Part shown: piece by piece, positions 1 through 64,000 of the stretch | How positions within the stretch are numbered: position 1 is the first letter of the stretch | Layout: each line of letters starts with the position of its first letter | Assembly: GCA_000004985.1 (NCBI GenBank) | Contig: GG738864.1 | Source: Naegleria gruberi | Lineage: Eukaryota | Reading direction: 5' to 3' (one strand) | Length of the DNA: 64,000 nucleotides | The notes under the pieces: model-generated | Database searches by the model: none | Seen by the model: the letters and a program-made list of their open reading frames with translations, nothing else | Told to the model about the DNA's origin: nothing | Program-made: the position numbers and the translations under genes

Positions 1-2
1 GT

Positions 3-923
3 GAATTACAGGATTCATTCGAGGCAATGGCTCAGAGACGAAACAAGACTAATTTCTCTTCAAAAGTTTCAGTTTCCGTTTCAGTGCATGGCAAGAAACA
101 AATTTTTATTGTCTTTGTTCGTGATATTTCACCAGAAAAGAAACATAGCTTGCTAATTGCTGAGGAAAAGAAGAAGAGTGAAGATTTATTATTGAATATT
201 TTGCCCGTGTCAATGGCATCAAAATTGAAGAACGGCGAAGAGAATTTATATGAGAAAGTGAATGATATTACTGTTTTCTTTAGTGATATGGTTGGGTTTA
301 CTGCATGGAGTTCGAAATTGCAACCTAGTGAACTCGTTCAAATCCTGAACTCTATTGTTCATGGATTTGACAAGTTGACTGAAATTCACTTTATCGACAA
401 GATTAAAACTATTGGAGATGCTTATTTTTGTGTAAGTGGATTACACTCCTGTAAATCATCCGATCATCCAGAAAGAATGTTAAAATTTGCCATTGAAATC
501 ATGTCCTTTTTAAAGAGTATCAACACATCAAGTCAAACATTAATTAATTTGAGAATTGGTATTCACACAGGTGATGCTGTTGGCGGAGTTATTGGGTTTA
601 AAAAGTTTGCCTACGATCTGTGGGGAGATACCATCAACACTGCCTCTCGTATGGAATCAACATCACTTCCAGGGAGAATTCAAATTTCCAGATCTAGCTA
701 TGGAAGAGTTTATGACCTATTCGAATTTGAAGAAAGATTAATTGAGGTGAAAGGAAAAGGACAATGTCAAACCTATCTACTAAAAGATAAACACCATGAG
801 AATCCAATATCCATGGATCCTGAGATGTTACACGTGGAAGATAATGATCAATTGGAAGTTTCACAAGGACCATTTTGTTCCAGTGATAAAGAGAGCCAGC
901 AACAAGAGGAATTAAAACAGTAA
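3..923 (+). CDS. class III nucleotidyl (adenylyl/guanylyl) cyclase, C-terminal catalytic-domain portion; 5' end lies outside the window
   Basis: The frame is open from position 3 with no upstream stop. Catalytic-domain motifs are present: FFSDMVGFTAWSS (metal-binding Asp), KTIGDAYFCVSG, LRIGIHTGDAVGGVIG and YDLWGDTINTASRMES. The stop is at 921-923. Confidence 0.8.
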   Translation, partial: ELQDSFEAMAQRRNKTNFSSKVSVSVSVHGKKQIFIVFVRDISPEKKHSLLIAEEKKKSEDLLLNILPVSMASKLKNGEENLYEKVNDITVFFSDMVGFTAWSSKLQPSELVQILNSIVHGFDKLTEIHFIDKIKTIGDAYFCVSGLHSCKSSDHPERMLKFAIEIMSFLKSINTSSQTLINLRIGIHTGDAVGGVIGFKKFAYDLWGDTINTASRMESTSLPGRIQISRSSYGRVYDLFEFEERLIEVKGKGQCQTYLLKDKHHENPISMDPEMLHVEDNDQLEVSQGPFCSSDKESQQQEELKQ

Positions 924-1089
924 CTTGATTTTCTTTAACATTGATTCTTCTTCTTAAAGCCATGAATTGATAGATTCAATTCTTCTAAAATAGTTATTTC
1001 TGTCTATCACATGGAATTTGAAAACCAGACTAAAGAAATCAAGCAGAATAAGCTCAACTCCTGTACAATAGTTTATTAAAAGTGTTGTC

Positions 1090-2076
1090 TTAATGTTGCT
1101 TTTTGAAACAACCTTGACAATGTTCACAGTGGCATCTACAGTAACATATTTGTTCTGGCAATTTGAAAGAGCTTGGTGTCTCTTCATGAAGTTTCAATGG
1201 TTCTTCACATATCAACCTCATCAAGTCAAAATTTCGTTGTTGTCTTGTCAAAGTCTCTTCAATGAATGTTTGGAGGTGTGCAATCTTTCCATTCAATTCA
1301 GCAATCTGTTGTTGATGAAGCATTTCAGATAAAAGATGACTGTCTTTCAAGAAATTCATATCAATACTATGCTTCTCAATAGCTTCCATCTTTGCTTCCA
1401 ATTGTGAACACCTTTGTGCTGTATCAGCATCTTGCATTAGTGGAGAATGGGAATCACCAGTTTCTTGATACACCTTTTCTTCTGCCTTCTCTTCTTCAAT
1501 CGATACAATCAAAAGCTTCTTTTCAACTTCGGAACAGTACTCTACTTTATCTTGATCATTCATAATTACTCCATGAGCAGAAACAACATTCGAAAGTTGT
1601 TCTTGTTGATTTGAAGAATTCATCACATCTCTCAATTTCAGCAAGTCGCCACAATCTTGTTCCTTCTTCTTAGCATTGGTTATTGGTTTTATGAGAGCAA
1701 AGAGATCTTTCAACAACTTCTTCCAACTCTTTCCTTGCTTGGCAATTAAACACTCTCCAAAGATTGGCTTCTTTTCAAAATAACAATCAAAGGCAATTCT
1801 CATCTCTTCATCAGTAACTTGATCATTTGTAATTTCCTTCTTGAACTTCTTCCAGAAATGAAGGATAATCCTAAAAGCAACCAATTTGTTACTATTCAAA
1901 ATCTGATGGACAGAGTGCAATATTGTCTTTTCATTCTGCAAGTCAAAATCATTCAATTCCTTCGAGATGAATAACATGTGATGCACAATTTGGAACAATA
2001 GCAATCCAGAGTCCTTATTATATTTGGATTGGATTGTATTTTTCAATAGGATAACATTAGACGTTGTAGGGTTCAT
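1090..2076 (-). CDS. hypothetical coiled-coil protein with C-terminal CxCxCHCExCxxC cysteine motif (family paralog 1)
   Basis: A 328-aa ORF. It is clearly paralogous to ORF 57156..58145 along the whole length: shared N-terminal block IVHHMLFIS, RI(I/V)LHFW..KFKKE, a central coiled coil, and a C-terminal CYCRCHCEHCQGC versus CKCACHCEACKKC. Confidence 0.7.
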   Translation of the reverse strand: MNPTTSNVILLKNTIQSKYNKDSGLLLFQIVHHMLFISKELNDFDLQNEKTILHSVHQILNSNKLVAFRIILHFWKKFKKEITNDQVTDEEMRIAFDCYFEKKPIFGECLIAKQGKSWKKLLKDLFALIKPITNAKKKEQDCGDLLKLRDVMNSSNQQEQLSNVVSAHGVIMNDQDKVEYCSEVEKKLLIVSIEEEKAEEKVYQETGDSHSPLMQDADTAQRCSQLEAKMEAIEKHSIDMNFLKDSHLLSEMLHQQQIAELNGKIAHLQTFIEETLTRQQRNFDLMRLICEEPLKLHEETPSSFKLPEQICYCRCHCEHCQGCFKKQH

Positions 2077-2256
2077 CCTCTTATTCTAATCCGTTTGGTT
2101 CGATCGAGAGAGAGAGAGGTAAGGCTTTTTTTTAAGGTTTTTTTCAAAGAGGAGGGAAAGTGTTCAATATTGAACCTCTCTGAGTGTGGTGATGATCACC
2201 TCCAGTTCAATAAATATGGAGCAGGCAAATTGTTCCTATATGGTAATACTGGTCCA

Positions 2257-3939
2257 ATGGAAGAATGGCTTTCTAATTTGAAAGAGTTAAACTTGAATTC
2301 TGATCAAATTTTGGCACTCGTAATGGAAAAGATTAGAGAGAAAACAAAGCTTGTTGAAGAGATGCAAAACGAAACTCTAAAGAGAACCAAGGAAATTGAA
2401 TGGTTGCACTCTGAGTTGGTAACACAAGACAAGAAGAGAAAGGCTGAAACAGCTCTTAAGAAAGAGCCAGTTGAATCTAAAAAGGTAAAGAAGGAAGCTC
2501 CAAGAGTGAAGGAAATTGCATGTGATGATATGACTACAAGGATTCTTGGATTTCTACCAGGCTTACAAGGTTTTAAGCTATTGTTGGTTTCAAAGCAATT
2601 CTTAAGGGCTGTTGAACAATTGAAATCCTACTATTATTGCGATGGAGATGATGTTACTTCATTTTCCGAATCAATATTCTTCAAACACTTAAATATTGTT
2701 GATATTGTGCCAGAAGGGATGCTAAACTTTGGAGAGATGCTAACAAAAGTAGACGAAATCAAAGAATTAAGATGCAAACCAAAGGGCAAATTTTATGCTT
2801 CTCTGTTTTCAAAAAAGTCAAGAATAGAGAAAATTGTAATTGAGGAGTCTTGTCATAGTGTTGAGCTAGATTCTTTCAATCTCTATAATCTACAAGAACT
2901 TAGTGTTCATTTCCTTGATGTAATCAGTAATATTTCAAAGTTTGTTAATAACACAACTCATTCTTTGAGAGTATTGAAAATTGACGCTGATGAGGGTATT
3001 GGTGGTAGTTTGTCTCCTATTGCTTCATTACCAGAATTAGAAGAACTATGTCTTACAAACATTGAAATTCTTCCCGAAACCAAATTATTTGATATTTTCA
3101 AATGTAAAACATTGAGAAAGTGCCAAATAAGTACCTGTTCTGGCACTGACATGGTTGAAATACCTATGATTAACCTTGAATGTCCAAACTTGGTGTCACT
3201 TAATTTAATATCAAAGTTAATGTTTTGTGATATTGTTTGTAACTTCAAAATGCCAAAGCTTGCAACTCTTAAATTATCAGGGGTTACCAGAAGAGGAGCT
3301 GTTTATCTTTCTAGTAATGAAAGTCTTACAAATCTCTGCAATGTTGAATTTTCTAATCCTAAAGACGAAACCTACCAACTAATGTTCCAGAATCAGAACT
3401 TGATCAGTCTAAAACAGCTCATTCTAAGAGCTCAGCAAGATACTGAAACACTTTCAGGCCTATTATTCCATCTCTCAAAACAAGAATCTCCATTTTCGCT
3501 TGAAAAATTGGTCATTGAGAAAAGAAAACCTTCTCTTGATGGTTTCGATGTATTTTGCTCCTCTGCCAAATTTACAAATCTCACCGAGCTTGTTATTTCT
3601 TTACCTAGCTTCATAAAGCAACTGATGCTCTTGGCTGAATGCAAACACTTTTCAAATTTGAGAAAACTCTATATTGGGAATCATATGGATGTTGGACTAG
3701 AAACTAATGAAATTGAAGAGGTTAAACGTATGGAATTCATTTCTCAATTAAGCAAAAATGAAACCTTCAAAAATCTCAAAAATCTCAAGTACTACATCTC
3801 TGATAACGACATTGTAATTTTAAAGAATTCTTCTGTCATTTCATTAAATGAACTCTGTATTGGTAGAAAAGATTTGCTAACATCATACGGATATAGACAT
3901 CTTTGTGAGTGGGGAATTTCATGGAAAATTTGTCAATAG
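2257..3939 (+). CDS. F-box-like / leucine-rich-repeat protein
   Basis: The ORF is open from 2095, only 18 bp from the divergent gene ending at 2076. The more plausible start is MEEWLSNLKEL at 2257. An F-box-like segment (ILGFLPGLQGFKLLLVSKQFLRAV) is followed by repeated L..L..L.L blocks (LPELEELCLTNIEILPE, LECPNLVSLNLIS, LATLKLSG) typical of LRRs. Confidence 0.6.
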   Translation: MEEWLSNLKELNLNSDQILALVMEKIREKTKLVEEMQNETLKRTKEIEWLHSELVTQDKKRKAETALKKEPVESKKVKKEAPRVKEIACDDMTTRILGFLPGLQGFKLLLVSKQFLRAVEQLKSYYYCDGDDVTSFSESIFFKHLNIVDIVPEGMLNFGEMLTKVDEIKELRCKPKGKFYASLFSKKSRIEKIVIEESCHSVELDSFNLYNLQELSVHFLDVISNISKFVNNTTHSLRVLKIDADEGIGGSLSPIASLPELEELCLTNIEILPETKLFDIFKCKTLRKCQISTCSGTDMVEIPMINLECPNLVSLNLISKLMFCDIVCNFKMPKLATLKLSGVTRRGAVYLSSNESLTNLCNVEFSNPKDETYQLMFQNQNLISLKQLILRAQQDTETLSGLLFHLSKQESPFSLEKLVIEKRKPSLDGFDVFCSSAKFTNLTELVISLPSFIKQLMLLAECKHFSNLRKLYIGNHMDVGLETNEIEEVKRMEFISQLSKNETFKNLKNLKYYISDNDIVILKNSSVISLNELCIGRKDLLTSYGYRHLCEWGISWKICQ

Positions 3940-3981
3940 AAATTATCTAGTCCTTCTCTTTATCATGATCTGCATCAAAAA

Positions 3982-6144
3982 TCATTCATCCTCAATTATT
4001 TCCAAATAAACATTATCTTGAATTTCTTCCTCCTCAAAAATAAATATCAAATCTGTGAGTGATGCATTTCGTTGATATGACAATACTAAACTGGATTGTT
4101 TTTCCAATACACTCTCTTCAATAGCAAACACCTTAAATGTTTGGCTCTTGGTGTCAAAATAAAAACTATCCAAAAAAGAAAATCGACATGCAAATCCGTT
4201 AGCCTTCTCCCTGTATAGATTAGACCCGTCAACATAAAACTTGGTCAAATCGTCATTATATTTTGGTTGGATTTTCAAAAATATAAAAGCAGAAAAACGA
4301 ACAAGAGTCATTAAACACCTATTCATACCATGATCTCTTTTCCTTTTCAAAAAACTATTCGTTGAAAAGAATACATTATGAAAATGTCCAACAATCTCTA
4401 TTAGCGAAGATTTGTTGTAAGTATGATCCCCAGAATTACTCAATCTGCACAACATGGAGGATAAACATTTCCTTAAAAGATAAGGATACATTGAAGACAT
4501 GGATTGGCTGAAGAGCAAATCAAAGAAACGATCTGCCCACTCTTTCAAATGTTCCAGCTCTGTATCTAGAGATGTGACTCCTCTTTGAATTAATTCCTCT
4601 GCTATGGCAATCATCTTCTCAGCAGTTGGATCAAATTTAACTTCTCCATCACTTGAACTGATTAAATAGAGTAAATCTCGAAGAAGTGAATAGGCATACG
4701 TAGACTTGAAACTATTCTTTTTTTCTACAAGGTATTCCAATACTATTTCAAATATGGTCTCTATCAGGTCAAACTTTTGAGCAAGAAAATAAAATGGATT
4801 TGAAAATCGATTTCTCCTTCTCAGAAGGAAAAATCGCAGCAGTAAACAGCTCATGAAAACCATTTCTTCTGAGCATGTTTTCCTCAATTTTTCTTCATAT
4901 TTTGACTTTCCCTGAACAATTTCATCCATAAATTTCAACAAGTCGTTGGCCACTTCAAAATTCTGTATATGGTAGGATAGTAATTGGCTATTATCTTTTG
5001 GAAGAGTATGCAGTGCTCTTAGTTCTTTCAAAAGGAATCTTGTGGTTATATATTTACAATTTGAATCATCTCCATAAAGAGAATCCGGGTCCAATAAATA
5101 ATTGGTGATTTCCTTTGGAAGGTACTTTGAATCATGACAACTCAATGCAGCTGAAACAGTTACCCATTTGTAAATATCCACCACTTGATCAGTATTATGA
5201 GAAACATTCAATTGAATAAAATAAAAACTCTTTAGCAATCGCTCTCTTCCTGGCAGAGAGTTTCCCATCACCTGCAGAGCCATCTGTACACTCTCCATAA
5301 ACTCATTCCACAACAAGTGATGAGGACCAACATTCTTATTAATTAATGTACATAAAAATACTCCGCCCAAGCTCGAAATATCCTCATTCACTGAACTAGT
5401 ATTCCAATATCGTTGTTGTAATTTCATTTCCATATTTTGTGAAACATGCTCAATGAGAAGCAACTCTTTCGAATCCAAACATCCAATGCTCAATGAAAAG
5501 ACAAACAATTCCAATAAAATTCCATTCGCATCTTGCTCCAGTTTCTTATAGATTTGTGCCTTCTTTCCAATATCTGTCTTGCCAGACTTTCTCTCCCTCC
5601 GAGAGAGGAATTGTCTCAATACATGACTCATTATTGCATCCAAATCTTCCACAATTAATATCAAATATCGGGGATCCTTGTTTTCATCAACCTGCAAAGC
5701 CTGTTCAATTAATTCAATTCTAATTTTTTTCCTATTCTTTATACAGGTAAATAGAGAAATACAAATTTCACAAAGTTGCTGAATACATTTACTCTTTTTC
5801 AATGCAGAATTATTATAGGATGAATATGTTGATGTTTTGCTCTTGTTATTTTCATCAGAGTTGGAATTTGAATTTTTCAAAGCCTTCTTTTCAATGATCA
5901 GACGAATATTTTCCAAATGTTGGGAGATTTCCTTATAAAGTGATGATGACAATGATGATTGGTCATGTTGAGTGTTATTGTTGTTATTATTATTTACAAT
6001 ATGATGATCATTGTGATCTTTTAATATTCCGATAAGAGAGGAATTTAAAATTTCCAATTTTTTGAGTGATTGTTTTATGGAAAAATGTTGTTGCTGAGTA
6101 TTGTTCAACATTTTTTTTAAATGTTTAATAAAATCAAATATCAA
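3982..6144 (-). CDS. hypothetical protein, 720 aa, with Asn/Ser-rich tracts
   Basis: A long uninterrupted ORF with poly-N (NNNNNNN) and a Ser/Asn-rich region. I recognise no domain in it. Confidence 0.55.
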   Translation of the reverse strand: MIFDFIKHLKKMLNNTQQQHFSIKQSLKKLEILNSSLIGILKDHNDHHIVNNNNNNNTQHDQSSLSSSLYKEISQHLENIRLIIEKKALKNSNSNSDENNKSKTSTYSSYNNSALKKSKCIQQLCEICISLFTCIKNRKKIRIELIEQALQVDENKDPRYLILIVEDLDAIMSHVLRQFLSRRERKSGKTDIGKKAQIYKKLEQDANGILLELFVFSLSIGCLDSKELLLIEHVSQNMEMKLQQRYWNTSSVNEDISSLGGVFLCTLINKNVGPHHLLWNEFMESVQMALQVMGNSLPGRERLLKSFYFIQLNVSHNTDQVVDIYKWVTVSAALSCHDSKYLPKEITNYLLDPDSLYGDDSNCKYITTRFLLKELRALHTLPKDNSQLLSYHIQNFEVANDLLKFMDEIVQGKSKYEEKLRKTCSEEMVFMSCLLLRFFLLRRRNRFSNPFYFLAQKFDLIETIFEIVLEYLVEKKNSFKSTYAYSLLRDLLYLISSSDGEVKFDPTAEKMIAIAEELIQRGVTSLDTELEHLKEWADRFFDLLFSQSMSSMYPYLLRKCLSSMLCRLSNSGDHTYNKSSLIEIVGHFHNVFFSTNSFLKRKRDHGMNRCLMTLVRFSAFIFLKIQPKYNDDLTKFYVDGSNLYREKANGFACRFSFLDSFYFDTKSQTFKVFAIEESVLEKQSSLVLSYQRNASLTDLIFIFEEEEIQDNVYLEIIEDE

Positions 6145-6441
6145 CTACTGTCTAATAATATTTAATATTCAATATTTAATCTAATAATAAATTAAATATT
6201 ATTAAAAAAAATTACAAAACACATTATTGAGGCAAACTGTCCATCACCATGAAATCTCTTGGCCATTTAAGCACCGTCCAAGAACCCTTAGGTTCACATT
6301 TTCAAGACCCATCTTCCTTCTTTCTCATTTCCAAACTTTACGCATAACGACAATTAATTATTAAATTGGCTCGGATCAGTCACGTAATGACCCATCCATG
6401 CATAATCTAGAAACAAGAAAAAACAAGTCCAGCACATCATT

Positions 6442-8655
6442 ATGCCTTTTCGTTCAAAGAATGTGTTTTTATTGGTGTTTCTGATCATGCTGAGTTGGTA
6501 CCTTCTAGTTGATACATCATTAGGCTCATCCGATTATAATATTAGTTATATAGATTGGAAAACATTGAAGAAAATTGATAGCAGTACTTTATCATCTTCA
6601 TCAATAATAGCAGCCGATAATTTTACGTCATTATTTGTATGGAATGATTTATTTCGGATGGTGCTGCAAAACAATACATTTGATACTATTGGATTGGAAT
6701 GGCTATTTAATTATGATGCCGAATTGAAATTCTTTACATTTGATACTACTCTGACTGTAGAAGTGATGAAGCAAATGATGGAGTTTATTGGAAGGGATGT
6801 AATGAGGAATTCATTCTATTCTCTACCTAAATTGTGGAAATTCAAGCAAATTCTAATGAATAAGAATACAGAATGTATCTATGGGAGTGTTTTTGAAGTA
6901 TTTGACATCATGATTGGAACTAATATTGAATTTGTTGAGAGGATACGGCTGAATAGAAATCATAGACAATTTAAGAAGAAATCTAGTGATTATCTCAACC
7001 CATCTGACTTTTATTCGATACCTCTATTTCCCAATAACTTTTGGATGTTGAATAGTCTAAATGGATTCAATAGCCAATACTATGAATCGATTGTTCAAAA
7101 ATTAGCAGAATCCCTTGCACTCAAATCATCATTCCAAAACTATACATCTTGCACTGATTCCTTAAAACATGATTCGATAGTATTGGAAAGACTTCATGGT
7201 GTAATGAATTTTACATCTACTCAACTAGAATGGTCTCTCAAATTCTCAAATATTTCCTCATCATCAGTTCCTCAAAATTTTACATTTTTACAACAAGCTA
7301 TGGAAGTATTTTACCAAAACAACCAGGATTATTTATTTTGGAACCAATCAAAAGTTCAACAATACTTGTGGACCTCATCATGTTTTCAATGCTCATCAGC
7401 AAATTGTGTTTCAGAGAGATGGGCTTGGGTTGACACTTTGGACATAACAGTTGTCTGTATGGCAGTACTGTACTACTTGGTTTTATTTGCAAGTGGAGCC
7501 TTTAGATCGCCTGTAATTTACAGAAAGTATCCTATTGTATTCTTTTGCCCTTTTATTGTAATGGGAATGTATTCTTCAATGGTGAACTCTTTCAATAATG
7601 GATGCATATCAGTTGGAGTTATTTTTACAGTCTACCTGGCAGCCTTACTGAATGTAATTTACATTTGTACCGTTGTTAGATACTACTATTTGAGAAACCT
7701 TTACAATATTATCAAGAATTCAAAACATCCAAAACTTTTCAAATATCTGTCTAGTGAGCTGGTTGGATTCGTATTCACTGTAATTTTCCCCATTCCAACA
7801 GCCTTTGTAGCCACTATTCCAATTTTCATTATAGTTCAAACCTATAATTCTCTGATAGTCAACACAACTAATAATGTGATTATAGTTTTATTTTGTGCCA
7901 TTTCATGCTTCGCTGGTGTATCCTTCTTTATTTATGAGGCTATTAGAAATAGAAAACTGATTGCCAAGTTTGGTTTGGGTAGATTCTTATTATTTGAAGA
8001 ACCTTATTACTTTAGAATTGATCTACTCGCACTAGGTTTGATGATATTATTGCTGATTTTATTGGCAATATTGTTTCTCGTTTTGCCAAACTCGATTGTG
8101 GCCATTCGCTTTGTTATTGGACTCACATTGTACATGTTAACTGGTGGAACATCTTTACTAATGCTATTTATTGAAAATGTAAGAAATGGAAATGTTGTCA
8201 AGCAAATCTCGTCTGAAACAAAACATTCCAATGCGGAATATATTGAAATAATCAAGAATAACAGTAATAAGGATTTGGTAGAACTTTTTAGGTTATATTC
8301 TGAAAAATCTCTTGCCTTGGAAAATATTTTACTCATGGATGAATTGGTTGGATTTAAGAGAAGATCAGAGAATATCAAAATTGAAGATTTGAAAAAAGTT
8401 CATGAAATGTATCTGACTGCTTACTCTGCTTATGAAGTCAATGTATCTTCAATAGCCAAATCAACTTTTGAAAAGGATTTGAGAGATGCAGAGGCTATTC
8501 AATCCCTCAAAGTTAGAAATGAGGTAGTGGATCAAATCATGAAGGAAGTGGAAATGAATCTAATATCAACATTTTCCAGATTCACAAGAACTAACGAGTT
8601 TAGACAATGGAGGGAAATTTACCAATTGCAAAAGGATCGAGTAGCTGTTATATAG
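6442..8655 (+). CDS. seven-transmembrane receptor-like protein with C-terminal RGS domain (7TM-RGS)
   Basis: There is an N-terminal signal peptide (MPFRSKNVFLLVFLIMLSWYLLVDTSLG) and a roughly 330-aa N-glycosylation-rich ectodomain. Seven hydrophobic helices follow (VVCMAVLYYLVLFASGAF ... FVIGLTLYMLTGGTSLLMLFI). The cytoplasmic tail matches the RGS box: LVELFRLYSEKSLALENILLMDELVGFKRR ... KKVHEMYLTAYSAYEVN ... ISTFSRFTRTNEFRQW (compare RGS4 [25 protein letters not shown]). Confidence 0.75.
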   Translation: MPFRSKNVFLLVFLIMLSWYLLVDTSLGSSDYNISYIDWKTLKKIDSSTLSSSSIIAADNFTSLFVWNDLFRMVLQNNTFDTIGLEWLFNYDAELKFFTFDTTLTVEVMKQMMEFIGRDVMRNSFYSLPKLWKFKQILMNKNTECIYGSVFEVFDIMIGTNIEFVERIRLNRNHRQFKKKSSDYLNPSDFYSIPLFPNNFWMLNSLNGFNSQYYESIVQKLAESLALKSSFQNYTSCTDSLKHDSIVLERLHGVMNFTSTQLEWSLKFSNISSSSVPQNFTFLQQAMEVFYQNNQDYLFWNQSKVQQYLWTSSCFQCSSANCVSERWAWVDTLDITVVCMAVLYYLVLFASGAFRSPVIYRKYPIVFFCPFIVMGMYSSMVNSFNNGCISVGVIFTVYLAALLNVIYICTVVRYYYLRNLYNIIKNSKHPKLFKYLSSELVGFVFTVIFPIPTAFVATIPIFIIVQTYNSLIVNTTNNVIIVLFCAISCFAGVSFFIYEAIRNRKLIAKFGLGRFLLFEEPYYFRIDLLALGLMILLLILLAILFLVLPNSIVAIRFVIGLTLYMLTGGTSLLMLFIENVRNGNVVKQISSETKHSNAEYIEIIKNNSNKDLVELFRLYSEKSLALENILLMDELVGFKRRSENIKIEDLKKVHEMYLTAYSAYEVNVSSIAKSTFEKDLRDAEAIQSLKVRNEVVDQIMKEVEMNLISTFSRFTRTNEFRQWREIYQLQKDRVAVI

Positions 8656-8697
8656 TTCTATATCCATAGATGTAGTTCAAATAGACATTACTACCTA

Positions 8698-9864
8698 TTA
8701 CTTTTCTATTTTTTGGAAAGAAATCAAATCCATCAAGTCATCTTTGTAAACGCTTTTGAGAGAGTCAAAGTTTTTCAAATTACCAAATAAAGAGTTTGGT
8801 AAATCGTCGTTGAAAAACATTTCCAGTGAAGAAGTAATGAAGAGTTTCAAACTAGAATTTGATAAGTGGATATTGGCAATGGCAATACATTTGAATTTTT
8901 CCGCTTGATCACTATTTGGAGTGTACTCTCTGTAAATGCATGTATTTTTGAGCTTTTTCAAAGATTGAATAATAAATCCCTGAATGCAACTCTTTTCGTA
9001 AAGTTCCATCTCTTTTGATGATGAAACAGAGAGTGATAAATTCTGAATATTTTCTAATGAAATATCGAGAGAGGTACTTGTTGTTTCCTTATTGGAATTT
9101 TCAAACATGCTAACACATTGATGAATTTGTTCCAATAATTTGGAAGAATTTGGAAAGAGAATGGTGTTGGTTTCTATTGTTGTTGTACTTGTACTAGTAG
9201 TTGCAGTCGTGTTGTTACCACCACTAGTTGTAGTAGTTCCACTAGATTCATTCTCAGTTTTAACAGTATACTTTACGAATTTTCTCCTCCTTTCATAAAT
9301 ATGATCTGATTCACTTTTCCAAATAATTTCAGAAAAATCCAAATCAACAATGGCTCTAAACATTGTTGGATCAATTTCCTCATTCATTGAATTACTATTA
9401 AAAAAGTCCAAGAACCACGTCTTTTCCAACAAGTACTTTAATCTAAAAAGTTTAACATCCAAACTATTAGAAACCAATGCCTCATCCAAACCTTCAAGTT
9501 CATGCAAGCCTCTCTTGCTCAGCAAGGATTTTTCATAGACTTGTTCCGACATTAACTTGATAAAGGCAGCCAACTCAGTCTCATTTAAAATCCTCACAGC
9601 ACTCTCTGAAATAATTATCTGATGAGAATGCATTGGAGGACATCTCTTGTTCAAACAAATGGCAATTAAATCCCGATGAACAAAATATTCCTCTCCTAAT
9701 TTAATAATAATTAATTGATTAAAAAGACAATCCTCCAACTTGTATGAATTTTTGTGTGATGGAGCAGAAGGAGGTAGAATTGAATTGATTGACGCTTCTT
9801 CTTGTTCTTCTGTTTCGCAGCTTTCATCTTGAATAATTTTTCGCTTGAATCGATTTGGCGGCAT
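8698..9864 (-). CDS. hypothetical protein, 388 aa, with Thr/Ser-rich tract
   Basis: A long ORF with a TTTSGGNNTTATTSTSTTT low-complexity stretch. I recognise no domain. Confidence 0.5.
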   Translation of the reverse strand: MPPNRFKRKIIQDESCETEEQEEASINSILPPSAPSHKNSYKLEDCLFNQLIIIKLGEEYFVHRDLIAICLNKRCPPMHSHQIIISESAVRILNETELAAFIKLMSEQVYEKSLLSKRGLHELEGLDEALVSNSLDVKLFRLKYLLEKTWFLDFFNSNSMNEEIDPTMFRAIVDLDFSEIIWKSESDHIYERRRKFVKYTVKTENESSGTTTTSGGNNTTATTSTSTTTIETNTILFPNSSKLLEQIHQCVSMFENSNKETTSTSLDISLENIQNLSLSVSSSKEMELYEKSCIQGFIIQSLKKLKNTCIYREYTPNSDQAEKFKCIAIANIHLSNSSLKLFITSSLEMFFNDDLPNSLFGNLKNFDSLKSVYKDDLMDLISFQKIEK

Positions 9865-10345
9865 TTTTTAAAATTTAAAAATTAAATTTTCTCAAAGGTG
9901 TTTTCATTTCAGATCTGAAATCCATTGTTCTTTTTGAGATATTTGGGATAATAATTTTATTAAGGTTTATTTTGAAGAATTTAAAAAAATAAGGCGATTT
10001 GGAAAAAGTTCATCACCTGCCACCTTTCAAACTGACATTTCACATTTTTCACACCTTGACACCCATAATCTCAAAACCACCTCAAACCACAATTCCACAC
10101 ATTGTATACTTCAAAAAACATCCTTAAAGAACCTTCATCTCACTTCTCCTAAATTTTTTACTTTTCACTTTAAATTTCACAAGTCAACTTGTCACACGAC
10201 AATTTTGGAGTGACCTGACAGCGAAGAGAGCACTTTCATCATCTAAAAAAAAACTCTCGAAACCGCTACTTTATAACCTCCTCCACACCAGAAGAAGGTA
10301 AAAAAAAAACGGAATCGCCATCATACAACTACAATAACTATAACA

Positions 10346-12247
10346 ATGATGAAGCAAATTAGTGGTAAATCACTGATTGCGCTCCTTCTTGTTTTCATCC
10401 TCACGATGGTAGCTACTACCGCCGTGGTTGAAACAAGGGAACAATCAATCGAGTCAGAGGTGGCTCGTCTTGTCCAATTGAAGGCTAAACTTCGTGAAAA
10501 GTGGAATCCTAATGCCTATTTATCTGAACGTATTTTAAAGATTGCTAAAAAGTTTTCAATTTCAATTCCACGTCGTTGTAAGAGAAGAATTTCTGAGGAA
10601 ACTATTGAAATTATTAGAAGATTGGCTGAATGTCCAAAGAATACTAAACCTTCTGAACCAACTAAACCAACCAAACCAACTGAGCCAAGTAAACCAACTG
10701 AACCATCAAAGCCAACTGAGCCAACTACTCCAACTGAACCAACTAAACCTGGTAAGGAATGTCCAGCTTTGAAGTGTAAGAGAGTTTGTGGAACTCGTGG
10801 ATATAAGAAAAATTCAAGAGGATGTGATACTTGTAAGTGTAACAAGAAGCCAACTAAACCAACCAAGCCAGGAAAGGGTTGTCCACACGTTTCTTGTCCA
10901 AAATCATGTCAATCTGGATCTAGTATTGGTATTGATCAAAAGACTGGATGTTTGGCTTGTACTTGTAAACCAACCAAGCCAACTGAGCCAACCACTCCAA
11001 GTGAACCAACTAAACCAACTACTCCAACTCAACCTGAAACACCAACTACTCCAACTGAGCCAACTCAACCTGAAAAGCCTACTGTTCCAGTAACTCCAAC
11101 TGAACCAACTCAACCTACTGAACCAAGTAAGCCAACTGAGCCAACCACTCCAACTACTCCAACTGAGCCAACTCAACCAACTACTCCAACTGTTCCAACC
11201 AAGCCAACTAGACCAACCAGACCAACCAGACCAAGAAGACCAACTAGACCTAGAAGACCAACTAGACCAAGAAGACCAACTAGACCAACCAAGCCAACAA
11301 GACCTGGTCGTCCAACTAGACCTTCTCGTCCAAGCAGACCATCTAGACCAAGCCGTCCAAGTAGACCATCTAGACCTTCCAGACCAAGCAGACCAACTCG
11401 TCCATCTAGACCTTCTAGACCTTCTAGACCAAGTAGACCATCTAGACCATCCACACCAAGTCGTCCATCTAGACCAAGCAGACCATCCAGACCTAGTCCA
11501 TCAAGACCAGGTAGATCTTCACCAGGTAGAGGTGGTGGTGGTGGAAGAGGAGGTAGAGGTAGAGGAGATCCTCATTTCACTACAATTGTTGGACATCAAG
11601 ATGTATTATTCAACGGAATTGGTGACTTTATTCTTGCTGAGACAGTTGACAAGGAATTCGTTGCCCACGTTCGTATTGCCAAATGGAATGGTGACAAGGG
11701 AGATGCTACTGTCAACGTTGCTGCTGCTGTTAAGGCCGGTTCTGATACTATTGAATTCGATAGCAAGTCAAAGAAGTTTTATTTGAATAAGAAGCGTGCC
11801 ATTTTCGCCATTGGTAGAAAGTATGAATTGGATGGTGGTTACTTGTTGAGAAAGACTGAAAAGTCATTCATTGTCAAGTCTAACGATGGAGCTGAATTCT
11901 TCGGTGAATACTTTGTTTTGCACGATGGTAGAAGTTATATGGATGTTTCAGTTGATGCTCCAAAGGATGTTGAATTCGAAAGAGGATTAATTGTTAACGG
12001 AAAGGACTCTGGTGTTGCTGAAGGATTATTCAGAAACCACAAGCAAAGAAAGGTCTTGCCAAAGGCCAAGCTCAATATTCCAAAATGGGCTTTGGATGCT
12101 TGTGCCAAGAAGGGTGTCACTGGAAGACGTTTGAAGGACTGTGCCTATGACATTACTGTCACTGGTAAGGAATTCGCCAAGGAAATTGCCAAGGATGAAG
12201 CCAAGTTCAATAAGAGAGCCGATAAGGTTGTCAAAAAGAACAAATAA
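10346..12247 (+). CDS. secreted modular Pro/Thr-repeat protein with cysteine-rich modules (extracellular-matrix/mucin-like)
   Basis: A signal peptide (MMKQISGKSLIALLLVFILTMVATTAVV) is followed by many PTKPTEP/PSKPTEP repeats. Three Cys-rich modules interrupt them (CPALKCKRVCGTRGYKKNSRGCDTCKC; CPHVSCPKSCQSG...CLACTC). Next come (RPSRPS)n/(RPTRPRRPT)n repeats, a Gly/Arg-rich GRGGGGGRGGRGRG tract and a roughly 230-aa globular C-terminal domain. The antisense ORFs 10516..11454 are repeat artefacts. Confidence 0.75.
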   Translation: MMKQISGKSLIALLLVFILTMVATTAVVETREQSIESEVARLVQLKAKLREKWNPNAYLSERILKIAKKFSISIPRRCKRRISEETIEIIRRLAECPKNTKPSEPTKPTKPTEPSKPTEPSKPTEPTTPTEPTKPGKECPALKCKRVCGTRGYKKNSRGCDTCKCNKKPTKPTKPGKGCPHVSCPKSCQSGSSIGIDQKTGCLACTCKPTKPTEPTTPSEPTKPTTPTQPETPTTPTEPTQPEKPTVPVTPTEPTQPTEPSKPTEPTTPTTPTEPTQPTTPTVPTKPTRPTRPTRPRRPTRPRRPTRPRRPTRPTKPTRPGRPTRPSRPSRPSRPSRPSRPSRPSRPSRPTRPSRPSRPSRPSRPSRPSTPSRPSRPSRPSRPSPSRPGRSSPGRGGGGGRGGRGRGDPHFTTIVGHQDVLFNGIGDFILAETVDKEFVAHVRIAKWNGDKGDATVNVAAAVKAGSDTIEFDSKSKKFYLNKKRAIFAIGRKYELDGGYLLRKTEKSFIVKSNDGAEFFGEYFVLHDGRSYMDVSVDAPKDVEFERGLIVNGKDSGVAEGLFRNHKQRKVLPKAKLNIPKWALDACAKKGVTGRRLKDCAYDITVTGKEFAKEIAKDEAKFNKRADKVVKKNK

Positions 12248-12681
12248 ATTATTGTAACAATTATTTCTCAAAGATATCATTCTCTTACAATTCACAAACA
12301 AGATAATCATTTATGACATTGTAGAAGTGGTCCAGCTCACCAATTTACACCAGTTTGAGAATCAATGTGGCCTTCAATACTCACATTTTGAATTGCCTTG
12401 GGAGTGGAACTTCCCTTGGATTCAATTGGATAGTTTATTTTATATCCAAATGATTCATTTCAGAATTTTGTGCATAATTGAGTGCATGACCATTTGTCGA
12501 ATTTGTGAAAATATTAAAACGGATTAAAGTAAATTATGATTAATTCCTCTATTTGTAAGATACCGAATAACAACAATCCTCTTTAGTAAATTATTCAATT
12601 CCGTAAAAACAGAAATTCCTTTTATACTGCAAACGAATGAAATGACACAGTCACAATTCAAAAAACAAACAAATATCAATA

Positions 12682-12927
12682 ATGCAACCTCAACAAAGCA
12701 CCACTGGCAGTACTATGCAAAATATTAAGGAGAAGGTCAAACATCCATTCACTCATGACACTGACACCAACGTTACCTATCCAACCAGAGAACAAAAGAA
12801 ATTAGCAGAATCTGGCACAACAGTTCCTCAATCTACCACCACTATTGGAAGTGGTGGAATGTTAAATCAACCAACAACCACTCAATCCAATATTGGTAGA
12901 GAAGAATACTTGGAAAAGAAATTGTAA
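12682..12927 (+). CDS. small hydrophilic protein (81 aa), hypothetical
   Basis: A short ORF in a gap between genes. It is a hydrophilic Thr/Gln-rich peptide. I see no homology, so it may be non-coding. Confidence 0.3.
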   Translation: MQPQQSTTGSTMQNIKEKVKHPFTHDTDTNVTYPTREQKKLAESGTTVPQSTTTIGSGGMLNQPTTTQSNIGREEYLEKKL

Positions 12928-13144
12928 ATAAATTAAATGCATATACCTCTAGTTCTTATGTTATTAAGTAATAAGCCAATCCAATAGGTGGCAAGGTGAC
13001 ATTTCATTTCTTAGTAACCAATTGCAAAGTTGAAGATTGCATTGTAAAAAGTTGAAGTTCCTTTGATGTCGATTAATGTTCCAAGACCTATTAAGGCAAC
13101 AACAGGTGTTCCTAAAAATTACCTTAAACAAACAGTAAAACAAA

Positions 13145-14326
13145 ATGCTCAAAATCTACACTCACCCTACTGGGTACAAGCAATTACCAGAGGGTGAACC
13201 CCTTGTATCTCTCGATCCGACAACCTTCAAAACCTTCACAATTCCTCATCCAGATTTTGAGAGGATCAAGAAAGTGCTTATTAATCGTGACTCTTGTCTT
13301 AAAATTCTATCTGAGAGTGGTATTGTTTATATTCATGATGAAAACAGATTTAAGTGTTCCTATCTTCTCGACACAAAATCTAGTAATGAAAATTTAATAA
13401 TTGATGATATTTCAACATTTTCCGAAGGATCAACACTTTATTTGGCTCGTGATTCTGAGAGTAATCACACTTTTCTCTATGGAAGTGGCACAACCACCTA
13501 TGATTGTTTTGGAGATAGGAAATTAAGAAATTTACAAGATAGAAATGGTACTGAAAAGTTTACGTTACTCTATACTCCTCAAGTTGATGAAAATGGCCAT
13601 CGGCCACAGATTACACACATTGCATCGTGCCATTCCTTTAAAATAATGGTATTGGATCATCGTGAAATTAGAATTTCAGGCCAGAATTGGGTGAATTCTT
13701 CAAAGGAAATGAATTGGAATGAGAGCCAATTTGTATGTGAAAAGAAAATTAAGAACATTACTTGTGGAAGTTTCCAATTTATGGTAATATTTGAAGATGA
13801 TTCTGTCATGTTTTGTGGAGACAACCAAACTAATCAAATGCCACACCATACACATGGAAGGTTGCATTTTACTGTGGATGATGATTTGAAAATTATGGAA
13901 TCATTTGGTGGTTATGATAGTTCTGTTGTAAGATTTGCACACACCCCTAAAACTCCTGAAAGTTACAAGATCTATGGAGAAACTCTGATTAGATTTGAAA
14001 ATTTGAAAGAGTTTTTGAAAAATTATCCTATTTTCACTGTTTCGAATGAGAATGATTTTACACAAATCAGATATCTTAAGAAATTCTTTGTAATTGAGTT
14101 CCAAAAGGGATTGTTTTATTTTATGAGTAATGATCATACTGTAGGATTCACAGTGGATATGTCAACAGAGTTTCACAACATGTATAGTAATCATTATGAA
14201 GTTGTTGCTTTGTCAAATACCATTGTATTTTACAAAACTAATTCGAAAGAGTGTGCAATTTATCCAGAATTACATTGTTGCATGAGAAATAAGTTATTGA
14301 CTGATTGTGATTTTGACTTTATTTAA
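13145..14326 (+). CDS. hypothetical protein, 393 aa
   Basis: An uninterrupted ORF with ordinary codon usage. There are weak beta-propeller-like GxxxxF motifs, and I recognise no confident domain. Confidence 0.5.
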   Translation: MLKIYTHPTGYKQLPEGEPLVSLDPTTFKTFTIPHPDFERIKKVLINRDSCLKILSESGIVYIHDENRFKCSYLLDTKSSNENLIIDDISTFSEGSTLYLARDSESNHTFLYGSGTTTYDCFGDRKLRNLQDRNGTEKFTLLYTPQVDENGHRPQITHIASCHSFKIMVLDHREIRISGQNWVNSSKEMNWNESQFVCEKKIKNITCGSFQFMVIFEDDSVMFCGDNQTNQMPHHTHGRLHFTVDDDLKIMESFGGYDSSVVRFAHTPKTPESYKIYGETLIRFENLKEFLKNYPIFTVSNENDFTQIRYLKKFFVIEFQKGLFYFMSNDHTVGFTVDMSTEFHNMYSNHYEVVALSNTIVFYKTNSKECAIYPELHCCMRNKLLTDCDFDFI

Positions 14327-14506
14327 GAGTCTACCAAGTAATTGAAATTAGAGAATGATCGCAATACTGTTCAACTGAAACATTTAACATTAAATAAACT
14401 GTTTTTCAGAGGTGCCAGTTGTAACTTAGACGTTTTTTCTTTTGGATCAATTGTAAACTTGTTGTGGGGTTTAACATTTTGCAATCATGTTTTAAAACAT
14501 CCAAGC

Positions 14507-14512
14507 AAAAAA
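14507..14512 (-). terminator. Pol III oligo(T) terminator of 5S copy 1
   Basis: A T6 run on the minus strand sits immediately 3' of the 5S 3' end (plus-strand AAAAAA at 14507-14512). Confidence 0.6.
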
Positions 14513-14632
14513 GACTACAGCACCACAGGTTCCCAAGTTGTCTCCAACCTCAGTACTGATGTGGCTCGACGATGCTTAACTTCTCAAATCGGACGGGATG
14601 AGGTGCATTCATCGTGATATGGCCGTAGCCAT
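14513..14632 (-). rRNA. 5S ribosomal RNA gene (copy 1)
   Basis: The reverse complement reads ATGGCTACGGCCATATCACGATGAATGCACCTCATCCCGTCCGATTTGAGAAGTTAAGCATCGTCGAGCCACATCAGTACTGAGGTTGGAGACAACTTGGGAACCTGTGGTGCTGTAGTC. This is a canonical eukaryotic 5S of 120 nt: helix I pairs the 5' end GGCUACGGC with the 3' end GCUGUAGUC, and the box-C region AAGTTAAGCATCG is present. It is 100% identical to the copy at 53002..53121. Confidence 0.9.
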
Positions 14633-14779
14633 TCATTATCTTTAAATCTGAAACAAAAAGTACAATCAGCCCAACTTTCACATTATAATTCCAAAATATA
14701 ACAACAAAATACTGTAGTAAACAAACACTGAGTGAATATCAATATCATCATCAAAATAAAATACAAATATTTACAAATT

Positions 14780-15223
14780 TTAATTTTGTAAACACATCTT
14801 GATAAAACTTTCATAGTGGATCATACCCTTTCCTTGTGGATCAGCCTCCTTCAACAAATCATCCACCTCAATATCAGACAATCTTTCACCCAATGTAGTC
14901 ATAATATGTTTCAATTCATCCACTGGAATGAAACCATCCTGATCACGATCAAATAAACGGAAACTTTCCATATATTCCTCAACATTTCCTGATTCCGATG
15001 ATTTACCATATCTATTACGCATTTCATTGCAGAAACTATTCACATTGATATTGCCAGATTGTGAAGGATCAATGATGGAGGTGATTTCTTGGAGTTCACG
15101 GTCTGATGGAGCAAAACCAAGAGCACGGATGACAGAGTTGAGTTTGTCGTGTGGAATGGTACCAGAACCACCATCATAGAGGGAGAAGGCTTCACGAAAT
15201 TCGGTTTCTGTCAAGTCAGACAT
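14780..15223 (-). CDS. EF-hand calcium-binding protein, myosin essential light chain/calmodulin-like
   Basis: A 147-aa protein with a canonical EF loop DRDQDGFIPVDELKHIM and a degenerate loop YDGGSGTIPHDKL. TEFREAFSLYD resembles the essential-light-chain N-terminus. Confidence 0.75.
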   Translation of the reverse strand: MSDLTETEFREAFSLYDGGSGTIPHDKLNSVIRALGFAPSDRELQEITSIIDPSQSGNINVNSFCNEMRNRYGKSSESGNVEEYMESFRLFDRDQDGFIPVDELKHIMTTLGERLSDIEVDDLLKEADPQGKGMIHYESFIKMCLQN

Positions 15224-15581
15224 GTTTGATAGTGACGTGTGTTAAATATTTTTTTTTGTTATTTTTTTCTTTGATGGGTGTCAAGTTTGATGATTGATGA
15301 AGACTTGTTATCGATCCTTAACAAATCACTTTCTTTTTTGTTTCTTTCAATAATAAGGTTTTTAATGTTTCTCTTAATCTTCAGAGCTCTTAATAGAATT
15401 ATAAGATCATCCTGGTTCAATTCGAATATGAATATTAAATCATGTAAAATTGACATCAAATTCACTAATAGAACCAATCAATACACCCTCTGCTATCCAC
15501 ATTATAATACTTTAATCTCAATTATTCTAATTTCCTTCCCAAATCACCAAAACCAACCTCTTTTCACATTTCTTAATTTTC

Positions 15582-16667
15582 TTGGATTCTCAAAATTTTT
15601 CTGAACCATCCGAAAAAAAAATGTCATCATCAAGTGAATCGTCATCCAATATTCCACCAACCAATCAGCAAAAGATTGAAATTATTAGGAAGTCCATTGA
15701 ATTGTTTCAACATGATAAAATTCTTGATGCCTACGATTTGTTGAAGAAACAATATTCCATCACTGAAAATTCCATTTCTTCTCTACTTGAGAGCAGGGAA
15801 TCATCTTCCGATATTGATGAACAGGAAGAACAGAATGAAACTCTTAGCAAGGAGGAAGCAGAATTGGTCAAGCTAATATACAAGGATGGAGCTCTGGCGA
15901 AAATGTTACTTTCTGAATTTTCCAGTAGTGCTGGATGGAATACTTGTGTTGATAAGGATGATTGTAAAACATTCTACAAGCAAACGTGTAAAATTGATGG
16001 AGGAAAGGGAGGATCGGAGGCAGAGCCATCATTGCATGCCATTAAAATTGAGGGAATTATAGAGACACCTGTTTTTAACTTGATGTCTATATTGTATGAG
16101 GTTGATTTGTATAAGAATTGGGTTCCTCAATTGGGTGAATGTGGAGTAATCAAATATTTGGGTGGAAATGGAACATCGAGATTTAGATTTCTTTCGTATT
16201 TTAGTTTTAATTTGCCATGGCCAATGTCTTCAAGGGATTCATTGACCTATGCTTTTGTGGTGGATCGTTCTGATTATGAACAGGATCCCTCGATATTGGT
16301 TGTAATTAGAGGAGCTGATACGCACAAGGATTCTTCACTTGCTGATCTTATTTCAAAACATGATAATCAAACACATGTGAGAGTGGGAATTGAGTATGCA
16401 GGATTTTTAATTAAAATGTTATCAGAAGATACCTGCCATGTTTCACTCATTGCTAATGTAGATCCAAAACTGAGCTATATTCCAATTTGGTTTCAAAATT
16501 GGTTGACCAATAATTTGAGCTATTTAATGATTTCAAAATTGAGACAAGCTGCTGAAAAAGTTCCAAACTCTGAATACAGTGTCAGAATTAAGAATAACGA
16601 TCAGGTTTATGGTGAAATTACGAGAAGACTTTCAAAATTCCTAGTCACCCACAATTTAAAAAAGTAA
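15582..16667 (+). CDS. START-domain (StAR-related lipid transfer) protein
   Basis: The C-terminal 220 aa match the START fold: AGWNTCVDKDDCKTFYK, VDLYKNWVPQLGECGVIKYLG, NLPWPMSSRDSLTYAFVVD (consensus P.P.SNRDFV). An acidic/Ser-rich N-terminus precedes it. Confidence 0.7.
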   Translation: MDSQNFSEPSEKKMSSSSESSSNIPPTNQQKIEIIRKSIELFQHDKILDAYDLLKKQYSITENSISSLLESRESSSDIDEQEEQNETLSKEEAELVKLIYKDGALAKMLLSEFSSSAGWNTCVDKDDCKTFYKQTCKIDGGKGGSEAEPSLHAIKIEGIIETPVFNLMSILYEVDLYKNWVPQLGECGVIKYLGGNGTSRFRFLSYFSFNLPWPMSSRDSLTYAFVVDRSDYEQDPSILVVIRGADTHKDSSLADLISKHDNQTHVRVGIEYAGFLIKMLSEDTCHVSLIANVDPKLSYIPIWFQNWLTNNLSYLMISKLRQAAEKVPNSEYSVRIKNNDQVYGEITRRLSKFLVTHNLKK

Positions 16668-16730
16668 TCCAAATTTGTAATTCTCTCTATTAATATATGT
16701 AAAATAGTAAATTTAATGTACAATAATAAA

Positions 16731-17444
16731 TTATAGTGTCAATCCACATTCCACAAGCAATTCATTATACAAATCAGTTTCGCCTACAGCATCCTGAGCA
16801 GCTTGACCAGGATCTGATCTAGCTGGAGCAATATAACCATTCCTTTCGAATATCAATCTGAAAAATCCCAACAAGATTTCAAAATCGAATCGATAATTCA
16901 ATGATCGATGAACAACAGTGTAATGTTGAATGACATCCAAGAGAACTTGTTTGAGTTTGGTTCGTTCTGAATCAAAAAGTTCGAGTCCATGTTCGAAAAC
17001 AAATTGCATGAGTTCATCATCGCTTTCGAATGAATCGACATTTTGTTCAAATTTCAATTTCTCCACAATATCACTCCCTCTTTCACATTCCACATCGGCT
17101 CTGTACATGAATTGTAAAAATTGTTTCATTCTCTCCAAATTCACTCTCAGCTCTATTACTTGATTTTCATCAAGATTTTCATCAGCAGAATCTAATTTTT
17201 CCCTCATGACTGAATATAATGATTTCGAATGGCAACAAAAGAGAAAGTGCAATTTTTTCGGATTCTCTGAAAAGCTTTCAAAGTACTTGTCGAGAACGAA
17301 AAATGTTTTGAAAAATCCGTGTGCTGCTAAAAGTGGCACACAAACTGGATTTTTGTGTTGTTCAATTTCATACTGTGATAGTTGGATGTATTGATCAAAG
17401 GTTGGTTTAGGTGGTGGAGTGTAGACTTGATCTTGTGATTCCAT
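16731..17444 (-). CDS. hypothetical conserved-looking protein, 237 aa
   Basis: A clean ORF with an acidic helical character. I recognise no domain. Confidence 0.5.
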   Translation of the reverse strand: MESQDQVYTPPPKPTFDQYIQLSQYEIEQHKNPVCVPLLAAHGFFKTFFVLDKYFESFSENPKKLHFLFCCHSKSLYSVMREKLDSADENLDENQVIELRVNLERMKQFLQFMYRADVECERGSDIVEKLKFEQNVDSFESDDELMQFVFEHGLELFDSERTKLKQVLLDVIQHYTVVHRSLNYRFDFEILLGFFRLIFERNGYIAPARSDPGQAAQDAVGETDLYNELLVECGLTL

Positions 17445-17835
17445 TTTTTTTGTGAATTTTGTTAAAATGTGAAATTGAACTAAATTGATTTTAATTCGAA
17501 TATTGTGTTGTAAAGAGTGAATTCACTCCGATCCATCCATCTAACACACCAAGCTGTAACACTTCAAATCTTTTTGTTTCATACGATTGTCCAGCATCAC
17601 GTTCCTTTCTATTTTTATGCTTCAATCTGATGTAGATTTAGAATTCCTTTCTCACGAAAACAAAGAACAAAAAAAAGCTTTTTTCTTGTGTGTTGTTAAT
17701 TGGATAGAAACAAGAACGTGATTGGCAAATCATTCTTTGGAACAAAACACGTTTTTGGTTTTTTCTGAAGAGTTTGTGTACGTGATCGGAATTAATATCA
17801 TCAATACTAGCAAGTTGTTGAAGAGACAATAATAG

Positions 17836-20800
17836 ATGCTCTCCGATCAAGATTATCAGAAACATAAGAGGAGGAAGGAAGAAGAGGAAAAGAAGAGAAA
17901 GGAAAGAGAGGATGAATCTTCTTTGCCTTCATCATCATCTAATTCCACTCCTCAACAATATGAACATCAAACTCTGAATAATAATATTGTGATAATAGAT
18001 GGTGATGACACTGATAGTAATGATGCTGTTATTATCACCTCTCCAACAATTCAAGAACAACAAACAGCTAAATTTGGTTTTCTAGTCAATAGTCAAGAAG
18101 ACAACAATAATTCATCATCATCACCACATGTTACAGGTAGTAGCAATAAGAAACGAAAGACTACCAGTCACTCTCCTTTAACAACAAATATTTCTCCTAT
18201 TAAACAAGAAGAAGACATGTCTTCTACTGTTCCACCCAATCAACAAGAACAAACAGCCAACAATAACATGGTGATGATGGATAACAACAATAGCAATGAA
18301 AAGCCTTCTACACCCAAACAAGGCACAACAACAACAAATTCCGATGAAGATGATGTTATAATGATTGAGAGTAATGAAGCAACACTTTCACCTTCCTTGT
18401 TACACAAGATGCAAGGTTCTCTAAAGATTGAAGAATCACAACAACAGGAACAAACTAACACTAGTGCAAGTACTACTACCATTCCATCATCATCGGAATT
18501 ATCAGATAATAATGATACATCATCAAAACCTTCGGAAGAGAATGATCAACAACAACAACAAGAAGGCACCAACAATAATAATACGGTTCTTCTCAATTCT
18601 GTCAAGACAATAACTGAAAACACTGGTGTGAGAATAGTGGTGCATGCCTTCATTCCTCCACAGTACACTGATGATCTACAACCAGCCTTGAGGTACAGTT
18701 ATAAGGAAATTACAGGTTCGGGGAAAAACAAGAAGGAAGAAGTTAAAAAGGTAGACATTCCACTGGGTCACACTCCTGTTGAGGGTCTGGATATTTGGTT
18801 TTGTGTTGTGAAATTGCCACTTCAAGTTGATTTCGTGAGCTTTAAGATTATTGTTAGAGATGAGAGTAAGGCAATTCATACTGATAAAGAGGTTAGATCG
18901 ATAACACTTCCAAAATATACCACTCCAGCTGTTCATCACATCTATATTAACTTTAATCCAAAATCAGAAAAGAGACAGGGAATTTTGGACATGTTCAAAA
19001 CCAAACTTTCAATGACTGAAACCTTTTTAACAGAGTTATTTACTCCTTCCAAGATTGATACTGGTGATTTATTGCCATCTGATACTGAGAATAATGTTTT
19101 TGAGAATTTAATTAGAATTAACAGAAAACGAATTCAAATATTTCATTCAAGATTGGATGGGTTTATGCAAAGTATGGCTCATCTCAGTGATTTGAATTTT
19201 TACACTAAAATACACATCAAACAAAATTATACCAGCACCAACAGACACAATTTAAAGTCACCATATGTGTATGAGGATACCAAAAAGTTTCTCCTTTCTT
19301 TACCAGAAAAGATCATTCAGGATAAGACTGATTTCGAATTGAAATTGATAATGACCCTTGTATTCTTTGAAAAGATTTATTCCATCTCTGGTCACAATGA
19401 TAAGAAGAACTTTGATGAAATGATTGATCTTTTGAAAGAATTGGATGTGTATACACTCAATACTATATTTCATCACATTTTGAAAAAGGAAGCAGAAAAA
19501 TCTACACCAATCAACTTGATTAGAGATTCATTCAGAAATTCCATTCAAGCTCTGATAAATGTCTTTTCGGCCACCACAAATGACAAGAGAAAGTTTAGCT
19601 ATTGGATTATGGCTGCTCCATTCATTAGTCTTGAATTGAAGTTTCACGGTAGCACCAGTCCACTGGATATGCTGATAATGCAATCTGATAAGAAGAGGTT
19701 CGATACAGAATTTGCCACCTTGACTTCAATAGTTGAAGAGAAAAGAGCACTCATTTCGAATAGATCTCATGTCGTGTCTGGTACAGATATTGGTATTATA
19801 TTCTCAACAATTTTTAAAATGGCCTCCTCTCTTAATGATATCAATTGTATTCTAACATTAACATCAGATATGCAATCGAATGAAGGAAGGTTCAGATCTT
19901 TCACCACTCAACTATGTGAATTCATTTCTAATATGGATTCTTGGGAAGATAGTGATTTTGATTCCTTTACATATTTATTGGAAAATCATTCATACGTTCT
20001 TTCTAGCACATCTATGTTGGCAAGTTATTTCAAGAATAAGGCTCTCAGTGAAGTTAGCCACTACCACTCTGAGAATATTTTGAAGCATTTACTCATGTTC
20101 CTTGAAAATGAAGAATTCGTTGCTAATAACAAAGAAAAGGATCTCATTTCCCTGTCAAAACTCATAGCCAACTTCTTTTCTACATTGTTTGGAAAGAAAA
20201 AGTCAAGTTACAACCTCTTTAAAAAGAGTGTCTATTCAATGAAAGATATAGTTGCCTTTTATTCTAAACTTGCAGAATCCTTATCAAAAACTTGTATGAA
20301 TGACTATCAACTTATTATCATTGAATCCATTTCCAATAACTCTTCCTTCACTTCCAGCGGTTCAGACCCGTATTCAAGGATTACATCTCTTATAGAAATT
20401 TGTGAAGAGTTTGAATTGGATGAAAGGGCAACACTTGGTAATATTCTTGCTCAATTGACTTTGGATACAGTCAAATCATTGGGAGTTAGCAACAAGGTAA
20501 TCAACAAACTCTTGGATACTGTCTCAAGGTTCTATGCAGACAGTATTGATATTACAATTGATGTTGTTTCCAAGAAAGTTTTAATGTACATAATAGAAAC
20601 ATTGAGTGAGGGATCATCAATGACCATCGAGATATTGTTCAAACATCACTTGTTGTGGAGTCGTTTATTTCAACTCAATGATATTTTCACAGACAAGAAA
20701 TTGATTGAAGGAGTACAGCTAGTGGACAAATTCTCCCAACAAATCAATAACCATACCATCGCCCTAAATGATCTGAGAATTATTTTAAGAGATGACAATC

Positions 20801-23800
20801 AAGATAGGTTCGTATCACTGGCAACATATTCCGGTGTCAGTGTTATTTCCAAGAATACTCTGATAGATATTGACTTTCAGGTTCAATACTTTGAAACACT
20901 ACTGAAACAGTGTCACGACTTTTGCAACCATTACTGTCAACATGATAATGTAAATAATGAATTCAGGTTGCTATTGGAAAAGATTGAAGCTGAAATCCAA
21001 AATAATGCCGTATTTAGTAGTATCAATTCAAGCTTCAATAATTTTGCCTTCCTTAAAGAGCTTCCAACCCTTCAACATTTATGTAAATCCGAGCTCTTTT
21101 TACAATTCTGGAACGAAACCATAGATCAAATGGTTGAAAGTCTGGTTACTGAAACTGAATCCACCTCAAAGATAATATTCACAATTAATGATTTGAAATC
21201 CCGAGTCTATCCACAAGTAGTTCAAAAATGGCTCCAGTTGTACAATAATCTGAACATGAAAACTATTTCATTTTTAGAACTTCAAACATTATTCAGTGAT
21301 AATACTGAGGAGGAGACGTTCCAAGATATGCTCTTCCTCAAAAGAACTTGTCAATCAACTGATAACATGCTTGATGGAGATGCCACTCAATTCCACCTTA
21401 TCAATGAAAACAATCAAAGTTATATTCAATGGTCAAGAGAACACGCCCAACTCATCTCGAGTTTTTTAACTATAGTCAAACAAAAAGAGTACATACCAAT
21501 GATAGTTTCTATTTTGAGCAAGTTTAACAGTAATTTTTCAACTTCTGTTTTCACAGATTCGTACTATGTTAAGATTGAAAAAATTCACAAGTACATTCTT
21601 GAGAAATGGGAATCTGGAAACCTCTTTGATATTGTTGACATGGTCAATGAAGCCAAATCGGCATTGCAACATTTGGGAAAGAACGAATTACTATTGATTG
21701 AATTTTTGAATGAATCTGATGATTTATTGAATTGGTTATGGCAACACAATGATTCCAGTCAATTCAATGAATTGATCAGAGTTTGCAGAGAAGTTACTGA
21801 TGATGCTATCATATTGCAGTCATTTGCTTCTCTTACAAGTGCCAGAGAATATTTGTACGAGTTGGTTTATCCATCAAGAAAGTTTACCAGTTGTGAATCC
21901 TTTTTGAGGGCAATCAACACAGCCAACTTGAACAAGGATGATACAGAAATTCAAAGGAGATTGACAGACTGTAAAGTTATTAGATCAAACTTGGAGAATG
22001 TCAAACAAGTATTTAAAGAAAAGACGAGAAGCCCCTCTGTGACTGCTGTTTTAAAGCTTTTAGAAATTATAAGTGGTGCGACCATATCTGTAACAACAAT
22101 TAATTCTATCTCAGAGGATAATTATATTATATGTAATGTAAAAGGCAAGATCACACACTTGAGTGATTTGATTGATATTAGAACAACAGTGTTAAATACC
22201 ACCATTCCAAACGAACTGAAGGAGAAACATATTAACTTGGATGCTGCTATCGATACATTCTGTAAATTAGTTAACATTCTCTCATCAATGAAGAGAACTT
22301 TAATAGAATTAGGCATCAATGGTAGTATGATAGTTGATAATTACGAGTTTACCATCACTCTGAATGTTGATAATTTAGAATATTTATTATTCCAATTTAT
22401 GGAGGAAGAAAAGAGACTGTCAGAAATGAATTCCAACTGGAAGTTAACGATCAAGAATATTAGATTGGAATATAATTTACTGAATTACTTCAATATGCGA
22501 GAGTTGAGAAAACTCATAAAATGGCTCGATATGATAAAGGAAGGAAATTCTATAGTTGGAGAAAGAGTATATTCCATGCTCAAGATTATTGATAATAATC
22601 TCACTCTTCAACAGTACAAATCATTTGAGAAGGAATGGATCGATTACGATATTATGGTGGATGATGATATTCAATTGATATCACTTGGTTCATGTCTGAA
22701 TTCACATTTCAATCTGATTGAGGATAGTCACGAACAAATCGATTTCCTGCCAAGTTCCGATTTGGGCATGTCTACAATGAATGTAGAGAAAAATAACAGC
22801 AAGCAAAACCTTATCGTCATTGCATGCCAAAATGATCAAGAGGTTGAATCTATTGTTTATTCTTTGTATGCTGTTAAATCCATTCTACCACAAGTTGAAG
22901 AAGTACTCATGTGCAGACCAAATACAGACTTTGAAGATATTGAATTGGTTGTAAGAAGATGGTCAAAATCGGAACACAAAAAGCAAATATTTACATTGGC
23001 TAACATTCAACATTTGGACTATACTTTACAATGTAAAGTAGTGGACATGCTTAAAAATTATTTACAAACAAGTACAACATTAGCAACCTTAGCTATTGTT
23101 TCAAGTACTCAACAACAGAGAATTATCAATGCCTTCTCTAACTTTAGATTTGATGGGTCTCCACTTTCTTCTGAGGACTTGAAAGACTCTCTTCTTCAAA
23201 TTGCCAAACCTGGAAAGTTTTCTTCAGGTGTTAATGTTTACACTAGCCCTATGGCAGGTTGTGGTAAAAGTCACACAATATTTGAACGTTCTCACATTGA
23301 GAAAAAGAAGCTAGTCTACATTTCTCTAAGAGAGTCAGTTAACATTACAGAATTAATTAATCAATTGAATGAGAAAACTAGGAATAGCCAACCTGTAACT
23401 TTGCACTTTAACATTGCTCCAAATGTGGATACCATTGTTAATTCAATACTTTTCGAATTGATTGTAATAGGTTCACTCAGAGATCACCAATGCAACGTTT
23501 ACCACAGAAGGCCAATAGATTCTATTGCAATAGAAATACCAAACCAAGTTGGAAATAGAACTCTTGTACGTTCTGTTCCATTCTGTAAATATCTACCAAG
23601 AGTAGAATGTATTGTTTCGGCTCATACACTCTCCATCGAAAGGAAATACGAAATTGGTACTAATGGTAGTGTGATGGTCTCAAACAATAGAAAGCTAAAA
23701 TATGTTTGCTCATTATTATTGGCTCATCAAAATGGCGTCTTTGTCAATAATAACGGAACCGATTTCGTTAACTTTACACCTAACATGGACAATATGAACA

Positions 23801-26800
23801 AGGAGGAATGTTTAACCATTCTCACAAGATATTGCAATGCTGGAGGTCAGATATCGTATGCTCTTATTAATAATTTCGTAGAGTTTACTTTTGAATTCTT
23901 TGAAAATATGATGGATTATGAGGTTTTAAGATTTTTACCATCTCTAGATCCTGGATTTGCAACTTTACCTCAATCTATTGTAGGAATGATTTTGGAAATG
24001 TCAAAAGACTTTGCTATTAGACAATTGGTGTTCAATTTTAATACTGACAATCCTTCTTTGGAGGAATATTCTAACAGATTCTCAAGTATTAGAAAGTGGG
24101 AAGAATCAAGTCACCCAGTCATTATTTTCACCAAAGAAACTTTCCAATGTAATGGTTTCAACGTCATTTCCTTGGATCAATCTTCAGTTAATAGATTCTT
24201 CCCAGAACATTTGAGAGCTCTCCTCCATGAACAAGGAATTAATATCAACTTTGACTTTAAGAAAACAGTAGAGGAAAAGGGTCAAAGAGCAGCAGAACTA
24301 GAAGGACTCAAATTCTTGCAAATGATATCTGGAAGTTTTTCTCTTGATGAAGAGATGGGTGAAATCATGAAAATAATGCTAATTTCAAAGCTAGATGAAA
24401 CAGATTATGTTCTCACACAAGACAACTTGATGAAAATGATTGCCATTATTTACAGATTCAAATCCAATCTCCCTGTCATTTTACATGGTGAATCAGGTGG
24501 TGGAAAGACTTATTTGATTAGTCATTTATGCAAATTTTTAGATTATCAATTATATAGAATGACACTTCATGGTGGTAATACTGAACAGGATATTTTCAAT
24601 TTTTTGAATAATATTGTTATTGAAGCCAATAGTCATGCTATGGCAACATATGTTGCGTTCATTGATGAGTGCAACACATGTTCAGCAATGGCAATTGTTA
24701 AGGAAGTTGTATGTGATGGACTTTTGAATGGTGTGAAAATACCTGAGAATGTGAAAATTGTTGCAGCTTTGAACCCATACAGATTGAAGAACGAGAAGGC
24801 AAAGCAATTGGAGCAATCTATTCAATCTCAAACAGGAATCATCTACAAGCATCCTTCATTTGCCAACATTCCTGATCCATTGGAAAATCTTGTTTATAGA
24901 GTTCATCCACTTCCAGATAGTTTTGTTGATCACTTGTATGATTTTGGTTCTCTTTCTGATGGTGTTGAAAGATTATATATTGGAAGTATGCTAAGACAAT
25001 CTCTAAAGAAGTATTTGAAGGCAGACGAGAATGGAAAAATAACAAATGAAACTGTTCGCCAAGCTGTCAACTTCTTTGAAAGTCTTATTCATGCCTCTCA
25101 AGTTTTTATTAGACAAACAATGCACGAAGAAAGTTCTGTCAGTTTGAGAGATGTGAGAAGATGTATACAAGTATTTTATTGGTTAGTAGAAGAGTATCAC
25201 AATCCTACTTCTGTCTTTAGAGATGTACTCAACTTGGATCACCATCACGGTAATGAAATATTCAATACTCACAACAAACACTTTAAAAACTATGTCATGT
25301 TGTCTCTTAGTTTTGCCTTTTACAGTAGATTGAACAGACAAGAGAGAAGTGGCTATTTGAGATACCTCTCAAAAGAATGTCCAACCATTGTTCCATCAGA
25401 ATTTGAAAAATTACTCACCAAATATCAAACAAAACTTACAGAACAGATGAATATCAGTGAAGGTATTGCCCTCAACGAAGCCCTCACAGAAAACATCTTT
25501 GTCTTGTTCCTTGCTCTTGTTAATCACATTCCTCTTTTAATTCAAGGATATCCAGGAACATGTAAGAGTTTGGCAGTTGATTTAATCAGTAAATCTATGA
25601 GAGGTAAAGCATCTAACAACAAACAGTTGCAACACTTGCCAGATATTAACATATTTGCATTCCAATGCTCACCTTTATCAGAAGCTAAAAGTATAGCCCA
25701 AACATTTAGAGCAGCAAGACAATACGCAAAAGAAAGTTCTGGATCTTCTTCATTATCAGTAGTTCTTTTAGATGAAATAGGTTTGGCAGCTGACAGTCCA
25801 AAGTTACCTCTCAAGATTCTTCACCAAGAATTAGAAAATACTGCAGAAATCAGTGTAGTATCCATCAGTAACTATTCTCTAGATAGCTCCAAGATGAACA
25901 GAATGTGTGTACTTTACAGATCTACTCCCTCTGCAAAGGATCTCAAGGATACTGCTAAAGGTATCATGAGATTCCACAAAAGCTTTAAATTACAAAGTTA
26001 TTTGGAACCTATTGCTACCAGCTATTTGGAACTTTACAAGAATCAAAGAATTAAGCAATTCTTTGGTTTACGTGACTTTTATAATTTGGTTAAATTCCTT
26101 TATAGAATTATCAATAACAAGATGACATACCACGGAAGACCTATTGAATTTGAAAAATCATTGGTCTTATCAGTTCTGAGAAATTTCGGAGGTATTCCAA
26201 GTGAAGACATGGATAATGTTCTTAAGATTTTTGAAAGAAACACAGGTATCAAATTTACAGAATATGAAAAGCCAAATAGTTGTAACCTTTTGAGGTTGAA
26301 TTTGAAGGACAGTGCTGATGCAAGACATTTACTTGTGCTAACGAACAACAATTCAGCATTGAATCTGTTATTTGACTATGAAATACTTTCTCTTTCTAGT
26401 ACTATTGTATTATTTGGAAGTGATTTTCCAGATGAAAAGAATGATAACTTTAGTCTTTCACTTCAATTACAAAAAATCAAACTGGCTATGTCAGAAGGAA
26501 ACACAGTTGTCTTGGTTCATTGTGATTCACTCTATGAAAGTTTGTATGATTTGCTAAACCAGCACTATGTAGTTGTTGAAAATAAGAAATTCTCTAGACT
26601 TGCCTTTGGTAACTCATCTGTTACTTGTCCTGTACATGATAACTTTAGAATTATTATCATTGCTGAAGCTAGTGATGCTTACACCAAGTTGGCCATTCCA
26701 TTCTTGAATAGAATGGAAAAGCATGTGATTCTAAGAGATGACATGATGAACGAAGACAATACCAATTTACATTCCCAATTATCTGCTTTTGTGGAAAAAT

Positions 26801-29800
26801 TAATGGCTCAATTGAACGAAAAGGAGATTTCAAAGGTATTTATTGGATCTCACAAGGAAACTCTTAAAAGTTTGGTTCAATCCATCGAGCCAAAGGATAG
26901 TATGGTGGATGAAGAAATAACTGAACAGATGGATATTGCATTTGACAAACTTTTATGGAACATGACACCAGAAGCTGTCATTAAATCAAAGAATGAGAGA
27001 ATAATGAAGCACTACTTTGAGGGACAAGAACATTCATCATTGCCAAGTTTCTTGAATAATGTTTTTACTGATATTCAAAAATGGCAAGACAAATTTGGTG
27101 GTATTCAAGCTATTGTTACAACCTTCTCCTCATTGCTTAGTGAAGTTGAACTTCTTATTAGAGATCATGTTACTGTTGTGAAAGAAAAGCAGGTTCACTT
27201 ACAATTCCTAGAATTGCACGATATGAAGACTAGTAGTGATTTGAATACTGAATTGGATCACTTTTTCGCCTCTAACCACAAAGAGTCAATGCTTGTTCTT
27301 CTCTGTGATCCTGTAGCTGCTTCTACAAGAAGAATTCACTATGCTCAATATACATGTGAAAGTAAGAGAAATACATTCAATGCTGCTGGAACTGGTAACA
27401 TTAGACACGTCATTTTCTTGGTAAATTTATCCAGAATTCCAACAGAAAGTTCCAAGTATTCATTCGATTTTGATAGACGTTGGAATTATGTATTCATTGA
27501 TGACGTTTCTAACAGTGAACAACAACAAGGTTTCCCTGAATTGTTCGAACTTGTCAATACTCCTTTCTCAAATCTGATTAACAATACTCTTTCTGTTGAA
27601 CAAATTATTTTGGAAAATTTACACAACTCCCTTTCCAGAATAGTTTATCCATTCCCGAGATCATCTTCTCAAATTCAATCACAACTTTCCATGCTAAGGA
27701 AGTGGCTCTCTCAATCCAGTAGATATTCAGCCAGATTCACCAAACTTATCAGAGAAAAGGTTATTGATATTGTCAAACACTCAATCAAGAATGACGAACA
27801 GTGGTACCTTCAAGTGATCAATAATGACAAGAATATTTTACAAATATGTGGTACTCTTCGTTCTGCAATTCATTACTTTATTTCAAGAATTGTTTTTATG
27901 GCCTTCTCATCAATCTTGAGTGTCATGGATAGATATAATAATTTACAATTATTGGATCAAGAAAATGATTCAGAAACCCCACAATTATGGTTAGATGTTT
28001 TTGAATATGATGTTCACAGTAAGCTCTTTGAAAGTGCTGCCTTTTCAATGAACCAATCAGGCTATGTTAATATTTTGCAAGGAACTTCAAAGCACTTTGA
28101 TGCCAAATTCCCTTTCAGTTTCATTTTTGCTACAGTGGCAAACTCTTTCAGAGTGAATCACTTGGTAGATCAATTCTCCAGAGAAGATCTTGAAAAACAC
28201 TTTGAATTCACCTTGCCAAGATTCGTCAAGTATCATGCTGATATTGGAGATGAATGTATTGTGGATGACGATATTGACATGAACGACGAAGGATCAGATA
28301 AGATTCTCCTTCCTAATGACTTAGTCTCTGGCTATATCAACGATTATCACTACTTGTTTGGATCAAAGAATTGCAATATGCTTCCAAGTGAGAATGATCA
28401 ACTTGTTCTCATCCATGAACTGATTTCAAAGGACAGATTACCTGACCAGTACTATTCCTTGTTAGATTCTCAAATTTCATATTGGAACAATGAAAAGAGA
28501 GTGAAAATTTACTTCCAAGTATTTGACTCTCTGAAAGATAAGAATGTACTCGAAAAATTCTTAAACTCCATCCCATCATGTAGAACCATTGCAGAAATGG
28601 ACATGCTTCTTTGTGAATTAGTAATTGTTCACTTCAATCCAGAATATCACATTACCTTAGAAAGTGATCCTGTAGAAAACAATACTTGGGTAAGAAATGT
28701 TAGAAACATGACGGCAAGTATGACACGTCTCTTAGATTTGCTCAAGGATCCACTCATGTCGGCTGAAGTCAATGTCGACGTTGCAGAGAAATGCTCAAGC
28801 TTATCTCATCAATGGAAATGCATCAAATTCTTTGCTCACTTCCTCAAAGATCTTGTCATTAGTACTGAAAATTTGATTGACTCTGATATTACAAAGAAGT
28901 ACTGGGAAAAACTAAATGGTTCAGGAACAAGCCACTTTTACCAACCAAATGCTCTTGTGGAGTTCCTTCAAACATTGACAGACATTAACAAGAAGTGTAC
29001 TAGAGAGGAATCGTCTGAAGATTTTGAATGTTTCATTTGTCTTTCTGTTCCTGATCCTGATAGCATTAGAACAACAGTTTGCTGCAAGAGATATATCTGT
29101 TATGATTGTGCTGATGAATTTTGTCAATATCAAAAGAAATCAAAGCAATGCGGATGGTGTCAAAAAGAACTCGACAATGATGAAACTGTGGATACCTATA
29201 CTATTCCTTGTTCTAATATTTTGAAGGAAGTTGAAGATATTTCACAAAAGGAAACTCTCTTTATTGAAAAATCCACCAAGCTCATTGAAACCTTCATTAC
29301 CATGTTTTGTGTTGAAAGAGGAATTTCAGATATGCTCATTAGAGACATTATTAGTTATATTTGTGAAAACAAAAAGTTCCTTTCCGAACACAAACTCCTC
29401 AAGTTTATTCTCTCAGATTCAATGAAGAGTTCCATTATTCGAGCACTCTTCTCTTTAAAGAGAAAGGACCCTAATCAATTCGATCATGTAGCTGCTTACT
29501 TTGAAGAGAACTTGAAGGTCCTCCATACTCAATCTAAAAATGTCGACTTCCCAATTGCTGTTTCGATAAATCAAATCTTGGAGGATGAAGCAGAGTTTTA
29601 CTCACAAGACGAAGAAGGAAAGATTAATTTGGAATATATTTTACAAACCTTGTCAAGAAATGGTTTCAGCTTGGCTTTGGGTAATGATTTCGTTGGTTTC
29701 CTCAACAATACCAGTATTGCAAAAGTGGCTGTCAAGTACTTTGTGAAATTACTCCTCAACAACAAGTTATTCGATCAAAAATCTGCTAAAAAGCTTGTTG

Positions 29801-32697
29801 ACTCTGTGGGTAATCTATTCACACAAAGTGAAAACTTGATGCTCTACTTTTTGAGAGAATTGACCTCTGTTGTTGGTCTATCTGAAACTAGAGATATTAT
29901 CAATAATAGCCAGCTACTTGGAAGTATCAAGTTTATTCAACAATGGAAAGAGAAGGAAGACGTTGCTTCATTCCTCAAAGATTCTGTTTTATCATTGTCA
30001 AATCCATTCCTCAATCTTCCTTTGTACGAACAAATTTCCAAATCTATTTCTGAGATTAGACTCTCAAACACCGATACTCTATTCACAAAACTCTACACAT
30101 TCCATAGAGAACGTAATTCATTGCATCTCTTCTTAGCTGGAGTGCTTGTCGTAGTTTTGGAAGAAGTTACGCTTTCAAACAAGATGGGAACTAGAAAATT
30201 TGAAAATCTCAAAACTTGGGTAGATAGAAATCAACAATATTTCCAATTATTAGGTGGAATTTCAATTCATCCACTTCTCTCCCAATTGATTACTAATAAG
30301 GTATCTAACTTTGCAAATATTAATCCAGAAACACTGATGACACAAATTCAACAATTGAGATGTATCATTCATTTAATGTTCATGATATTCACCAATTCAC
30401 AATCACTGGGGTTCTTCAGTGCATGCTTGTTGAGCCCTCAGAATTTGTTGAATAACATGTTCCCAACCATGAACGATGATGTCATGTCAGGATTGAGTAG
30501 TATCACCAATGGTAGAATTTATCAATGTCCATCTGGTCACTTGTACATTATCACAGAATGTGGAAGAGCTGCAACAACAGGACGCTGTCCAGAATGTGGA
30601 CAAGAGATTGGAGGATCCAACCATAACCTACTCAATACAAATAGAGAATACTTTGCCAATGACCAATCAGCTCCAACTAATCTCTGTCGTAGAAATGCTA
30701 CAGAAGAAAGTGGACCAGCAGATGTGTACTTGAGCCAGAGAAGTCTCTCACCAATTGAGGTTAGATTTATCAGATTAGTTATGAGTGGATTATTGTTTGC
30801 ATCCAGCTCATTCCTTGGTAAGGATTGTGCAATGATTATCAACACTAGATATGCCAATCCAAGAGATGTTTCTTCCTTCTTCTTTGAACACTTTATCAAT
30901 GATTGGAATATACTCTCTAGACTGTTATCAAAGAATGACGAACAAGTAAGCATTATCGTTCACAATCTCATTACGAGAATGACTTTATCAAATGTGGTGT
31001 TGGATAATCAATTGATGGTCAAGACATCTCGAGAAAATTTTGAAAGATTGTTGAGTGAAACCATCTTGCAAGGTGCTCTCAAGAGTGATAAAATTATGCA
31101 AGAAGTGGAAAACATGATTAGAAATCACCAAACTTCAGTAGAAGGAAGAAATAATCACAAGAATGAAAAGCTTTCACATGCCATTCAGTTTACAGAAATT
31201 GCAGACAGGGATGTAGTGAAACTTCAACCTTCTCTGTTTATGAAATTGGAAAATATCACTTTTGATCACTTTTCAAATACATTCAAACAATCCAAGAATG
31301 ATTATCCAATTCTAAGCACAGTCATTGAGGAAATTGTATCACTACAAGCCCTTCAATATTTACCAGATATTTTCAAAATGTACGTTGAAGTTTGCAAGAG
31401 ATGTGACAAGAAATTGAGAAAAGAGCAAACTATAGAACAAAATATTGGACAATTCATTAATGATATTCAAGATCCTATCGAGAGAGAAAATCTTGCTATT
31501 CACTTTGATGGTTTTGCTAGAGCATGGAATATGGTTTTCAAATATGTGGAAATGTATGAATGTTTGGTTATTCCTGAACAAATGAAAACTATTAGAATGG
31601 GACTGGATAAACCATTAGTATTCATTCTTCCACACGAGAAGGATGAATCCATTTTTGGAATTGCATTAACCCACTATCTCATTGGTATTCATAACAAGTT
31701 TGTTAAACTTACCAATAGTGCAGAAACAGATGTGAGAGTTATTTCTAGCTCTGATTTGGATACTTCTCTAGCATTCAAGTTTAGTTTGAAAGAAGATTTA
31801 ATGCCTTTCGTGAGAGATCACTGTAGAAGACCTATTTCATTTAAATCCACAGACTCGATCAAGTATGACTTTGAGTTTATTCAACAACACGTTGTGGATC
31901 ATTTCTTATCCGGCAAACCACTTGTAGAAATCAAGATCAAGATGATTGAACTAATGGGAGAATTGAGAGCTTCTGGTGCAAAGGAAAGATTTACCAACCT
32001 CAAGAAGACCAACAAGAATTCCAAGAAGGAAGGATCTGACAAGTTCACTGACGAGGAAAGAATTACTATTTTGAATGAACTTGGAGGAATTAATGGAAGA
32101 TCAGATCGGTGTGTCAAATGTTTTAGAATGGTAGAAATGGCTATCCATTTCATTCAAGCCAATACTGTCTCTGTTAGCTCTCTTTCTTCAAACATTTTAG
32201 AAAAACCACTTGTTCAATATTTGGAAAAAGATTTGATGATGACAGGAGCCAGACAACTCTTCGGTGCTTCATTGTCCTCCATGATACGTATCAAACATTT
32301 GGATAATTTATGGGAATTATTGGAATCACATCTCACTGTTGATTCATTCTCTTCAGTTCATGCAAATTACAGAAAGGAATTGAGCAAAGATTTGGAACAA
32401 ATCCTCCTCACAAAGGTTGCTCCTAAAATTGATCTTAAAGTTTTCTTGTCAGCCCTTAAAGAAGCAATTCAAACTCACTTGACAGAACCGTACTCGGACA
32501 TGAACCAAGATTTAAAACAATGGCTTTCCTATTTACCTATTCCAGATAATTTTGTTCAAGGTACTGGTGAGCATGCCAATTCTGAATTGGAAACAATTTC
32601 TGACTTTACATGGTTTAAACATGTTCCAGATAATTTGTTTACCTTGGCAATGGCTTTGGAGGTTTTCAAAACATTGGAGACTTTGGTAAAACAATAA
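17836..32697 (+). CDS. RNF213 (mysterin)-like giant E3 ubiquitin ligase / dynein-like AAA+ ATPase, 4953 aa, single exon
   Basis: Two AAA modules carry canonical motifs: Walker A GESGGGKTY at about aa 2218 with Walker B VAFIDE, and Walker A GYPGTCKSL at about aa 2570 with Walker B VVLLDE. An earlier degenerate P-loop MAGCGKSH is present. A RING-like finger lies at about aa 3733 (CFICLSVPDPDSIRTTVCCKRYICYDCADEFCQYQKKSKQCGWCQKEL). An RZ-type zinc finger lies at about aa 4228 (YQCPSGHLYIITECGRAATTGRCPECGQEIGG). Domain order and spacing parallel human RNF213 (AAA3/AAA4 Walker motifs at about 2420/2770, RING about 4000, RZ about 4490). The N-terminus is Asn/Ser/Gln-rich and low-complexity. Confidence 0.85.
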   Translation: MLSDQDYQKHKRRKEEEEKKRKEREDESSLPSSSSNSTPQQYEHQTLNNNIVIIDGDDTDSNDAVIITSPTIQEQQTAKFGFLVNSQEDNNNSSSSPHVTGSSNKKRKTTSHSPLTTNISPIKQEEDMSSTVPPNQQEQTANNNMVMMDNNNSNEKPSTPKQGTTTTNSDEDDVIMIESNEATLSPSLLHKMQGSLKIEESQQQEQTNTSASTTTIPSSSELSDNNDTSSKPSEENDQQQQQEGTNNNNTVLLNSVKTITENTGVRIVVHAFIPPQYTDDLQPALRYSYKEITGSGKNKKEEVKKVDIPLGHTPVEGLDIWFCVVKLPLQVDFVSFKIIVRDESKAIHTDKEVRSITLPKYTTPAVHHIYINFNPKSEKRQGILDMFKTKLSMTETFLTELFTPSKIDTGDLLPSDTENNVFENLIRINRKRIQIFHSRLDGFMQSMAHLSDLNFYTKIHIKQNYTSTNRHNLKSPYVYEDTKKFLLSLPEKIIQDKTDFELKLIMTLVFFEKIYSISGHNDKKNFDEMIDLLKELDVYTLNTIFHHILKKEAEKSTPINLIRDSFRNSIQALINVFSATTNDKRKFSYWIMAAPFISLELKFHGSTSPLDMLIMQSDKKRFDTEFATLTSIVEEKRALISNRSHVVSGTDIGIIFSTIFKMASSLNDINCILTLTSDMQSNEGRFRSFTTQLCEFISNMDSWEDSDFDSFTYLLENHSYVLSSTSMLASYFKNKALSEVSHYHSENILKHLLMFLENEEFVANNKEKDLISLSKLIANFFSTLFGKKKSSYNLFKKSVYSMKDIVAFYSKLAESLSKTCMNDYQLIIIESISNNSSFTSSGSDPYSRITSLIEICEEFELDERATLGNILAQLTLDTVKSLGVSNKVINKLLDTVSRFYADSIDITIDVVSKKVLMYIIETLSEGSSMTIEILFKHHLLWSRLFQLNDIFTDKKLIEGVQLVDKFSQQINNHTIALNDLRIILRDDNQDRFVSLATYSGVSVISKNTLIDIDFQVQYFETLLKQCHDFCNHYCQHDNVNNEFRLLLEKIEAEIQNNAVFSSINSSFNNFAFLKELPTLQHLCKSELFLQFWNETIDQMVESLVTETESTSKIIFTINDLKSRVYPQVVQKWLQLYNNLNMKTISFLELQTLFSDNTEEETFQDMLFLKRTCQSTDNMLDGDATQFHLINENNQSYIQWSREHAQLISSFLTIVKQKEYIPMIVSILSKFNSNFSTSVFTDSYYVKIEKIHKYILEKWESGNLFDIVDMVNEAKSALQHLGKNELLLIEFLNESDDLLNWLWQHNDSSQFNELIRVCREVTDDAIILQSFASLTSAREYLYELVYPSRKFTSCESFLRAINTANLNKDDTEIQRRLTDCKVIRSNLENVKQVFKEKTRSPSVTAVLKLLEIISGATISVTTINSISEDNYIICNVKGKITHLSDLIDIRTTVLNTTIPNELKEKHINLDAAIDTFCKLVNILSSMKRTLIELGINGSMIVDNYEFTITLNVDNLEYLLFQFMEEEKRLSEMNSNWKLTIKNIRLEYNLLNYFNMRELRKLIKWLDMIKEGNSIVGERVYSMLKIIDNNLTLQQYKSFEKEWIDYDIMVDDDIQLISLGSCLNSHFNLIEDSHEQIDFLPSSDLGMSTMNVEKNNSKQNLIVIACQNDQEVESIVYSLYAVKSILPQVEEVLMCRPNTDFEDIELVVRRWSKSEHKKQIFTLANIQHLDYTLQCKVVDMLKNYLQTSTTLATLAIVSSTQQQRIINAFSNFRFDGSPLSSEDLKDSLLQIAKPGKFSSGVNVYTSPMAGCGKSHTIFERSHIEKKKLVYISLRESVNITELINQLNEKTRNSQPVTLHFNIAPNVDTIVNSILFELIVIGSLRDHQCNVYHRRPIDSIAIEIPNQVGNRTLVRSVPFCKYLPRVECIVSAHTLSIERKYEIGTNGSVMVSNNRKLKYVCSLLLAHQNGVFVNNNGTDFVNFTPNMDNMNKEECLTILTRYCNAGGQISYALINNFVEFTFEFFENMMDYEVLRFLPSLDPGFATLPQSIVGMILEMSKDFAIRQLVFNFNTDNPSLEEYSNRFSSIRKWEESSHPVIIFTKETFQCNGFNVISLDQSSVNRFFPEHLRALLHEQGININFDFKKTVEEKGQRAAELEGLKFLQMISGSFSLDEEMGEIMKIMLISKLDETDYVLTQDNLMKMIAIIYRFKSNLPVILHGESGGGKTYLISHLCKFLDYQLYRMTLHGGNTEQDIFNFLNNIVIEANSHAMATYVAFIDECNTCSAMAIVKEVVCDGLLNGVKIPENVKIVAALNPYRLKNEKAKQLEQSIQSQTGIIYKHPSFANIPDPLENLVYRVHPLPDSFVDHLYDFGSLSDGVERLYIGSMLRQSLKKYLKADENGKITNETVRQAVNFFESLIHASQVFIRQTMHEESSVSLRDVRRCIQVFYWLVEEYHNPTSVFRDVLNLDHHHGNEIFNTHNKHFKNYVMLSLSFAFYSRLNRQERSGYLRYLSKECPTIVPSEFEKLLTKYQTKLTEQMNISEGIALNEALTENIFVLFLALVNHIPLLIQGYPGTCKSLAVDLISKSMRGKASNNKQLQHLPDINIFAFQCSPLSEAKSIAQTFRAARQYAKESSGSSSLSVVLLDEIGLAADSPKLPLKILHQELENTAEISVVSISNYSLDSSKMNRMCVLYRSTPSAKDLKDTAKGIMRFHKSFKLQSYLEPIATSYLELYKNQRIKQFFGLRDFYNLVKFLYRIINNKMTYHGRPIEFEKSLVLSVLRNFGGIPSEDMDNVLKIFERNTGIKFTEYEKPNSCNLLRLNLKDSADARHLLVLTNNNSALNLLFDYEILSLSSTIVLFGSDFPDEKNDNFSLSLQLQKIKLAMSEGNTVVLVHCDSLYESLYDLLNQHYVVVENKKFSRLAFGNSSVTCPVHDNFRIIIIAEASDAYTKLAIPFLNRMEKHVILRDDMMNEDNTNLHSQLSAFVEKLMAQLNEKEISKVFIGSHKETLKSLVQSIEPKDSMVDEEITEQMDIAFDKLLWNMTPEAVIKSKNERIMKHYFEGQEHSSLPSFLNNVFTDIQKWQDKFGGIQAIVTTFSSLLSEVELLIRDHVTVVKEKQVHLQFLELHDMKTSSDLNTELDHFFASNHKESMLVLLCDPVAASTRRIHYAQYTCESKRNTFNAAGTGNIRHVIFLVNLSRIPTESSKYSFDFDRRWNYVFIDDVSNSEQQQGFPELFELVNTPFSNLINNTLSVEQIILENLHNSLSRIVYPFPRSSSQIQSQLSMLRKWLSQSSRYSARFTKLIREKVIDIVKHSIKNDEQWYLQVINNDKNILQICGTLRSAIHYFISRIVFMAFSSILSVMDRYNNLQLLDQENDSETPQLWLDVFEYDVHSKLFESAAFSMNQSGYVNILQGTSKHFDAKFPFSFIFATVANSFRVNHLVDQFSREDLEKHFEFTLPRFVKYHADIGDECIVDDDIDMNDEGSDKILLPNDLVSGYINDYHYLFGSKNCNMLPSENDQLVLIHELISKDRLPDQYYSLLDSQISYWNNEKRVKIYFQVFDSLKDKNVLEKFLNSIPSCRTIAEMDMLLCELVIVHFNPEYHITLESDPVENNTWVRNVRNMTASMTRLLDLLKDPLMSAEVNVDVAEKCSSLSHQWKCIKFFAHFLKDLVISTENLIDSDITKKYWEKLNGSGTSHFYQPNALVEFLQTLTDINKKCTREESSEDFECFICLSVPDPDSIRTTVCCKRYICYDCADEFCQYQKKSKQCGWCQKELDNDETVDTYTIPCSNILKEVEDISQKETLFIEKSTKLIETFITMFCVERGISDMLIRDIISYICENKKFLSEHKLLKFILSDSMKSSIIRALFSLKRKDPNQFDHVAAYFEENLKVLHTQSKNVDFPIAVSINQILEDEAEFYSQDEEGKINLEYILQTLSRNGFSLALGNDFVGFLNNTSIAKVAVKYFVKLLLNNKLFDQKSAKKLVDSVGNLFTQSENLMLYFLRELTSVVGLSETRDIINNSQLLGSIKFIQQWKEKEDVASFLKDSVLSLSNPFLNLPLYEQISKSISEIRLSNTDTLFTKLYTFHRERNSLHLFLAGVLVVVLEEVTLSNKMGTRKFENLKTWVDRNQQYFQLLGGISIHPLLSQLITNKVSNFANINPETLMTQIQQLRCIIHLMFMIFTNSQSLGFFSACLLSPQNLLNNMFPTMNDDVMSGLSSITNGRIYQCPSGHLYIITECGRAATTGRCPECGQEIGGSNHNLLNTNREYFANDQSAPTNLCRRNATEESGPADVYLSQRSLSPIEVRFIRLVMSGLLFASSSFLGKDCAMIINTRYANPRDVSSFFFEHFINDWNILSRLLSKNDEQVSIIVHNLITRMTLSNVVLDNQLMVKTSRENFERLLSETILQGALKSDKIMQEVENMIRNHQTSVEGRNNHKNEKLSHAIQFTEIADRDVVKLQPSLFMKLENITFDHFSNTFKQSKNDYPILSTVIEEIVSLQALQYLPDIFKMYVEVCKRCDKKLRKEQTIEQNIGQFINDIQDPIERENLAIHFDGFARAWNMVFKYVEMYECLVIPEQMKTIRMGLDKPLVFILPHEKDESIFGIALTHYLIGIHNKFVKLTNSAETDVRVISSSDLDTSLAFKFSLKEDLMPFVRDHCRRPISFKSTDSIKYDFEFIQQHVVDHFLSGKPLVEIKIKMIELMGELRASGAKERFTNLKKTNKNSKKEGSDKFTDEERITILNELGGINGRSDRCVKCFRMVEMAIHFIQANTVSVSSLSSNILEKPLVQYLEKDLMMTGARQLFGASLSSMIRIKHLDNLWELLESHLTVDSFSSVHANYRKELSKDLEQILLTKVAPKIDLKVFLSALKEAIQTHLTEPYSDMNQDLKQWLSYLPIPDNFVQGTGEHANSELETISDFTWFKHVPDNLFTLAMALEVFKTLETLVKQ

Positions 32698-32737
32698 ACT
32701 TGTTTTAAATTCAAAGATATGATTTATTCAAAGTTTA

Positions 32738-35299
32738 CTAAACGAGTTTATAATACTTGACTTCTGACATCATTACTTCAAAAATTTCTCTTGCAATGAG
32801 GTTACTAGTTGAAGTGTAAGTGAAAATCCAAACACGAGCATTTCGTTCTACCAAGTAACATACTTTCTTCAATGTATGTCCAGAGTAGGTTGTTGAGGCT
32901 AGCTCTACAATTTTTGCCTTCAGAGTTGGGACTTCACCCTCTGTTGAATCCACTTCAGAGTTTGATTGTTGAGAGTAGAGTGAAACTTCATAATCTACAT
33001 TCTTTACAGAAACAATTGTGCACGTCTTGAGAACTTGCTCCTTGAAAGTGGTGGAGTAAAATTGTTCAAGCAAGCTTCCACTATTTTCCATTGACACTCC
33101 TGTGAAGTTTGAAGCTTGTGCTCCATAATCTTCTATTCTATTCTTGTAGGTAGTATTTCCAAAATTTACATAGGTCACAAAAACATTTTCCAATGTTTCT
33201 CTAGATCTTGTTTGGTTTGGATTCTTGTTGGCAAGATATTGAATAGGATGATAGAGAATGAGTTTGTAATCCTGAGATCTCTTTCCAAAATCACCAACGC
33301 CAAAGTGTCGCACCATTTCATCCTCTCCAGAACAAGCATCTGCCTCTATTCTAAGTGATGGAATAAAGCACATTGGTACAGACAATACAATACCATCCCC
33401 GTCCAAATTTGAGGTCTTTCTCTTGAGATCAGAAATGGATTTGACTGTGAAAAATTCCTTTACAAGAATGTCAATCCAAGCAGCACCATCAATTGGTGGA
33501 ATATTGTTATTACTATACACGAGATTACTACTGAATATTTCTGCTGCATCCTCATCTTCGAACATGGAACCTCCAATACTTGAAAATGCAGCTGAGAGTC
33601 TCTTTTTCATCTTTTTAGAATTGTTTTGTGCAATGGTGTTTGAATTTTTTCTCTTGGAAATGATATCATTATTAGGAGAGGTACAATCTGCTGTTTTATC
33701 AACAGAATCCACAAGACCTGAAGTATTAGATGAAGAACGGCTGAGATTTCCACTATTTCTATTGGATGATGGAGGACTCACTGTTAATTTGGAAATGTCA
33801 TCATGATTAGTTGATGTTGGAGGTGTACCATTTCCATTATTGAATAATTCCTGTTGAATATTAATCGAAGGAATCAACAAGCCCTTTGTTGGTACAGTTA
33901 AATTCAATGAATATCCCAGAATATTCTCAGATTCCCTCCTTGTTGTTGTTAGCATTAAACAATACAATAATCCATTAGAATCTTGAATAAAGTAAATCTT
34001 CTTGTACAATAATTTCTGTGGTAACAATTCATGGTGAAATTGAATAATAAAGTAGAGAGCCTTCTTCTCTGGTTGAATATGTTTATCCACCACATGAGTA
34101 ATTCCCTTCACTAATTTTGGTTCGAGCATTGTTGAATGACTACTAGAGGATGACGATGAAGGAGATGATGGAGAAGGTGAAGCAGCAACAACAGAAACTT
34201 GTCTCATCATACTCGATGAAGGTGTTCTATGTAAATTATTATTACCACCCGAAGAAGAACAAGAATTTGATGAATCATAATTCCTCGACAATTCTTGAAT
34301 ATCTTCAATGGCCAACTGGGCCTCCTTCTCAATACTATGTGGTGAGAAGGTTACATAAATCTCCAGGAAATCCTTCTCAAAGTTTCTATCATAGCTGGAG
34401 AAGAAGATTTTTTGTTGAATATTGTTATTTGTGTTGCTCGTTGTTGTTGTGGCGCCATTTTGTTGTTGAGAATTTACTTGGGTCGTAGATAATTGGTTAT
34501 TATTGGCGGGAGAATTTGTTAAAGAATTTGTGTTCACTGGTGTTGGAGGTTGAAGGCTTGCTGATGATGGTGAAGAAGATGATGACGATGATGATGATGA
34601 TGGTGGAGATTGGCTTATATTAATATTATTATTATTATTACTATTATTTACATTATTTAATTGTTGTTGTTGTGGGGAATAATTAGAAATATTATTGCTA
34701 TTACTACTTCCATATTGAAGTAATTGTACTTTCCAATCGTGAGGTAAATAGACAGAGTAGTATAATTCGGTAATTAATTGGAGAGATTCCACTGATTGGA
34801 GTTGAATAGGAATGATCGTATGATCTGATGATGACGAGGAAATCATTGATGATGTATGATGATGAAAAGTACTTCCACCACTACTCGAATATTGATGATG
34901 AACAAAAGTACCACTACTTCCATTACTAGTAGATGGTTGATGATGGTAATTAATATTATTATTATTTGAAGAGGATGATGAGGTACCAATCATGAGTGGT
35001 GAATTACTTCTCGAGGTATTGAGTGGATCGCCACTTCTTGGAGTTTCGGCTACTTGATTCGAATTTGTCATGGTGGTAACAGCTACTTGATTGGTGCCTG
35101 TGAGGAAATTCATTCGACCACGACTGAATTTTCTGCCACTATTTGATGGTGATGATGAATTACTGTTACTACCTCCATTATTCGAAACATTGCTTGGGTA
35201 GTGCATGGATACGGATGATTTGCTGTCTTCATCTCGAGATCCTGAAGAAACGTTTCCCATGAGTTGTTTGTGATGAGTTGATAATAGGAAAGATGGCAA
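32738..35299 (-). CDS. hypothetical Ser/Asn/Gln-rich low-complexity protein, 853 aa
   Basis: A long ORF. The likely true start is the internal MGNVSSGS (an N-myristoylation-type MGxxxS) at about 35260. It has extensive poly-S/N/Q stretches and a structured C-terminal roughly 150 aa (VCYLVERNARVWIFTYTSTSNLIAREIFEVMM). Confidence 0.55.
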   Translation of the reverse strand: MPSFLLSTHHKQLMGNVSSGSRDEDSKSSVSMHYPSNVSNNGGSNSNSSSPSNSGRKFSRGRMNFLTGTNQVAVTTMTNSNQVAETPRSGDPLNTSRSNSPLMIGTSSSSSNNNNINYHHQPSTSNGSSGTFVHHQYSSSGGSTFHHHTSSMISSSSSDHTIIPIQLQSVESLQLITELYYSVYLPHDWKVQLLQYGSSNSNNISNYSPQQQQLNNVNNSNNNNNINISQSPPSSSSSSSSSSPSSASLQPPTPVNTNSLTNSPANNNQLSTTQVNSQQQNGATTTTSNTNNNIQQKIFFSSYDRNFEKDFLEIYVTFSPHSIEKEAQLAIEDIQELSRNYDSSNSCSSSGGNNNLHRTPSSSMMRQVSVVAASPSPSSPSSSSSSSHSTMLEPKLVKGITHVVDKHIQPEKKALYFIIQFHHELLPQKLLYKKIYFIQDSNGLLYCLMLTTTRRESENILGYSLNLTVPTKGLLIPSINIQQELFNNGNGTPPTSTNHDDISKLTVSPPSSNRNSGNLSRSSSNTSGLVDSVDKTADCTSPNNDIISKRKNSNTIAQNNSKKMKKRLSAAFSSIGGSMFEDEDAAEIFSSNLVYSNNNIPPIDGAAWIDILVKEFFTVKSISDLKRKTSNLDGDGIVLSVPMCFIPSLRIEADACSGEDEMVRHFGVGDFGKRSQDYKLILYHPIQYLANKNPNQTRSRETLENVFVTYVNFGNTTYKNRIEDYGAQASNFTGVSMENSGSLLEQFYSTTFKEQVLKTCTIVSVKNVDYEVSLYSQQSNSEVDSTEGEVPTLKAKIVELASTTYSGHTLKKVCYLVERNARVWIFTYTSTSNLIAREIFEVMMSEVKYYKLV

Positions 35300-35435
35300 G
35301 GGAAACGATGCTTTCTGTTGCCAGTTTAGAGAAGCTTTTTTTTGCTGTTGTCACATAATTGGAGATTGATGACAGATAGCATGGAATTGGCATACATGAC
35401 AGTACGTTAACAAATAAGGTGGACAAGAGAACCTT

Positions 35436-35750
35436 TAGTTTTTAATTATGCATAGCACTCAACCAAGATTTTTCACATTATAATTTTGTCTAAAACGAGA
35501 AGACTCTAGTTGATTGTAAGCAGATTGGTTTTTTCATCTGAAAGAATGAATCAAAGAATGAATTGATAGTCTTCTTTTGGTTTAGAAAAGGTCATTAATG
35601 AACTTCGAAATGTTTTAATGAATTGTAATGGCAACATTAGGTTCGTTTAGTTTAAAATGAAAAGAACCATGCATCAAATAAGATCACGTTATGAAGTCAC
35701 ATACAGTTGTTGCTCAAAATATTTTGAATCACGTTCTGAAAAACTCCAGT
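35436..35750 (+). repeat. direct repeat copy A (about 315 bp), paired with 36595..36862
   Basis: It shares about 80-85% identity with copy B, with indels. Shared blocks include TTAGTTTTTAAT(T/A)ATGCATAGCA, AATGAATTGTAATGGCAACATT and AATGAAAAGAACCA..CATCAAATAAGATCACGTTATGAAGTCACAT...GTTGTTGCTCAAAATATTTTGAATCACGTTCTGAAAA. Confidence 0.8.
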
Positions 35751-35923
35751 AAATAAATTCTATTATTTCTATATCCAAAAGGAATAATTTTTTAGATATT
35801 TAATATTATTGACATGTACATTGATTATGGATTTATAGAATCGTTTCACAATTGTGTATTACGCATAATAGTATTTAATAGTATTATGAAATTCCTAATA
35901 TTAAAAAATTATTAAAATAAAAA

Positions 35924-36478
35924 ATGTCGCAAGATGAAGAACAAATTCCTTGTCCTTTAGATTTCTCTTTCAAATCATCACTACTCATTCAAAAATTCGA
36001 AACGGAACATTGTAAACAACTCAGAGAATTAACCTTGGTTGTGATCGGAGCCTTTAGGAAACAATCAGATAATATGAGCAACAATTTTACAAAGTTTATG
36101 GTTGCATGTTTGGATAAATCAAGTGGAAAGTACTTTTCTGTTTGTATGGTCGGAACTGGATTCACTCAAGAATTAAGAGAGGACCTTTCGAGTAGATTAT
36201 CTCAATTGATTATTCCAGAACCATTGGAAAATTATGTTTTCAATAAGGATCAAATGGCAGAGGTATGGTTTCGACCAGTTACAATATTTGAAATTCAAGT
36301 GGCTGATATTTGTCTATCTGGTATTCATAAGGCCGGTTTTGGAGTGTTTAAGGAGGGAAGTGGTTTAGGATTGAGATTTCCAAGATTTGTTAAGGAAAGA
36401 AAATTTATGAAGCCAGAGGATATTACTACTGTGGATGAATTAATTAAATTGTACAAAATAATGAATAATTATTATTAA
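35924..36478 (+). CDS. stand-alone ATP-dependent DNA ligase (ligase I/III-type) C-terminal OB-fold domain fragment, 184 aa; possible captured gene fragment or pseudogene-derived ORF
   Basis: LTLVVIGAFRKQ ... FMVACLDKSSGKYFSVCMVGTGFTQELREDL ... AEVWFRPVTIFEIQVADICLS ... GLGLRFPRFVKERKFMKPEDITTVDELIKLY matches the C-terminal OB domain of eukaryotic DNA ligase I (DLVVIGAY..GKR.G..G.FLLA.YD......VCK.GTGFSDE ... ISLRFPRFIR.R.DK..E.ATT..QVA.LY). There is no adenylation domain (KxDGxR) and no upstream exon. The first 30 aa are unrelated to ligase. Confidence 0.7.
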   Translation: MSQDEEQIPCPLDFSFKSSLLIQKFETEHCKQLRELTLVVIGAFRKQSDNMSNNFTKFMVACLDKSSGKYFSVCMVGTGFTQELREDLSSRLSQLIIPEPLENYVFNKDQMAEVWFRPVTIFEIQVADICLSGIHKAGFGVFKEGSGLGLRFPRFVKERKFMKPEDITTVDELIKLYKIMNNYY

Positions 36479-36594
36479 TTATTATTAATTATTTATATAT
36501 AGTATTAATAATTATAAAATTAATTTGGTGAGTTTACAAAGGGAAATTATCCTTTTTATTAAGGTGATTTTCAAATTTTGGATTGACCTTCTGT

Positions 36595-36862
36595 TAGTTT
36601 TTAATAATGCATAGCATCTTTTCACATTAGTTGTGTCTAAAAAGAGAAAACGCTTGCTGAATGTTTAGTTGATTGTAAAGCATTGGAGAAAATGAATTGG
36701 CAGAAAAGTACACAAATGAACCTCAACTTGTTAATGAATTGTAATGGCAACATTTCACGTTTCCTTTACAATGAAAAGAACCAATCATCAAATAAGATCA
36801 CGTTATGAAGTCACATCTCGTTGTTGCTCAAAATATTTTGAATCACGTTCTGAAAACTATTT
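36595..36862 (+). repeat. direct repeat copy B (about 270 bp), paired with 35436..35750
   Basis: See copy A. Copy B overlaps the 5' end of ORF 36744..37379; the homologous frame in copy A is closed by a stop. Confidence 0.8.
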
Positions 36863-37379
36863 ATTGAAAGCTCTCCAATCCCAAACAACCAACTCATCAA
36901 AAAAACAAAACAATTCAAAATACTTACAAAAATTGAAACTCAATTGCAAGATGAAGAATTTAGCAACACCTATGGTTGAACCATGTTATTTCTTTTTCAA
37001 TGGAGGTTGTTATAGACCTTGCGGTCATTCTCACTGTCCACCTCAACACGAATTGGCAATTTGGAAACAAATTTGGGCTAAAAGAAACTCAAAGAAACAA
37101 AAATACCAAACCGGTGTTTCCAATGAAGAAATGGAATATTTCAAGAAGAAGATGAGAGAGTATTTGGAACAACAAGAAGAAATGAATATGAAAATCAGAA
37201 TGCAATCCAGAGAAATTGAAAGACAACACGATACTATCAATGCCATGAAATGTCAAAGATCATCATTGATTGCTGCTCAATCACCAGTAACTGTTAATAA
37301 TAATTATGTAAATGTTGTGAATGTTCCAGAAAATGGTAATTTCAGAATTAGAACCACTCATACCAGATATTTGCAATAG
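36744..37379 (+). CDS. hypothetical protein with CCCH-like zinc finger and coiled coil
   Basis: The ORF starts at 36744 inside repeat B. The functional start may be the downstream MKNLATPMVEP at about 36950. The finger is CYFFFNGGCYRPCGHSH (C-x7-C-x3-C-x3-H, CCCH-like). It is followed by a charged coiled coil (EEMEYFKKKMREYLEQQEEMNMKIRMQSREIERQ). Confidence 0.5.
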   Translation: MATFHVSFTMKRTNHQIRSRYEVTSRCCSKYFESRSENYLLKALQSQTTNSSKKQNNSKYLQKLKLNCKMKNLATPMVEPCYFFFNGGCYRPCGHSHCPPQHELAIWKQIWAKRNSKKQKYQTGVSNEEMEYFKKKMREYLEQQEEMNMKIRMQSREIERQHDTINAMKCQRSSLIAAQSPVTVNNNYVNVVNVPENGNFRIRTTHTRYLQ

Positions 37380-37546
37380 ATAGACAAGAAATTTCCAAAT
37401 ATGTAAATTGAAAAAAATGTAAAAAAACAAAAAAATGTAAAAACAAACAAAATTAATAAAAATAATTTCAAAAAATTTCTTTATTCAACTTTTTCACAAA
37501 CATTAAAAACTCTTCACACTATTCTCTTCTATTTTTCTATTATTAT

Positions 37547-39082
37547 TTAAAAAGGATTTCTTTGATTGAAAATTTGTGGTTGATAATTCAAATGATATGG
37601 ATAGTATTGAGTTGGATGTTGTCCGTAATAGAGAGTTCTCTGTCTAATTGGAATGTGATGATTATTGGCAGGAATATGTGGCATGTAAAAGACAGGAGCT
37701 GCTTCAGTATTATCAGCTGCATGCAAACTTCTAACTTGTGGTTGACCAGTTTGTTGTTGAGGAGGAGCTCCTTGTTGTTGTTGTTGACCTTGGGCAGGAG
37801 CTTGTTGTGGAGGAGGACCCATTGGTTGACCACCTTGTTGTGGTTGACCACCTTGTTGTTGCTGTTGTTGTTGTTGAGGAACAGGTAATGGTTGTTCTTG
37901 ACCTCCACTAATACAGAAAACTTCACTCTTAGCCAAACATCTAACATTAAAAGGTCCAACAAAGACTGGATTCACACAAATAAAATAGGAACATCCCGGA
38001 GTTGTTTGTAAAGCTCCGCCCCACATGATAATGAATGGAATTTTACCACTTCTTGGTGGAGCTGCAGCTTGTTGATTGACATTAATTAATCTGACATCAT
38101 CTACAACATATTCTCTGTTTTGATCTCTGATTTGGAATACACTGACTGAGAATTGATCGAAATTGAAATTTTCAGAGAATTCCAAGAATTGAGTTGTGTT
38201 GAATTGCCATTGAGCATTAGCAACTGGTTGACTAATGTTGAAACTACCAGATGATAATGAAAACATGCCTGATTTGGCAAAACAGACACCTTCATCAGCT
38301 TGATTAGTTTGGTTATTACTCTTTGGATCAACTCCTGCTTCATTCGAAACTAACTCTGCACACAAGTAATACATGTTACCATATTTGACATCTGGCATTG
38401 TTGGAACCAGATATGATAACTCACCAAATGGCTTACTCTTATCAAGAATATATGAATTCTTTGAGTTTTCTACTTGAGTATCAGCTTGTTGACCACCATT
38501 CTTCCACAAACTAATGGAAATTGAAATTGAACCCTGAGCACCATTTTCAACACCATTTCCAAAGAATTGACTATATACAACTGAGTAGTTTTGGCCAGTG
38601 AACCATTTGGTATATTGTTGTGGATAATCCAATGTCAAGTAAGGTCTTCTTGGAGCTCCACCAGAGTTGACCAAATCTGGATTGTAAGAACAATAGAAAC
38701 CACCAACTGCATAACAATCAGTAGAGTGAGTAATTGAGGTATTAGTAGGATTGAGACATGCATAATAGGAACAGCTTTGAGTTGCATTCACTGGAATGAC
38801 CCAAGGGACGTAACCAGAAGCTCCTGGAATGTTAACTTCACTTGTCATGACTAATTCATCAGCTTGATCTTGTCTTTGTCTGTACAGTGTGAGTGTTGCA
38901 TTTTGTCCACTCAAGACTCCACCACCAATGTAGAGTAAGGGAAGGACACGACCTGTCGGAAGAACTGCGGTGTTATCCGGGATAATTACATACAAGGCAG
39001 TGGTGGTGAGGGAAATTGCCAATATATAGAAAAGTGCAAGTAGCAAAATTGAATAGCTATACTTCATTCGATTGTTGTTCAT
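37547..39082 (-). CDS. secreted protein with Gln/Pro-rich C-terminal tail, 511 aa
   Basis: An N-terminal signal/anchor (YSILLLALFYILAISLTTTALYVI) is followed by a Cys-containing globular region. The tail is low-complexity (QQQQQQQQGGQPQQGGQPMGPPPQQAPAQGQQQQQGAPPQQQTGQ). Confidence 0.6.
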   Translation of the reverse strand: MNNNRMKYSYSILLLALFYILAISLTTTALYVIIPDNTAVLPTGRVLPLLYIGGGVLSGQNATLTLYRQRQDQADELVMTSEVNIPGASGYVPWVIPVNATQSCSYYACLNPTNTSITHSTDCYAVGGFYCSYNPDLVNSGGAPRRPYLTLDYPQQYTKWFTGQNYSVVYSQFFGNGVENGAQGSISISISLWKNGGQQADTQVENSKNSYILDKSKPFGELSYLVPTMPDVKYGNMYYLCAELVSNEAGVDPKSNNQTNQADEGVCFAKSGMFSLSSGSFNISQPVANAQWQFNTTQFLEFSENFNFDQFSVSVFQIRDQNREYVVDDVRLINVNQQAAAPPRSGKIPFIIMWGGALQTTPGCSYFICVNPVFVGPFNVRCLAKSEVFCISGGQEQPLPVPQQQQQQQQGGQPQQGGQPMGPPPQQAPAQGQQQQQGAPPQQQTGQPQVRSLHAADNTEAAPVFYMPHIPANNHHIPIRQRTLYYGQHPTQYYPYHLNYQPQIFNQRNPF

Positions 39083-39439
39083 TTTTTTTTGAGTTGATAA
39101 AGTTTTTGAATTTTATGGAAAATTTATTGTAAAGTGAAAGATGCCTAATATGGTAATTGGAATTTTGAGGAATTGGTAATGGATGGATAAAATGCATGTT
39201 ATTTCCTTCTTCCTTTTTCAATTTATGCAATCTTTACATTCGGATACTTTACAAAATTGTTCAGTCGTTGTAACTTTCTAATATAACTTTCCAATAAATA
39301 ATAATTAACTAATTAATACTAAAATTTTCAAACATTGTTAGTATTGAAAAATGAAAATTATTCATTGTCACTTAAACTTTCTCTGTTCTATCAAGTTCCA
39401 TCGAAATTCTATTAGAAACATTTAGTCAATCAGAAAAAA

Positions 39440-40015
39440 ATGAATGGATTTTATAACTGCATACGAGAAACTTTAAAAGCAGCTTTCTCATTAATAGATC
39501 TATCACAATCTTCATCAAATATCCATCCCGAAGTTGAAATTGGGTAAGTCACTTGTCAATTAATTTAACAAACAAGTGAAAGAACAAACAGAGAGTTTTT
39601 AATGAATCCAATAATTATTTGTTATCGAAAATGGTATCACGAATGTTTAATTGAAGGATCTTGCAATTCCATTCGTATTAGTTTTCGTATAAATGGTGAC
39701 GATGAAATTTCCCGAATTCTTATTCGAAAGTTTATGAGAATAGTCCACAATAGAGCCGAATCTTTAGAAATTCTCAGAAGAAAACCCATCTCTGGGTATG
39801 ATATCACCTTCCTCCTCACTCTTTCCCATTTACAACAAATGAATCATGAGCTATTAATTGATTCCATTTTGAATTTTATAAAAACCTCAACAGAGCTACT
39901 TGTCAATCAACCATTTTCATATGACAGTTTTCCAATATTTGTAAAGATGAGAGGAAGACTCTTGGCAAGGAAAGAGATTTTTGCAGGCACTTGCATTTTG
40001 ACTGACAGGAAATAA
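39440..40015 (+). CDS. arpc4: Arp2/3 complex subunit 4 (ARPC4/p20), two exons
   Basis: Exon 1 is 39440..39543 (MNGFYNCIRETLKAAFSLIDLSQSSSNIHPEVEI, donor GG|GTAAGT). Exon 2 runs from 39592 (acceptor AACAG; alternative acceptor at 39577) to 40015. The spliced product reads ...PEVEIGEFLMNPIIICYRKWYHECLIEGSCNSIRISFRINGDDEISRILIRKFMRIVHNRAESLEILRRKPISGYDITFLLT... It aligns to human ARPC4 ...[84 protein letters not shown]... The ORF track shows only the 3' exon with a false start. Confidence 0.85.
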
Positions 40016-40490
40016 ATTTTTAAGAATTTACAATTTTGGACAATACAAACATGTTTGATTGGATTACAATGTTTATTGTTAATGGAAAGACACATTAAAA
40101 TTGTTTAAAATATCTACTATCGTTTCATCATGTGATTGATAAGTTTCGTACAAAGTCAGTATCCATTTAGAAACCATTTATAAAACCATTGATGAACTAA
40201 TTTCAATATGCCAAGTCACAACCTCTTATATCATGTTGTTGATTAATTTGTGCGCGAACATGATCGATTAATAAAACTGAAAATCTATCACAACATCCTG
40301 ATGAATAGTGAAAGCAACCAAAATTAGTCCTCTTAACTGGATATAGTCATACCATTGCCATCTATCTAATAAACTTTCGAATTGTTTAGTTGTAACGTTC
40401 TTAGTGCCTATTCCTGTAATTTTGCCGTAAGAAAGATATCATTAGGTATTACAAACAAATCAAAAAAAACCACAAATATCTCTCGATAGA

Positions 40491-41036
40491 ATGATAACAA
40501 CAACAACGAATGAATCGACACTTGAGTGCAGTGTTGCAGAAATGAGCTGTTGTTGTTGGGAATGCACTAGTGAATGTTTTAATATTGCAAAGGGATCATT
40601 TTCGAATAGTTCAATAATAGACGAAACTAAACAATCTGAAACTGTAATTCTTGATGAAAATTATTTGGATAAACTGATTGATCTGGAATTGAGGAATGTT
40701 CCATCTTCATTGGGATTGGTGTGGAGTAAATTATCTTGCACATCAAATCCTAATGAATTTCTCTTCAAAACTAATCCAAACACAGTTTCGTCGTCTTCTC
40801 AAAAGTGTTATCATTTCTCTAGCAGTGAAGCTTCTAGTCATACAATATCTAATACCTGTCAACCAGTTTCGAATATCCATCAAGCAGAAAGCGCAACTAA
40901 ACTGTCAAAGAAAAAGAAACCAAAAAAGGATAACAACAAGCCAAACTATAGAGTTAGGTTTTCGTATAACAAATTCGAAGAAATTGAATTTAGAAAATCA
41001 AATCCTAAAAAAAAGTTTATCATTTTCAAAGAATAA
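40491..41036 (+). CDS. hypothetical protein, 181 aa
   Basis: An ORF with a Cys-rich N-terminus and a Lys-rich tail. I recognise no domain, and the alternative-frame ORF 40696..41052 overlaps it. Confidence 0.35.
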   Translation: MITTTTNESTLECSVAEMSCCCWECTSECFNIAKGSFSNSSIIDETKQSETVILDENYLDKLIDLELRNVPSSLGLVWSKLSCTSNPNEFLFKTNPNTVSSSSQKCYHFSSSEASSHTISNTCQPVSNIHQAESATKLSKKKKPKKDNNKPNYRVRFSYNKFEEIEFRKSNPKKKFIIFKE

Positions 41037-41068
41037 AATCCAAAATCGATAATATTCGAATTTAGGAT

Positions 41069-42259
41069 TTAGTTTCTTTTCCTATTCGAAGCCAGAATAA
41101 TTTGTCTTATAACAGTTGGACCATACCTATCGAACCATCTCTTCCTCAACCAGCTCACCACCACAAACGAAACTGAATTAATAGAAAATGGAAGAAAGCA
41201 AGCCCACAGAAAAACATCCAAAATTATTCTCGAATAAATTACATTAGGATTGAAAACAAATCTCCAATAAGTTACAATAATCAAATAAAACATCAAGTGA
41301 TAGCCATTCCAAAATCGAGAACTTGTTGTAAAATTCAATTTCTCATCAATAAATTCTCTAATATTCAAAATGAGAACAAACCACATGAAGAAAATTGGGA
41401 CGAAATGGACGAAAACATATCCGAAAGACCAAGTGGCCAATCCATAATACAAGTAAGCAAAATTTGCCACAATTGTCAAACCCTGAGCTGGAAAGAAAAA
41501 GTAAAACCATGAAATTCTTCTCAACCATCTGAATTTTTTCACAGTCGTTGTAAACACAACAAGTGAACACAAACAATAACTCCAAAAACACATCCACACC
41601 CAATAGCCCTCCATATTCGTGTAGGGAATGTAGATTAGGATCATCATGACAGTTACTAGATAGTGAGCGACCTCAATTATTTTCCTTGTTAAATTCTTGT
41701 CGTCTTCCTTTCGAAAAACTCTATTCGAAATGTCGACAAATCTCTTATCCAATTTAATTAATTTAAGATGGTCTGTATTTTCTTCAGAAATGGCAACATC
41801 TTGATTCTCCTCTTTCAATGCTTGATTCAAATGTTCCTCTAAATTAATAAGAAACAAGTAATTTACCAATGGACGAATCAAAACTAAATGAACCATCACT
41901 GCAAACGAAACAAAAAAGAAACAAGCAATCACTGCATTACTTCCAGATTCATTTGAAAAACTCTCTCTCATACACGTCCATATAAACTCTGGAATTTTAG
42001 CTAAAATTTCCCAAATCGAATAATTTTCCACTAAATAAACTAAATGTTCAAGCAGTGACGAAAGTTCCGATTCATGTTTATAGTTATTTGTAAAAATTTG
42101 CTTTTCCGTATCATCATGATGATGAAAAACCTGATAAATTTGCTCATGTAGAAAATTCGTTACATTCCTCATCAATTGTTCACCATCAAAGAATCCAATA
42201 AAACCCTCTGAGTGGATGATATCCGAATATTCACTTGCCATTTTTTTTTTGATTGGCAT
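41069..42259 (-). CDS. multi-pass membrane protein, 396 aa
   Basis: At least six hydrophobic helices (AVIACFFFVSFAVMVHLVLI, IIEVAHYLVTVMMILIYIPY, WVWMCFWSYCLCSLVVFTTTV, FYFFFPAQGLTIVANFAYLYYGLATW, FVHFVPIFFMWFVLIL, LWACFLPFSINSVSFVVVSW). I cannot assign a family. Confidence 0.55.
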   Translation of the reverse strand: MPIKKKMASEYSDIIHSEGFIGFFDGEQLMRNVTNFLHEQIYQVFHHHDDTEKQIFTNNYKHESELSSLLEHLVYLVENYSIWEILAKIPEFIWTCMRESFSNESGSNAVIACFFFVSFAVMVHLVLIRPLVNYLFLINLEEHLNQALKEENQDVAISEENTDHLKLIKLDKRFVDISNRVFRKEDDKNLTRKIIEVAHYLVTVMMILIYIPYTNMEGYWVWMCFWSYCLCSLVVFTTTVKKFRWLRRISWFYFFFPAQGLTIVANFAYLYYGLATWSFGYVFVHFVPIFFMWFVLILNIREFIDEKLNFTTSSRFWNGYHLMFYLIIVTYWRFVFNPNVIYSRIILDVFLWACFLPFSINSVSFVVVSWLRKRWFDRYGPTVIRQIILASNRKRN

Positions 42260-42518
42260 GATGTGAATTGGATTACAATGATGTTTAATTGAAAGTCCTT
42301 AATGACTATCAAAAATATAAATTTAAGTATGTGTTATGATTGGCCAAAAACTACAAAAATCAAGTGCTCCAATTTGGTAATATATTGTGGGATGGAAAAG
42401 GTATTTGTAATGCTCAGCGGATAGTCCTACAATTTAGGAAGAGCAGGACAAGAATATGTTCACAAAGACTTTACAGTTGAGCCTTAATTCAGAGTGATGT
42501 TGTAAAACGACTACCTCT

Positions 42519-44522
42519 TTATTGAGTCAACTTTTGCTTTTTGAGTGGCCCTTCAGTTGTCGTTGTTGAGCTTTCTTGTTCTTGCTTTATAATAGGTTGT
42601 AAAGGTGGCATTGCAAAAGGAGGTGGTAAAGGTTTTCCGAGTGGCATTCCACCCATTGGATTAAGATAGGGATTATTCATTGAAGGTGGCGGGAATGGTG
42701 AATTTTGGAGAAGTTGAGTAGGATTTGGCAAGAGTGGCATTCCACCAGGAATATTAGAGCTGAGTGGTGGAAGTTGTGGAAGAGATGAACCTGGTTGGAA
42801 GTGAACTGCCATATCTTCAAGATTGGTTAATCCTGGTTTTTGTGGTGTTGTAATAAGTCCAGTTTGATTTGGTAAGAGGAGAGAGCTCGTGGAAGGGGTA
42901 AGATTTACAACTGGTGGCTGTGGAATTGTATCACTTGGAGTCAGTGATGGCATTGGCCATGTATTTGGTGTGGCTTGTTTCTCCTTCTTCTTTGGTTCTG
43001 GTTTCTTGGTTGTTGATGATTTAATCTTTTTAAGAAATACATCTGGTTTGGAAAAGACAGCAAATTGGGATGAAATCTTACTCATTACGAGTTTGTAAGA
43101 ATTACTTGCCATATCCTTTCTGAAAATACTAATATAAAAACAAAACTTTCCTCTCCAGCTAAGAGCCTTTTTCTCGGTTGGCCAAAAGAGTTCAACAACC
43201 CAATTTCTTGTTGTAGGATCCTCAGTAAAACTGTATGTAATAACAGGTGTGCATTCAAGTCCAGTCGCAAATTCTTTAAATTCCTCCTCTTGTCCATTAT
43301 TACCTGAAGCGCAGAGGGTGAAATGAGTCGGATCCACACTATTGATAATATCATCGAATGGTGTGAAAGGAATGCTACTATCTAAAAGTCCAGCACTATC
43401 AATCATGGTACCAGGCGAATCTGCCCCATTATTAGAGCTAGCATTGTTGTTGTTTGGAGGGAATAGAGATGGATCAATATTGGCATTGGTTTCTTTGGCT
43501 GATTTTTTCTTCTTTGGTGATAGCTCAATATTTTTTGGTTTGTTTGACTTTTTGTCTGTTGTGGTTGTGTTTTCCTTTGGACTAATAGGTGGAATTGTTG
43601 GGAAGGGTTGTGCCACCCTGACCTTAGTGGGCGAAGCAGAGCTCTCCTGACTGTTGGAGCTTTCACTCTTTTGTTGTTGTAATTGCTTGTAGGATTTGAA
43701 TACTTTTGGCATGGCAACTGGTGGATCTTCACGTTTTGGTGGTGCAACACTGATACTCAAAAGGTTTTCAGCAGCAGTGGCCTCCGAGCATTCTGAATCA
43801 TTGGATTCTTCACTTTCATCGGCTGCTGGTTCTATTGTGAGAATTGGAACTGTTGATGATGATGAAGGAGGAGGTGGCAGCAATGTCCCCTGATTATTAG
43901 TGGCTCCATTAGCAAGAGAGTAAGGTGACATAAATGGACCATTGAGTGGTATTGTTGATGGCAGTGGCGTGATTTTTCGTTTTCTCATCTGTGTTAAATT
44001 CTTCAATAATTTCAATTCCACAAAATATCTACTGTGTGGTGTATTTCCTTTCAATTCAAAGAACTTTTCATTCGGTTCGAGTCGGAACTGTATCATGATG
44101 AGAATTGTTTTGATGATGGGCACAACCAAATGGTGATGATGGTTGAAATAAAAATTTTCGCAACCATGATATGATGATGAAGATTGTCATGTTGGTGGTT
44201 GCAAGTATTATTAGGACACAATTAGAAAAAGGTCAAAATTATATCATCAACTATTAACAACAACACATACTTCATAGTGGTGAGTTCTAAAGAGAATGTC
44301 CTTTGGAGATTCCTCTTGATTTTTGATTTTTCTAGAGGTCACTAGAACATTTACATCGGCATCTCTGTTGGATGTATCGACAAAGACAGCACTAGAATGT
44401 TGTAAATATAACAAATTGGTAAATAAATTGAATGTTTTTGCAACATACCTGTCGATTTGGTTCATCCATTTCAGTTCAATTTTGTGAAAATTCTTCTTGG
44501 AAGAGTTCTTGGATTCATTCAT
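42519..44522 (-). CDS. hypothetical Pro/Ser-rich protein, two exons joined across a 183-nt intron
   Basis: Exon 1 is 44271..44522 (84 codons, ending ...FRTHHYE, donor GTATGT). The intron is 44088..44270 with acceptor ATACAG. Exon 2 is 42519..44087 and begins FRLEPNEKFFELKGNTPHSRYFVELK in the same frame as ORF 42519..44129. The remaining protein is long and P/S/T-rich with poly-Pro motifs. Confidence 0.5.
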
Positions 44523-45251
44523 GATATCAATTAATCGGCTCTGTATTACTAAAAGAATGATATGATGGTGATGATGTAATCAAGTCGGTATGGCATCAAA
44601 GACGAGATCGTGTTGATAATTATATTATTATTAGATCCACATAAGAGTCATCATCATCAAATAATATTCATAGTACAAGCACAAGAATCATATTAATTTT
44701 AGAACAACAACAATGTAAGCTCTTATCAGAGTTCATATCAAACACTTACCAAAATATCTAACAATGATGATAATAATAATATTCCTTTTCTTTCAAATCG
44801 TAACAACAACTTGTTCTTATTGTATTGATGATGATAAATATCCAATACAAAAAATCCGAAATTGTATTTTCTTCTTGTTGTCGTTGCAAAGCAGAGTTGT
44901 GCGGTTCTTGCTTGTTGTGATGTGGTGTTTGAAGCTTTTAAAAAAAATTCAAGCCGCAACTTTAATTCTTTTTATTGGTTGAATTTTTTCTTGGCTTGGT
45001 TACAACGGTGATGAGTTCCTTTTTGCTTGTCATGGTGGCAAGTTCCCGCAAGCAATGAAGAAAGAATCTTTTTGCCGCCAAGAAGGAAAAAATGAAATAG
45101 GAAAATACGCAAACATTCTTATGTGAGGTGGTTAGATAATTGGGCTTTTGCTACTTGACTAAGCAATAAATTGGATATCGGAAGATATGGATAATGTACA
45201 ATTTGATATTTAAATTGATGAATAATATCGAAAGTAATTGATGATGATGAT

Positions 45252-47238
45252 TTATTTCTTGCAATTAGCTTGTTCAATTACGTGGGTCAAATTGAAGAGG
45301 GCAGAGAACTCAGTGATGAGCAAATTTTCATCAAATTGGAACCAATTGATAACACGATACTTTACGTGGCAACCTTTCTTGTTGAATTGAGAAATGTTCT
45401 TTGAGAAACCAGCATATAAATTATTGACTTCAATCTTACTTGTAATATCCTCTGTGATGTTGACTAAAGTATCAAAGAAGCTTGCAAAGTTGTCAATGAT
45501 TTGTTTCTTACCCTTCACATTATTGGATCCTATTGGAATATTGACCTGTGAATCGATGGCAAACAAACTATCCAATAGTGGAATGTCTCTTTCAACTTGT
45601 CCTTTCTGGAAGAGATGAACTCGCTTGATAATTTCCTCATCTCTTGTGGATTTAACACTTTGTTTGTTGGAGTTATCAATGTGAATCAATTTGGAACTCT
45701 CTTTGGCAATATCATAATTGGAACCAATACTTTGTTTAAAATTGAAAAAGTTGCTTGGATCATACTTTCTCTTGATTTCCAATAATCTATTGTAGAAATC
45801 TCCATAATATTCACTCTTCCAATTTGGTAACTTGTCATCAATATAGTTAACGTAAGCACCATCGAAATTGTACTTGACTTTGGAGTAAAATTCTTCAATC
45901 CATTTAGAATTTGTTGTATGTTCTTCCTTCCTATCAAAAATTGCCTTAAACTCAAAGGTAAATTCAGCATTTCTTCTATAGAATGCAGTGGACTCGAGAG
46001 GAATTTCACGAACTCTGCCACCAACATGAGAAAAGATAACCATAGAATGCTTTGATGGTCTATTCTTGACATATTTGTAAATGGTTGCAACAAAGTCACC
46101 ATTGAAATTTCCCAAATTAACCAGGCCAGACTTGACAATACCATATCTATTCTTAATATCAGTAGTGCCAGATGAGAAGGTTTTCATAAATTCTGGGAAT
46201 GTTTGCTTTTTGTGGAAACTCAAAATTCCATTCATTGAGAGGAATGGTTCAATCAATCTTGTTCCCTCTGCAAAATCTCCATTGTAAACAAAAGTCAAAC
46301 AGAATTGATCTTGTAAAATATTAGGGACTTGGAAGAAGAGACCATAAGCAGTCATCTCCTTTGGAATTGATTGAGTCCAGTGATTATAGAATTGCAATAC
46401 ATTAAGCGATTGTTCAAAAGTCCAACATATTTGTGAGGTCATGATTGGTTTCGATTGGTAAACTCTTGTCTTTATGGCAGTCATTACTCCAAAATTACCA
46501 CCACCTCCACCTCTGAGAGCCCAATATAAATCAGGATATGAATTATTATTCACATGAACATAGTCACCATTTGCCAAGACCACATCAAATTCAATAACTT
46601 GATCACTTCCCAATCCATAGGAACGAGACAACATGGAATAGCCTCCTCCCAAAGTAAATCCTGAAACTCCAACCTATAGAGATGAATTATTAAAAGAAAT
46701 TATTAAGAAAAAGATGCAAGAACAAACATACATGTGGACAAGTTCCAGCAACAGGAACAAATGGAGCCAAGGCTGGATAAATTGTATTCCATTGCAATCC
46801 AGCTTCAATATAAGCAATTCCATTCACGGTATCGATAACTTGTGTCTTGTTGAAATATCTCATATCCAACACAAGTTCAGGATTCAATGAATAACCAACA
46901 GCTGAATGTCCACCACATTTAGCACTAAATTGCACTTGATATTTGGATGCAAATTTGACAGTTTCCTGCACATCACGTACATCCAATGGCAATACTACCA
47001 CACGAGGTCTAATCTGATACGAACCATTATCGATATAAATTGATTCATTATACAAATGTGCAAGTTGTGAATTCGATTCAGTACTACTAATTAATTGACC
47101 TTTCAATTTTGCAGTCAGTTCGTGATAGGGAATATTCGACACATGACTAATGGCCGTGATCGGATCCAACAACAAGATACATTCAACAATAAACAACACA
47201 ACAGCAGAGATAATCAGCTGATATCGGAGTCGAGACAT
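45252..47238 (-). CDS. berberine-bridge-enzyme-like FAD-linked oxidase (secreted), two exons
   Basis: Exon 1 is 46732..47238. It carries the signal peptide MSRLRYQLIISAVVLFIVECILLL and the FAD-binding region ...SAKCGGHSAVGYS...VAGTCPH, with donor GTATGT. The intron is 46674..46731 (58 nt, ending CTATAG). Exon 2 is 45252..46673 and begins VGVSGFTLGGGYSMLSRSYGLGSDQVIEFDVVLANG, with the GGGGNFGV motif. The spliced junction restores the BBE/PCMH-domain consensus G.CP.VGV.G..LGGG.G. The ORF track splits it into 46690..47295 and 45252..46652. Confidence 0.8.
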
Positions 47239-47552
47239 TTTTTTGTAATTTAATTCAATGTGTGAGAAGTATATATTTACTGTTGTTGATTTCAAAGACA
47301 GGAGTGTAAGATAATAGCACAGTTACATTCATACAAGTCGATTCGCCATCTTTGAACTGGGGAAGGATGTATTTCAAGGATTGCTGCGGAGGAAATAATT
47401 GGTGCGAGGCAAAAAAAATGAATAATACGTTCTCTAGCATAACCATATGGAGTTGTTTAAAAGATTTTAAATGGATGCTAATCGATTTGAAAATTGATGG
47501 TAATCTTTGATCTAGCTCACCTAATACATTTTTTGTAAATAATTTTACAATA

Positions 47553-50456
47553 ATGGTGGGCAATCTTCTCAGTTTTTCTACTTCTAACTGGAAAGTAGAA
47601 AAAATGGCATCACACCAAGCAGAGGAAATTTATTCATGTGCTAATAATCATGATCGGAATGATGTGATGATGAGTAGTAGTAATAGTGTTGTTATTAATG
47701 ATCGTCGCGGAATTTTCAAGTCAATTCCTAAAGAAGTTATTTTACAAATTTTCTGTTACTTGTATAAACCAGAAGAGTTTCAAGGCTTTGCGTTGACTTG
47801 TAAATTATGTTATGAAGTGTACGCTGAGGAAATGTCAATGAGTTTGGATGGAATTAGATTGGATTATTTGAATGGTGTGGATCGAAGTGGAAAACCTAAT
47901 CGATTGATTGAATTATTTTCTATGAATGATGGAATGTCGGCTGACAAGTTGGCCATTGATTATGATAGTTACTTTAGAAAGAAGGGGGAATTTTATGAAC
48001 AGTATTTAGTGGATGAGATTCCAAAGTGCACTAACAAAAAGCTTGATAATGAGGATGACATAGTGGATGAAGAGGAATACCTGGAAGAAATGCAAACATG
48101 TATTCCATACCAGGGCGAATCGTCTAATGATTCTGATGAAGAAGAGAGTGAGGAAAGGAAAAAGGTATTCAAATTTCCATTTGTAAATACTTTAGAAAAA
48201 TTCAAAGAGAGATTGAATGAAATTCTGAAAAACAATGCTATGGCTAAAAAGGTAACGGAATGTCTGAATCATTTTAACAATACTACAAAGACCAATGTTA
48301 GATTCATTATTGCAGGTGGATTTGTTACACATCTGGTATCTAATTGTGGTTGTTGTGATATTGATATTTTCACAATTTCTAATGGGTCTAGTGACGAAAT
48401 TATCGATCATTCACTGAAACAAGTATTAACTCATATTGCTATGGAGCTTCGAAAGGAAAAGGTAGATTATAATATATTAAAGACTAATGGCACATTGAAT
48501 CTATTACCAATTACCAATGGAATTAAATCCAATCTGTGTCACAGATATCCAGATGCTGGTCCTATGGATGAAGATGAACTCCCTTGCCAGTTCGTATTGA
48601 GAAGAGTACAATCAATTGAAGAATTAATGTGCTTCTTTGATATTGATTGTTGTAGATTTTGTTACGATTTTGAGAGTGTGTACACCATATTGGAAGGGCT
48701 TAGATCCATGAAATTTAAACTCAATTTTGTTGCCAGACGTCATATTCACACTGGTCTCTATGTAAATAGAGCCATCAAATATAGTAGAAGAGGATTGGAT
48801 ACACTGTGTGTTGATTTGCACCCATTTGAACACAGACTCCATGCACAAACATTCATGACATGGCTCAGAGAATTTTTAAGCTCACATTTCACGGGAATGG
48901 CTGATGAGGGAGACTATGATGATCCATACTTTAATGACGAATCTTGGAATGGTTTTAACACAATAGCTCCATACATGTATATTGACAAGTATGCTGGAGA
49001 TTCTGACTTTGACGAAGAGCCTTACTATTCTATCGTATTGAAAAGTTTGGATTATTGGCTTGTGAAATGTGTTTTGGATAATGGATTGCGTGATGCAATG
49101 TATTCATTCGAGGCAAATGGTGATTACAGGGATGGAAGATGGACGAATGCATTAAAGGATATCACGATAGTGCATAACGTAGAGAAAAATCCTGTTATCG
49201 AGTCAATCATTGAGCACATTGAAAAATATGATATTCACTACTTTTGTCATACCATTGAAGAGTTACTCATCAAACATCCATCCATGTACATTACTGAAGG
49301 TTATTTGGATAGCCATCTCAAAAGCAAGTATGGATTCGATAGGTGCTACTTGTGCAATCAATACAAGATGGACGGCTTTAAATCCATGTGTCACAAATGT
49401 AAATATTGGAATATTGGAATGGAAAAGATGCATAGAGATCTTTCTGGAAAAGTTGCAATCGTTACAGGAGGAAGATGTAAAATAGGTTATGAAACTAGTT
49501 TGCTATTATTGAGAATGAAAGCAACTGTAGTGGTCACAACAAGATTTGGCTTTAATGCACTCTCGAAATTCCAGAAAGAAAGCGACTATAAGGAATGGAA
49601 AGATAATTTGATTATTTACCCTCTGAATTTGAAACATGGACCATCAGTTGTGGAATTTACAACATTTATCAAATCAAAATTCAAGCATGTGGACTTTTTA
49701 GTGAATAATGCAGCTCAAACAGTAAGAAGGCCAGTACCATATTTCACACCTTTGGTTGCAATTGAAAAAAGCCACTCACAATCTTTATATTTGCCATTAG
49801 GATTGGAAGAGAATAGCAGTGAATCCAACACAACACTAGCAGTCAAGGATCTCACCAAACAATTGGTGAATAATGCTCTCAATAGTACTCTTGAAGCTCT
49901 CACTCCGGAGGATTCTACCTATGAATTTAGAAAGGAATTGGATAAGTTTGGTGAATTAATTGATCATCGAACTAGACATACTTGGAATATGGCTCTAAAT
50001 GAAACAAGCACTGCTGAAATAATTGAATGTCAAATGGTGAATAGTATTGCTCCAACACTTTTAGTTTCCAAATTGACTGATTTGCTGAGACCTCAATTGA
50101 GTGATGAGGAATTACTGTCCATTGATTTTGAAAATAACTCACCATATTCGTATGTGGTTAATGTAACTTCACATGAGGGCTCTTTCAATACTACAGGAAA
50201 AACAGATTTCCACATTCAAACCAATCTTTCTAAGGCATCACTCAACATGTTGACGCATTCAGCCGCTAATCAACTTGCCAAACAAGGAATATTGATGAAT
50301 TCGGTGGATGTTGGTTGGATTTCTTCATCTATTCCAACATTTAAAGATCCACCTTTAAAATGTATTGATGGTGCTTACAGAATTTTACATCCAATCCTCA
50401 CCAATTCCACCAGTTATGGTAAATTATTCAAAGACTATAAAGTTGTTGAGTGGTAG
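47553..50456 (+). CDS. large fusion protein: F-box-like N-terminus, central region with nucleotidyltransferase-like GG-x13-DxD motif, C-terminal short-chain dehydrogenase/reductase (SDR) domain
   Basis: The C-terminal roughly 320 aa form an SDR fold: KVAIVTGGRCKIGYE (TGxxxGxG), VNNAAQ (NNAG) and a downstream catalytic region (YVVNVTSHEGSF ... KASLNMLTHSAANQLAKQGI). The N-terminus has IPKEVILQIFCYLYKPEEF (F-box-like). The sequence IIAGGFVTHLVSNCGCCDIDIF fits the minimal polbeta-NTase pattern [GS]G-x9-13-DxD. There is also a Cys cluster CYLCNQYKMDGFKSMCHKCKYW. Confidence 0.6.
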   Translation: MVGNLLSFSTSNWKVEKMASHQAEEIYSCANNHDRNDVMMSSSNSVVINDRRGIFKSIPKEVILQIFCYLYKPEEFQGFALTCKLCYEVYAEEMSMSLDGIRLDYLNGVDRSGKPNRLIELFSMNDGMSADKLAIDYDSYFRKKGEFYEQYLVDEIPKCTNKKLDNEDDIVDEEEYLEEMQTCIPYQGESSNDSDEEESEERKKVFKFPFVNTLEKFKERLNEILKNNAMAKKVTECLNHFNNTTKTNVRFIIAGGFVTHLVSNCGCCDIDIFTISNGSSDEIIDHSLKQVLTHIAMELRKEKVDYNILKTNGTLNLLPITNGIKSNLCHRYPDAGPMDEDELPCQFVLRRVQSIEELMCFFDIDCCRFCYDFESVYTILEGLRSMKFKLNFVARRHIHTGLYVNRAIKYSRRGLDTLCVDLHPFEHRLHAQTFMTWLREFLSSHFTGMADEGDYDDPYFNDESWNGFNTIAPYMYIDKYAGDSDFDEEPYYSIVLKSLDYWLVKCVLDNGLRDAMYSFEANGDYRDGRWTNALKDITIVHNVEKNPVIESIIEHIEKYDIHYFCHTIEELLIKHPSMYITEGYLDSHLKSKYGFDRCYLCNQYKMDGFKSMCHKCKYWNIGMEKMHRDLSGKVAIVTGGRCKIGYETSLLLLRMKATVVVTTRFGFNALSKFQKESDYKEWKDNLIIYPLNLKHGPSVVEFTTFIKSKFKHVDFLVNNAAQTVRRPVPYFTPLVAIEKSHSQSLYLPLGLEENSSESNTTLAVKDLTKQLVNNALNSTLEALTPEDSTYEFRKELDKFGELIDHRTRHTWNMALNETSTAEIIECQMVNSIAPTLLVSKLTDLLRPQLSDEELLSIDFENNSPYSYVVNVTSHEGSFNTTGKTDFHIQTNLSKASLNMLTHSAANQLAKQGILMNSVDVGWISSSIPTFKDPPLKCIDGAYRILHPILTNSTSYGKLFKDYKVVEW

Positions 50457-50495
50457 CTTTGTTTGTACTGGCAAGAAACTTGGCAAATTATTAGT

Positions 50496-52816
50496 TTATT
50501 GCACTAAACATTTCTTTTGTGGACGAACTTTACTACAATAATTGTCATCTCTGGTGACGGCAATTGTTCTCAAAATGACACTACTCAAATCATCAATGCC
50601 ATATCCTGTTTTGGAGCTAGTTTCAATATAAGTGGCACAACCCATCTTTTTGGCCATCAACTCTCCTTGTTCGAATGTGATTGGTTTTTCTTCATATTTA
50701 AGAATGAACTCCTTATTAAGAATTGAATCAGTACGATAGTCAATCTTGGTATTCACTAATGCCACAGGAGTGTCAGGACAGTGGTGTCTGATTTCTGGAA
50801 GCCATTTGGTGACAACATTGAAAAATGAAGCCTCTGACACACAACTAAAGTTCACTAAGAACAAAGATGTCCCTGGGTAGGACTATTACAATATTATTAC
50901 AAAAAATATAATTTCAATACTTACCAATGGACGCAATCTAAATAATATTAAGAAAACAAAAATAAAAATGATTAATTACCTATCATAATCTAAAATTGAT
51001 TAATTTCAATTAAATCCATTCAAAAAAAACTTACCTTCAGGACCAGCAGTATCCCTTTGTAAATGTTAACAATTATTAAAGAGATAGCTCAAATAACTTA
51101 CCATAGACCGATTGAATAAGTCTTGTCTTCAACTTTTACACTGATATTGTGATTGTCAAACACAGTTGGAATATAATCATTTGGATAATCTCCAGAAGTA
51201 TACCGTATTAATAGTGTTGTTTTACCAACTGCTCCATCTCCTACCGCAACAACCTTAAAAACACCATAAGGAGGATACTTGTCTAACATTTCAACCACAT
51301 GAGAATAGTTTAAAAGTTCAGACTTGGAACAATACTGTCTACCATCTGTACGTTGTTTTACCTCCTCAATTTTCAATGTTCTTTCAATATTCTTCTTTTC
51401 AACTTTTGACATGATGGCTTGAACAGCTTGAATGAGATTTTCCTTGTAATTTGACTTTTTACGTAAATAGGAATCGAAAATTCTTGATTGAGTGGTATCA
51501 AAAACATATTTACGAAGCACATAATCATAGGAACCAACAGTTTGCTTTGATGCCTTCTTAAAATCACTCAATTTTTTGAAATAAAAATCTTCCCAATATT
51601 GATCTTCAGTTGTTAAAGTGCAAATTCTCAATGATTTGGAAACCAAATGTAATTTCATTAAATCTTGAATGCTAAGAAATGATAGAACTGTTCTGAAAAT
51701 GTCATCATTCACCTTCTCATTAAATAAGTCAATATTAAATGAGCTTGTTTCTGATTTGATTATTGATTTTCCATCTTTCTTACTTGAAGTAATAGACGTA
51801 GTTGTTGGTGGAGAAACTGTAAAAACGTCAGGAGTCTTTTGAAATAATCCTCCAACTACAAAATAAGTAATAGAGGAATCAGTGGAAGGAATTTGCACAA
51901 GAGCATGAAGTACAGGTTGAGCTTCTTCCTTATTAGAATCATTGAAAATGGATGAAAGAGAATGAGTTGTATCAATCTTCCAACCTTGGCTAACATTTCC
52001 CAAATCAAGACATGTACAATCTGTGAAATTTTGATTTTGATTACAACCACCAACACTATACAATGTGTTTCCTTCCAAAACCATTGAATGTCCATATCTA
52101 GCAAACTGTTCACTCAAATTTGATGCAATAATCTCAGCATTAACTACCAATCTGTCAACACTCTCTACCAATGAATCAAGTGAAATCTTAATTGTATCTC
52201 TAATAATGGAATTAGCTGTTTTACCTCCATGAATATACCACTCTCCTGTTTCCTGATTCAAAACAGATGCATGATGATATCTCTTTGCAATTTGTTGTGA
52301 ATTTGATTCAATTTCCACAACTTTCCATTCAAATGTAGTCAAATTCAATTTGAATAATTCATTGGATGCAAAGCTATTATTATCATAACCACCAAACACA
52401 AATAATTGATCCTTAAAAACCACAGCTGATTGACCATAACGAGGAGAAATCAAATCTGATCCACTAGTCTGTAACTGTGTCCATAAATTATGTTCAAATT
52501 GATACAACCAAACATCTTTATGAAAACCATTCGATTTACCACCAAATAAAATCATTTCGTCTCGATTTCTCAAATAGGCAGAGTGACAATTTCTTGCACA
52601 TGGAATTAATTGTTGTTCTTGTTGATCAATTGATGTTAAATTCCTCCACAATTGTGTTGTAACATTAATTTCAATTAGATCATTACAATAAATGAGTGGT
52701 CTTGCTGAGGAAATGTCTGGATTTTTAATATAACCTCCGAATAGATAGATTTTATTGTTGTCTCTGTAAACACCGCTGTGACCAATACGAAGTGGTAGTG
52801 TGGAGAGTAATGACAT
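50496..52816 (-). CDS. Kelch-repeat / F-box / atypical Rho-family GTPase fusion protein, five exons
   Basis: Exon 1 is 51102..52816. It has Kelch blades (IYLFGGY, ILFGGKSNG, LFVFGGYDNN, WYIHGG, LYSVGGC, YFVVGGL), an F-box-like segment (DDIFRTVLSFLSIQDLMKLHLVSKSLRIC) and the Rho G1-G2 region KVVAVGDGAVGKTTLLIRYTSGDYPNDYIPTVFDNH...IGLW. The micro-exons are 51035..51054 (DTAGPE), 50980..50989 (DYD) and 50925..50937 (RLRPL). The last exon is 50496..50882 (SYPGTSLFLVNFSCVSEASFFNVVTKWLPEIRHHCPDTPVALVNTKIDYR ... ETSSKTG ... CLVQ, a CAAX box). The introns are 42-47 nt with GTAAGT/GTAATT donors and TAG/AAG acceptors. Confidence 0.75.
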
Positions 52817-53001
52817 TTTTTTTAAAGTTGTTTTGCAAAGTCATGAATCAAAAGTTCAGTGTTCCCTTGATGTAAAATGGAAAGAATCCAAAAATGTTTT
52901 TTAAACCATTTACTTTGAAAATTGGGCTAGCAGTTTGGTTAAATATTTGAAATGGATAAGTCTACAGCATTGAAATTAATGTTAATAACATATGATAAAA
53001 A

Positions 53002-53121
53002 GACTACAGCACCACAGGTTCCCAAGTTGTCTCCAACCTCAGTACTGATGTGGCTCGACGATGCTTAACTTCTCAAATCGGACGGGATGAGGTGCATTCA
53101 TCGTGATATGGCCGTAGCCAT
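53002..53121 (-). rRNA. 5S ribosomal RNA gene (copy 2)
   Basis: It is identical over 120 nt to copy 1, and identity continues about 8 nt into the 5' flank (ATTCATTA). A T5 run follows on the minus strand (plus-strand AAAAA at 52997-53001). The surrounding flanks are unrelated to those of copy 1. Confidence 0.9.
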
Positions 53122-53341
53122 TCATTACCTCAAATTGTCAAATATAAATCTTTTATTGTTTATTGATGACTTGCTTCAATTTGATCAAGACATATTCAAC
53201 AAACTTTCCTTGAGATGGAGAGAAAATTTCATGCCCACACTATTAAAGACTTCCTCTTCATGAATTCCTTGCGCACAACAAAACTGAATTCTAACATGAT
53301 TCTCAATACGTGTCATTCAATAAATACTTTTAAAAAAAATA

Positions 53342-55474
53342 ATGACAGGCAAAGAACAAAATACTCACCAGATTCTCCCCAAAGCTTCCTCTAACGCTCT
53401 ACAAACAGTACAATCAGAACAATATGATTATCTTGAGGACCAAAATGTCGATGAGTTAATTTGTTCAATTTGTTTGTTTCCGTTTGTTGATCCAATTTCA
53501 CATAGTACATGTGGAAATACCTTCTGTTCAACATGTGTGGAAAAGGTTGTGAATTGTCCAATGTGTGGTGAAGATGAATTCAAGAAGAATTGTTCACCAA
53601 GTGCAAAGGTGGTCATAAACATGTTGGATAAATTGAAAGTTAGGTGTGGAATGTGCAAGACAATTGTCCCAAGAGGCGAACTGAAAGACCATCAAGACAA
53701 ATATTGTCCACTCCATGGAGCCTATCAACAAGTTGAAGAATTAAAGAAGAAGTTGGAAGCAGAACACCTTGAAAAGCTTGAGATTGCTCAAAAAGAACTT
53801 GAAGAAAAGATGAAAAGTTTGCAAGTAGATCATGAACAATATTTGCAAAAAGCACAAGAGAATTTGACAAGGAGAGAAGAGGAATTACTCCAACAAGCAA
53901 AGAAAAAAGAAGAATTGTTGGAAAACCAAATGAAGGAACTTAAAAATCAAGTTGTGGCCAGAGAGAAATTTGAATCAACCAACAAACCTATCCATTTAAA
54001 TGTTGGTGGAACTATTCTTACTGTTTCATTGGGAGCTTTTATTCACAATGAAAGAGAACCTGATAATTTATTCAAGAAAATGTTCACTGGCGAGTATCCA
54101 TTGTATCAAACTCCATCAAAGAAATTCAATGATCCTATTTATTTCATTGATTGTGATCCAGTTATTTTCAAACTCATTCTTGATTGGTTGAAATTTGGTA
54201 TCATTGGAAATGAATTGAGTGATGACATGAAACAATCACTTTTATGTTCTTGCAATTCGTTCGGTATTGAAAATATAACCAAACATTTAAAGGAGAAACA
54301 CAAACAAGTAGCCAAGATGTCACAATTTGACTTTATGAATGTTGTCAATCTTGCAAGAAGTCAAAAAAGCAAACTAAATTTGAGTGGCCTTGATTTAAGA
54401 AAATTAGTGTTAAACAGTACGGATTTGAAGAATGCAGAAATTCTTGGATCTGACTTCAGTGGAATGAATTTGAAAAACACTGATTTCAAAGGAGGAATCT
54501 TGATAGGATGCAATTTCAGTAATTGCACTTTAACAAGTGTAAGAATTCAAGATTGTAATTTGGAAGGATGTGACTTTTCAAATACTATCTTTAAAAATAC
54601 TGACATTTTGAAAAACAATTTGTCAGGTGCCAATTTTGAAAATGCTCAATTTGAAAAGTGCAAAATTCAATGGCATTTTAAAAAGGGAAGAGATAATAAT
54701 TTGAAATATTGTAAATTTGTTGATTGTAATTTCGACGGATCAATATTTGAAGAAATTGATTTTTTTGAATCTATTTTATCATCAAGTAATATATTTAATA
54801 CTGGAACAATCAAGAATGCAGATTTAAGACAATGGAAAGATTTATCCAAATTCAAAGAAATGAAATTTGATTCATGTGTGTTTAATTTTACTGAAGAAAC
54901 AACAAAGGATATCATAGTTCCATTTGAATGTGATATTATTGACTTTGAAACCTCTTTGGCATTATATTCACATACTGAAAGTAAAGCAATTCCTCAATTA
55001 CTATATAAGGGAACAAGAGATGGATTTAATGGTTATTCCTTTCATCCTAAATGTGATAATCGCGGCCCAACATTAACAATTATCAAATCAGAACATGACC
55101 AAATATTTGGTGGATTTACCTCTAAACCTTGGACATCAAACAGATCACCACAGACCTATGTTTCAGATGAATCTGCATTTATTTTCAAAATTGAAAAAGA
55201 TTCAACAAATCAAAATTATCAATTTAGAAAATTCAATATCAAACAAGATAAGAAACAATATGCTATTAACGTTTTTGAAGGTTTTTTGCCAAAGTTTGGG
55301 GAAGACATTTATATTTGCAATGATTGTGATTCTCAAAATCAATCATATTCAGGATTAGGCTATGCTTATGAATCACCAAACAACTTTTCGAGCAATGAGA
55401 CACAAAGCTATTTGGCAGGAAGTTCCCCTTTCAAAGTTAAAGAAATAGAAGTTTTTCTTATTAAAAATTATTAA
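53342..55474 (+). CDS. multidomain protein: RING + TRAF-type zinc finger, coiled coil, BTB/POZ (KCTD/T1-type), pentapeptide repeats, C-terminal TLDc domain
   Basis: RING: CSICLFPFVDPISHSTCGNTFCSTCVEKVVNCPMCGEDEF. TRAF-type zinc finger: KLKVRCGMCKTIVPRGELKDHQDKYCP. A roughly 80-aa coiled coil follows. BTB: IHLNVGGTILTVSLGAFIHNEREPDNLFKKMF...IYFIDCDPVIFKLILDWLKFG. Pentapeptide repeats: LSGLDLRKLVLNSTDLKNAEILGSDFSGMNLKNTDFKGGILIGCNFSNCTLTSVRIQDCNLEGCDFSNTIF... (as in KCTD9). TLDc: LLYKGTRDGFNGYSFHPKCDNRGPTLTIIKSEHDQIFGGFTSKPW. Confidence 0.75.
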   Translation: MTGKEQNTHQILPKASSNALQTVQSEQYDYLEDQNVDELICSICLFPFVDPISHSTCGNTFCSTCVEKVVNCPMCGEDEFKKNCSPSAKVVINMLDKLKVRCGMCKTIVPRGELKDHQDKYCPLHGAYQQVEELKKKLEAEHLEKLEIAQKELEEKMKSLQVDHEQYLQKAQENLTRREEELLQQAKKKEELLENQMKELKNQVVAREKFESTNKPIHLNVGGTILTVSLGAFIHNEREPDNLFKKMFTGEYPLYQTPSKKFNDPIYFIDCDPVIFKLILDWLKFGIIGNELSDDMKQSLLCSCNSFGIENITKHLKEKHKQVAKMSQFDFMNVVNLARSQKSKLNLSGLDLRKLVLNSTDLKNAEILGSDFSGMNLKNTDFKGGILIGCNFSNCTLTSVRIQDCNLEGCDFSNTIFKNTDILKNNLSGANFENAQFEKCKIQWHFKKGRDNNLKYCKFVDCNFDGSIFEEIDFFESILSSSNIFNTGTIKNADLRQWKDLSKFKEMKFDSCVFNFTEETTKDIIVPFECDIIDFETSLALYSHTESKAIPQLLYKGTRDGFNGYSFHPKCDNRGPTLTIIKSEHDQIFGGFTSKPWTSNRSPQTYVSDESAFIFKIEKDSTNQNYQFRKFNIKQDKKQYAINVFEGFLPKFGEDIYICNDCDSQNQSYSGLGYAYESPNNFSSNETQSYLAGSSPFKVKEIEVFLIKNY

Positions 55475-55659
55475 AAATTTTACAATTCTGAGGAGAAGAA
55501 GAAATTTCCACTCAAATTGGAGGAAAAGATCTAGCACTCTATTTGTCATATTGAAATATGTAACTCTCAAATACTGTAGAACCATACTCGTTTGGGAAAT
55601 TCCATATAAAAATTATATATAAAATAGTTAAATTCAATGTATTATTGAGATATGAGTTT

Positions 55660-57033
55660 CTAATTAAGATAATTGTGTAATTTTAAATATTTGATTCCAT
55701 CCAGGTCTACACACTTATTCTTCAGTTGTAATTTTTTCAAAGTGCTAATTTGAGAAAGGTAATCCCATCCGTATGAGTCAATTGAGTGCTCAGAATGTGA
55801 TATGTCAAGCTCAGTAAGCGATGGCAGTTTTGAAATTTCACAAATTTCAGTCCTGCTTAACTTGCTATTCGACAAATCTAAAACTCTCAAATTTTCCAAC
55901 CTTGAAATCATTGTAAATTCCATTCCACTCAATCCAGTATTTGAGGCATTGAGGTATGTCAAATATTTCAATTTGGAAAAATTGATATAGTTAGTAGGAT
56001 CGTTCAATCCACTTGGTTTCTTGTCACGGATTGAAAGATACTCTAATTTTTGTAAACCTTCTATTAGATGTTTGAGACCTGAGTAGTTGGCATTCTCAAT
56101 AGTTAAGCGAGTCAAATTTGGTAAAGTGGACAAATGTTTACACCCTAATTCTCCAATCTCGTTATCAGTTATATCCAAACTTTTCAGTGAGCTCATTTTG
56201 GCTATATGATTACACCCCTCACAGGTTATATTACAATTTCTCAAAGAAAGTGACGTTAAACTATTCATTGTAGAAATTATTTGTAATGTGTTGTCCATAT
56301 TAATTTTCTCCAATGAGAGAGAATCTAACTCAGTTAAATTAACTAAATGATTGATTTTCGCAGAGTCCAATCTAAAAATTTCAATATTATTGGCATCCAT
56401 TGAAAGATCTCTCACCTTAGTCAATTTTGAAATATTCTTCAACGTGTTCTCAATTACTTCACCCTGTTCATGTTCATTCACAAAAGAACATTTCAAACTT
56501 GTTAAACTATTTTTCAGTTCCAAAAGAAATGCAAAATCTCTACTTTCAGGAAAATAACATCCACCCACATTCAAAACTCTAAGATTTTTCAATTTTGTCA
56601 AATATTCTGGTTTGGGAGCTACCATTTCTCGCCTCTCAACAATCAATGTTTCTAAATCGCTCAAATCACCAGCAAGACATTCAACTTCCAAACCAAAATA
56701 CAATTTCTTCAATTCCAAATAATGTAACTTCTTCATAAATCCCTTCTTACAATATTCTACAAAACTCATAACCATTACACGATTCCGATCGCCATCATCA
56801 CCTCCTCTATTATTATTGTTATTATTACTATTATATTCTATCGACATGGGAATACAAAATCTAATCCAATCAGTCCATTTTCTACAAATTAAACTCAAAT
56901 CCTTGATCAAATATTTAGATGAAAAGTAGGGAAGAATAGAGTACAATACAACGTCATCCGATAATTTTCCAAACTCTCCATCGTAGAGAATTTTAATTCC
57001 TCCTCCTCTTCTGAATTTGTGTGTTGTTGCCAT
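55660..57033 (-). CDS. F-box-like / leucine-rich-repeat protein, 457 aa
   Basis: F-box-like segment VVLYSILPYFSSKYLIKDLSLICRKWTDWIR, then canonical LRRs (LTSLSLRNCNITCEGCNHIAKMSSLKSLDITDNEIGELGCKHLSTLPNLTRLTIENANYSGLKHLIEGLQKLEYLSI; LRVLDLSNSKLS; LTELDISHSE). Confidence 0.7.
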   Translation of the reverse strand: MATTHKFRRGGGIKILYDGEFGKLSDDVVLYSILPYFSSKYLIKDLSLICRKWTDWIRFCIPMSIEYNSNNNNNNRGGDDGDRNRVMVMSFVEYCKKGFMKKLHYLELKKLYFGLEVECLAGDLSDLETLIVERREMVAPKPEYLTKLKNLRVLNVGGCYFPESRDFAFLLELKNSLTSLKCSFVNEHEQGEVIENTLKNISKLTKVRDLSMDANNIEIFRLDSAKINHLVNLTELDSLSLEKINMDNTLQIISTMNSLTSLSLRNCNITCEGCNHIAKMSSLKSLDITDNEIGELGCKHLSTLPNLTRLTIENANYSGLKHLIEGLQKLEYLSIRDKKPSGLNDPTNYINFSKLKYLTYLNASNTGLSGMEFTMISRLENLRVLDLSNSKLSRTEICEISKLPSLTELDISHSEHSIDSYGWDYLSQISTLKKLQLKNKCVDLDGIKYLKLHNYLN

Positions 57034-57155
57034 TTTTTAATAAATTAAATACAATTATTTACAATTAATTTATTTAACAGTTTTATTTAATTTAAATATT
57101 TAACAATTATCCTAATTTATTTAACAGATTTCAACTTTATTCGCGATTTGAAGGA

Positions 57156-58145
57156 TTATTGGGTCTTGTTGATACACTTCTTACATGCCTCACAATGGCA
57201 TGCACATTTACAATTCCCGAGTTCAATGTTCAATTCTTTGATACCTTCAATCTCTTCAGTTTTCTCTACCAAAGTTGTTTGTAAATTATGAACAACTTCA
57301 GGGTGAGATAGTTGCTTAAAGTAGTTCATAATATCAAGGCACTTTTTCTTCAAGAGCTCAATATCTTTCTTCAAAAATTCATTGTCATGCTTTAAGATTT
57401 CATTATCTTTCTTCAAGAACTCAACATCTTTCTTCAAATTCTCAACGTCCTTCTCCAAAGACTCATTTTGCATTTTAAACATTCCATTATCTCTATTCAA
57501 AGACTCATTGTCTTCTATAACCATAGTTATTAGCTTGTTTTGATTTTGGTACTGCTTATCATGCATGCTCTTAGAGACCTCGTCCTCTTGAACAGATACA
57601 CCAGAACCATCAACAACCTCATTATCCTTTGAACTTGGCATCTTGGTGTTCTCCATATTATCAGCAACAGGAGTTGTTAAATTTCTTACCGAACCACTAA
57701 TAAATTGTTCCAAACTGCTCTCTTCCACACTTCTATTATTCACTTCCACTGACTCCTTAATAAGCTGAACAAGCTTGTTGAAGTATTTTTTCCAAAAAGC
57801 AACAGGGAGACCAAGAAGAGTTTCTCCAAACTTTTTCTCTGTTTCAAAGTGCAACTCAAAAGCCTTCTCAATTTCAACAGAAGAAACATTAGAATGTTCC
57901 TTCTTGAATTTTTGATCCCAGAAATGAAGAACGATACGCCTGGCTACATTCTTGTTGGATTTCATCACCTCTTTCAAAGCCTTGGAGACCTCCTTTTCTG
58001 ATGAAAAATCAAATAACAACTCATTAGAAATAAATAGCATGTGATGAACAATGTCGAAAACAAGCTTACGAAGATCTTTATCTTTGTATTTGCCATTAAT
58101 GACGTTCTTCAAGATAATAATTTGTTCGGTCGTCACTGGTTTCAT
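57156..58145 (-). CDS. hypothetical coiled-coil protein with C-terminal CxCxCHCExCxxC motif (family paralog 2)
   Basis: A 329-aa paralog of 1090..2076. It has a strongly periodic coiled coil (KDVENLKKDVEFLKKDNEILKHDNEFLKKDIELLKKK) and a C-terminal CKCACHCEACKKC. Confidence 0.7.
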   Translation of the reverse strand: MKPVTTEQIIILKNVINGKYKDKDLRKLVFDIVHHMLFISNELLFDFSSEKEVSKALKEVMKSNKNVARRIVLHFWDQKFKKEHSNVSSVEIEKAFELHFETEKKFGETLLGLPVAFWKKYFNKLVQLIKESVEVNNRSVEESSLEQFISGSVRNLTTPVADNMENTKMPSSKDNEVVDGSGVSVQEDEVSKSMHDKQYQNQNKLITMVIEDNESLNRDNGMFKMQNESLEKDVENLKKDVEFLKKDNEILKHDNEFLKKDIELLKKKCLDIMNYFKQLSHPEVVHNLQTTLVEKTEEIEGIKELNIELGNCKCACHCEACKKCINKTQ

Positions 58146-58391
58146 TAGTAAGGTTTGAGTGTTTTTTTTGAGGTTGTTTTTTACCGCCGAAACCTCAATA
58201 CTCAGCTAGCTACCAGAATTAGTTCATCTTGTGCTTGGAGTCTAGCCTTGTTGTTGAAAACAATGAACAAACAAAATTATTGTTTTATCACAAAAGAACC
58301 ATAGCAACTAGTTTACCACTTCATTTCCCACTTCGTTCTATACCATCTTTCAAAATGAATATAAAGAGGTTTCATTCACGTCAAAAAAGTT

Positions 58392-59749
58392 TTATTTACT
58401 CAAGTTAATAGCCTTCAATTCTGAGATAACATAGTCACCACATAAAACAGATGGATACTTTTCAGATTTCCATTCTTCCTTAATTGGACCAATATCTTCA
58501 TCAGCAGCAACGTGTGAGAATAAGGTAGAAGAAACTCTCCACAATGGACGACCAGCTTGCTTTTGTCTTTCAACAGCTTCTAAAGTTTCTGGAATAACAG
58601 CAACTTCATGGTATCCAGACATGATGGTACCACCAGTCAACCATTCCAATTGCTTACCAGCTTGCAATAATAAACAGCCCTTTGGGACTTTAACTTGGAG
58701 CTTTTTACCACTTCTGAGCCAGATGAACAAGCCTGGATATCTAGAAGCAGAGTGAATGGTAATAAAGTTCAAATCAAAGTGGAAACCAGCAAGAACAGTA
58801 CCCAATTCGTTATACTTATTGAGGTCAGAACCAGTTGGAGCAAGTAAATGTCTACCATACTTTAACAAGCTGGTCAATTTATCCTTTTCGAGTCCTAAAC
58901 CTAATGCCAACATTTCACTGACAGTGCCAACTGCATTGACCATATTGTTGGCCCAACTAGTTTCCAATAATTTCAATCATCCATCATCATCAACATATTA
59001 ATTACAATTATTCCGATAACAATTATCAAATTTCCGAAAATTCACATTATTATGTGATGATAGTGTACAATAAATCAATGAATAAATAATTGATTGATAA
59101 TAATATGAAACAAACCTGTCCATCTTTTCCATCCAAATATCCTTGAAAGCTTCTGGGACTACATTTGGTTGATTGAGACCTGGGAACTAATTGTTTGAGG
59201 TTAGAATTTAATAATATTATATAGTAATATTTACCTTAGTTTCTTTTGATTGGGAAAATTAATTAATTAATTAAATAAATTAAAAATTAAAAAAAACTAA
59301 ATATTAATTCCCTAATTTGGTACCTACCTGGATTTTGATTTCCTACTGGATGGAAAAATCTCCATTTAGGGTCTGTTCCCTTGGTTGGACTATCAAATAA
59401 TTAATACTGTCAATTGAGAAACAACTTACGTTGGCTTGCTTTCAATGTCATCTGGTAATGAAGTGGCAATATATTCGGTGTTATCTCTTGGACGTTCAGT
59501 TTTTTCAGGTGTGGCACCAATTTGATAAGACCATTCTGGATGAACGTCTTTCATCTTGACTTCAGTTGGTTGAGCATAATAATCTTCCATCATATCCAAA
59601 AAATCAGAAGCAGTTTCAAAAGTGACTCTAGGGTCTCTAATAATCAATGCAGAAGTTTCACGGAATGATTTATAAATTCTATCAACATCTTCTTGTTTAA
59701 CATTTCCTGAGAGATAGTCAGCAAGATCGACAATTTGAATTTCCTCCAT
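58392..59749 (-). CDS. 2-oxoglutarate/Fe(II)-dependent dioxygenase, about five exons
   Basis: Exon 1 is 59429..59749 (N-terminal DIOX_N-like, MEEIQIVDLADYL..., donor AC|GTAAGT). Exon 2 is 59328..59389 (TPTKGTDPKWRFFHPVGNQNP). A putative 8-nt micro-exon is 59235..59242. Exon 3 is 59116..59186 (FPGLNQPNVVPEAFKDIWMEKMD). Exon 4 is 58392..58956, with the jelly-roll core HFDLNFITI...FIWLRSGKKLQVKVPKGCLLLQAGKQLEWLTGGTIMSGYHEV. Splice phases are self-consistent. The ORF track shows only exons 1 and 4. Confidence 0.7.
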
Positions 59750-60005
59750 TATTATTATTAGTAGTGGGGTGTGAATAGTTGAAAAAAGTGAGCGGTAGTG
59801 TTGTGCGCTTTTTTTTTGTGTTGAAAAATTTATTTAACGGGAGTCTCGTTCGCTTTATGAAAATGTCCATTAGTGGTTGGCTCAGTGTGAGGTGGGTACT
59901 TGTAAGATAATCGATTGATTTTGAAATTTAGTTGACTTGCTCGATTTTCACCATTTCGAGTTGGTTTGGGTGTGTAGTCAACCGTAGGTTATAGTGGTAT
60001 GTTGT

Positions 60006-61115
60006 TTACAATGAATAGTATTCGGTATAATTACAGACACGTTCCTTAATGAGTTCAAAATAGAGAGATTGATTGAGTTTGGTGGCACACCAGATTTTGG
60101 TTAGTGGAGTGGAATCGGTTTCAGATGCATTTTCCACCAGTTCTATAATGCCTTCTTTTGGTTTTTCATCATAGAGTATAACTGGTACCTGTTTCAGTTC
60201 GAATAGTTGAGGATATAATAGAAAAGTTGATGTGCATGTATCGTAGGTGCATGACTCTAAGGAAATTTTGAGGAATTCTCTTCTCAATTTTACAATTGGA
60301 GGGATTTTGTCCAAATCGTCAGTCTTGTTAATCAAGTCAACCAGAATTTTTAGATTTTCTGCATCAATGACGTGTAAATTGGCGACTGATAATTCAAACA
60401 GGTAGACTTTTTCACTCAAATATTCAATTACCATCTTGGCAGCTTTTCCATCACAAAAGAAATTAGTTTCACTTTGATTGACTTCGTTGGCTGGTTCATT
60501 GGTGAAAATGGCACCTCCCATAATAACAATCATTTTAAGTTTTTGCTGGACTATCTTTCTATGGTGTTCATTCACTAATAATCGTGCCAAATTAGTCATT
60601 GGTCCAATACTGAACCATGTGAAATAATTATCAGGTGCACCTTCCATCAATTTAATCATTTCCTCAACATAATTGTCATTTCCAATAATTTCTAAATCAC
60701 CAATAGCATTCAATGGATTCAACTTGGCCAAATCTCCCAACTCATTATGAACCCTCTCAAATTCATAATCCTTATACCATTGTGCTTCGGAGAAACAATG
60801 CCCATTCACAGGATCCATTCTCTCCATAGCTCCAACAAATAACTTGGTTCCCTTCTTTAAAAATCCAGTATCCTGTTGTATTCTCTGAATACATTCGGCT
60901 GCCTTTTCCAAATTCAATGAAAGTCCCTTGACAATACTCACTGCACAAACATTGATGGAATGTGGTCTTCCCAACACGGAAGGAAATGATAAAGTTTGTG
61001 TCGCTGTAAAATTGGTCAGGGCAAATACATCATCAATACCAATATCAGTATCGAAAATGACATGATGATCACCTGCATAATGGGATAAAACACTCAGTGG
61101 GGTTTGTTCTAACAT
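60006..61115 (-). CDS. inosine-uridine-preferring nucleoside hydrolase family protein
   Basis: The N-terminal fingerprint VIFDTDIGIDDVFAL matches DxDxGxDDxxAL of the IUNH family. The protein is 369 aa and globular. Confidence 0.75.
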   Translation of the reverse strand: MLEQTPLSVLSHYAGDHHVIFDTDIGIDDVFALTNFTATQTLSFPSVLGRPHSINVCAVSIVKGLSLNLEKAAECIQRIQQDTGFLKKGTKLFVGAMERMDPVNGHCFSEAQWYKDYEFERVHNELGDLAKLNPLNAIGDLEIIGNDNYVEEMIKLMEGAPDNYFTWFSIGPMTNLARLLVNEHHRKIVQQKLKMIVIMGGAIFTNEPANEVNQSETNFFCDGKAAKMVIEYLSEKVYLFELSVANLHVIDAENLKILVDLINKTDDLDKIPPIVKLRREFLKISLESCTYDTCTSTFLLYPQLFELKQVPVILYDEKPKEGIIELVENASETDSTPLTKIWCATKLNQSLYFELIKERVCNYTEYYSL

Positions 61116-61453
61116 TTTTTTAAATTATTTAATCTGCAATCTGTTACAACAAAGTCATCATATACAATAATCAATTTCTACTCTCCCATTTATCAATATC
61201 TCCACTAGTTAGTTGATAAAGTGAGCACAAAACAGTTCAATCTGTTATGTCTATGAGAGTTGAATAGAGGAAGGCAAAACCGTTAAATTTTTAAAAATTC
61301 CCTCCAAAAAACCAAACATTATTCCGTTACACACCAGAAAATCTTTAAAAAAAAATACACTTAGCACCGCTTGCTGCTGTTGCTCTCAAAGATTGTGTGA
61401 TCATTTTCCATCGCACAAACAAAATAATATCCAAATAATTCATCATCATCACC

Positions 61454-62452
61454 ATGAATATTCCAAGACCTCAACAACAGTCGTCTCTCCTGACTGAATC
61501 ACTTCTCTCCTCTTCGGTTCCTTCCCATCAATATATGAATTCGTCAGTGTTATCCTCCTCCGTGTCGAATAATCTTTCATCTAATTTGATAAAACACACT
61601 CCACATAATCCACTTTTAATGTCCTCTCAAGTTATGAAGACTTATCAAGATGTTTTCAAAGATGAAAAGATTAAGAAACAACAACAAGAACTTGTGGAGA
61701 AGAATGAACAAATTTCCAAACTCGTATCACAAATTGACTCTATGGAAGATCAATACTCTACCGCCCAAACTAAACACGAAAGAGATTTACAAGATTTAGA
61801 GATTAGACTGAGGAAGGAGTATGAAGAAAGAGAAGAGGAATTGAAGAAATCTCACGAAGCAAAGCTTGCTGCATTGAATGAAGAAAGAAAGAACGAATTT
61901 GAAACTAGTCAACAAAAGATTATTGAACAGGAATATCTCATTAAGGATATCCAATCTCAACTCAATTTGACAGACTCTAAGGATATTGTTAAAACTCTCA
62001 CCAAGTTTATTAAAAAGTATAAGAAGGAAAAGGAAGCTAACAAATCTCTGGAAGAAAGAGGTAAACAAATGCTTGCCAATCTTAATGATGTTGTAAAGAA
62101 ATATAAGGAATCAAAGGAGTCTGCAGAAAAGGAATTTGATAAGAAGAATAGAGAAATTGAAGGACAAAAGAAGGAAATTATGACATTGAGAATGGAACTT
62201 GCAGTAGTTCAACGTCAATTGGAATATAATAGAACTCATATGGGTGTTGGATTTGATACTGATACTGAGGATGGTTCTTCATTATTTAATCCAAGCTCTC
62301 CAACTACAAGCGTTTCAAGTTTCAGTGTTAGCAGTCCATCTAAGAGTCCTTCCAAAGCACTGACTCCAAAGAAGATGTTTGGTATGCCTCAAAAGAAAAC
62401 CATTACTCTTTCTCCAAATCCACTCAAGGATATCACCAATTTATCTCACTAG
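61454..62452 (+). CDS. coiled-coil protein with Ser-rich tail, 332 aa
   Basis: Ser/Gln-rich N-terminus, a roughly 200-aa heptad-rich charged coiled coil (EKNEQISKLVSQIDSMEDQY...MTLRMELAVVQRQLEY), and a Ser/Pro-rich C-terminus. Confidence 0.55.
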   Translation: MNIPRPQQQSSLLTESLLSSSVPSHQYMNSSVLSSSVSNNLSSNLIKHTPHNPLLMSSQVMKTYQDVFKDEKIKKQQQELVEKNEQISKLVSQIDSMEDQYSTAQTKHERDLQDLEIRLRKEYEEREEELKKSHEAKLAALNEERKNEFETSQQKIIEQEYLIKDIQSQLNLTDSKDIVKTLTKFIKKYKKEKEANKSLEERGKQMLANLNDVVKKYKESKESAEKEFDKKNREIEGQKKEIMTLRMELAVVQRQLEYNRTHMGVGFDTDTEDGSSLFNPSSPTTSVSSFSVSSPSKSPSKALTPKKMFGMPQKKTITLSPNPLKDITNLSH

Positions 62453-62674
62453 GTCAATGTGTAATAGCAATGTCATGTGTGTGAAACACCTGACAAATGC
62501 TTTACAAATTCTTATAAATTTTATCGATTGTATTAATATTTTGTAATTAAGGTACACCAAACTCTCCAAATCAGGTAATCACTAATTGATTTTTCAATAA
62601 GTGAAACCTTTCTTTCCAAATCCATAATTTTTCATGCTTCACTCCATCACCAATCATCAAAACACTGTTAAAAA

Positions 62675-64000
62675 ATGCACCAATCAACACCCACGAACTC
62701 TCCATCTCTCAACAACCAGCAACACCTCATCAAACCTGTTGTTATTACTGCAGTAATTTTATTACTATTCGCTACCTTTTATTCTCACCAACAAACTATC
62801 ACTGTAAAAATTGACTCTTCCCTTCTTGGCAATAAGATCAATCAAGACATATTCGGAGTCAATTATGCAGAAGAGGCTAATTTGCAAGCTGTTAAATATC
62901 CAGTCAATAGAAAGGGAGGTAATTCTGATACTCGTTTTAATTGGGAACAAAATATTCATAACACTGCTCAGGATTGGTACTATATGAATATTCCAGATAG
63001 TGTTCAGAGCGGGAAAACTCTTCCAGATGGTTCAACAGCAACGGTTTTTGTTGATACTTCTAATAAGTACAGTTCAAAGGCAATGCTGACAGCTAGTTTG
63101 ATTGGTTATACTCCATTGGATGATCGTGTGAAAAAATGGGGATTTTCAGTTGCCAAGTATGGTAATCAATTGGAAACTGAATGTAATGGTAGTAATGGAG
63201 CTAGTTGGTGTATGAGTGATGCTGGTAATGGTAAAATTTCATCAACAACCTACATTACATCAAATAGTCCATCAGATACTTCGAAAACAATAGACGAAAC
63301 ATATGTTAGAAACTGGATTAAATTCATGAAGAGCAGAAATACACCAGTCAAATTCTGGTCACTCGACAATGAAATGGATTTATGGCATTCCACCCACAGA
63401 GATGTCCATCCAAACAAGGTCACCTATGATGAGATGTGGACACTTACTCAAAAATATGCTGCAGCTATTAAGGCAGAAGATTCAACAATTACAACCTTTG
63501 GACCAGCCTCTTGGGGACATTGTGGTTATTATTATTCACCTACTGATGGTTGTTCGAGTGGAAGTGATCGTAAGGCTCACTCTGACATGCCACTCTTGGA
63601 TTATTACTTGTCAAAAGTTTGTGAATATAAGAAGAGTAATGGAGTCTTGCTGGTTGACTATTTGGATGTTCATTACTATCCACAAGCAAGTGGAGTTTAT
63701 GATGTCCATCAAACATCAGACACTAATGCAGAACTTAGATTGAGAACTGTTAAGAGTTTGTATGATTATAATTATGTGGATGAAAGTTGGATTCCTTCTG
63801 CAGAATCGAATGGTCCACTCTCAAGAGTCGCCTTAATTCCAAGAATGAAATCATCCATTGCAAAATATTGTCCACAAATGAAGTTGGCCATCACGGAATA
63901 TAACTTTGGAGCTGACAATATTTGGTCCTCTGCCTTGGCTCAAGTTGAAATTTTGAGTATTTTCGGTAGAGAGGGAGTTGACTTGGCCACACGTTTTACA
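62675..64000 (+). CDS. membrane-anchored TIM-barrel (clan GH-A) glycoside hydrolase, possibly GH44-like; 3' end outside window
   Basis: The frame is open from ATG 62675 to the window end (442 codons), so it is not in the ORF track. There is an N-terminal anchor KPVVITAVILLLFATFY. Motifs: NRKGGNSDTRFNWEQN, WSLDNEMDLW (an NEP-type catalytic acid/base region), DYLDVHYYPQ and ITEYNFGAD (a candidate nucleophile region). ORF 63369..63743 is an out-of-frame artefact inside this gene. Confidence 0.65.
   Translation, partial: MHQSTPTNSPSLNNQQHLIKPVVITAVILLLFATFYSHQQTITVKIDSSLLGNKINQDIFGVNYAEEANLQAVKYPVNRKGGNSDTRFNWEQNIHNTAQDWYYMNIPDSVQSGKTLPDGSTATVFVDTSNKYSSKAMLTASLIGYTPLDDRVKKWGFSVAKYGNQLETECNGSNGASWCMSDAGNGKISSTTYITSNSPSDTSKTIDETYVRNWIKFMKSRNTPVKFWSLDNEMDLWHSTHRDVHPNKVTYDEMWTLTQKYAAAIKAEDSTITTFGPASWGHCGYYYSPTDGCSSGSDRKAHSDMPLLDYYLSKVCEYKKSNGVLLVDYLDVHYYPQASGVYDVHQTSDTNAELRLRTVKSLYDYNYVDESWIPSAESNGPLSRVALIPRMKSSIAKYCPQMKLAITEYNFGADNIWSSALAQVEILSIFGREGVDLATRFT

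What the first reader, a model, noticed from the sequence alone, without database searches (positions are those of the whole stretch)
14513..14632. Dispersed chromosomal 5S rRNA gene embedded between Pol II genes (copy 1 of 2 identical copies)
This is a canonical 120-nt 5S rRNA on the minus strand with a T6 terminator. It lies between a hypothetical gene and an EF-hand gene, not in an rDNA array. The second copy at 53002..53121 is 100% identical, including about 8 nt of 5' flank, but the surrounding DNA is unrelated. In Dictyostelium discoideum the 5S is encoded on the extrachromosomal rDNA palindrome. Dispersed, identical solo 5S units therefore suggest either a different rDNA organisation in this organism or retro-/transposition of 5S units. 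The ORF track calls a spurious 91-aa ORF (14342..14617) through it.
Basis: partly seen in the sequence, partly recalled or inferred. Interest (0 to 1): 0.55.

Follow-up and report, generated by a model that had tools for sequence, protein, structure and literature searches.

The report
Known dispersed 5S rRNA genes, Naegleria
These are two ordinary, intact 5S ribosomal RNA genes from the nuclear genome of the amoeboflagellate Naegleria gruberi, where about 279 such genes are scattered singly among protein-coding genes; both copies already appear in a table published in 2012.

Summary
Rfam RF00001 scores full-length 5S rRNA genes at 14512-14630(-) and 53001-53119(-), 105.4 bits each against a threshold of 38. 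The two copies are identical over exactly 131 nt: 8 nt upstream (TAATGAAT), 119 nt of gene, and 4 further T. Their flanks are otherwise unrelated.

The organism is Naegleria gruberi NEG-M, not a dictyostelid, shown by exact protein matches on a 441,990-bp scaffold. Feng et al. 2012 (PMC3369914) list 279 putative N. gruberi 5S genes. Entries R33529 and R33531 (scaffold_20:78511 and 117000) are 38,489 bp apart, the same spacing as here. That places the window at scaffold_20:64001-128000.

Parsing their table gives hits on 117 scaffolds, a median gap of 34 kb, and no tandem arrays. The Naegleria rDNA plasmid carries only 18S, 5.8S and 28S, so 5S must be chromosomal.

I found no target-site duplications, A-tails, truncation or retroelement remnants, so retroposition is not supported. 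Each gene looks like a self-contained Pol III type-1 unit, with box A, box C and a T5-6 terminator.

Verdict: real, ordinary and already known. The only open detail is what the shared upstream octamer means.

The parts
14512..14630 (-). 5S rRNA gene, copy 1 (equals published R33529, scaffold_20:78511-78627)
   Evidence: Rfam RF00001, 105.4 bits, model 1-120, E=4.4e-22. Coordinate match to Table S1 of PMC3369914.
14507..14512 (-). T6 run: Pol III terminator. The first T is the last modelled nucleotide of the RNA.
   Evidence: Read directly from the sequence. Every related 5S copy recovered that was not cut off at a contig end is followed by a T-run, immediately in all but L013, where it lies a few nt downstream.
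14631..14638 (-). Upstream octamer TAATGAAT (-8..-1), identical in both copies
   Evidence: Identity extends exactly 8 nt upstream; chance about 3e-5. Only loosely conserved in Naegleria-type copies from metagenomes (6/8 and 4/8).
14567..14581 (-). Box A of the internal control region (+50..+64, AGTTAAGCATCGTCG)
   Evidence: Exact match to the box A consensus quoted in PMC3369914, at the canonical position.
14534..14551 (-). Box C-like element (+80..+97, GAGGTTGGAGACAACTTG)
   Evidence: Two mismatches to the box C consensus, at the canonical position. Only 6 such matches on both strands of the window; the script did not list their positions, but the two 5S copies, being identical, should account for two.
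53001..53119 (-). 5S rRNA gene, copy 2 (equals published R33531, scaffold_20:117000-117116)
   Evidence: Rfam RF00001, 105.4 bits, model 1-120. 100% identical to copy 1.
52997..53001 (-). T5 run: Pol III terminator of copy 2
   Evidence: Read directly from the sequence.
53120..53127 (-). Upstream octamer TAATGAAT of copy 2
53056..53070 (-). Box A of copy 2 (+50..+64)
   Evidence: Same sequence as copy 1.
53023..53040 (-). Box C-like element of copy 2 (+80..+97)
   Evidence: Same sequence as copy 1.
14342..14617 (+). Spurious 91-aa ORF. Its last 35 codons are the antisense reading of the 5S gene. It is not a gene.
   Evidence: ORF list and six-frame translation. The only similar 'proteins' among 5.8 billion are three short metagenome ORF calls that also overlie 5S genes.

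Best explanation
The feature is one of about 260-279 nuclear, chromosomally dispersed 5S rRNA genes of Naegleria gruberi strain NEG-M (JGI scaffold_20). Each copy is a compact, self-contained RNA polymerase III type-1 transcription unit of about 131 bp. Transcription most likely starts at the G at 14630 (copy 2: 53119), preceded by a T. It is probably directed by the internal control region (box A at +50-64, box C-like at +80-97), perhaps helped by the AT-rich proximal upstream sequence. It ends in the T5-T6 run directly after the gene. The 119-120-nt product folds into the canonical five-helix 5S structure and joins the large ribosomal subunit. 5S has to be chromosomal here because the other three rRNAs are made from a ~14-kb extrachromosomal circular plasmid that has no 5S gene. 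The copies sit singly in very short intergenic spacers. Copy 1 lies between two convergent 3' ends, and copy 2 lies inside a 525-bp divergent promoter region. The identity of copies 38.5 kb apart is best explained by purifying selection on the RNA and its internal promoter, together with homogenisation (gene conversion) or common descent by DNA-level duplication.

Shown here: gene identity, structure, copy identity, unit boundaries, organism, dispersed layout, and absence of retroposition marks. Inferred: the Pol III mechanism, the start site, and the mode of homogenisation.
For: Full-length RF00001 hits at 105.4 bits. Exact N. gruberi protein matches on a 441,990-bp scaffold. The published list of 279 N. 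gruberi 5S loci contains scaffold_20:78511-78627 and 117000-117116. Their spacing of 38,489 bp equals the window spacing, and the offset is exactly 64,000, i.e. the second 64-kb tile. Those 279 hits lie on 117 scaffolds with a median neighbour gap of 33.8 kb and only 2 gaps under 1 kb. The rDNA plasmid encodes only 18S/5.8S/28S, and no other rRNA was found in the window. Box A matches exactly and box C has 2 mismatches, both at canonical positions, with a T5/T6 terminator. Across 11 related 5S variants from metagenome contigs, 15 of 39 helix pairs show double compensatory changes, so the family is under RNA-structure selection. Related Naegleria-type copies (L005, L014, L015, L016) also occur once per contig in unrelated flanks followed by a T-run. 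Scattered 5S genes are an established arrangement in N. crassa, S. pombe, A. castellanii and Y. lipolytica.
Against: Expression of these two particular copies was not tested, as no RNA data were available. Feng et al. report that no TFIIIA homologue was found in N. gruberi, so the classical TFIIIA-dependent route is assumed and not demonstrated. The same paper ticks 'tandem arrangement: Y' for N. gruberi, which conflicts with its own coordinate table. The exact 8-nt upstream identity is not explained by selection on the RNA alone. With only two N. gruberi copies in hand, I cannot say whether it is a promoter element or the edge of a conversion or duplication tract.
Confidence: 0.93

Rival explanations
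1. The dispersed copies are retroposed 5S units (retropseudogenes or SINE-like elements) that were copied from Pol III transcripts and inserted by a reverse transcriptase.
For: Many near-identical copies scattered in unrelated contexts. 5S-derived SINEs and 5S retropseudogenes are known in animals (my own knowledge, not tested here).
Against: Both copies are full length and intact at 105 bits. There is no A-rich tail. The longest direct words shared by the flanks are 5-6 nt, equal to the null mode for random 40-mers, and they do not abut the unit. 8 nt upstream of the RNA 5' end are shared, which an RNA-templated copy would lack. The intergenic spacers are only 453 and 525 bp and contain no retroelement remnants, and there are no degenerate 5S fragments elsewhere in the window.
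Confidence: 0.04
2. The two 'solo' copies are assembly artefacts: collapsed or mis-joined pieces of a tandem 5S array.
For: Feng et al. 2012 Table 1 marks N. gruberi 5S as tandemly arranged. 5S arrays are the commonest arrangement in eukaryotes.
Against: Each copy has unique sequence on both sides, with ORFs within 149-222 bp that match annotated N. gruberi proteins exactly. There are no N gaps in the window. The published coordinates show no constant-period arrays: minimum gap 363 bp, 2 gaps under 1 kb, median 33.8 kb. All 16 metagenome contigs (13 from the DNA scan, 3 from the ORF look-ups) carry one copy each.
Confidence: 0.02
3. The 131-bp unit (octamer + 5S + T-run) is a DNA-level mobile or copy-paste cassette with defined ends, or the octamer is a Naegleria-specific upstream promoter element that substitutes for an undetected TFIIIA. 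Either way, the sharp boundaries of identity would carry biological meaning beyond ordinary selection on the RNA.
For: Identity stops abruptly exactly 8 nt upstream and at the T-run, and the chance of the 8-nt match is about 3e-5. TFIIIA was not found in N. gruberi by BLAST/PSI-BLAST. Copy L014 (identical 5S) shows the same -2..-1 'AT', and L016 matches the octamer at 6 of 8 positions.
Against: Only two N. gruberi copies could be compared. A close relative's copy (L005, 1 mismatch in the gene) matches the octamer at only 4 of 8 positions, and L015 matches hardly at all. No terminal repeats or TSDs were found. TFIIIA is notoriously divergent and easily missed. An 8-nt extension is also what a short gene-conversion tract or a shared ancestral duplication would leave.
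Confidence: 0.15

Closest known systems
The N. gruberi 5S rRNA gene set described by Feng et al. 2012 (PLoS One 7:e36878; PMC3369914), Table S1 entries R33529 and R33531
   Same: These are the same loci. The scaffold_20 coordinates 78511-78627 and 117000-117116 map onto window 14511-14627 and 53000-53116. The paper likewise reports that 5S is not located with the rDNA unit, that an ICR and a TATA-like box are present, and that there are T-run terminators.
   Different: The paper's BLAST-defined ends make the gene 117-118 nt long, starting at the T of GGC|TACGG. The covariance-model alignment here places the start 3 nt further upstream at G (14630), which completes the 9-bp helix I. The paper scores the arrangement as 'tandem', but its own coordinates parsed here show dispersed singletons with loose clustering.
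Scattered 5S rRNA genes of Neurospora crassa, Schizosaccharomyces pombe, Acanthamoeba castellanii and Yarrowia lipolytica
   Same: 5S genes are unlinked from the large rDNA and spread singly among protein-coding genes, with unrelated flanks and short independent Pol III units.
   Different: The lineage is different (Heterolobosea, Discoba). The copy number is higher (about 279) for a ~41-Mb genome. In Naegleria the large rDNA is not chromosomal at all but sits on a plasmid. The window shows no tRNA-5S dicistronic fusion of the Yarrowia type (no tRNA in the window).
Dictyostelium discoideum 5S on the extrachromosomal rDNA palindrome
   Same: Both organisms keep their large rRNA genes on extrachromosomal elements.
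   Different: In Dictyostelium the 5S gene is linked to the rDNA unit. In Naegleria the circular plasmid holds only 18S/5.8S/28S and 5S is chromosomal. The window is from Naegleria, not a dictyostelid.
5S-derived SINEs and 5S retropseudogenes
   Same: Multiple dispersed 5S-related sequences.
   Different: None of the defining marks (5S-unrelated body or LINE-like tail, A-tail, TSD, sequence decay) is present here.

Membership tests
5S rRNA (Rfam RF00001) | Covariance-model score above the curated gathering threshold, over the full model | tested here: met
   105.4 bits against 38, model positions 1-120, both copies (repeated).
5S rRNA (Rfam RF00001) | About 120 nt with a three-way junction of helices I-V, supported by covariation | tested here: met
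   The CM structure line is fully paired with no non-canonical flags. RNAalifold on 11 related variants gave 39 pairs, 15 of them with double compensatory changes.
Eukaryotic Pol III type-1 (5S) gene | Internal control region: box A, intermediate element, box C at about +50 to +97 | tested here: met
   Box A matches exactly at +50-64. Box C matches at +80-97 with 2 mismatches. IE-pattern matches lie at +61-66 and +78-83, rather than the canonical ~+67-72, and the IE pattern is weakly specific. Feng et al. also report an ICR.
Eukaryotic Pol III type-1 (5S) gene | Oligo-T terminator directly 3' of the gene | tested here: met
   T6 (copy 1) and T5 (copy 2). Seen in nearly all related copies too.
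Eukaryotic Pol III type-1 (5S) gene | TFIIIA-dependent recruitment of TFIIIC, TFIIIB and Pol III; actual transcription | not testable with these tools
   No expression or binding data were available. The literature reports TFIIIB and TFIIIC present but TFIIIA not detected in N. gruberi.
Dispersed (scattered) 5S gene organisation | Copies are not in head-to-tail arrays and have unrelated flanks | tested here: met
   The window copies are 38,489 bp apart and their flanks do not align. The 279 published hits lie on 117 scaffolds, with a median gap of 33.8 kb and no constant period.
Dispersed (scattered) 5S gene organisation | Not linked to the 18S-5.8S-28S unit | tested here: met
   No other rRNA family was found in the 64-kb window. 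The Naegleria rDNA plasmids encode only 18S, 5.8S and 28S.
5S retropseudogene / 5S-derived SINE | Target-site duplications flanking the insert | tested here: not met
   The longest shared flank words are 5-6 nt, do not abut the unit, and equal the null mode for random 40-mers.
5S retropseudogene / 5S-derived SINE | 3' A-rich or LINE-derived tail; 5' end coinciding with the RNA start; sequence decay or truncation | tested here: not met
   The unit ends in a T-run followed by unique DNA. Shared sequence extends 8 nt upstream of the RNA start. Both copies are full length and identical.
Tandem 5S rDNA array | Repeated unit (gene plus spacer) with a constant period | tested here: not met
   There are only two copies in 64 kb and no degenerate copies (blastn with word size 7). 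Protein-coding genes lie within 149-222 bp on each side.

The most novel reading that the evidence does not exclude
The sharply bounded 131-bp identity (TAATGAAT + 5S + T-run) could reflect a Naegleria-specific proximal upstream promoter element. Such an element might let 5S genes be transcribed without a recognisable TFIIIA. Alternatively it could mark a defined homogenisation or mobilisation unit that keeps about 260 dispersed copies identical genome-wide. Neither has been analysed in the published description of these genes.
Probability: 0.15. Interest if true: 0.35.

Novelty: already known. Interest (0 to 1): 0.1.

Why it matters
It matters little beyond correct annotation. The two loci should be labelled as 5S rRNA genes, and the overlapping 91-aa ORF should be discarded. 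The result confirms that Naegleria splits its rRNA genes between an extrachromosomal plasmid (18S/5.8S/28S) and hundreds of scattered chromosomal 5S genes. That raises the general question of how the two compartments are kept in balance and how the dispersed copies stay identical. Two small corrections to the literature follow. First, the published coordinates do not support a 'tandem' arrangement. Second, the statement that Naegleria has 'no rRNA genes in the nuclear DNA' (PMC5805870) does not hold for 5S.

Tried and rejected
1. I tried to walk along the scaffold to the next 5S copy (scaffold_20:132468, about 4.5 kb past the window end) with the look-up of encoding contigs. Three look-ups found nothing on record, although the proteins are in the protein collection.

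2. Exact-pattern scans of viral contigs and of bacterial/archaeal genome contigs for contaminating amoeba DNA found no matches.

3. I used the spurious antisense ORF as bait in the 5.8-billion-protein collection to recover more 5S loci. A 46-aa query gave only three hits. These were useful, but too few to settle whether the octamer is conserved.

4. I looked for TSDs, A-tails and degenerate copies to support retroposition and found none.

5. I looked for sub-threshold RNA families around both loci and found only chance-level hits.

6. I considered a fixed-position TATA box. By eye on the aligned flanks (no scan was run), AT-rich stretches upstream sit at different distances in each copy (about -16 in copy 1, about -29 in copy 2), which means little in a 66% A+T genome.

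7. Clark & Cross 1987 (PMC367933) is not held in the library. The N. fowleri and N. lovaniensis genome papers do not mention 5S.

Full report
**Observation.** Reading the minus strand at 14300-14900 and 52800-53400 shows the same sequence, GGCTACGGCC...GCTGTAGTC, followed by T6 in copy 1 and T5 in copy 2. Rfam cmscan of the whole window at gathering thresholds returns only two hits, both RF00001 5S_rRNA. They lie at 14512-14630(-) and 53001-53119(-), each 105.4 bits (threshold 38), E=4.4e-22, covering model positions 1-120 with every helix paired.

Pairwise alignment and base-by-base extension show the copies are identical over the 119-nt gene, exactly 8 nt upstream (TAATGAAT) and 4 further T downstream, 131 nt in all. 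Outside that the flanks are unrelated. Given the window's base composition, an 8-nt match by chance has a probability of about 3e-5. A word-size-7 blastn finds no further or degenerate 5S copies in the window. ARAGORN finds no tRNA. The 91-aa ORF 14342-14617(+) exists, and its last 35 codons are the antisense reading of the 5S gene.

**Organism.** The window is about 34% G+C and packed with long, mostly intron-less ORFs rich in N/Q/S tracts. Four of five ORFs looked up by exact sequence are Naegleria gruberi predicted proteins (EFC45117.1, EFC45215.1, EFC45212.1, EFC45204.1), on a contig of 441,990 bp.

**What is already known.**
- Feng et al. 2012 (PMC3369914) searched the JGI Naegr1 assembly by BLASTn and reported 279 putative 5S rRNA genes. 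They describe them as not located with the rDNA unit, with an internal control region and a TATA-like box, and with no TFIIIA homologue detectable.
- Their Table S1 lists scaffold_20:78511-78627 (R33529) and scaffold_20:117000-117116 (R33531).
- The spacing of those two entries, 38,489 bp, equals 53001-14512. The offset to window coordinates is exactly 64,000, so the window is scaffold_20:64001-128000 and both copies are already in print.
- Their legend places +1 at a T. That is the T at 14627, the edge of the BLAST match. The covariance-model alignment instead starts 3 nt upstream at G 14630, which completes helix I.

**Genome-wide layout.** Parsing the table gives 279 hits on 117 scaffolds, of which 264 are at least 110 nt long. 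The median gap between neighbours on one scaffold is 33.8 kb and the minimum is 363 bp. Only 2 gaps are under 1 kb and 23 are under 3 kb. This is a dispersed layout with some loose clustering and no constant-period arrays. The 'tandem: Y' entry in that paper's Table 1 is not borne out by its own coordinates. Scaffold_20 alone carries seven copies.

**Why 5S is chromosomal here.** Naegleria keeps 18S, 5.8S and 28S as single copies on 3,000-5,000 copies of a ~14-kb extrachromosomal circle. The published plasmid annotations list only those three genes (PMC5805870; PMC12482156). [quoted passage not shown] Scattered 5S genes are a recognised, if minority, arrangement in Neurospora crassa, S. pombe, Acanthamoeba castellanii (PMC1635290) and Yarrowia lipolytica (PMC2566860).

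**Anatomy and likely mechanism.** Each copy looks like a self-contained Pol III type-1 unit.
- Box A (AGTTAAGCATCGTCG) matches the consensus exactly at +50-64.
- A box C-like element (GAGGTTGGAGACAACTTG) lies at +80-97 with two mismatches.
- A T5-6 terminator follows the gene directly.
- The start is a purine preceded by a pyrimidine in all copies seen except L006, which has G at -1.
- Copy 1 lies in a 453-bp spacer between two convergent 3' ends. It is 180 nt from the stop codon of the 393-aa gene and 149 nt from the stop codon of the EF-hand gene.
- Copy 2 lies in a 525-bp divergent promoter region. It is 180 nt from the ATG of a Kelch-Ras-type gene and 222 nt from the ATG of a BTB-pentapeptide-TLDc gene.
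- Those spacers leave no room for associated elements.

Transcription by Pol III, the start site, and the factor requirements are inferred and not shown here.

**Related copies elsewhere.** A 30-nt loop C/helix III pattern found 13 JGI metagenome contigs, each with a single match, and no viral contigs. L005 differs from N. gruberi at one position. The VFQM/VFQO and LLBY contigs belong to other organisms (26-32 differences). All copies sit in unrelated flanks, and all but L013 have a T-run directly after the gene (L013's lies a few nt downstream).

Using the antisense spurious ORF as protein bait gave three more ENA contigs:
- L014 has an identical 5S, but its upstream flank is cut off at the contig end.
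- L015 has 12 differences.
- L016 is a variant with a 2-nt insertion, sitting among tRNA-Glu, tRNA-Met and tRNA-Glu genes.

The octamer is only loosely conserved in these copies: L016 TTATCAAT (6/8), L005 AAGTAGAT (4/8), L015 TTAATCTC. Across 11 distinct variants, RNAalifold predicts 39 pairs, of which 15 show double compensatory changes. This is a structurally constrained, functional RNA family, not a set of decaying copies.

**Tests of the alternatives.**
- Retroposition: there is no A-tail. The flank words shared in direct orientation are 5-6 nt, which equals the null mode and they do not abut the unit. The copies are full length and identical. The shared sequence extends 8 nt upstream of the RNA start, which an RNA-templated copy would not contain.
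- Collapsed array: both copies have unique flanks with annotated genes on each side. There are no N gaps. The published hits lie on 117 scaffolds.
- Relaxed Rfam searches around both loci found nothing else credible.

**What remains open.** With only two N. gruberi copies accessible, I cannot decide whether the shared octamer is a proximal promoter element, the end of a gene-conversion tract, or a trace of common duplication. The scaffold could not be reached through the look-up of encoding contigs. Aligning all 279 loci would settle it.

**Verdict.** This is a real feature that was correctly spotted. It is an ordinary member of a gene set already catalogued for this genome, in an arrangement long known from other eukaryotes. 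Novelty: already known. Interest: low.

Noticed in passing
window 17836-32697 (+): A single uninterrupted ORF of 4,953 aa with AAA/dynein-type ATPase hits (about residues 2190-2660) and an RZ-type zinc finger (residues 4225-4270, E=4e-20). This is an RNF213/ZNFX1-like giant protein in Naegleria.
   Followed up: partly
window 1090-2076 (-) and 57156-58145 (-): Two paralogous ~328-aa ORFs 55 kb apart (31% identity, E=4e-32). They share a conserved N-terminus (IVHHMLFIS) and a C-terminal CxCxCHCExCxxC cysteine motif. Neither has a Pfam family above threshold.
   Followed up: partly
window 10346-12247 (+): A 633-aa ORF dominated by PT/PS/PR-rich short repeats (TKPTEP..., SRPSRP...), with a signal-like N-terminus and small Cys-rich modules. 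It produces the local G+C peak (41.6%) and strong skews. No Pfam hit.
   Followed up: no
L016:1-1354 (ENA ERZ929261 contig k127_101776): A Naegleria-type 5S gene carrying a 2-nt insertion in loop C (92 bits) lies inside a cluster of tRNA genes (tRNA-Glu, tRNA-Met, tRNA-Glu and a partial tRNA). So some Naegleria-type 5S copies sit in Pol III gene clusters.
   Followed up: partly
L001-L004, L006-L012 (VFQM/VFQO metagenome contigs): An unidentified organism shares the identical 30-nt loop C/helix III sequence. Its 5S copies also sit singly in unrelated flanks. They show copy-to-copy microheterogeneity in helix II that is compensatory (GCG/CGC, GTG/CAC, GCA/TGC).
   Followed up: partly
window 14327-14506 and 52817-52996: In both copies the distance from the end of the T-run to the boundary of the neighbouring ORF is exactly 180 nt (a stop codon in copy 1, an ATG in copy 2). 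The two stretches do not align, so this is probably coincidence.
   Followed up: partly
window 14550-14636 (-) and 53039-53125 (-): The shared octamer contains an ATG (positions -6 to -4) in frame with a 28-codon sense ORF through the 5S gene (MNGYGHITMNAPHPVRFEKLSIVEPHQY). Together with the 35-codon antisense frame, this makes 5S loci prone to spurious gene calls; three such calls exist in ENA metagenome annotations.
   Followed up: partly
literature (PMC3369914 Table 1 vs Table S1; PMC5805870): The 2012 paper labels N. gruberi 5S genes as tandemly arranged, but its coordinate table shows dispersed singletons. It also starts the gene 3 nt too far 3'. [quoted passage not shown]
   Followed up: yes
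window 27-923 (+): An adenylate/guanylate cyclase catalytic domain (Pfam PF00211, E=3e-54) lies at the left edge of the window. It is probably the 3' part of a larger gene that starts before the window.
   Followed up: no

Follow-up and report, generated by a model that had tools for sequence, protein, structure and literature searches.

The Locus

The window under study, a stretch of 64,000 nucleotides from Naegleria gruberi, contains on its + strand a single-exon open reading frame (17836..32697) that starts with ATG and encodes 4953 amino acids followed by a stop codon. An earlier note, made from the DNA letters, had described this frame; the ORF listing returned exactly the same coordinates, and every motif quoted in the note was located in the translation. 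The frame corresponds exactly to a deposited Naegleria gruberi protein (NAEGRDRAFT_79490; XP_002677863.1; UniProt D2VDC3), which UniProt names "RZ-type domain-containing protein." The gene is therefore public and auto-annotated, and is not new as a sequence; a literature search found no paper that names NAEGRDRAFT_79490.

In-frame TAA TAG codons lie immediately 5' of the start, so that only an intron could allow a longer reading frame. At the local base composition the probability of a stop is 0.0735 per codon, and 4953 stop-free codons would arise by chance with a probability of ~1e-164. In the deposited gene model, too, the region forms one exon, which speaks against a division of the region into several separate genes. 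NAEGRDRAFT_79490 is an intact, selectively maintained gene.

The neighboring genes that were tested each match a Naegleria gruberi protein exactly, and the scaffold extends over 442 kb. The genome had been described earlier as amoebozoan in type. This must be corrected, since N. gruberi belongs to the Heterolobosea within Discoba; the exact protein matches of the ORF and of its tested neighbors rule out an amoebozoan source. Introns are indeed used elsewhere in this genome, as the earlier note had said: a Kelch-GTPase gene in the same window (50496-52816, − strand) has several GT..AG introns. The single exon of the 15-kb gene, to which importance had been attached, is not unusual, because the two closest full-length relatives are likewise single ORFs of ~14.3 kb.

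The AAA Ring

The central part of the protein (residues 1664–3244; 22825..27567, +) is a predicted dynein-like AAA ring, collinear with the whole of AAA1–AAA6 in mouse RNF213. With phmmer this segment matches mouse RNF213 (6TAX) at 446 bits (i-E 1.3e-132), and a search of PDB sequences with the whole protein, at a cut-off of E 0.01, returned RNF213 chains only, the best at 8.8e-166. The AAA3–AAA4 block matches RNF213 in the PDB sequences at 2e-75 and midasin at 2.5e-9, the latter through the P-loop only. An AF2 model of residues 2150–3250 has a pLDDT of 87.2 and a pTM of 0.84. In a PDB fold search with this model, which covers AAA3–AAA6 (AAA1 and AAA2 being assigned by sequence alone), the top eight matches are all RNF213 (E 8e-71 to 2e-60, TM 0.68–0.73), the best having 28% identity and a TM of 0.73. 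Dynein forms the next tier, at E ~1e-23, TM ~0.5, and 10–12% identity.

As judged by alignment with vertebrate RNF213, AAA3 and AAA4 keep complete Walker A/B motifs and AAA2 keeps a P-loop only. The Walker A motif of AAA3, GESGGGKT at residue 2218 (24487..24510, +; Lys2224), aligns with human GETGCGKT, and its Walker B motif, VAFIDE at residue 2273 (24652..24669, +; Asp2277-Glu2278), was placed by alignment with the human protein; ALNPYR, with the sensor-1-like Asn2313, and then an LVYRVHPLP loop follow on the 3' side. In AAA4, GYPGTCKS at residue 2571 (25546..25569, +; Lys2577) aligns with human GKPGSSKS, and VVLLDE at residue 2642 (25759..25776, +; Asp2646-Glu2647) with human VVVLDE. In Naegleria and in human RNF213 alike, AAA4 has 70 residues from the Walker A lysine to the Walker B glutamate. 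The AAA2 P-loop, SPMAGCGKS at residues 1804–1812 (23245..23271, +), aligns with mouse SERAGVGKS; AAA2 of RNF213 is a structural ATP site (PMC7311170). Across the Naegleria protein the strict Walker A pattern occurs in AAA3 only, and Walker B-like hhhDE motifs occur at the AAA3 and AAA4 sites only. Across 48 aligned family members Glu2647 never varies, and the lysine of Walker A and the sensor-1-like asparagine are almost as constant. The two canonical Walker A/B modules of the earlier note both look active by sequence, with the reservation that the AAA4 P-loop is GxxGxxKS rather than strict GxxxxGK[ST], a variant shared with human RNF213.

The dynein-like fold of the ring, and the weak matches of the P-loop region to midasin and to Pfam AAA_5, might be taken to indicate a different AAA+ giant such as dynein or midasin, or a decayed gene in which a zinc-finger-like motif has appeared by chance. 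RNF213 is ahead by 45–65 orders of magnitude in the sequence and fold searches, the homology of the E3 module is specific to RNF213, and decay cannot be reconciled with 4953 open codons in which every catalytic residue is intact. Both the dynein/midasin and the pseudogene readings are effectively refuted by these observations, and the probability left to them is close to nil. The best matches fall on RNF213 and not on dynein or midasin, where the earlier note would have taken them as a refutation.

The E3 Module and the RZ Finger

The clearest element of the E3 half is an RZ-type zinc finger at residues 4225–4270 (30508..30645, +), recognized by Pfam PF20173 at 71.6 bits (E 3.9e-20; cut-off 27), which agrees with the finger named in the earlier note. 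The motif, YQCPSGHLYIITECGRAATTGRCPECGQEIGG, begins at residue 4229, and a conserved FPTMNDD helix lies directly upstream of the finger. The predicted zinc ligands are C4231, H4235, C4251, and C4254, with C4242 as the predicted nucleophile and H4263 as the predicted general base. With no difference in spacing, each of these six functional cysteines and histidines falls in the same alignment column as its counterpart in mouse RNF213. The human counterparts are ligands C4505, H4509, C4525, and C4528, nucleophile C4516, and base H4537 (PMC11549300). The nucleophilic cysteine is present in 93 of 94 relatives.

The segment from the end of the AAA ring through the hinge, E3-back, and RING position to the start of the E3-shell (residues 3181–4171; 27376..30348, +) is linked to RNF213 by profile. 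This segment had no direct PDB match, and a word-index search with residues 3244–4300, in an index that returned no proteins longer than ~2000 residues, gave no match; the giant relatives were taken from an exhaustive HMMER search. A protist-only HMM of the middle region, built with the RZ finger excluded, gives collinear matches in animal RNF213 sequences (E 1e-51 to 1e-14). The protist relative P0125 aligns over residues 3183–4946 of the Naegleria protein, and fish rnf213-beta over residues 3704–4699. The remainder of the E3 module and the C-terminal domain (residues 4271–4905; 30646..32550, +) are assigned by alignment with mouse RNF213, residues 4187–4887 matching mouse 3881–4566 (6TAX construct numbering) at 116 bits (E 5e-33).

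At the position of the vertebrate RING lies a degenerate RING-like cluster (residues 3732–3775; 29029..29160, +) with the pattern C-x2-C-x13-CC-x4-C-x2-C-x4-C-x8-C-x2-C. The sequence FECFIC lies at residue 3730. The cluster contains nine cysteines and no histidine ligand, and has Arg3752 at the canonical histidine position, reading CCKRYIC where the relative P0116 has CCDHVIC. P0116 has retained a canonical C3HC4 RING, which Naegleria has not; several other relatives have no recognizable RING at this position. Pfam zf-RING_2 scores the cluster at 15.5 bits (E 0.021), below its cut-off of 27.3. The RZ finger follows 499 residues after the cluster; in relatives the distance is 461–540 residues. 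The proportional spacing claimed in the earlier note holds: with human residue numbers from PMC11549300, the Naegleria and human distances are 70 and 70 residues within AAA4, 1105 and 1169 from the AAA4 Walker B to the RING histidine position, and 490 and 502 from the RING to the RZ nucleophile.

A pattern scan found a recognizable RING at the homologous position in only 17 of 52 relatives, and mammalian RNF213 can dispense with its RING but requires the RZ finger (PMC11549300, PMC7311170). A canonical RING thus does not define the wider RNF213 family, and the Naegleria cluster departs from that of vertebrate RNF213. Of the "full diagnostic set" of RNF213 features attributed to this protein earlier, the AAA modules and the RZ finger are borne out; the RING is degenerate and falls below the Pfam threshold.

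It is conceivable that E3 activity resides in the cysteine cluster instead of the RZ finger and follows a classical RING-type mechanism, as the location of the cluster at the homologous position and its weak zf-RING_2 match might suggest. Such a mechanism is very improbable in view of the arginine that replaces the histidine ligand, the non-canonical spacing, the absence of a recognizable RING in about two thirds of the relatives while nearly all keep the RZ nucleophile, and the dispensability of the RING in mammals.

The N-Terminal Region

The N-terminal extension (residues 1–255; 17836..18600, +) is of low complexity and is probably disordered. Asn, Ser, Gln, and Thr make up 48% of its first 250 residues, which justifies the description "Asn/Ser-rich" in the earlier note; the N-termini of the relatives P0116 and P0122 are likewise of low complexity. 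It is followed by a beta-rich segment (residues ~262–375; 18619..18960, +) located where relatives have a CBM20 module. In human RNF213 an N-terminal CBM20 carbohydrate-binding domain occupies residues 378–515. Among the protist relatives, P0138 and P0182 have CBM_20 in their N-terminal parts above the Pfam cut-off, at 38.1 and 25.5 bits; there, unlike in Naegleria, the module is clear. The Naegleria segment aligns in register with a profile of the relatives' CBM20s, with an hhalign probability of only 3.7% (E 0.011), and a single-sequence AF2 model of residues 251–405 has seven strands at a low pLDDT of 57. A Foldseek search with this poor model gave no informative fold match, and Pfam at E<=10 gave no credible domain over residues 1–1655. 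The segment is a candidate CBM20 only.

Farther along, the C-terminal half of the N-arm (residues ~924–1654; 20605..22797, +) appears homologous to the N-arm of animal RNF213: a protist-only HMM of this half finds collinear matches in animal N-arms at E 7e-20 to 4e-9, and P0122 can be aligned to the Naegleria protein from residue 937 on. For the N-terminal half (residues ~254–924) a profile built from protists only had no match in animal RNF213 sequences, and no similarity to animal RNF213 was detectable in the first ~920 residues of the Naegleria protein. The closest relative can be aligned only from residue 544 on, and the N-terminal third as a whole diverges rapidly among relatives.

Relatives and Origin

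The closest relatives are Pharyngomonas kirbyi EP00761_P011055 and P0116, from contig JBBCKJ010005299.1 of NCBI GCA_037189345.1; further protist relatives are dinoflagellate, foraminiferal, cercozoan, and Paratrimastix proteins. P0116 is collinear with the Naegleria protein over residues 544–4905 (2094 bits), with 41–53% identity through most of the AAA3–AAA6 region (residues 2001–3250) and 20–35% elsewhere. As judged by these matches, the family spans Discoba, Metamonada, Alveolata, Rhizaria, and animals and is widespread in protists, some of which have several RNF213-family paralogues; the relatives number at least 1413. Public annotation already attaches the name RNF213 to some dinoflagellate proteins, for example "RNF213, partial" in Symbiodinium. 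The literature that could be searched presents RNF213 as a protein of vertebrates or, at most, of animals, and no paper was found on a protist member.

The phylogeny is a neighbor-joining tree only, computed from 524 columns with 300 bootstrap replicates. In this tree Naegleria, the GCA_037189345 sequence, and Pharyngomonas group together with 83% bootstrap support and the animals with 97%; the Naegleria sequence falls inside the animals in 0 of 300 replicates. The grouping with other heteroloboseans, outside the animals, argues against a recent transfer, and the Naegleria gene was most likely inherited vertically within Heterolobosea.

Since RNF213 is presented in published work as a protein of animals or of vertebrates (PMC7311170), a recent horizontal acquisition from an animal, or contamination of the assembly, deserves consideration. 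The gene has the same GC content as its surroundings (0.344, compared with 0.341 for the window) and has N. gruberi genes to either side of it in the long scaffold described above. Its nearest relatives are other heteroloboseans and protists, and it is never nested among the animals in the bootstrap trees. Together these facts effectively refute a recent transfer from an animal or a contamination, for which only the slimmest of chances remains. The predicted full-length member in Naegleria instead shows that the RNF213 machine is far older than animals. To speak of an "orthologue" and of an "ancient immunity module," as the earlier note did, is to draw inferences that overstate the case.

Proposed Mechanism

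The proposition that the product of NAEGRDRAFT_79490 is a full-length giant AAA+/E3 ubiquitin ligase of the RNF213/mysterin family, which was the core of the earlier note, is strongly supported by the PDB sequence matches, the residue-for-residue RZ alignment, and the modeled fold of AAA3–AAA6. Taken as a whole, the findings are best explained by an RNF213-family ligase, switched by its AAA ring and transthiolating through its RZ finger, that has been inherited vertically in Heterolobosea. We assign this reading a probability of about 0.87.

The Naegleria protein is most likely an ATP-gated E3 that passes ubiquitin through C4242 of the RZ finger. Beyond the conservation of motifs, the steps of the proposed mechanism are carried over from mouse and human RNF213. 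Binding or hydrolysis of nucleotide at AAA3 and AAA4 would turn on the E3 module and promote cooperative assembly on the surface of a target. A cysteine-reactive E2 of the UBE2L3 type would then transfer ubiquitin to C4242 by transthiolation, with H4263 acting as general base and zinc held by C4231, H4235, C4251, and C4254. From C4242 ubiquitin would move to the substrate, possibly to a non-lysine or non-protein site. The RING-like cluster would be dispensable for catalysis.

Possible Biological Roles

Mammalian RNF213, an immune effector of an unusual sort, attaches ubiquitin to bacterial lipopolysaccharide. The leading guess for the target of the Naegleria enzyme is the surface of intracellular microbes or of other large structures that bear lipids or glycans. 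An immune role is plausible by analogy, and it is conjecture.

One possibility, which we hold tentatively, is that the protein is an effector of cell-autonomous defense that coats and ubiquitylates bacteria, chlamydia-like symbionts, or giant-virus factories within the amoeba. Mammalian RNF213 acts in this manner on Salmonella, Listeria, and Toxoplasma vacuoles, and Naegleria feeds on bacteria and serves as host to giant viruses and intracellular bacteria, a lifestyle that fits a defensive function. The complete catalytic apparatus of mammalian pathogen ubiquitylation is conserved in sequence, and protist relatives carry N-terminal glycan-binding CBM20 modules, as the human protein does. RNF213 is also induced in a cnidarian antiviral program (bioRxiv 10.1101/2025.01.24.634691). 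Weighing against a defensive role, CBM20 is no more than a candidate in the Naegleria protein itself, and the genomic neighbors offer no immune context. To our knowledge Naegleria has no interferon system, which could have served as the inducer.

It is equally conceivable that the protein has a housekeeping role apart from immunity, on lipid droplets or on the surfaces of damaged organelles, and that the immune role arose later in animals. Damaged mitochondria are reported to be a further site of action of RNF213 in mammals (bioRxiv 10.64898/2026.09.21.752888), and RNF213 has been discussed alongside lipid droplets (PMC8240858). The family is kept in organisms of very different lifestyles, such as photosynthetic dinoflagellates and foraminifera. 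The window itself weighs neither for such a role nor against it, and the fast change in the N-terminal third is no less compatible with a variable surface that faces ligands.

A broader scenario, more speculative and on balance rather unlikely, would trace the complete machine, comprising the AAA ring, the RZ finger, and probably CBM20, back to the last eukaryotic common ancestor or close to it, before the split of Discoba, Metamonada, SAR, and animals. In a free-living amoeboflagellate that eats bacteria, the Naegleria protein would then still serve as an interferon-independent, cell-autonomous defense ligase for coating and ubiquitylating microbes within the cell. Catalysis would have resided in the RZ finger from the outset, with the RING a dispensable accessory that was repeatedly lost or degraded.

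Significance

RNF213 is the main susceptibility gene for Moyamoya disease. The ancestral function of RNF213 and the logic of an AAA-gated E3 are general questions on which the Naegleria member bears, and its full length and intact catalytic motifs, together with relatives in several supergroups, point to an origin far below the animals. The family also offers natural experiments: the H4014N mutation of human RNF213, found in a Moyamoya patient, affects the RING histidine-ligand position that is arginine in Naegleria, many relatives appear to be without a RING, and the RZ nucleophile is almost invariant. Naegleria gruberi, a culturable and interferon-free phagocyte, may be a system in which the basic function of RNF213 can be studied.

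Comparison with Known Systems

Dynein and midasin (Rea1) resemble the Naegleria protein in having six AAA modules that form a ring within one polypeptide. They have no E3 module, whereas the E3 half of the Naegleria protein matches RNF213 only, and outside the AAA ring the searches showed nothing similar to dynein or midasin. AAA1 of mouse RNF213 has no Walker motifs, unlike the motor site of dynein (PMC7311170).

ZNFX1 shares with the Naegleria protein an RZ finger with the same arrangement of zinc ligands, nucleophile, and base, as well as a helix, upstream of the finger, for the binding of ubiquitin (bioRxiv 10.1101/2025.10.14.682297). ZNFX1 is, however, an RNA helicase of the SF1 (UPF1-like) type that also has a Miz-like domain and zinc fingers of the NFX1 type, in contrast to the dynein-like AAA ring of the Naegleria protein. 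When the whole protein was scanned with Pfam at E<=0.1, only AAA-type P-loop families and RZ were found, with no helicase, NFX1 zinc-finger, or Miz-like family, which rules out an identity with ZNFX1.

Vertebrate RNF213 (mouse 6TAX and 7OIK; human 8S24 and 9G08) differs from the Naegleria protein in several respects. The AAA cores are 27–33% identical, with lower identity elsewhere, and the first ~920 Naegleria residues are unrelated in sequence. The RING-like cluster has Arg3752 in place of the histidine ligand, and the CBM20 domain of the vertebrate protein is represented in Naegleria by at most a weak candidate segment. The Naegleria gene, moreover, is a single exon in a host without an interferon system. 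Nevertheless, the order of modules is common to ~80% of the length, from the C-terminal half of the N-arm through the six-AAA ring, the hinge and E3 module, the RING position, and the RZ finger to the C-terminal domain, and the Walker A/B motifs of AAA3 and AAA4, the P-loop of AAA2, and the LVYRVHPLP loop are all kept in Naegleria.

Gene and Genome

The open reading frame at 17836..32697 (+) is as the earlier note described it, with an ATG start and 4953 codons in the ORF listing of the window; at the local composition (stop probability 0.0735 per codon) a frame of this length would arise by chance with P ~1e-164. In-frame TAA TAG lie immediately 5' of the ATG, and a convergent gene follows 40 bases 3' of the stop codon. 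The GC content of the gene (0.344) matches that of the window (0.341). Exact-sequence look-up identified the product as Naegleria gruberi EFC45119.1 / XP_002677863.1 (NAEGRDRAFT_79490), named "hypothetical protein" by NCBI and "RZ-type domain-containing protein" by UniProt (D2VDC3); the published gene model, too, consists of this one exon. The gene lies on a 441,990-bp scaffold, and the products of six neighbouring ORFs likewise match N. gruberi proteins exactly. Thus the genome is heterolobosean (Discoba), not of amoebozoan type as had been stated. Nor is the intronless giant frame unusual, as had been supposed: two relatives, P0116 and P0122, are also unbroken ORFs of ~14.3 kb each, which makes the lack of introns typical.

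Introns are indeed in use elsewhere in this genome, in a nearby gene (50496-52816, -) for a Kelch-repeat protein fused to a small Ras/Rho-type GTPase. Several tiny exons of ~10-20 nt, each with GT..AG flanks, break up the G-domain of the GTPase; one is GGATACTGCTGGTCCTGAAG, encoding DTAGPE. The long ORF 51098..52816 (-) runs up to ...SIGLW, where gtaagt follows, and the rest of the GTPase is in ORF 50496..50864. An ORF at 27-923 (+), probably cut off by the window start, carries an adenylate/guanylate cyclase catalytic domain (PF00211, E 3e-54). The protein at 10346-12244 (+) looks secreted, with a signal peptide. Its long PT(K/E)PT and RPSRPS tandem repeats account for a GC of 0.416 and an AT skew of 0.165 in this part of the window. 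Two small Cys-rich modules are present as well, together with a GDPHF motif that resembles the GDPH autoproteolysis site of VWD/RGM domains; Pfam gives no match at E<=1e-3. An unusual architecture of BTB, pentapeptide repeats, and TLDc is encoded at 53342-55471 (+), adjoining a leucine-rich-repeat protein at 55663-57033 (-); each is identical to an N. gruberi gene model whose sole annotation is "predicted protein."

The AAA Ring

The motifs quoted in the earlier note are present, GESGGGKT (aa 2218) and VAFIDE (aa 2273) in AAA3 and GYPGTCKS (aa 2571) and VVLLDE (aa 2642) in AAA4, and Pfam places AAA-type P-loop families at both Walker A sites. Among all PDB chains (phmmer, cut-off E 0.01) the whole protein matches RNF213 only (mouse, E 8.8e-166; human, E 6.7e-160). 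The best matches are to RNF213 rather than to midasin or dynein, the families proposed earlier as alternatives: the AAA3–AAA4 block alone reaches RNF213 at 2e-75, and midasin, the next family, at 2.5e-9 through the P-loop only. Two large collinear stretches align, residues 1664-3244 with the whole AAA ring of RNF213 and residues 4187-4887 with its E3 shell, RZ finger, core, and CTD.

At the residue level, human GETGCGKT/FFDEAN in AAA3 corresponds to GESGGGKT/FIDECN, and GKPGSSKS/VVVLDEVGLA in AAA4 to GYPGTCKS/VVLLDEIGLA. Both proteins have the long AAA3 loop with LVYRVH(A/P)LP at its end, and the AAA2 P-loop, SERAGVGKS in mouse RNF213, reads MAGCGKS. In a family alignment of 48 sequences the Glu of AAA4 Walker B never varies, and the Lys of the Walker A motifs, the Asp-Glu of AAA3 Walker B, and Asn at sensor-1-like positions hardly vary; the Naegleria protein has all of them.

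An AlphaFold2 model of residues 2150-3250, built with 47 homologues, is confident (mean pLDDT 87.2, pTM 0.84). In the structural comparison proposed earlier for the AAA core (Foldseek against the PDB), eight RNF213 entries rank first (E 8.4e-71 to 1.6e-60, query-normalised TM 0.68-0.73, ~1100 aligned columns, 27-29% identity), and dyneins form a second tier (E ~1e-23, TM ~0.5, 10-12% identity). For the modelled fold, this ranking agrees with PMC7311170, which describes RNF213 as dynein-like, and sets the Naegleria protein on the RNF213 side.

RZ Finger and RING Position

The RZ-like sequence noticed earlier is present at residues 4229-4260, within a Pfam RZ-type zinc finger (PF20173, aa 4225-4270, 71.6 bits, E 3.9e-20). 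In human RNF213, C4505, H4509, C4525, and C4528 bind zinc, C4516 serves as nucleophile in transthiolation, and H4537 as general base (PMC11549300). The expected Cys/His pattern aligns: in the phmmer alignment to mouse RNF213, C4231, H4235, C4242, C4251, C4254, and H4263 occupy exactly the functional columns, with identical spacing. The upstream helix motif, LPTMPED in mouse, is FPTMNDD here; this region has been proposed to bind ubiquitin (bioRxiv 10.1101/2025.10.14.682297). Among 94 relatives in which the RZ core was located, 93 keep the nucleophile Cys and 63 the full CHCCCH signature.

The RING position is different. The Cys cluster quoted earlier does occur at residues 3732-3775, 499 residues N-terminal to the RZ finger (461-540 in relatives). 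Animal members read C-x2-C-x(10-12)-C-x-H-x2-C-x2-C-...-C-x2-C; where the closest full-length relative, P0116, has ...RCCDHVICLKC..., the Naegleria protein has ...VCCKRYICYDC.... Arg3752 thus takes the place of the His ligand. The same position is altered in a human patient by H4014N, for which a loss of proper zinc binding is predicted (PMC11549300). In the Naegleria protein zf-RING_2 scores 15.5 bits (E 0.021) against a Pfam cut-off of 27.3. Of the full diagnostic set claimed earlier, therefore, the AAA modules and RZ finger stand and the RING is degenerate. A RING-like cluster was recognised in at least 17 of 52 relatives spanning the position, 15 of them canonical; these counts are lower bounds, because the RING and RZ scan is pattern-based and may miss odd spacings, as in the bivalve P0192, and some gene models are possibly faulty. 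About two thirds of the 52 family representatives have no recognisable RING there, and P0192 has Asp at the His-ligand position. Since experiments on RNF213 find the RING dispensable and the RZ finger essential (PMC11549300, PMC7311170), and in view of the family scan, a degenerate RING is no argument against the predicted activity, and "RING-like," the earlier wording, is correct.

Middle Region and N-Terminus

Residues 3244-4187 and 1-1663 have no significant direct PDB match by phmmer, and a word-index search found nothing for residues 3244-4300. Exhaustive HMMER searching with residues 3700-4899 retrieved 1413 representatives at E<=1e-3 (65 at <=1e-30), many of them full-length proteins of 4000-5400 aa. 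Pairwise domain tables show collinear matches to P0116 (residues 544-4905, 2094 bits), P0122 (937-3698), P0125 (3183-4946), and fish rnf213-beta (3704-4699, RING position included). HMMs made from protist sequences only were then run against animal RNF213 proteins. The middle-region model, which starts 1050 residues before the RZ finger and ends 60 residues short of it, leaving the finger itself out, matches them collinearly at E 1.3e-51 to 8e-14 (database size 177,635 sequences). The C-terminal half of the N-arm (residues ~924-1654) matches at 7e-20 to 4e-9, and the N-terminal half (~254-924) has zero matches among these animal proteins. Judged from these direct and profile alignments, ~80% of the protein is demonstrably homologous to animal RNF213, in the same order.

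The N-terminus is Asn/Ser-rich, as noted earlier (Asn+Ser+Gln+Thr, 48% of the first 250 residues). Human RNF213 carries a CBM20 at residues 378-515, C-terminal to its disordered N-terminus (PMC11549300). Two full-length protist relatives, P0138 (38.1 bits) and P0182 (25.5 bits), have N-terminal CBM_20 scores over the Pfam cut-off, and those of P0202, P0244, and P0122 fall under it; this starch-binding-type, glycan-binding module, described only recently in the human protein, thus appears to be ancient in the family. In the Naegleria protein a beta-rich segment (~262-375) lies at the corresponding place, in register with the relatives' CBM20 profile, a weak match (hhalign probability only 3.7%, E 0.011). 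A single-sequence structure model of the N-terminal segment is of poor quality.

Evolutionary Placement

The best named match to the AAA core is the heterolobosean Pharyngomonas kirbyi. Other named protist matches are dinoflagellates (Polarella, Symbiodinium, Cladocopium, Amoebophrya), foraminifera (Reticulomyxa, Nonionella), a cercozoan, and Paratrimastix (Metamonada); named animal matches are cnidarians, bivalves, amphioxus, a hemichordate, and vertebrates. In a neighbour-joining tree (524 AAA3–AAA4 columns, 300 bootstraps), Naegleria, P0116 (GCA_037189345.1), and Pharyngomonas group in 83% of replicates and animal RNF213 proteins in 97%. The Naegleria protein falls among animals in 0 of 300 trees, which excludes a recent transfer from animals; its placement is consistent with vertical descent within Heterolobosea. 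The tree is too crude to tell whether the family arose close to the last eukaryotic common ancestor or spread by ancient transfers. P0116, whose RING is canonical, is a single ORF of 4779 aa (324-14663 of JBBCKJ010005299.1, a contig with GC 0.429). One protein in the tree, P0005, bears the source name "E3 ubiquitin-protein ligase rnf213-alpha (Mysterin-A)" and groups with Polarella rather than with animals; its name was evidently transferred by similarity.

Family membership holds for the "full-length orthologue" of the earlier note, and "family member" is the safer term because several paralogues occur in some protists, two in the GEMP01 transcriptome and many in Reticulomyxa.

Possible Mechanism

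Nucleotide-binding and hydrolysis motifs are intact in AAA3 and AAA4, and AAA2 retains a P-loop. The RZ finger is intact, with nucleophile and base; the E3 and CTD modules are collinear with those of RNF213, and the modelled ring fold is of RNF213 type. By analogy with work on the mouse and human proteins (PMC11549300, PMC7311170), the ATP state of AAA3/AAA4 would gate E3 activity and cooperative coat formation. A Cys-reactive E2 would deliver ubiquitin to C4242, as the structures of UBE2L3 transthiolation intermediates also suggest, and ubiquitin would pass from there to substrate with the aid of H4263; the RING would have no essential part. Defence against intracellular microbes and non-immune surface ubiquitylation are about equally likely as roles.

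Comparison with Known RNF213 Proteins

RNF213 has been called conserved in vertebrates (PMC7311170), the ZNFX1 RZ finger has been traced to choanoflagellates (bioRxiv 10.1101/2025.10.14.682297), and RNF213 has been mentioned in cnidarians (bioRxiv 10.1101/2025.01.24.634691), corals, and bivalves. In the searchable literature RNF213 is linked in no paper to Naegleria or to the accession numbers of this gene, and protist homologues receive no substantive treatment. The sequence is already public with the genome under an automatic RZ-domain name, and RNF213-derived names are already attached to dinoflagellate proteins. It is therefore well supported that the Naegleria protein is an uncharacterised new member of the known RNF213 family, not a new kind of system; the finding gains value from the deep taxonomic position of the protein, its natural RING degeneration, and the apparently ancient CBM20 of the wider family.

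What the first reader, a model, noticed from the sequence alone, without database searches (positions are those of the whole stretch)
35436..36862. Intact ORF encoding only the DNA-ligase C-terminal OB-fold, bracketed by about 300-bp direct repeats that also copy the 5' end of the neighbouring gene
ORF 35924..36478 has its own ATG and stop. Residues about 30-184 are an unmistakable ligase I/III OB domain (VCMVGTGFT ... LRFPRFVKERKFMKPEDITTVDELIKLY). The adenylation and DNA-binding domains are absent, and no upstream exon is evident. The 1.1-kb block sits between direct repeats A (35436..35750) and B (36595..36862). Repeat B supplies the 5' end of the next gene (36744..37379); the same frame in repeat A is stop-interrupted. 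This looks like a segmental duplication or transposition event that captured a ligase gene fragment. It could be a decaying pseudogene. Alternatively the OB domain is a newly exapted small protein, possibly a dominant-negative or ligase-interacting factor.
Basis: partly seen in the sequence, partly recalled or inferred. Interest (0 to 1): 0.6.

Follow-up and report, generated by a model that had tools for sequence, protein, structure and literature searches.

The report
Free-standing DNA-ligase OB-domain gene in Naegleria
This is an already annotated but unstudied Naegleria gruberi gene, one of two old paralogues that encode only the C-terminal DNA-binding (OB) domain of DNA ligase I. It has lost residues needed for ligase chemistry, and the 0.3-kb repeats around it are a local duplication of upstream non-coding DNA, not a mobile element that captured it.

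Summary
ORF 35924..36478 (184 aa) is intact, and residues 36-179 are a DNA ligase I-type OB domain (Pfam PF04679; AF2 model 1.8 Å rmsd from the human LIG1 OB domain). No adenylation or DNA-binding-domain sequence exists anywhere in the 64-kb window. Direct repeats 35435-35742 and 36594-36856 are real, with only two copies in the window.

The interpretation needs correcting. The window is Naegleria gruberi and the ORF is gene NAEGRDRAFT_66795. It is not a recent capture. It is at most 39% identical to any ligase among 1.8 billion representatives. It has a 45-50% identical paralogue on another scaffold (NAEGRDRAFT_74433) with the same non-ligase N-terminus, so truncation predates an old duplication and the reading frame has persisted.

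The fold core and LRFPRF are kept. The GxGKR loop and the near-invariant D-K of motif VI are lost. This points to a non-catalytic OB protein, probably DNA-binding (inferred).

The annotated neighbouring gene starts at 36951, downstream of repeat B. Both repeats therefore lie 5' of adjacent same-strand genes and look like duplicated promoter or 5'UTR DNA. No LTR/TIR hallmarks and no RNA signal were found.

Expression, genome-wide repeat copy number and the host LIG1 comparison could not be tested.

The parts
35435..35742 (+). Direct repeat A. It lies in the divergent intergenic region between the 853-aa minus-strand gene and the OB gene.
   Evidence: Identity to repeat B is 82% without gaps and 72% with gaps (E 1e-45). 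Identity is uneven: first 26 nt 96%, middle 69%, last 130 nt 91%.
35657..35752 (+). 31-codon ORF inside repeat A (MKRTMHQIRSRYEVTYSCCSKYFESRSEKLQ*), the counterpart of the unannotated N-terminal extension of the next gene. Probably not coding.
   Evidence: translation. All three codon differences from repeat B are non-synonymous (read). No protein in the database shares this peptide apart from the neighbour gene's own cluster.
35743..35923 (+). AT-rich spacer between repeat A and the start codon, presumed promoter or 5'UTR. It holds an in-frame TAA at 35918-35920.
   Evidence: sequence. Only weak colinear similarity to the spacer after repeat B.
35924..36478 (+). Gene NAEGRDRAFT_66795 (XP_002677864.1, D2VDC5), 184 aa: a free-standing DNA ligase I-type OB-domain protein.
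   Evidence: 100% identity to the N. gruberi predicted protein..
35924..36028 (+). Family-specific N-terminal 35 aa (MSQDEEQIPCPLDFSFKSSLLIQKFETEHCKQLRE). It is shared with paralogue NAEGRDRAFT_74433 and has no ligase adenylation domain. The model is low-confidence, with a helix at aa 18-32.
   Evidence: conserved M1 S2 E5 E6 C10 L12 D13 K17 S18 L21 I22 Q23. (pLDDT about 50).
36029..36460 (+). OB-fold domain, aa 36-179.
36371..36412 (+). Degenerate motif VI, aa 150-163 (LRFPRFVKERKFMK). LRFPRF and R159 are kept. The near-invariant D and K (RxDK) are replaced by F161 and M162.
   Evidence: D is 96% and K 98% conserved in 142 ligase OB domains.
36059..36097 (+). Replaced GxGKR loop, aa 46-58 (KQSDNMSNNFTKF). 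The glycines and arginine conserved in ligases are lost in both paralogues, which share the derived NNFT[KR]F.
36594..36856 (+). Direct repeat B, upstream of the annotated start of the next gene.
   Evidence: It is 100% identical in a second N. gruberi-like allele, L001.
36951..37379 (+). Annotated CDS of NAEGRDRAFT_66796 (142 aa): an orphan protein with a Cys/His cluster (CYFFFNGGCYRPCGHSHC). The longest ORF extends upstream to 36744, into repeat B.
   Evidence: No Pfam hit.

Best explanation
ORF 35924..36478 is a real, old gene of Naegleria gruberi (NAEGRDRAFT_66795). It is one of two paralogues that encode only a DNA ligase I-type OB domain behind a short family-specific N-terminus.

Proposed history (inferred). 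A single ancient 5' truncation of a LIG1-type gene left the C-terminal domain with a new start. That truncated gene later duplicated to a second locus. Both copies then diverged to 45-50% identity while this copy kept its reading frame.

Proposed function (inferred). The protein keeps the OB fold core and the LRFPRF segment, whose phenylalanine wedges into the DNA minor groove in LIG1. It has lost the GxGKR loop and the D-K of motif VI, which ligases need for self-adenylylation. It therefore cannot act as, or complete, a ligase in the usual way. Most likely it works as a small non-catalytic OB protein that binds DNA (nicked or duplex) or a ligase or replication partner.

The repeats. The roughly 0.3-kb direct repeats are a separate, younger local duplication of upstream non-coding DNA. 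One copy now lies 5' of the OB gene and the other 5' of the next same-strand gene. They are most simply a duplicated promoter or 5'UTR segment, and their well-conserved ends suggest constraint or gene conversion.

Shown: organism, gene identity, domain content, absence of other ligase domains, the paralogue, the residue losses, repeat boundaries and the annotated start of the neighbour.
Inferred: selection on the ORF, DNA binding, and a regulatory role for the repeats.
For: - Identity: 100% match to an N. gruberi predicted protein.
- OB domain.
- No other ligase domains in 64 kb.
- Paralogue NAEGRDRAFT_74433 lies on a different scaffold and shares the start MSxxEE, the N-terminal region and the derived motifs NNFT[KR]F, GFTQEL and LIIPxP.
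- A profile of the two paralogues scores them at 385 and 250 bits, then drops to 88 bits for ordinary ligase fragments.
- All ligases are at most 39% identical. Median identity to other OB domains is 31%, against 43.5% among ligase OB domains themselves.
- The best hits are taxonomically scattered: a streptophyte alga, fungi, Entamoeba, insects, a dictyostelid and Monocercomonoides.
- The chance of 184 stop-free codons at this base composition is about 1e-7. GC1>GC2>GC3 resembles that of the neighbouring genes.
- The role of motif VI in step 1 and of the OB phenylalanine in DNA distortion is taken from PMC7470946.
- The OB part has pI 8.5.
- Repeats. The neighbour's annotated start at 36951 is.
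- No Rfam hit and no folding signal in the repeats.
Against: - No evidence of transcription or translation was available, and no paper mentions either locus tag or accession.
- No orthologue was found outside N. gruberi in protein or metagenome searches.
- The paralogue's gene model stops after 127 aa and lacks the C-terminal half of the OB fold. That copy may be decaying or may hold an unmodelled intron.
- Many near-invariant ligase residues are lost, which would also be expected under relaxed constraint.
- The regulatory role of the repeats is pure inference.
Confidence: 0.55

Rival explanations
1. Non-functional relic. The ORF is a leftover fragment of a dead ligase paralogue that an ab initio gene caller annotated. 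Its open frame is residual, and it is neither expressed nor selected.
For: - It is lineage-restricted, with no orthologues.
- The paralogue model is truncated at 127 aa.
- It has lost near-invariant residues, including the D-K of motif VI and the GxGKR loop.
- There is no literature or expression evidence.
Against: - Both paralogues keep the same start and a recognisably conserved non-ligase N-terminus at 45-50% identity. The truncated form has therefore survived a long divergence.
- A 184-codon stop-free frame has a probability of about 1e-7 at this composition.
- The fold core is fully retained and the model is confident.
- Codon-position GC resembles that of the neighbouring genes.
Confidence: 0.27
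2. A recent segmental duplication or transposition, marked by the 0.3-kb direct repeats, captured the 3' part of the host DNA ligase I gene.
For: - Direct repeats do bracket the ORF.
- The OB domain is the C-terminal domain of LIG1, so a partial 3' copy would look like this.
Against: - No ligase in 1.8 billion representatives exceeds 39% identity.
- A paralogue with the same truncation and N-terminus exists on another scaffold, so the truncation predates the repeats (JC distance about 0.2).
- The repeats lie 5' of two genes rather than at the edges of a recognisable inserted unit, and no short target-site duplication flanks them.
Confidence: 0.05
3. The repeats are the terminal repeats of a mobile element (an LTR/TRIM-like or other non-autonomous element) whose internal region carries the ligase fragment.
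For: Two same-orientation repeats of 260-310 nt lie about 850 nt apart.
Against: - The repeat ends are TTAG...GAAAA, not TG...CA, and no flanking target-site duplication is visible.
- There is no gag, pol or transposase-like ORF.
- No third copy occurs in 64 kb, and JGI metagenomes give no match.
- Divergence is patchy (96%, 69%, 91%), unlike that of uniformly ageing LTRs.
- Repeat B is the immediate 5' flank of a separate gene.
Confidence: 0.05
4. The ORF is the last exon of a larger, normal ligase gene whose upstream exons were missed.
For: N. gruberi has introns. Weak profile similarity reaches back to about aa 21-24 in a few hits.
Against: - A full-length LIG1 profile finds nothing else in any frame of the 64-kb window.
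- An in-frame stop lies two codons before the ATG.
- An 853-aa gene on the opposite strand occupies the upstream 2.5 kb.
- The paralogue starts at the same methionine.
Confidence: 0.02

Closest known systems
OB-fold domain of eukaryotic/archaeal ATP-dependent DNA ligase I (Pfam PF04679, e.g. human LIG1 residues about 750-900)
   Same: - Same fold: 1.8-1.9 Å rmsd over 145 residues and 32% identity.
- Retained residues: G79, F80, W115, E123, S132, G147, LRFPRF and R159.
- It scores better against LIG1 than against LIG3, LIG4 or archaeal ligases.
   Different: - It is not attached to an adenylation or DNA-binding domain.
- It has lost the GxGKR loop and the D-K of motif VI.
- It carries a 35-aa family-specific N-terminus.
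- It is more divergent than ligase OB domains are from each other (31% against 43.5% median identity).
NAEGRDRAFT_74433 (XP_002670507.1, D2VZB6), N. gruberi predicted protein
   Same: It is the only true family member found. It is 45-50% identical, with the same start, N-terminal region and derived motifs.
   Different: Its model is 127 aa and ends after the 'VWF' strand, so the C-terminal half of the OB fold and motif VI are missing. It lies on a different scaffold. Its DNA and flanks could not be examined.
Short 'OB-only' ligase entries in metagenome protein sets (e.g. P0018, P0034, P0048, P0049)
   Same: They have a similar length and contain only PF04679.
   Different: They begin inside the end of the adenylation domain (…WLKLKKDY…) and keep GxGKR and RxDK. 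They are cut gene calls of ordinary ligases, not a free-standing family.
Minimal two-domain ligases (Chlorella virus ligase, bacterial Lig E, Lig C)
   Same: They show that ligase modules can be pared down. In them the OB domain is a DNA minor-groove binder and a step-1 helper (PMC7470946).
   Different: They always keep the nucleotidyltransferase domain. This gene has none, so it cannot be a ligase.

Membership tests
ATP-dependent DNA ligase (functional enzyme, LIG1 type) | Nucleotidyltransferase/adenylation domain with the motif I lysine (PF01068) | tested here: not met
   Pfam finds only PF04679. The LIG1 profile matches only positions 554-694 of 717, and nothing else in six frames of 64 kb. 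tblastn gives the same result.
ATP-dependent DNA ligase (functional enzyme, LIG1 type) | N-terminal alpha-helical DNA-binding domain (PF04675) | tested here: not met
ATP-dependent DNA ligase (functional enzyme, LIG1 type) | Intact motif VI (LRFPRFxRxRxDK) in the OB domain | tested here: not met
   LRFPRF and R159 are present, but D becomes F161 and K becomes M162. These columns are 96% and 98% conserved in 142 ligases.
DNA_ligase_A_C OB-fold domain family (PF04679) | Sequence match above the Pfam gathering score | tested here: met
   59.5 bits against a cutoff of 27.5, E 4e-16.
DNA_ligase_A_C OB-fold domain family (PF04679) | OB beta-barrel with flanking helices that superposes on solved ligase OB domains | tested here: met
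   AF2 pLDDT above 90 for aa 33-183. Foldseek to human LIG1 gives E 3.5e-16 and rmsd 1.8-2.1 Å.
DNA_ligase_A_C OB-fold domain family (PF04679) | DNA binding by the free domain | not testable with these tools
   Only indirect evidence: the LRFPRF phenylalanine is retained and the OB part has pI 8.5.
LTR / terminal-repeat mobile element | Terminal repeats ending TG...CA, with a short target-site duplication outside them | tested here: not met
   The repeats run TTAGTTTTTAAT...CGTTCTGAAAA. The flanks (…gagaacct / ctatttat…) do not match.
LTR / terminal-repeat mobile element | Multiple dispersed copies in the genome | tested here: inconclusive
   Only two copies in the 64-kb window and none in JGI metagenomes.
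Processed (5'-truncated) retrocopy | Poly(A) tract after the 3'UTR and short flanking target-site duplications | tested here: not met
   The downstream sequence is AT-rich but has no poly(A) run and no short duplication. An ancient origin of this kind cannot be excluded.
Pseudogene | Frameshifts or premature stops relative to the parent domain | tested here: not met
   The alignment to LIG1 OB domains is continuous from aa 36 to 179, with no stop or frameshift. The paralogue's model, however, is truncated.
Structured non-coding RNA gene (for the repeats) | Match to a known RNA family, or a fold more stable than shuffled sequence | tested here: not met
   No Rfam hit at E up to 1. Folding z-scores range from -0.9 to +0.7 on both strands.

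The most novel reading that the evidence does not exclude
A ligase OB domain has been domesticated in the N. gruberi lineage as an independent, non-catalytic factor. It could be a nick or minor-groove DNA binder, or a decoy that competes with LIG1 for nicked DNA or for a partner. The duplicated 0.3-kb upstream element would then put it under the same control as the neighbouring Cys/His-cluster gene.
Probability: 0.15. Interest if true: 0.55.

Novelty: new variant of a known kind. Interest (0 to 1): 0.35.

Why it matters
If the protein is made, it would be an unusual example of the C-terminal OB module of a replicative DNA ligase surviving on its own as a gene family after losing its catalytic partner domains and its adenylylation residues. 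It would be a natural separation-of-function version of the domain, with DNA contact kept and step-1 chemistry lost. That could inform how the OB domain recognises DNA by itself.

The practical weight is modest. The family is confined to one species as far as the databases show, it has no expression evidence, and the gene is already in public annotation as a 'predicted protein'. The repeat finding mainly corrects the idea of a capture event.

Tried and rejected
- Upstream ligase exons. tblastn with ligase fragments carrying motif V and a 717-position LIG1 profile against all six frames of the window found nothing beyond the ORF.
- Retrieving the genomic context from public assemblies. Neither P0001 nor P0010 is on record in the look-up of encoding contigs. 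The paralogue's DNA, its flanks and dN/dS were therefore out of reach.
- Finding N. gruberi's own LIG1. 22 of the best full-length hits were looked up by name and none is from Naegleria. The hits are scattered across eukaryotes. The direct parent comparison is therefore missing. What is shown is only that no representative exceeds 39% identity.
- Further family members. These were sought with an exhaustive phmmer search, a two-sequence profile and a metagenome DNA scan. None was found.
- Further copies of the repeat. These were sought by window searches and a JGI metagenome scan with a 25-mer. None was found.
- Repeats as an RNA gene. Rfam and folding z-scores give no support.
- Repeat-encoded peptide as a real exon. 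No other protein shares it, and all three codon differences between the copies are non-synonymous. Rejected as coding evidence.
- Splicing of the 31-codon ORF in repeat A to the OB ORF. One GT..AG pair was checked by hand: a possible donor at 35749 (CA|GTAAAT) and the nearest acceptor inside the ORF (35932-35933). It is out of frame. The TAA at 35918 blocks any acceptor upstream of the ATG. No systematic search of donor/acceptor combinations was run, and the idea was not pursued.
- PIP box in the N-terminus. QIPCPLDF does not fit Qxx[LIM]xx[FY][FY] and is not conserved in the paralogue.
- Literature. Nothing was found on the locus tags or accessions. A search for N. gruberi, DNA ligase and OB-fold returned four papers. 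The one read (PMC7470946) mentions Naegleria only for its RNA ligase and has no occurrence of 'stand-alone', 'standalone', 'in trans' or 'isolated OB'.
Full report
**What the window is.** The ORF at 35924..36478 is 100% identical over its full length to a 'predicted protein' of Naegleria gruberi on a 442-kb scaffold. Its identifiers are NAEGRDRAFT_66795, XP_002677864.1 and UniProt D2VDC5. Window GC is 32-35%. The neighbours are ordinary host genes. They include a 4953-aa RNF213-like ORF, a BBE-domain protein and a short-chain dehydrogenase fusion. Nothing suggests a viral or transposon island.

**Checking the ORF.**
- The ORF is 184 aa with its own ATG and stop. An in-frame TAA lies two codons upstream of the ATG.
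- Pfam finds only PF04679 (DNA_ligase_A_C) at aa 53-160, E 4e-16.
- phmmer against PDB sequences aligns aa 36-179 to the OB domain of human DNA ligase 1 at E 7e-20. Archaeal ligases score next.
- An AlphaFold2 model built with 34 aligned sequences has mean pLDDT 87.9, and above 90 for aa 33-183. It superposes on the OB domain of human LIG1 crystal structures at 1.8-2.1 Å over about 145 residues.
- The first 30 residues are low-confidence apart from a predicted helix at aa 18-32.

**Absence of the rest of a ligase.**
- tblastn with metagenomic ligase fragments that include motif V and the WLKLKKDY linker hits only 36029-36460.
- I built a 717-position profile from 102 full-length ligases and searched every stop-to-stop segment of all six frames. 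It hits the ORF at profile positions 554-694 (E 4e-44). The next best hit has E 3.4.
- The 2.5 kb upstream is occupied by an 853-aa gene on the opposite strand.
- The 'missed upstream exons' explanation is therefore excluded for this window.

**Age and relatives.** An exhaustive HMMER search of 1.84 billion representative proteins gave one hit below 1e-30, the protein itself. All full-length ligases are 27-39% identical. The 22 best hits that I could name are scattered across eukaryotes and unnamed metagenome proteins. Named ones include Spirogloea, zygomycete fungi, Tieghemostelium, Entamoeba, Hymenoptera, Hanseniaspora and Monocercomonoides. The domain is of the eukaryotic LIG1 type but has no close parent. 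Its median identity to other OB domains is 31%, against 43.5% among those domains themselves.

The one exception in the list is P0010, 127 aa and 45-50% identical. Its alignment starts at residue 2 of both proteins. It is another N. gruberi predicted protein, NAEGRDRAFT_74433 (XP_002670507.1), on a different 233-kb scaffold. The two proteins share several features that ligases lack:
- the start, MS(Q/E)(D/S)EE;
- a conserved cysteine, and LD, KS and LIQ in the non-ligase N-terminus;
- the derived motifs NNFT[KR]F, GFTQEL and LIIPxP.

A profile of the pair scores them at 385 and 250 bits. It then drops to 88 bits for ordinary ligase fragments that cover only the OB part. A metagenome DNA scan found no further relatives.

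It follows that the truncation to an OB-only gene happened once, before these paralogues separated. The truncated form has since diverged by about half of its residues.

**Gene or relic?**
- In favour of a maintained gene:
 - The frame is intact across 184 codons. The chance of no stop at this base composition is about 1e-7.
 - The novel N-terminus is conserved between the paralogues.
 - The fold core is fully retained.
 - Codon-position GC resembles that of the neighbouring genes.
- Against:
 - There is no orthologue outside N. gruberi.
 - The paralogue's model ends after the 'VWF' strand.
 - No expression data or literature exists for either locus.
- I could not obtain the paralogue's DNA, so dN/dS is untested.
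- I put roughly 0.55-0.6 on a maintained gene and about 0.27 on a relic.

**What the sequence says about function.** I compared the protein with 142 ligase OB domains at columns at least 75% conserved.
- Kept: G79, F80, W115, E123, S132, G147, L150-R-F-P-R-F155 and R159.
- Lost:
 - the D of the DxLDL entry strand;
 - both glycines and the arginine of the GxGKR loop (also lost in the paralogue);
 - K75;
 - P133;
 - the D and K of motif VI, where RxDK becomes R-K-F-M. These two columns are 96% and 98% conserved.

According to the review PMC7470946, motif VI of the OB domain is required for step 1, ligase self-adenylylation. The OB domain binds the DNA backbone on its concave face and inserts into the minor groove, where a pair of conserved phenylalanines distorts the nick. 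Solved F872 mutants of human LIG1 appear among the matches. By my own numbering from the alignment, F872 is the first phenylalanine of LRFPRF. That placement is an inference.

The pattern of keeping the fold and the DNA-contact segment while losing the adenylylation residues and an inter-domain loop fits a non-catalytic OB protein that still binds DNA. The OB part has pI 8.5. This functional reading is inferred and not shown. A decoy or partner-binding role is equally compatible.

**The repeats.** They are real. Repeat A is 35435-35742 and repeat B is 36594-36856, in direct orientation. They are 82% identical in aligned columns and 72% counting gaps, with blastn E 1e-45. The 30- and 37-nt cores occur exactly twice in the window, against zero expected.

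Identity along the repeat is strikingly uneven:

| Part of the repeat | Identity (aligned columns) |
|---|---|
| First 26 nt | 96% |
| Middle, about 150 columns | 69% (51% counting gaps) |
| Last 130 nt | 91% |

Overall aligned divergence is about 0.2 substitutions per site. If the DNA is roughly neutral, that is far younger than the split between the paralogues.

The annotated protein NAEGRDRAFT_66796 has 142 aa and starts at ATG 36951, about 95 nt after the repeat. No other protein in the database shares the repeat-encoded peptide. The three codon differences between the copies are all non-synonymous. In repeat A the corresponding frame is open for 31 codons from ATG 35657 and ends in a TAA at 35750, just past the end of the repeat.

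A 99%-identical allele from an ENA metagenome (L001) keeps repeat B unchanged while the coding region carries several changes.

Each repeat thus lies upstream of a small same-strand gene, about 180 nt before one ATG and about 95 nt before the other. After the repeats there is only weak colinear similarity. It ends in a shared GCAAGATGAAGAA around both start regions, at E 0.013, which is not robust.

There is no Rfam match and no folding signal. The repeats have no TG...CA ends, no flanking target-site duplication and no element-type ORFs. A JGI metagenome scan found no copy.

The simplest reading is a local duplication of about 0.3 kb of promoter or 5'UTR DNA, with constraint or gene conversion on its ends. 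Genome-wide copy number could not be checked.

**Comparison with what is known.** The domain is a member of PF04679 by sequence and by fold. The protein is not a DNA ligase, because three defining features (nucleotidyltransferase domain, DNA-binding domain, intact motif VI) were tested and not met. Short 'OB-only' entries in metagenome protein sets start inside the adenylation domain and keep GxGKR and RxDK. They are cut gene calls, not relatives of this family. The ligase review I read does not use the terms 'stand-alone', 'standalone', 'in trans' or 'isolated OB'. From my own knowledge, no free-standing LIG1-type OB gene family has been characterised. I therefore rate it a new variant of a known kind. 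It is already present in public annotation as an uncharacterised protein.

**Verdict.** The proposed mechanism, a recent capture by the event that made the repeats, is not supported. What is there is an old, species-restricted, two-member family of OB-only ligase derivatives, plus an unrelated, younger duplication of upstream DNA. Interest is moderate to low (0.35). It is a tidy example of domain survival with a suggestive pattern of residue loss, but it has no functional or expression evidence and a narrow distribution.

Noticed in passing
window 17836..32697 (+): A single uninterrupted 4953-aa ORF with an RZ-type zinc finger (PF20173, E 4e-20) and dynein-like AAA hits. It is an RNF213/mysterin-like giant protein encoded without introns.
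   Followed up: partly
window 35903..35941 and 36918..36958: The start regions of the OB gene and of NAEGRDRAFT_66796 share GCAAGATGAAGAA (13 of 13). In the neighbour it contains the annotated ATG. In the OB gene the embedded ATG is out of frame. This may be a trace that the duplication once extended to the start codon, but the E value is only 0.013.
   Followed up: partly
window 35435..35742 vs 36594..36856: Identity along the repeat is very uneven: 96% in the first 26 nt, 69% in the middle and 91% in the last 130 nt. This suggests constrained blocks or partial gene conversion rather than uniform decay.
   Followed up: partly
window 36951..37379 (+), NAEGRDRAFT_66796: An orphan 142-aa protein with a Cys/His cluster, CYFFFNGGCYRPCGHSHC (C-x7-C-x3-C-x3-H, CCCH-like). 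It has no Pfam hit and no homologue outside N. gruberi. In the ENA allele the Y inside the cluster is N.
   Followed up: partly
L001 1..976 (ENA ERZ929261, contig k127_46639) = window 36562..37540: A 'metagenome' contig about 99% identical to this N. gruberi locus, so the sample contains N. gruberi-like DNA. The contig breaks just upstream of repeat B.
   Followed up: no
window 32738..35299 (-) and 37547..39082 (-): The two flanking minus-strand genes (853 aa and 511 aa) are rich in Ser/Asn/Gln/Pro low-complexity runs and have no Pfam domain. The 853-aa ORF probably starts at the MGNVSS methionine near 35260 rather than at the TTG listed.
   Followed up: no
paralogue P0010 (NAEGRDRAFT_74433), not in the window: Its gene model ends at 127 aa, right after the conserved VWF strand, with an unrelated tail (ANYSLGSKSC). 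This points either to an unmodelled intron or to a decaying copy.
   Followed up: no
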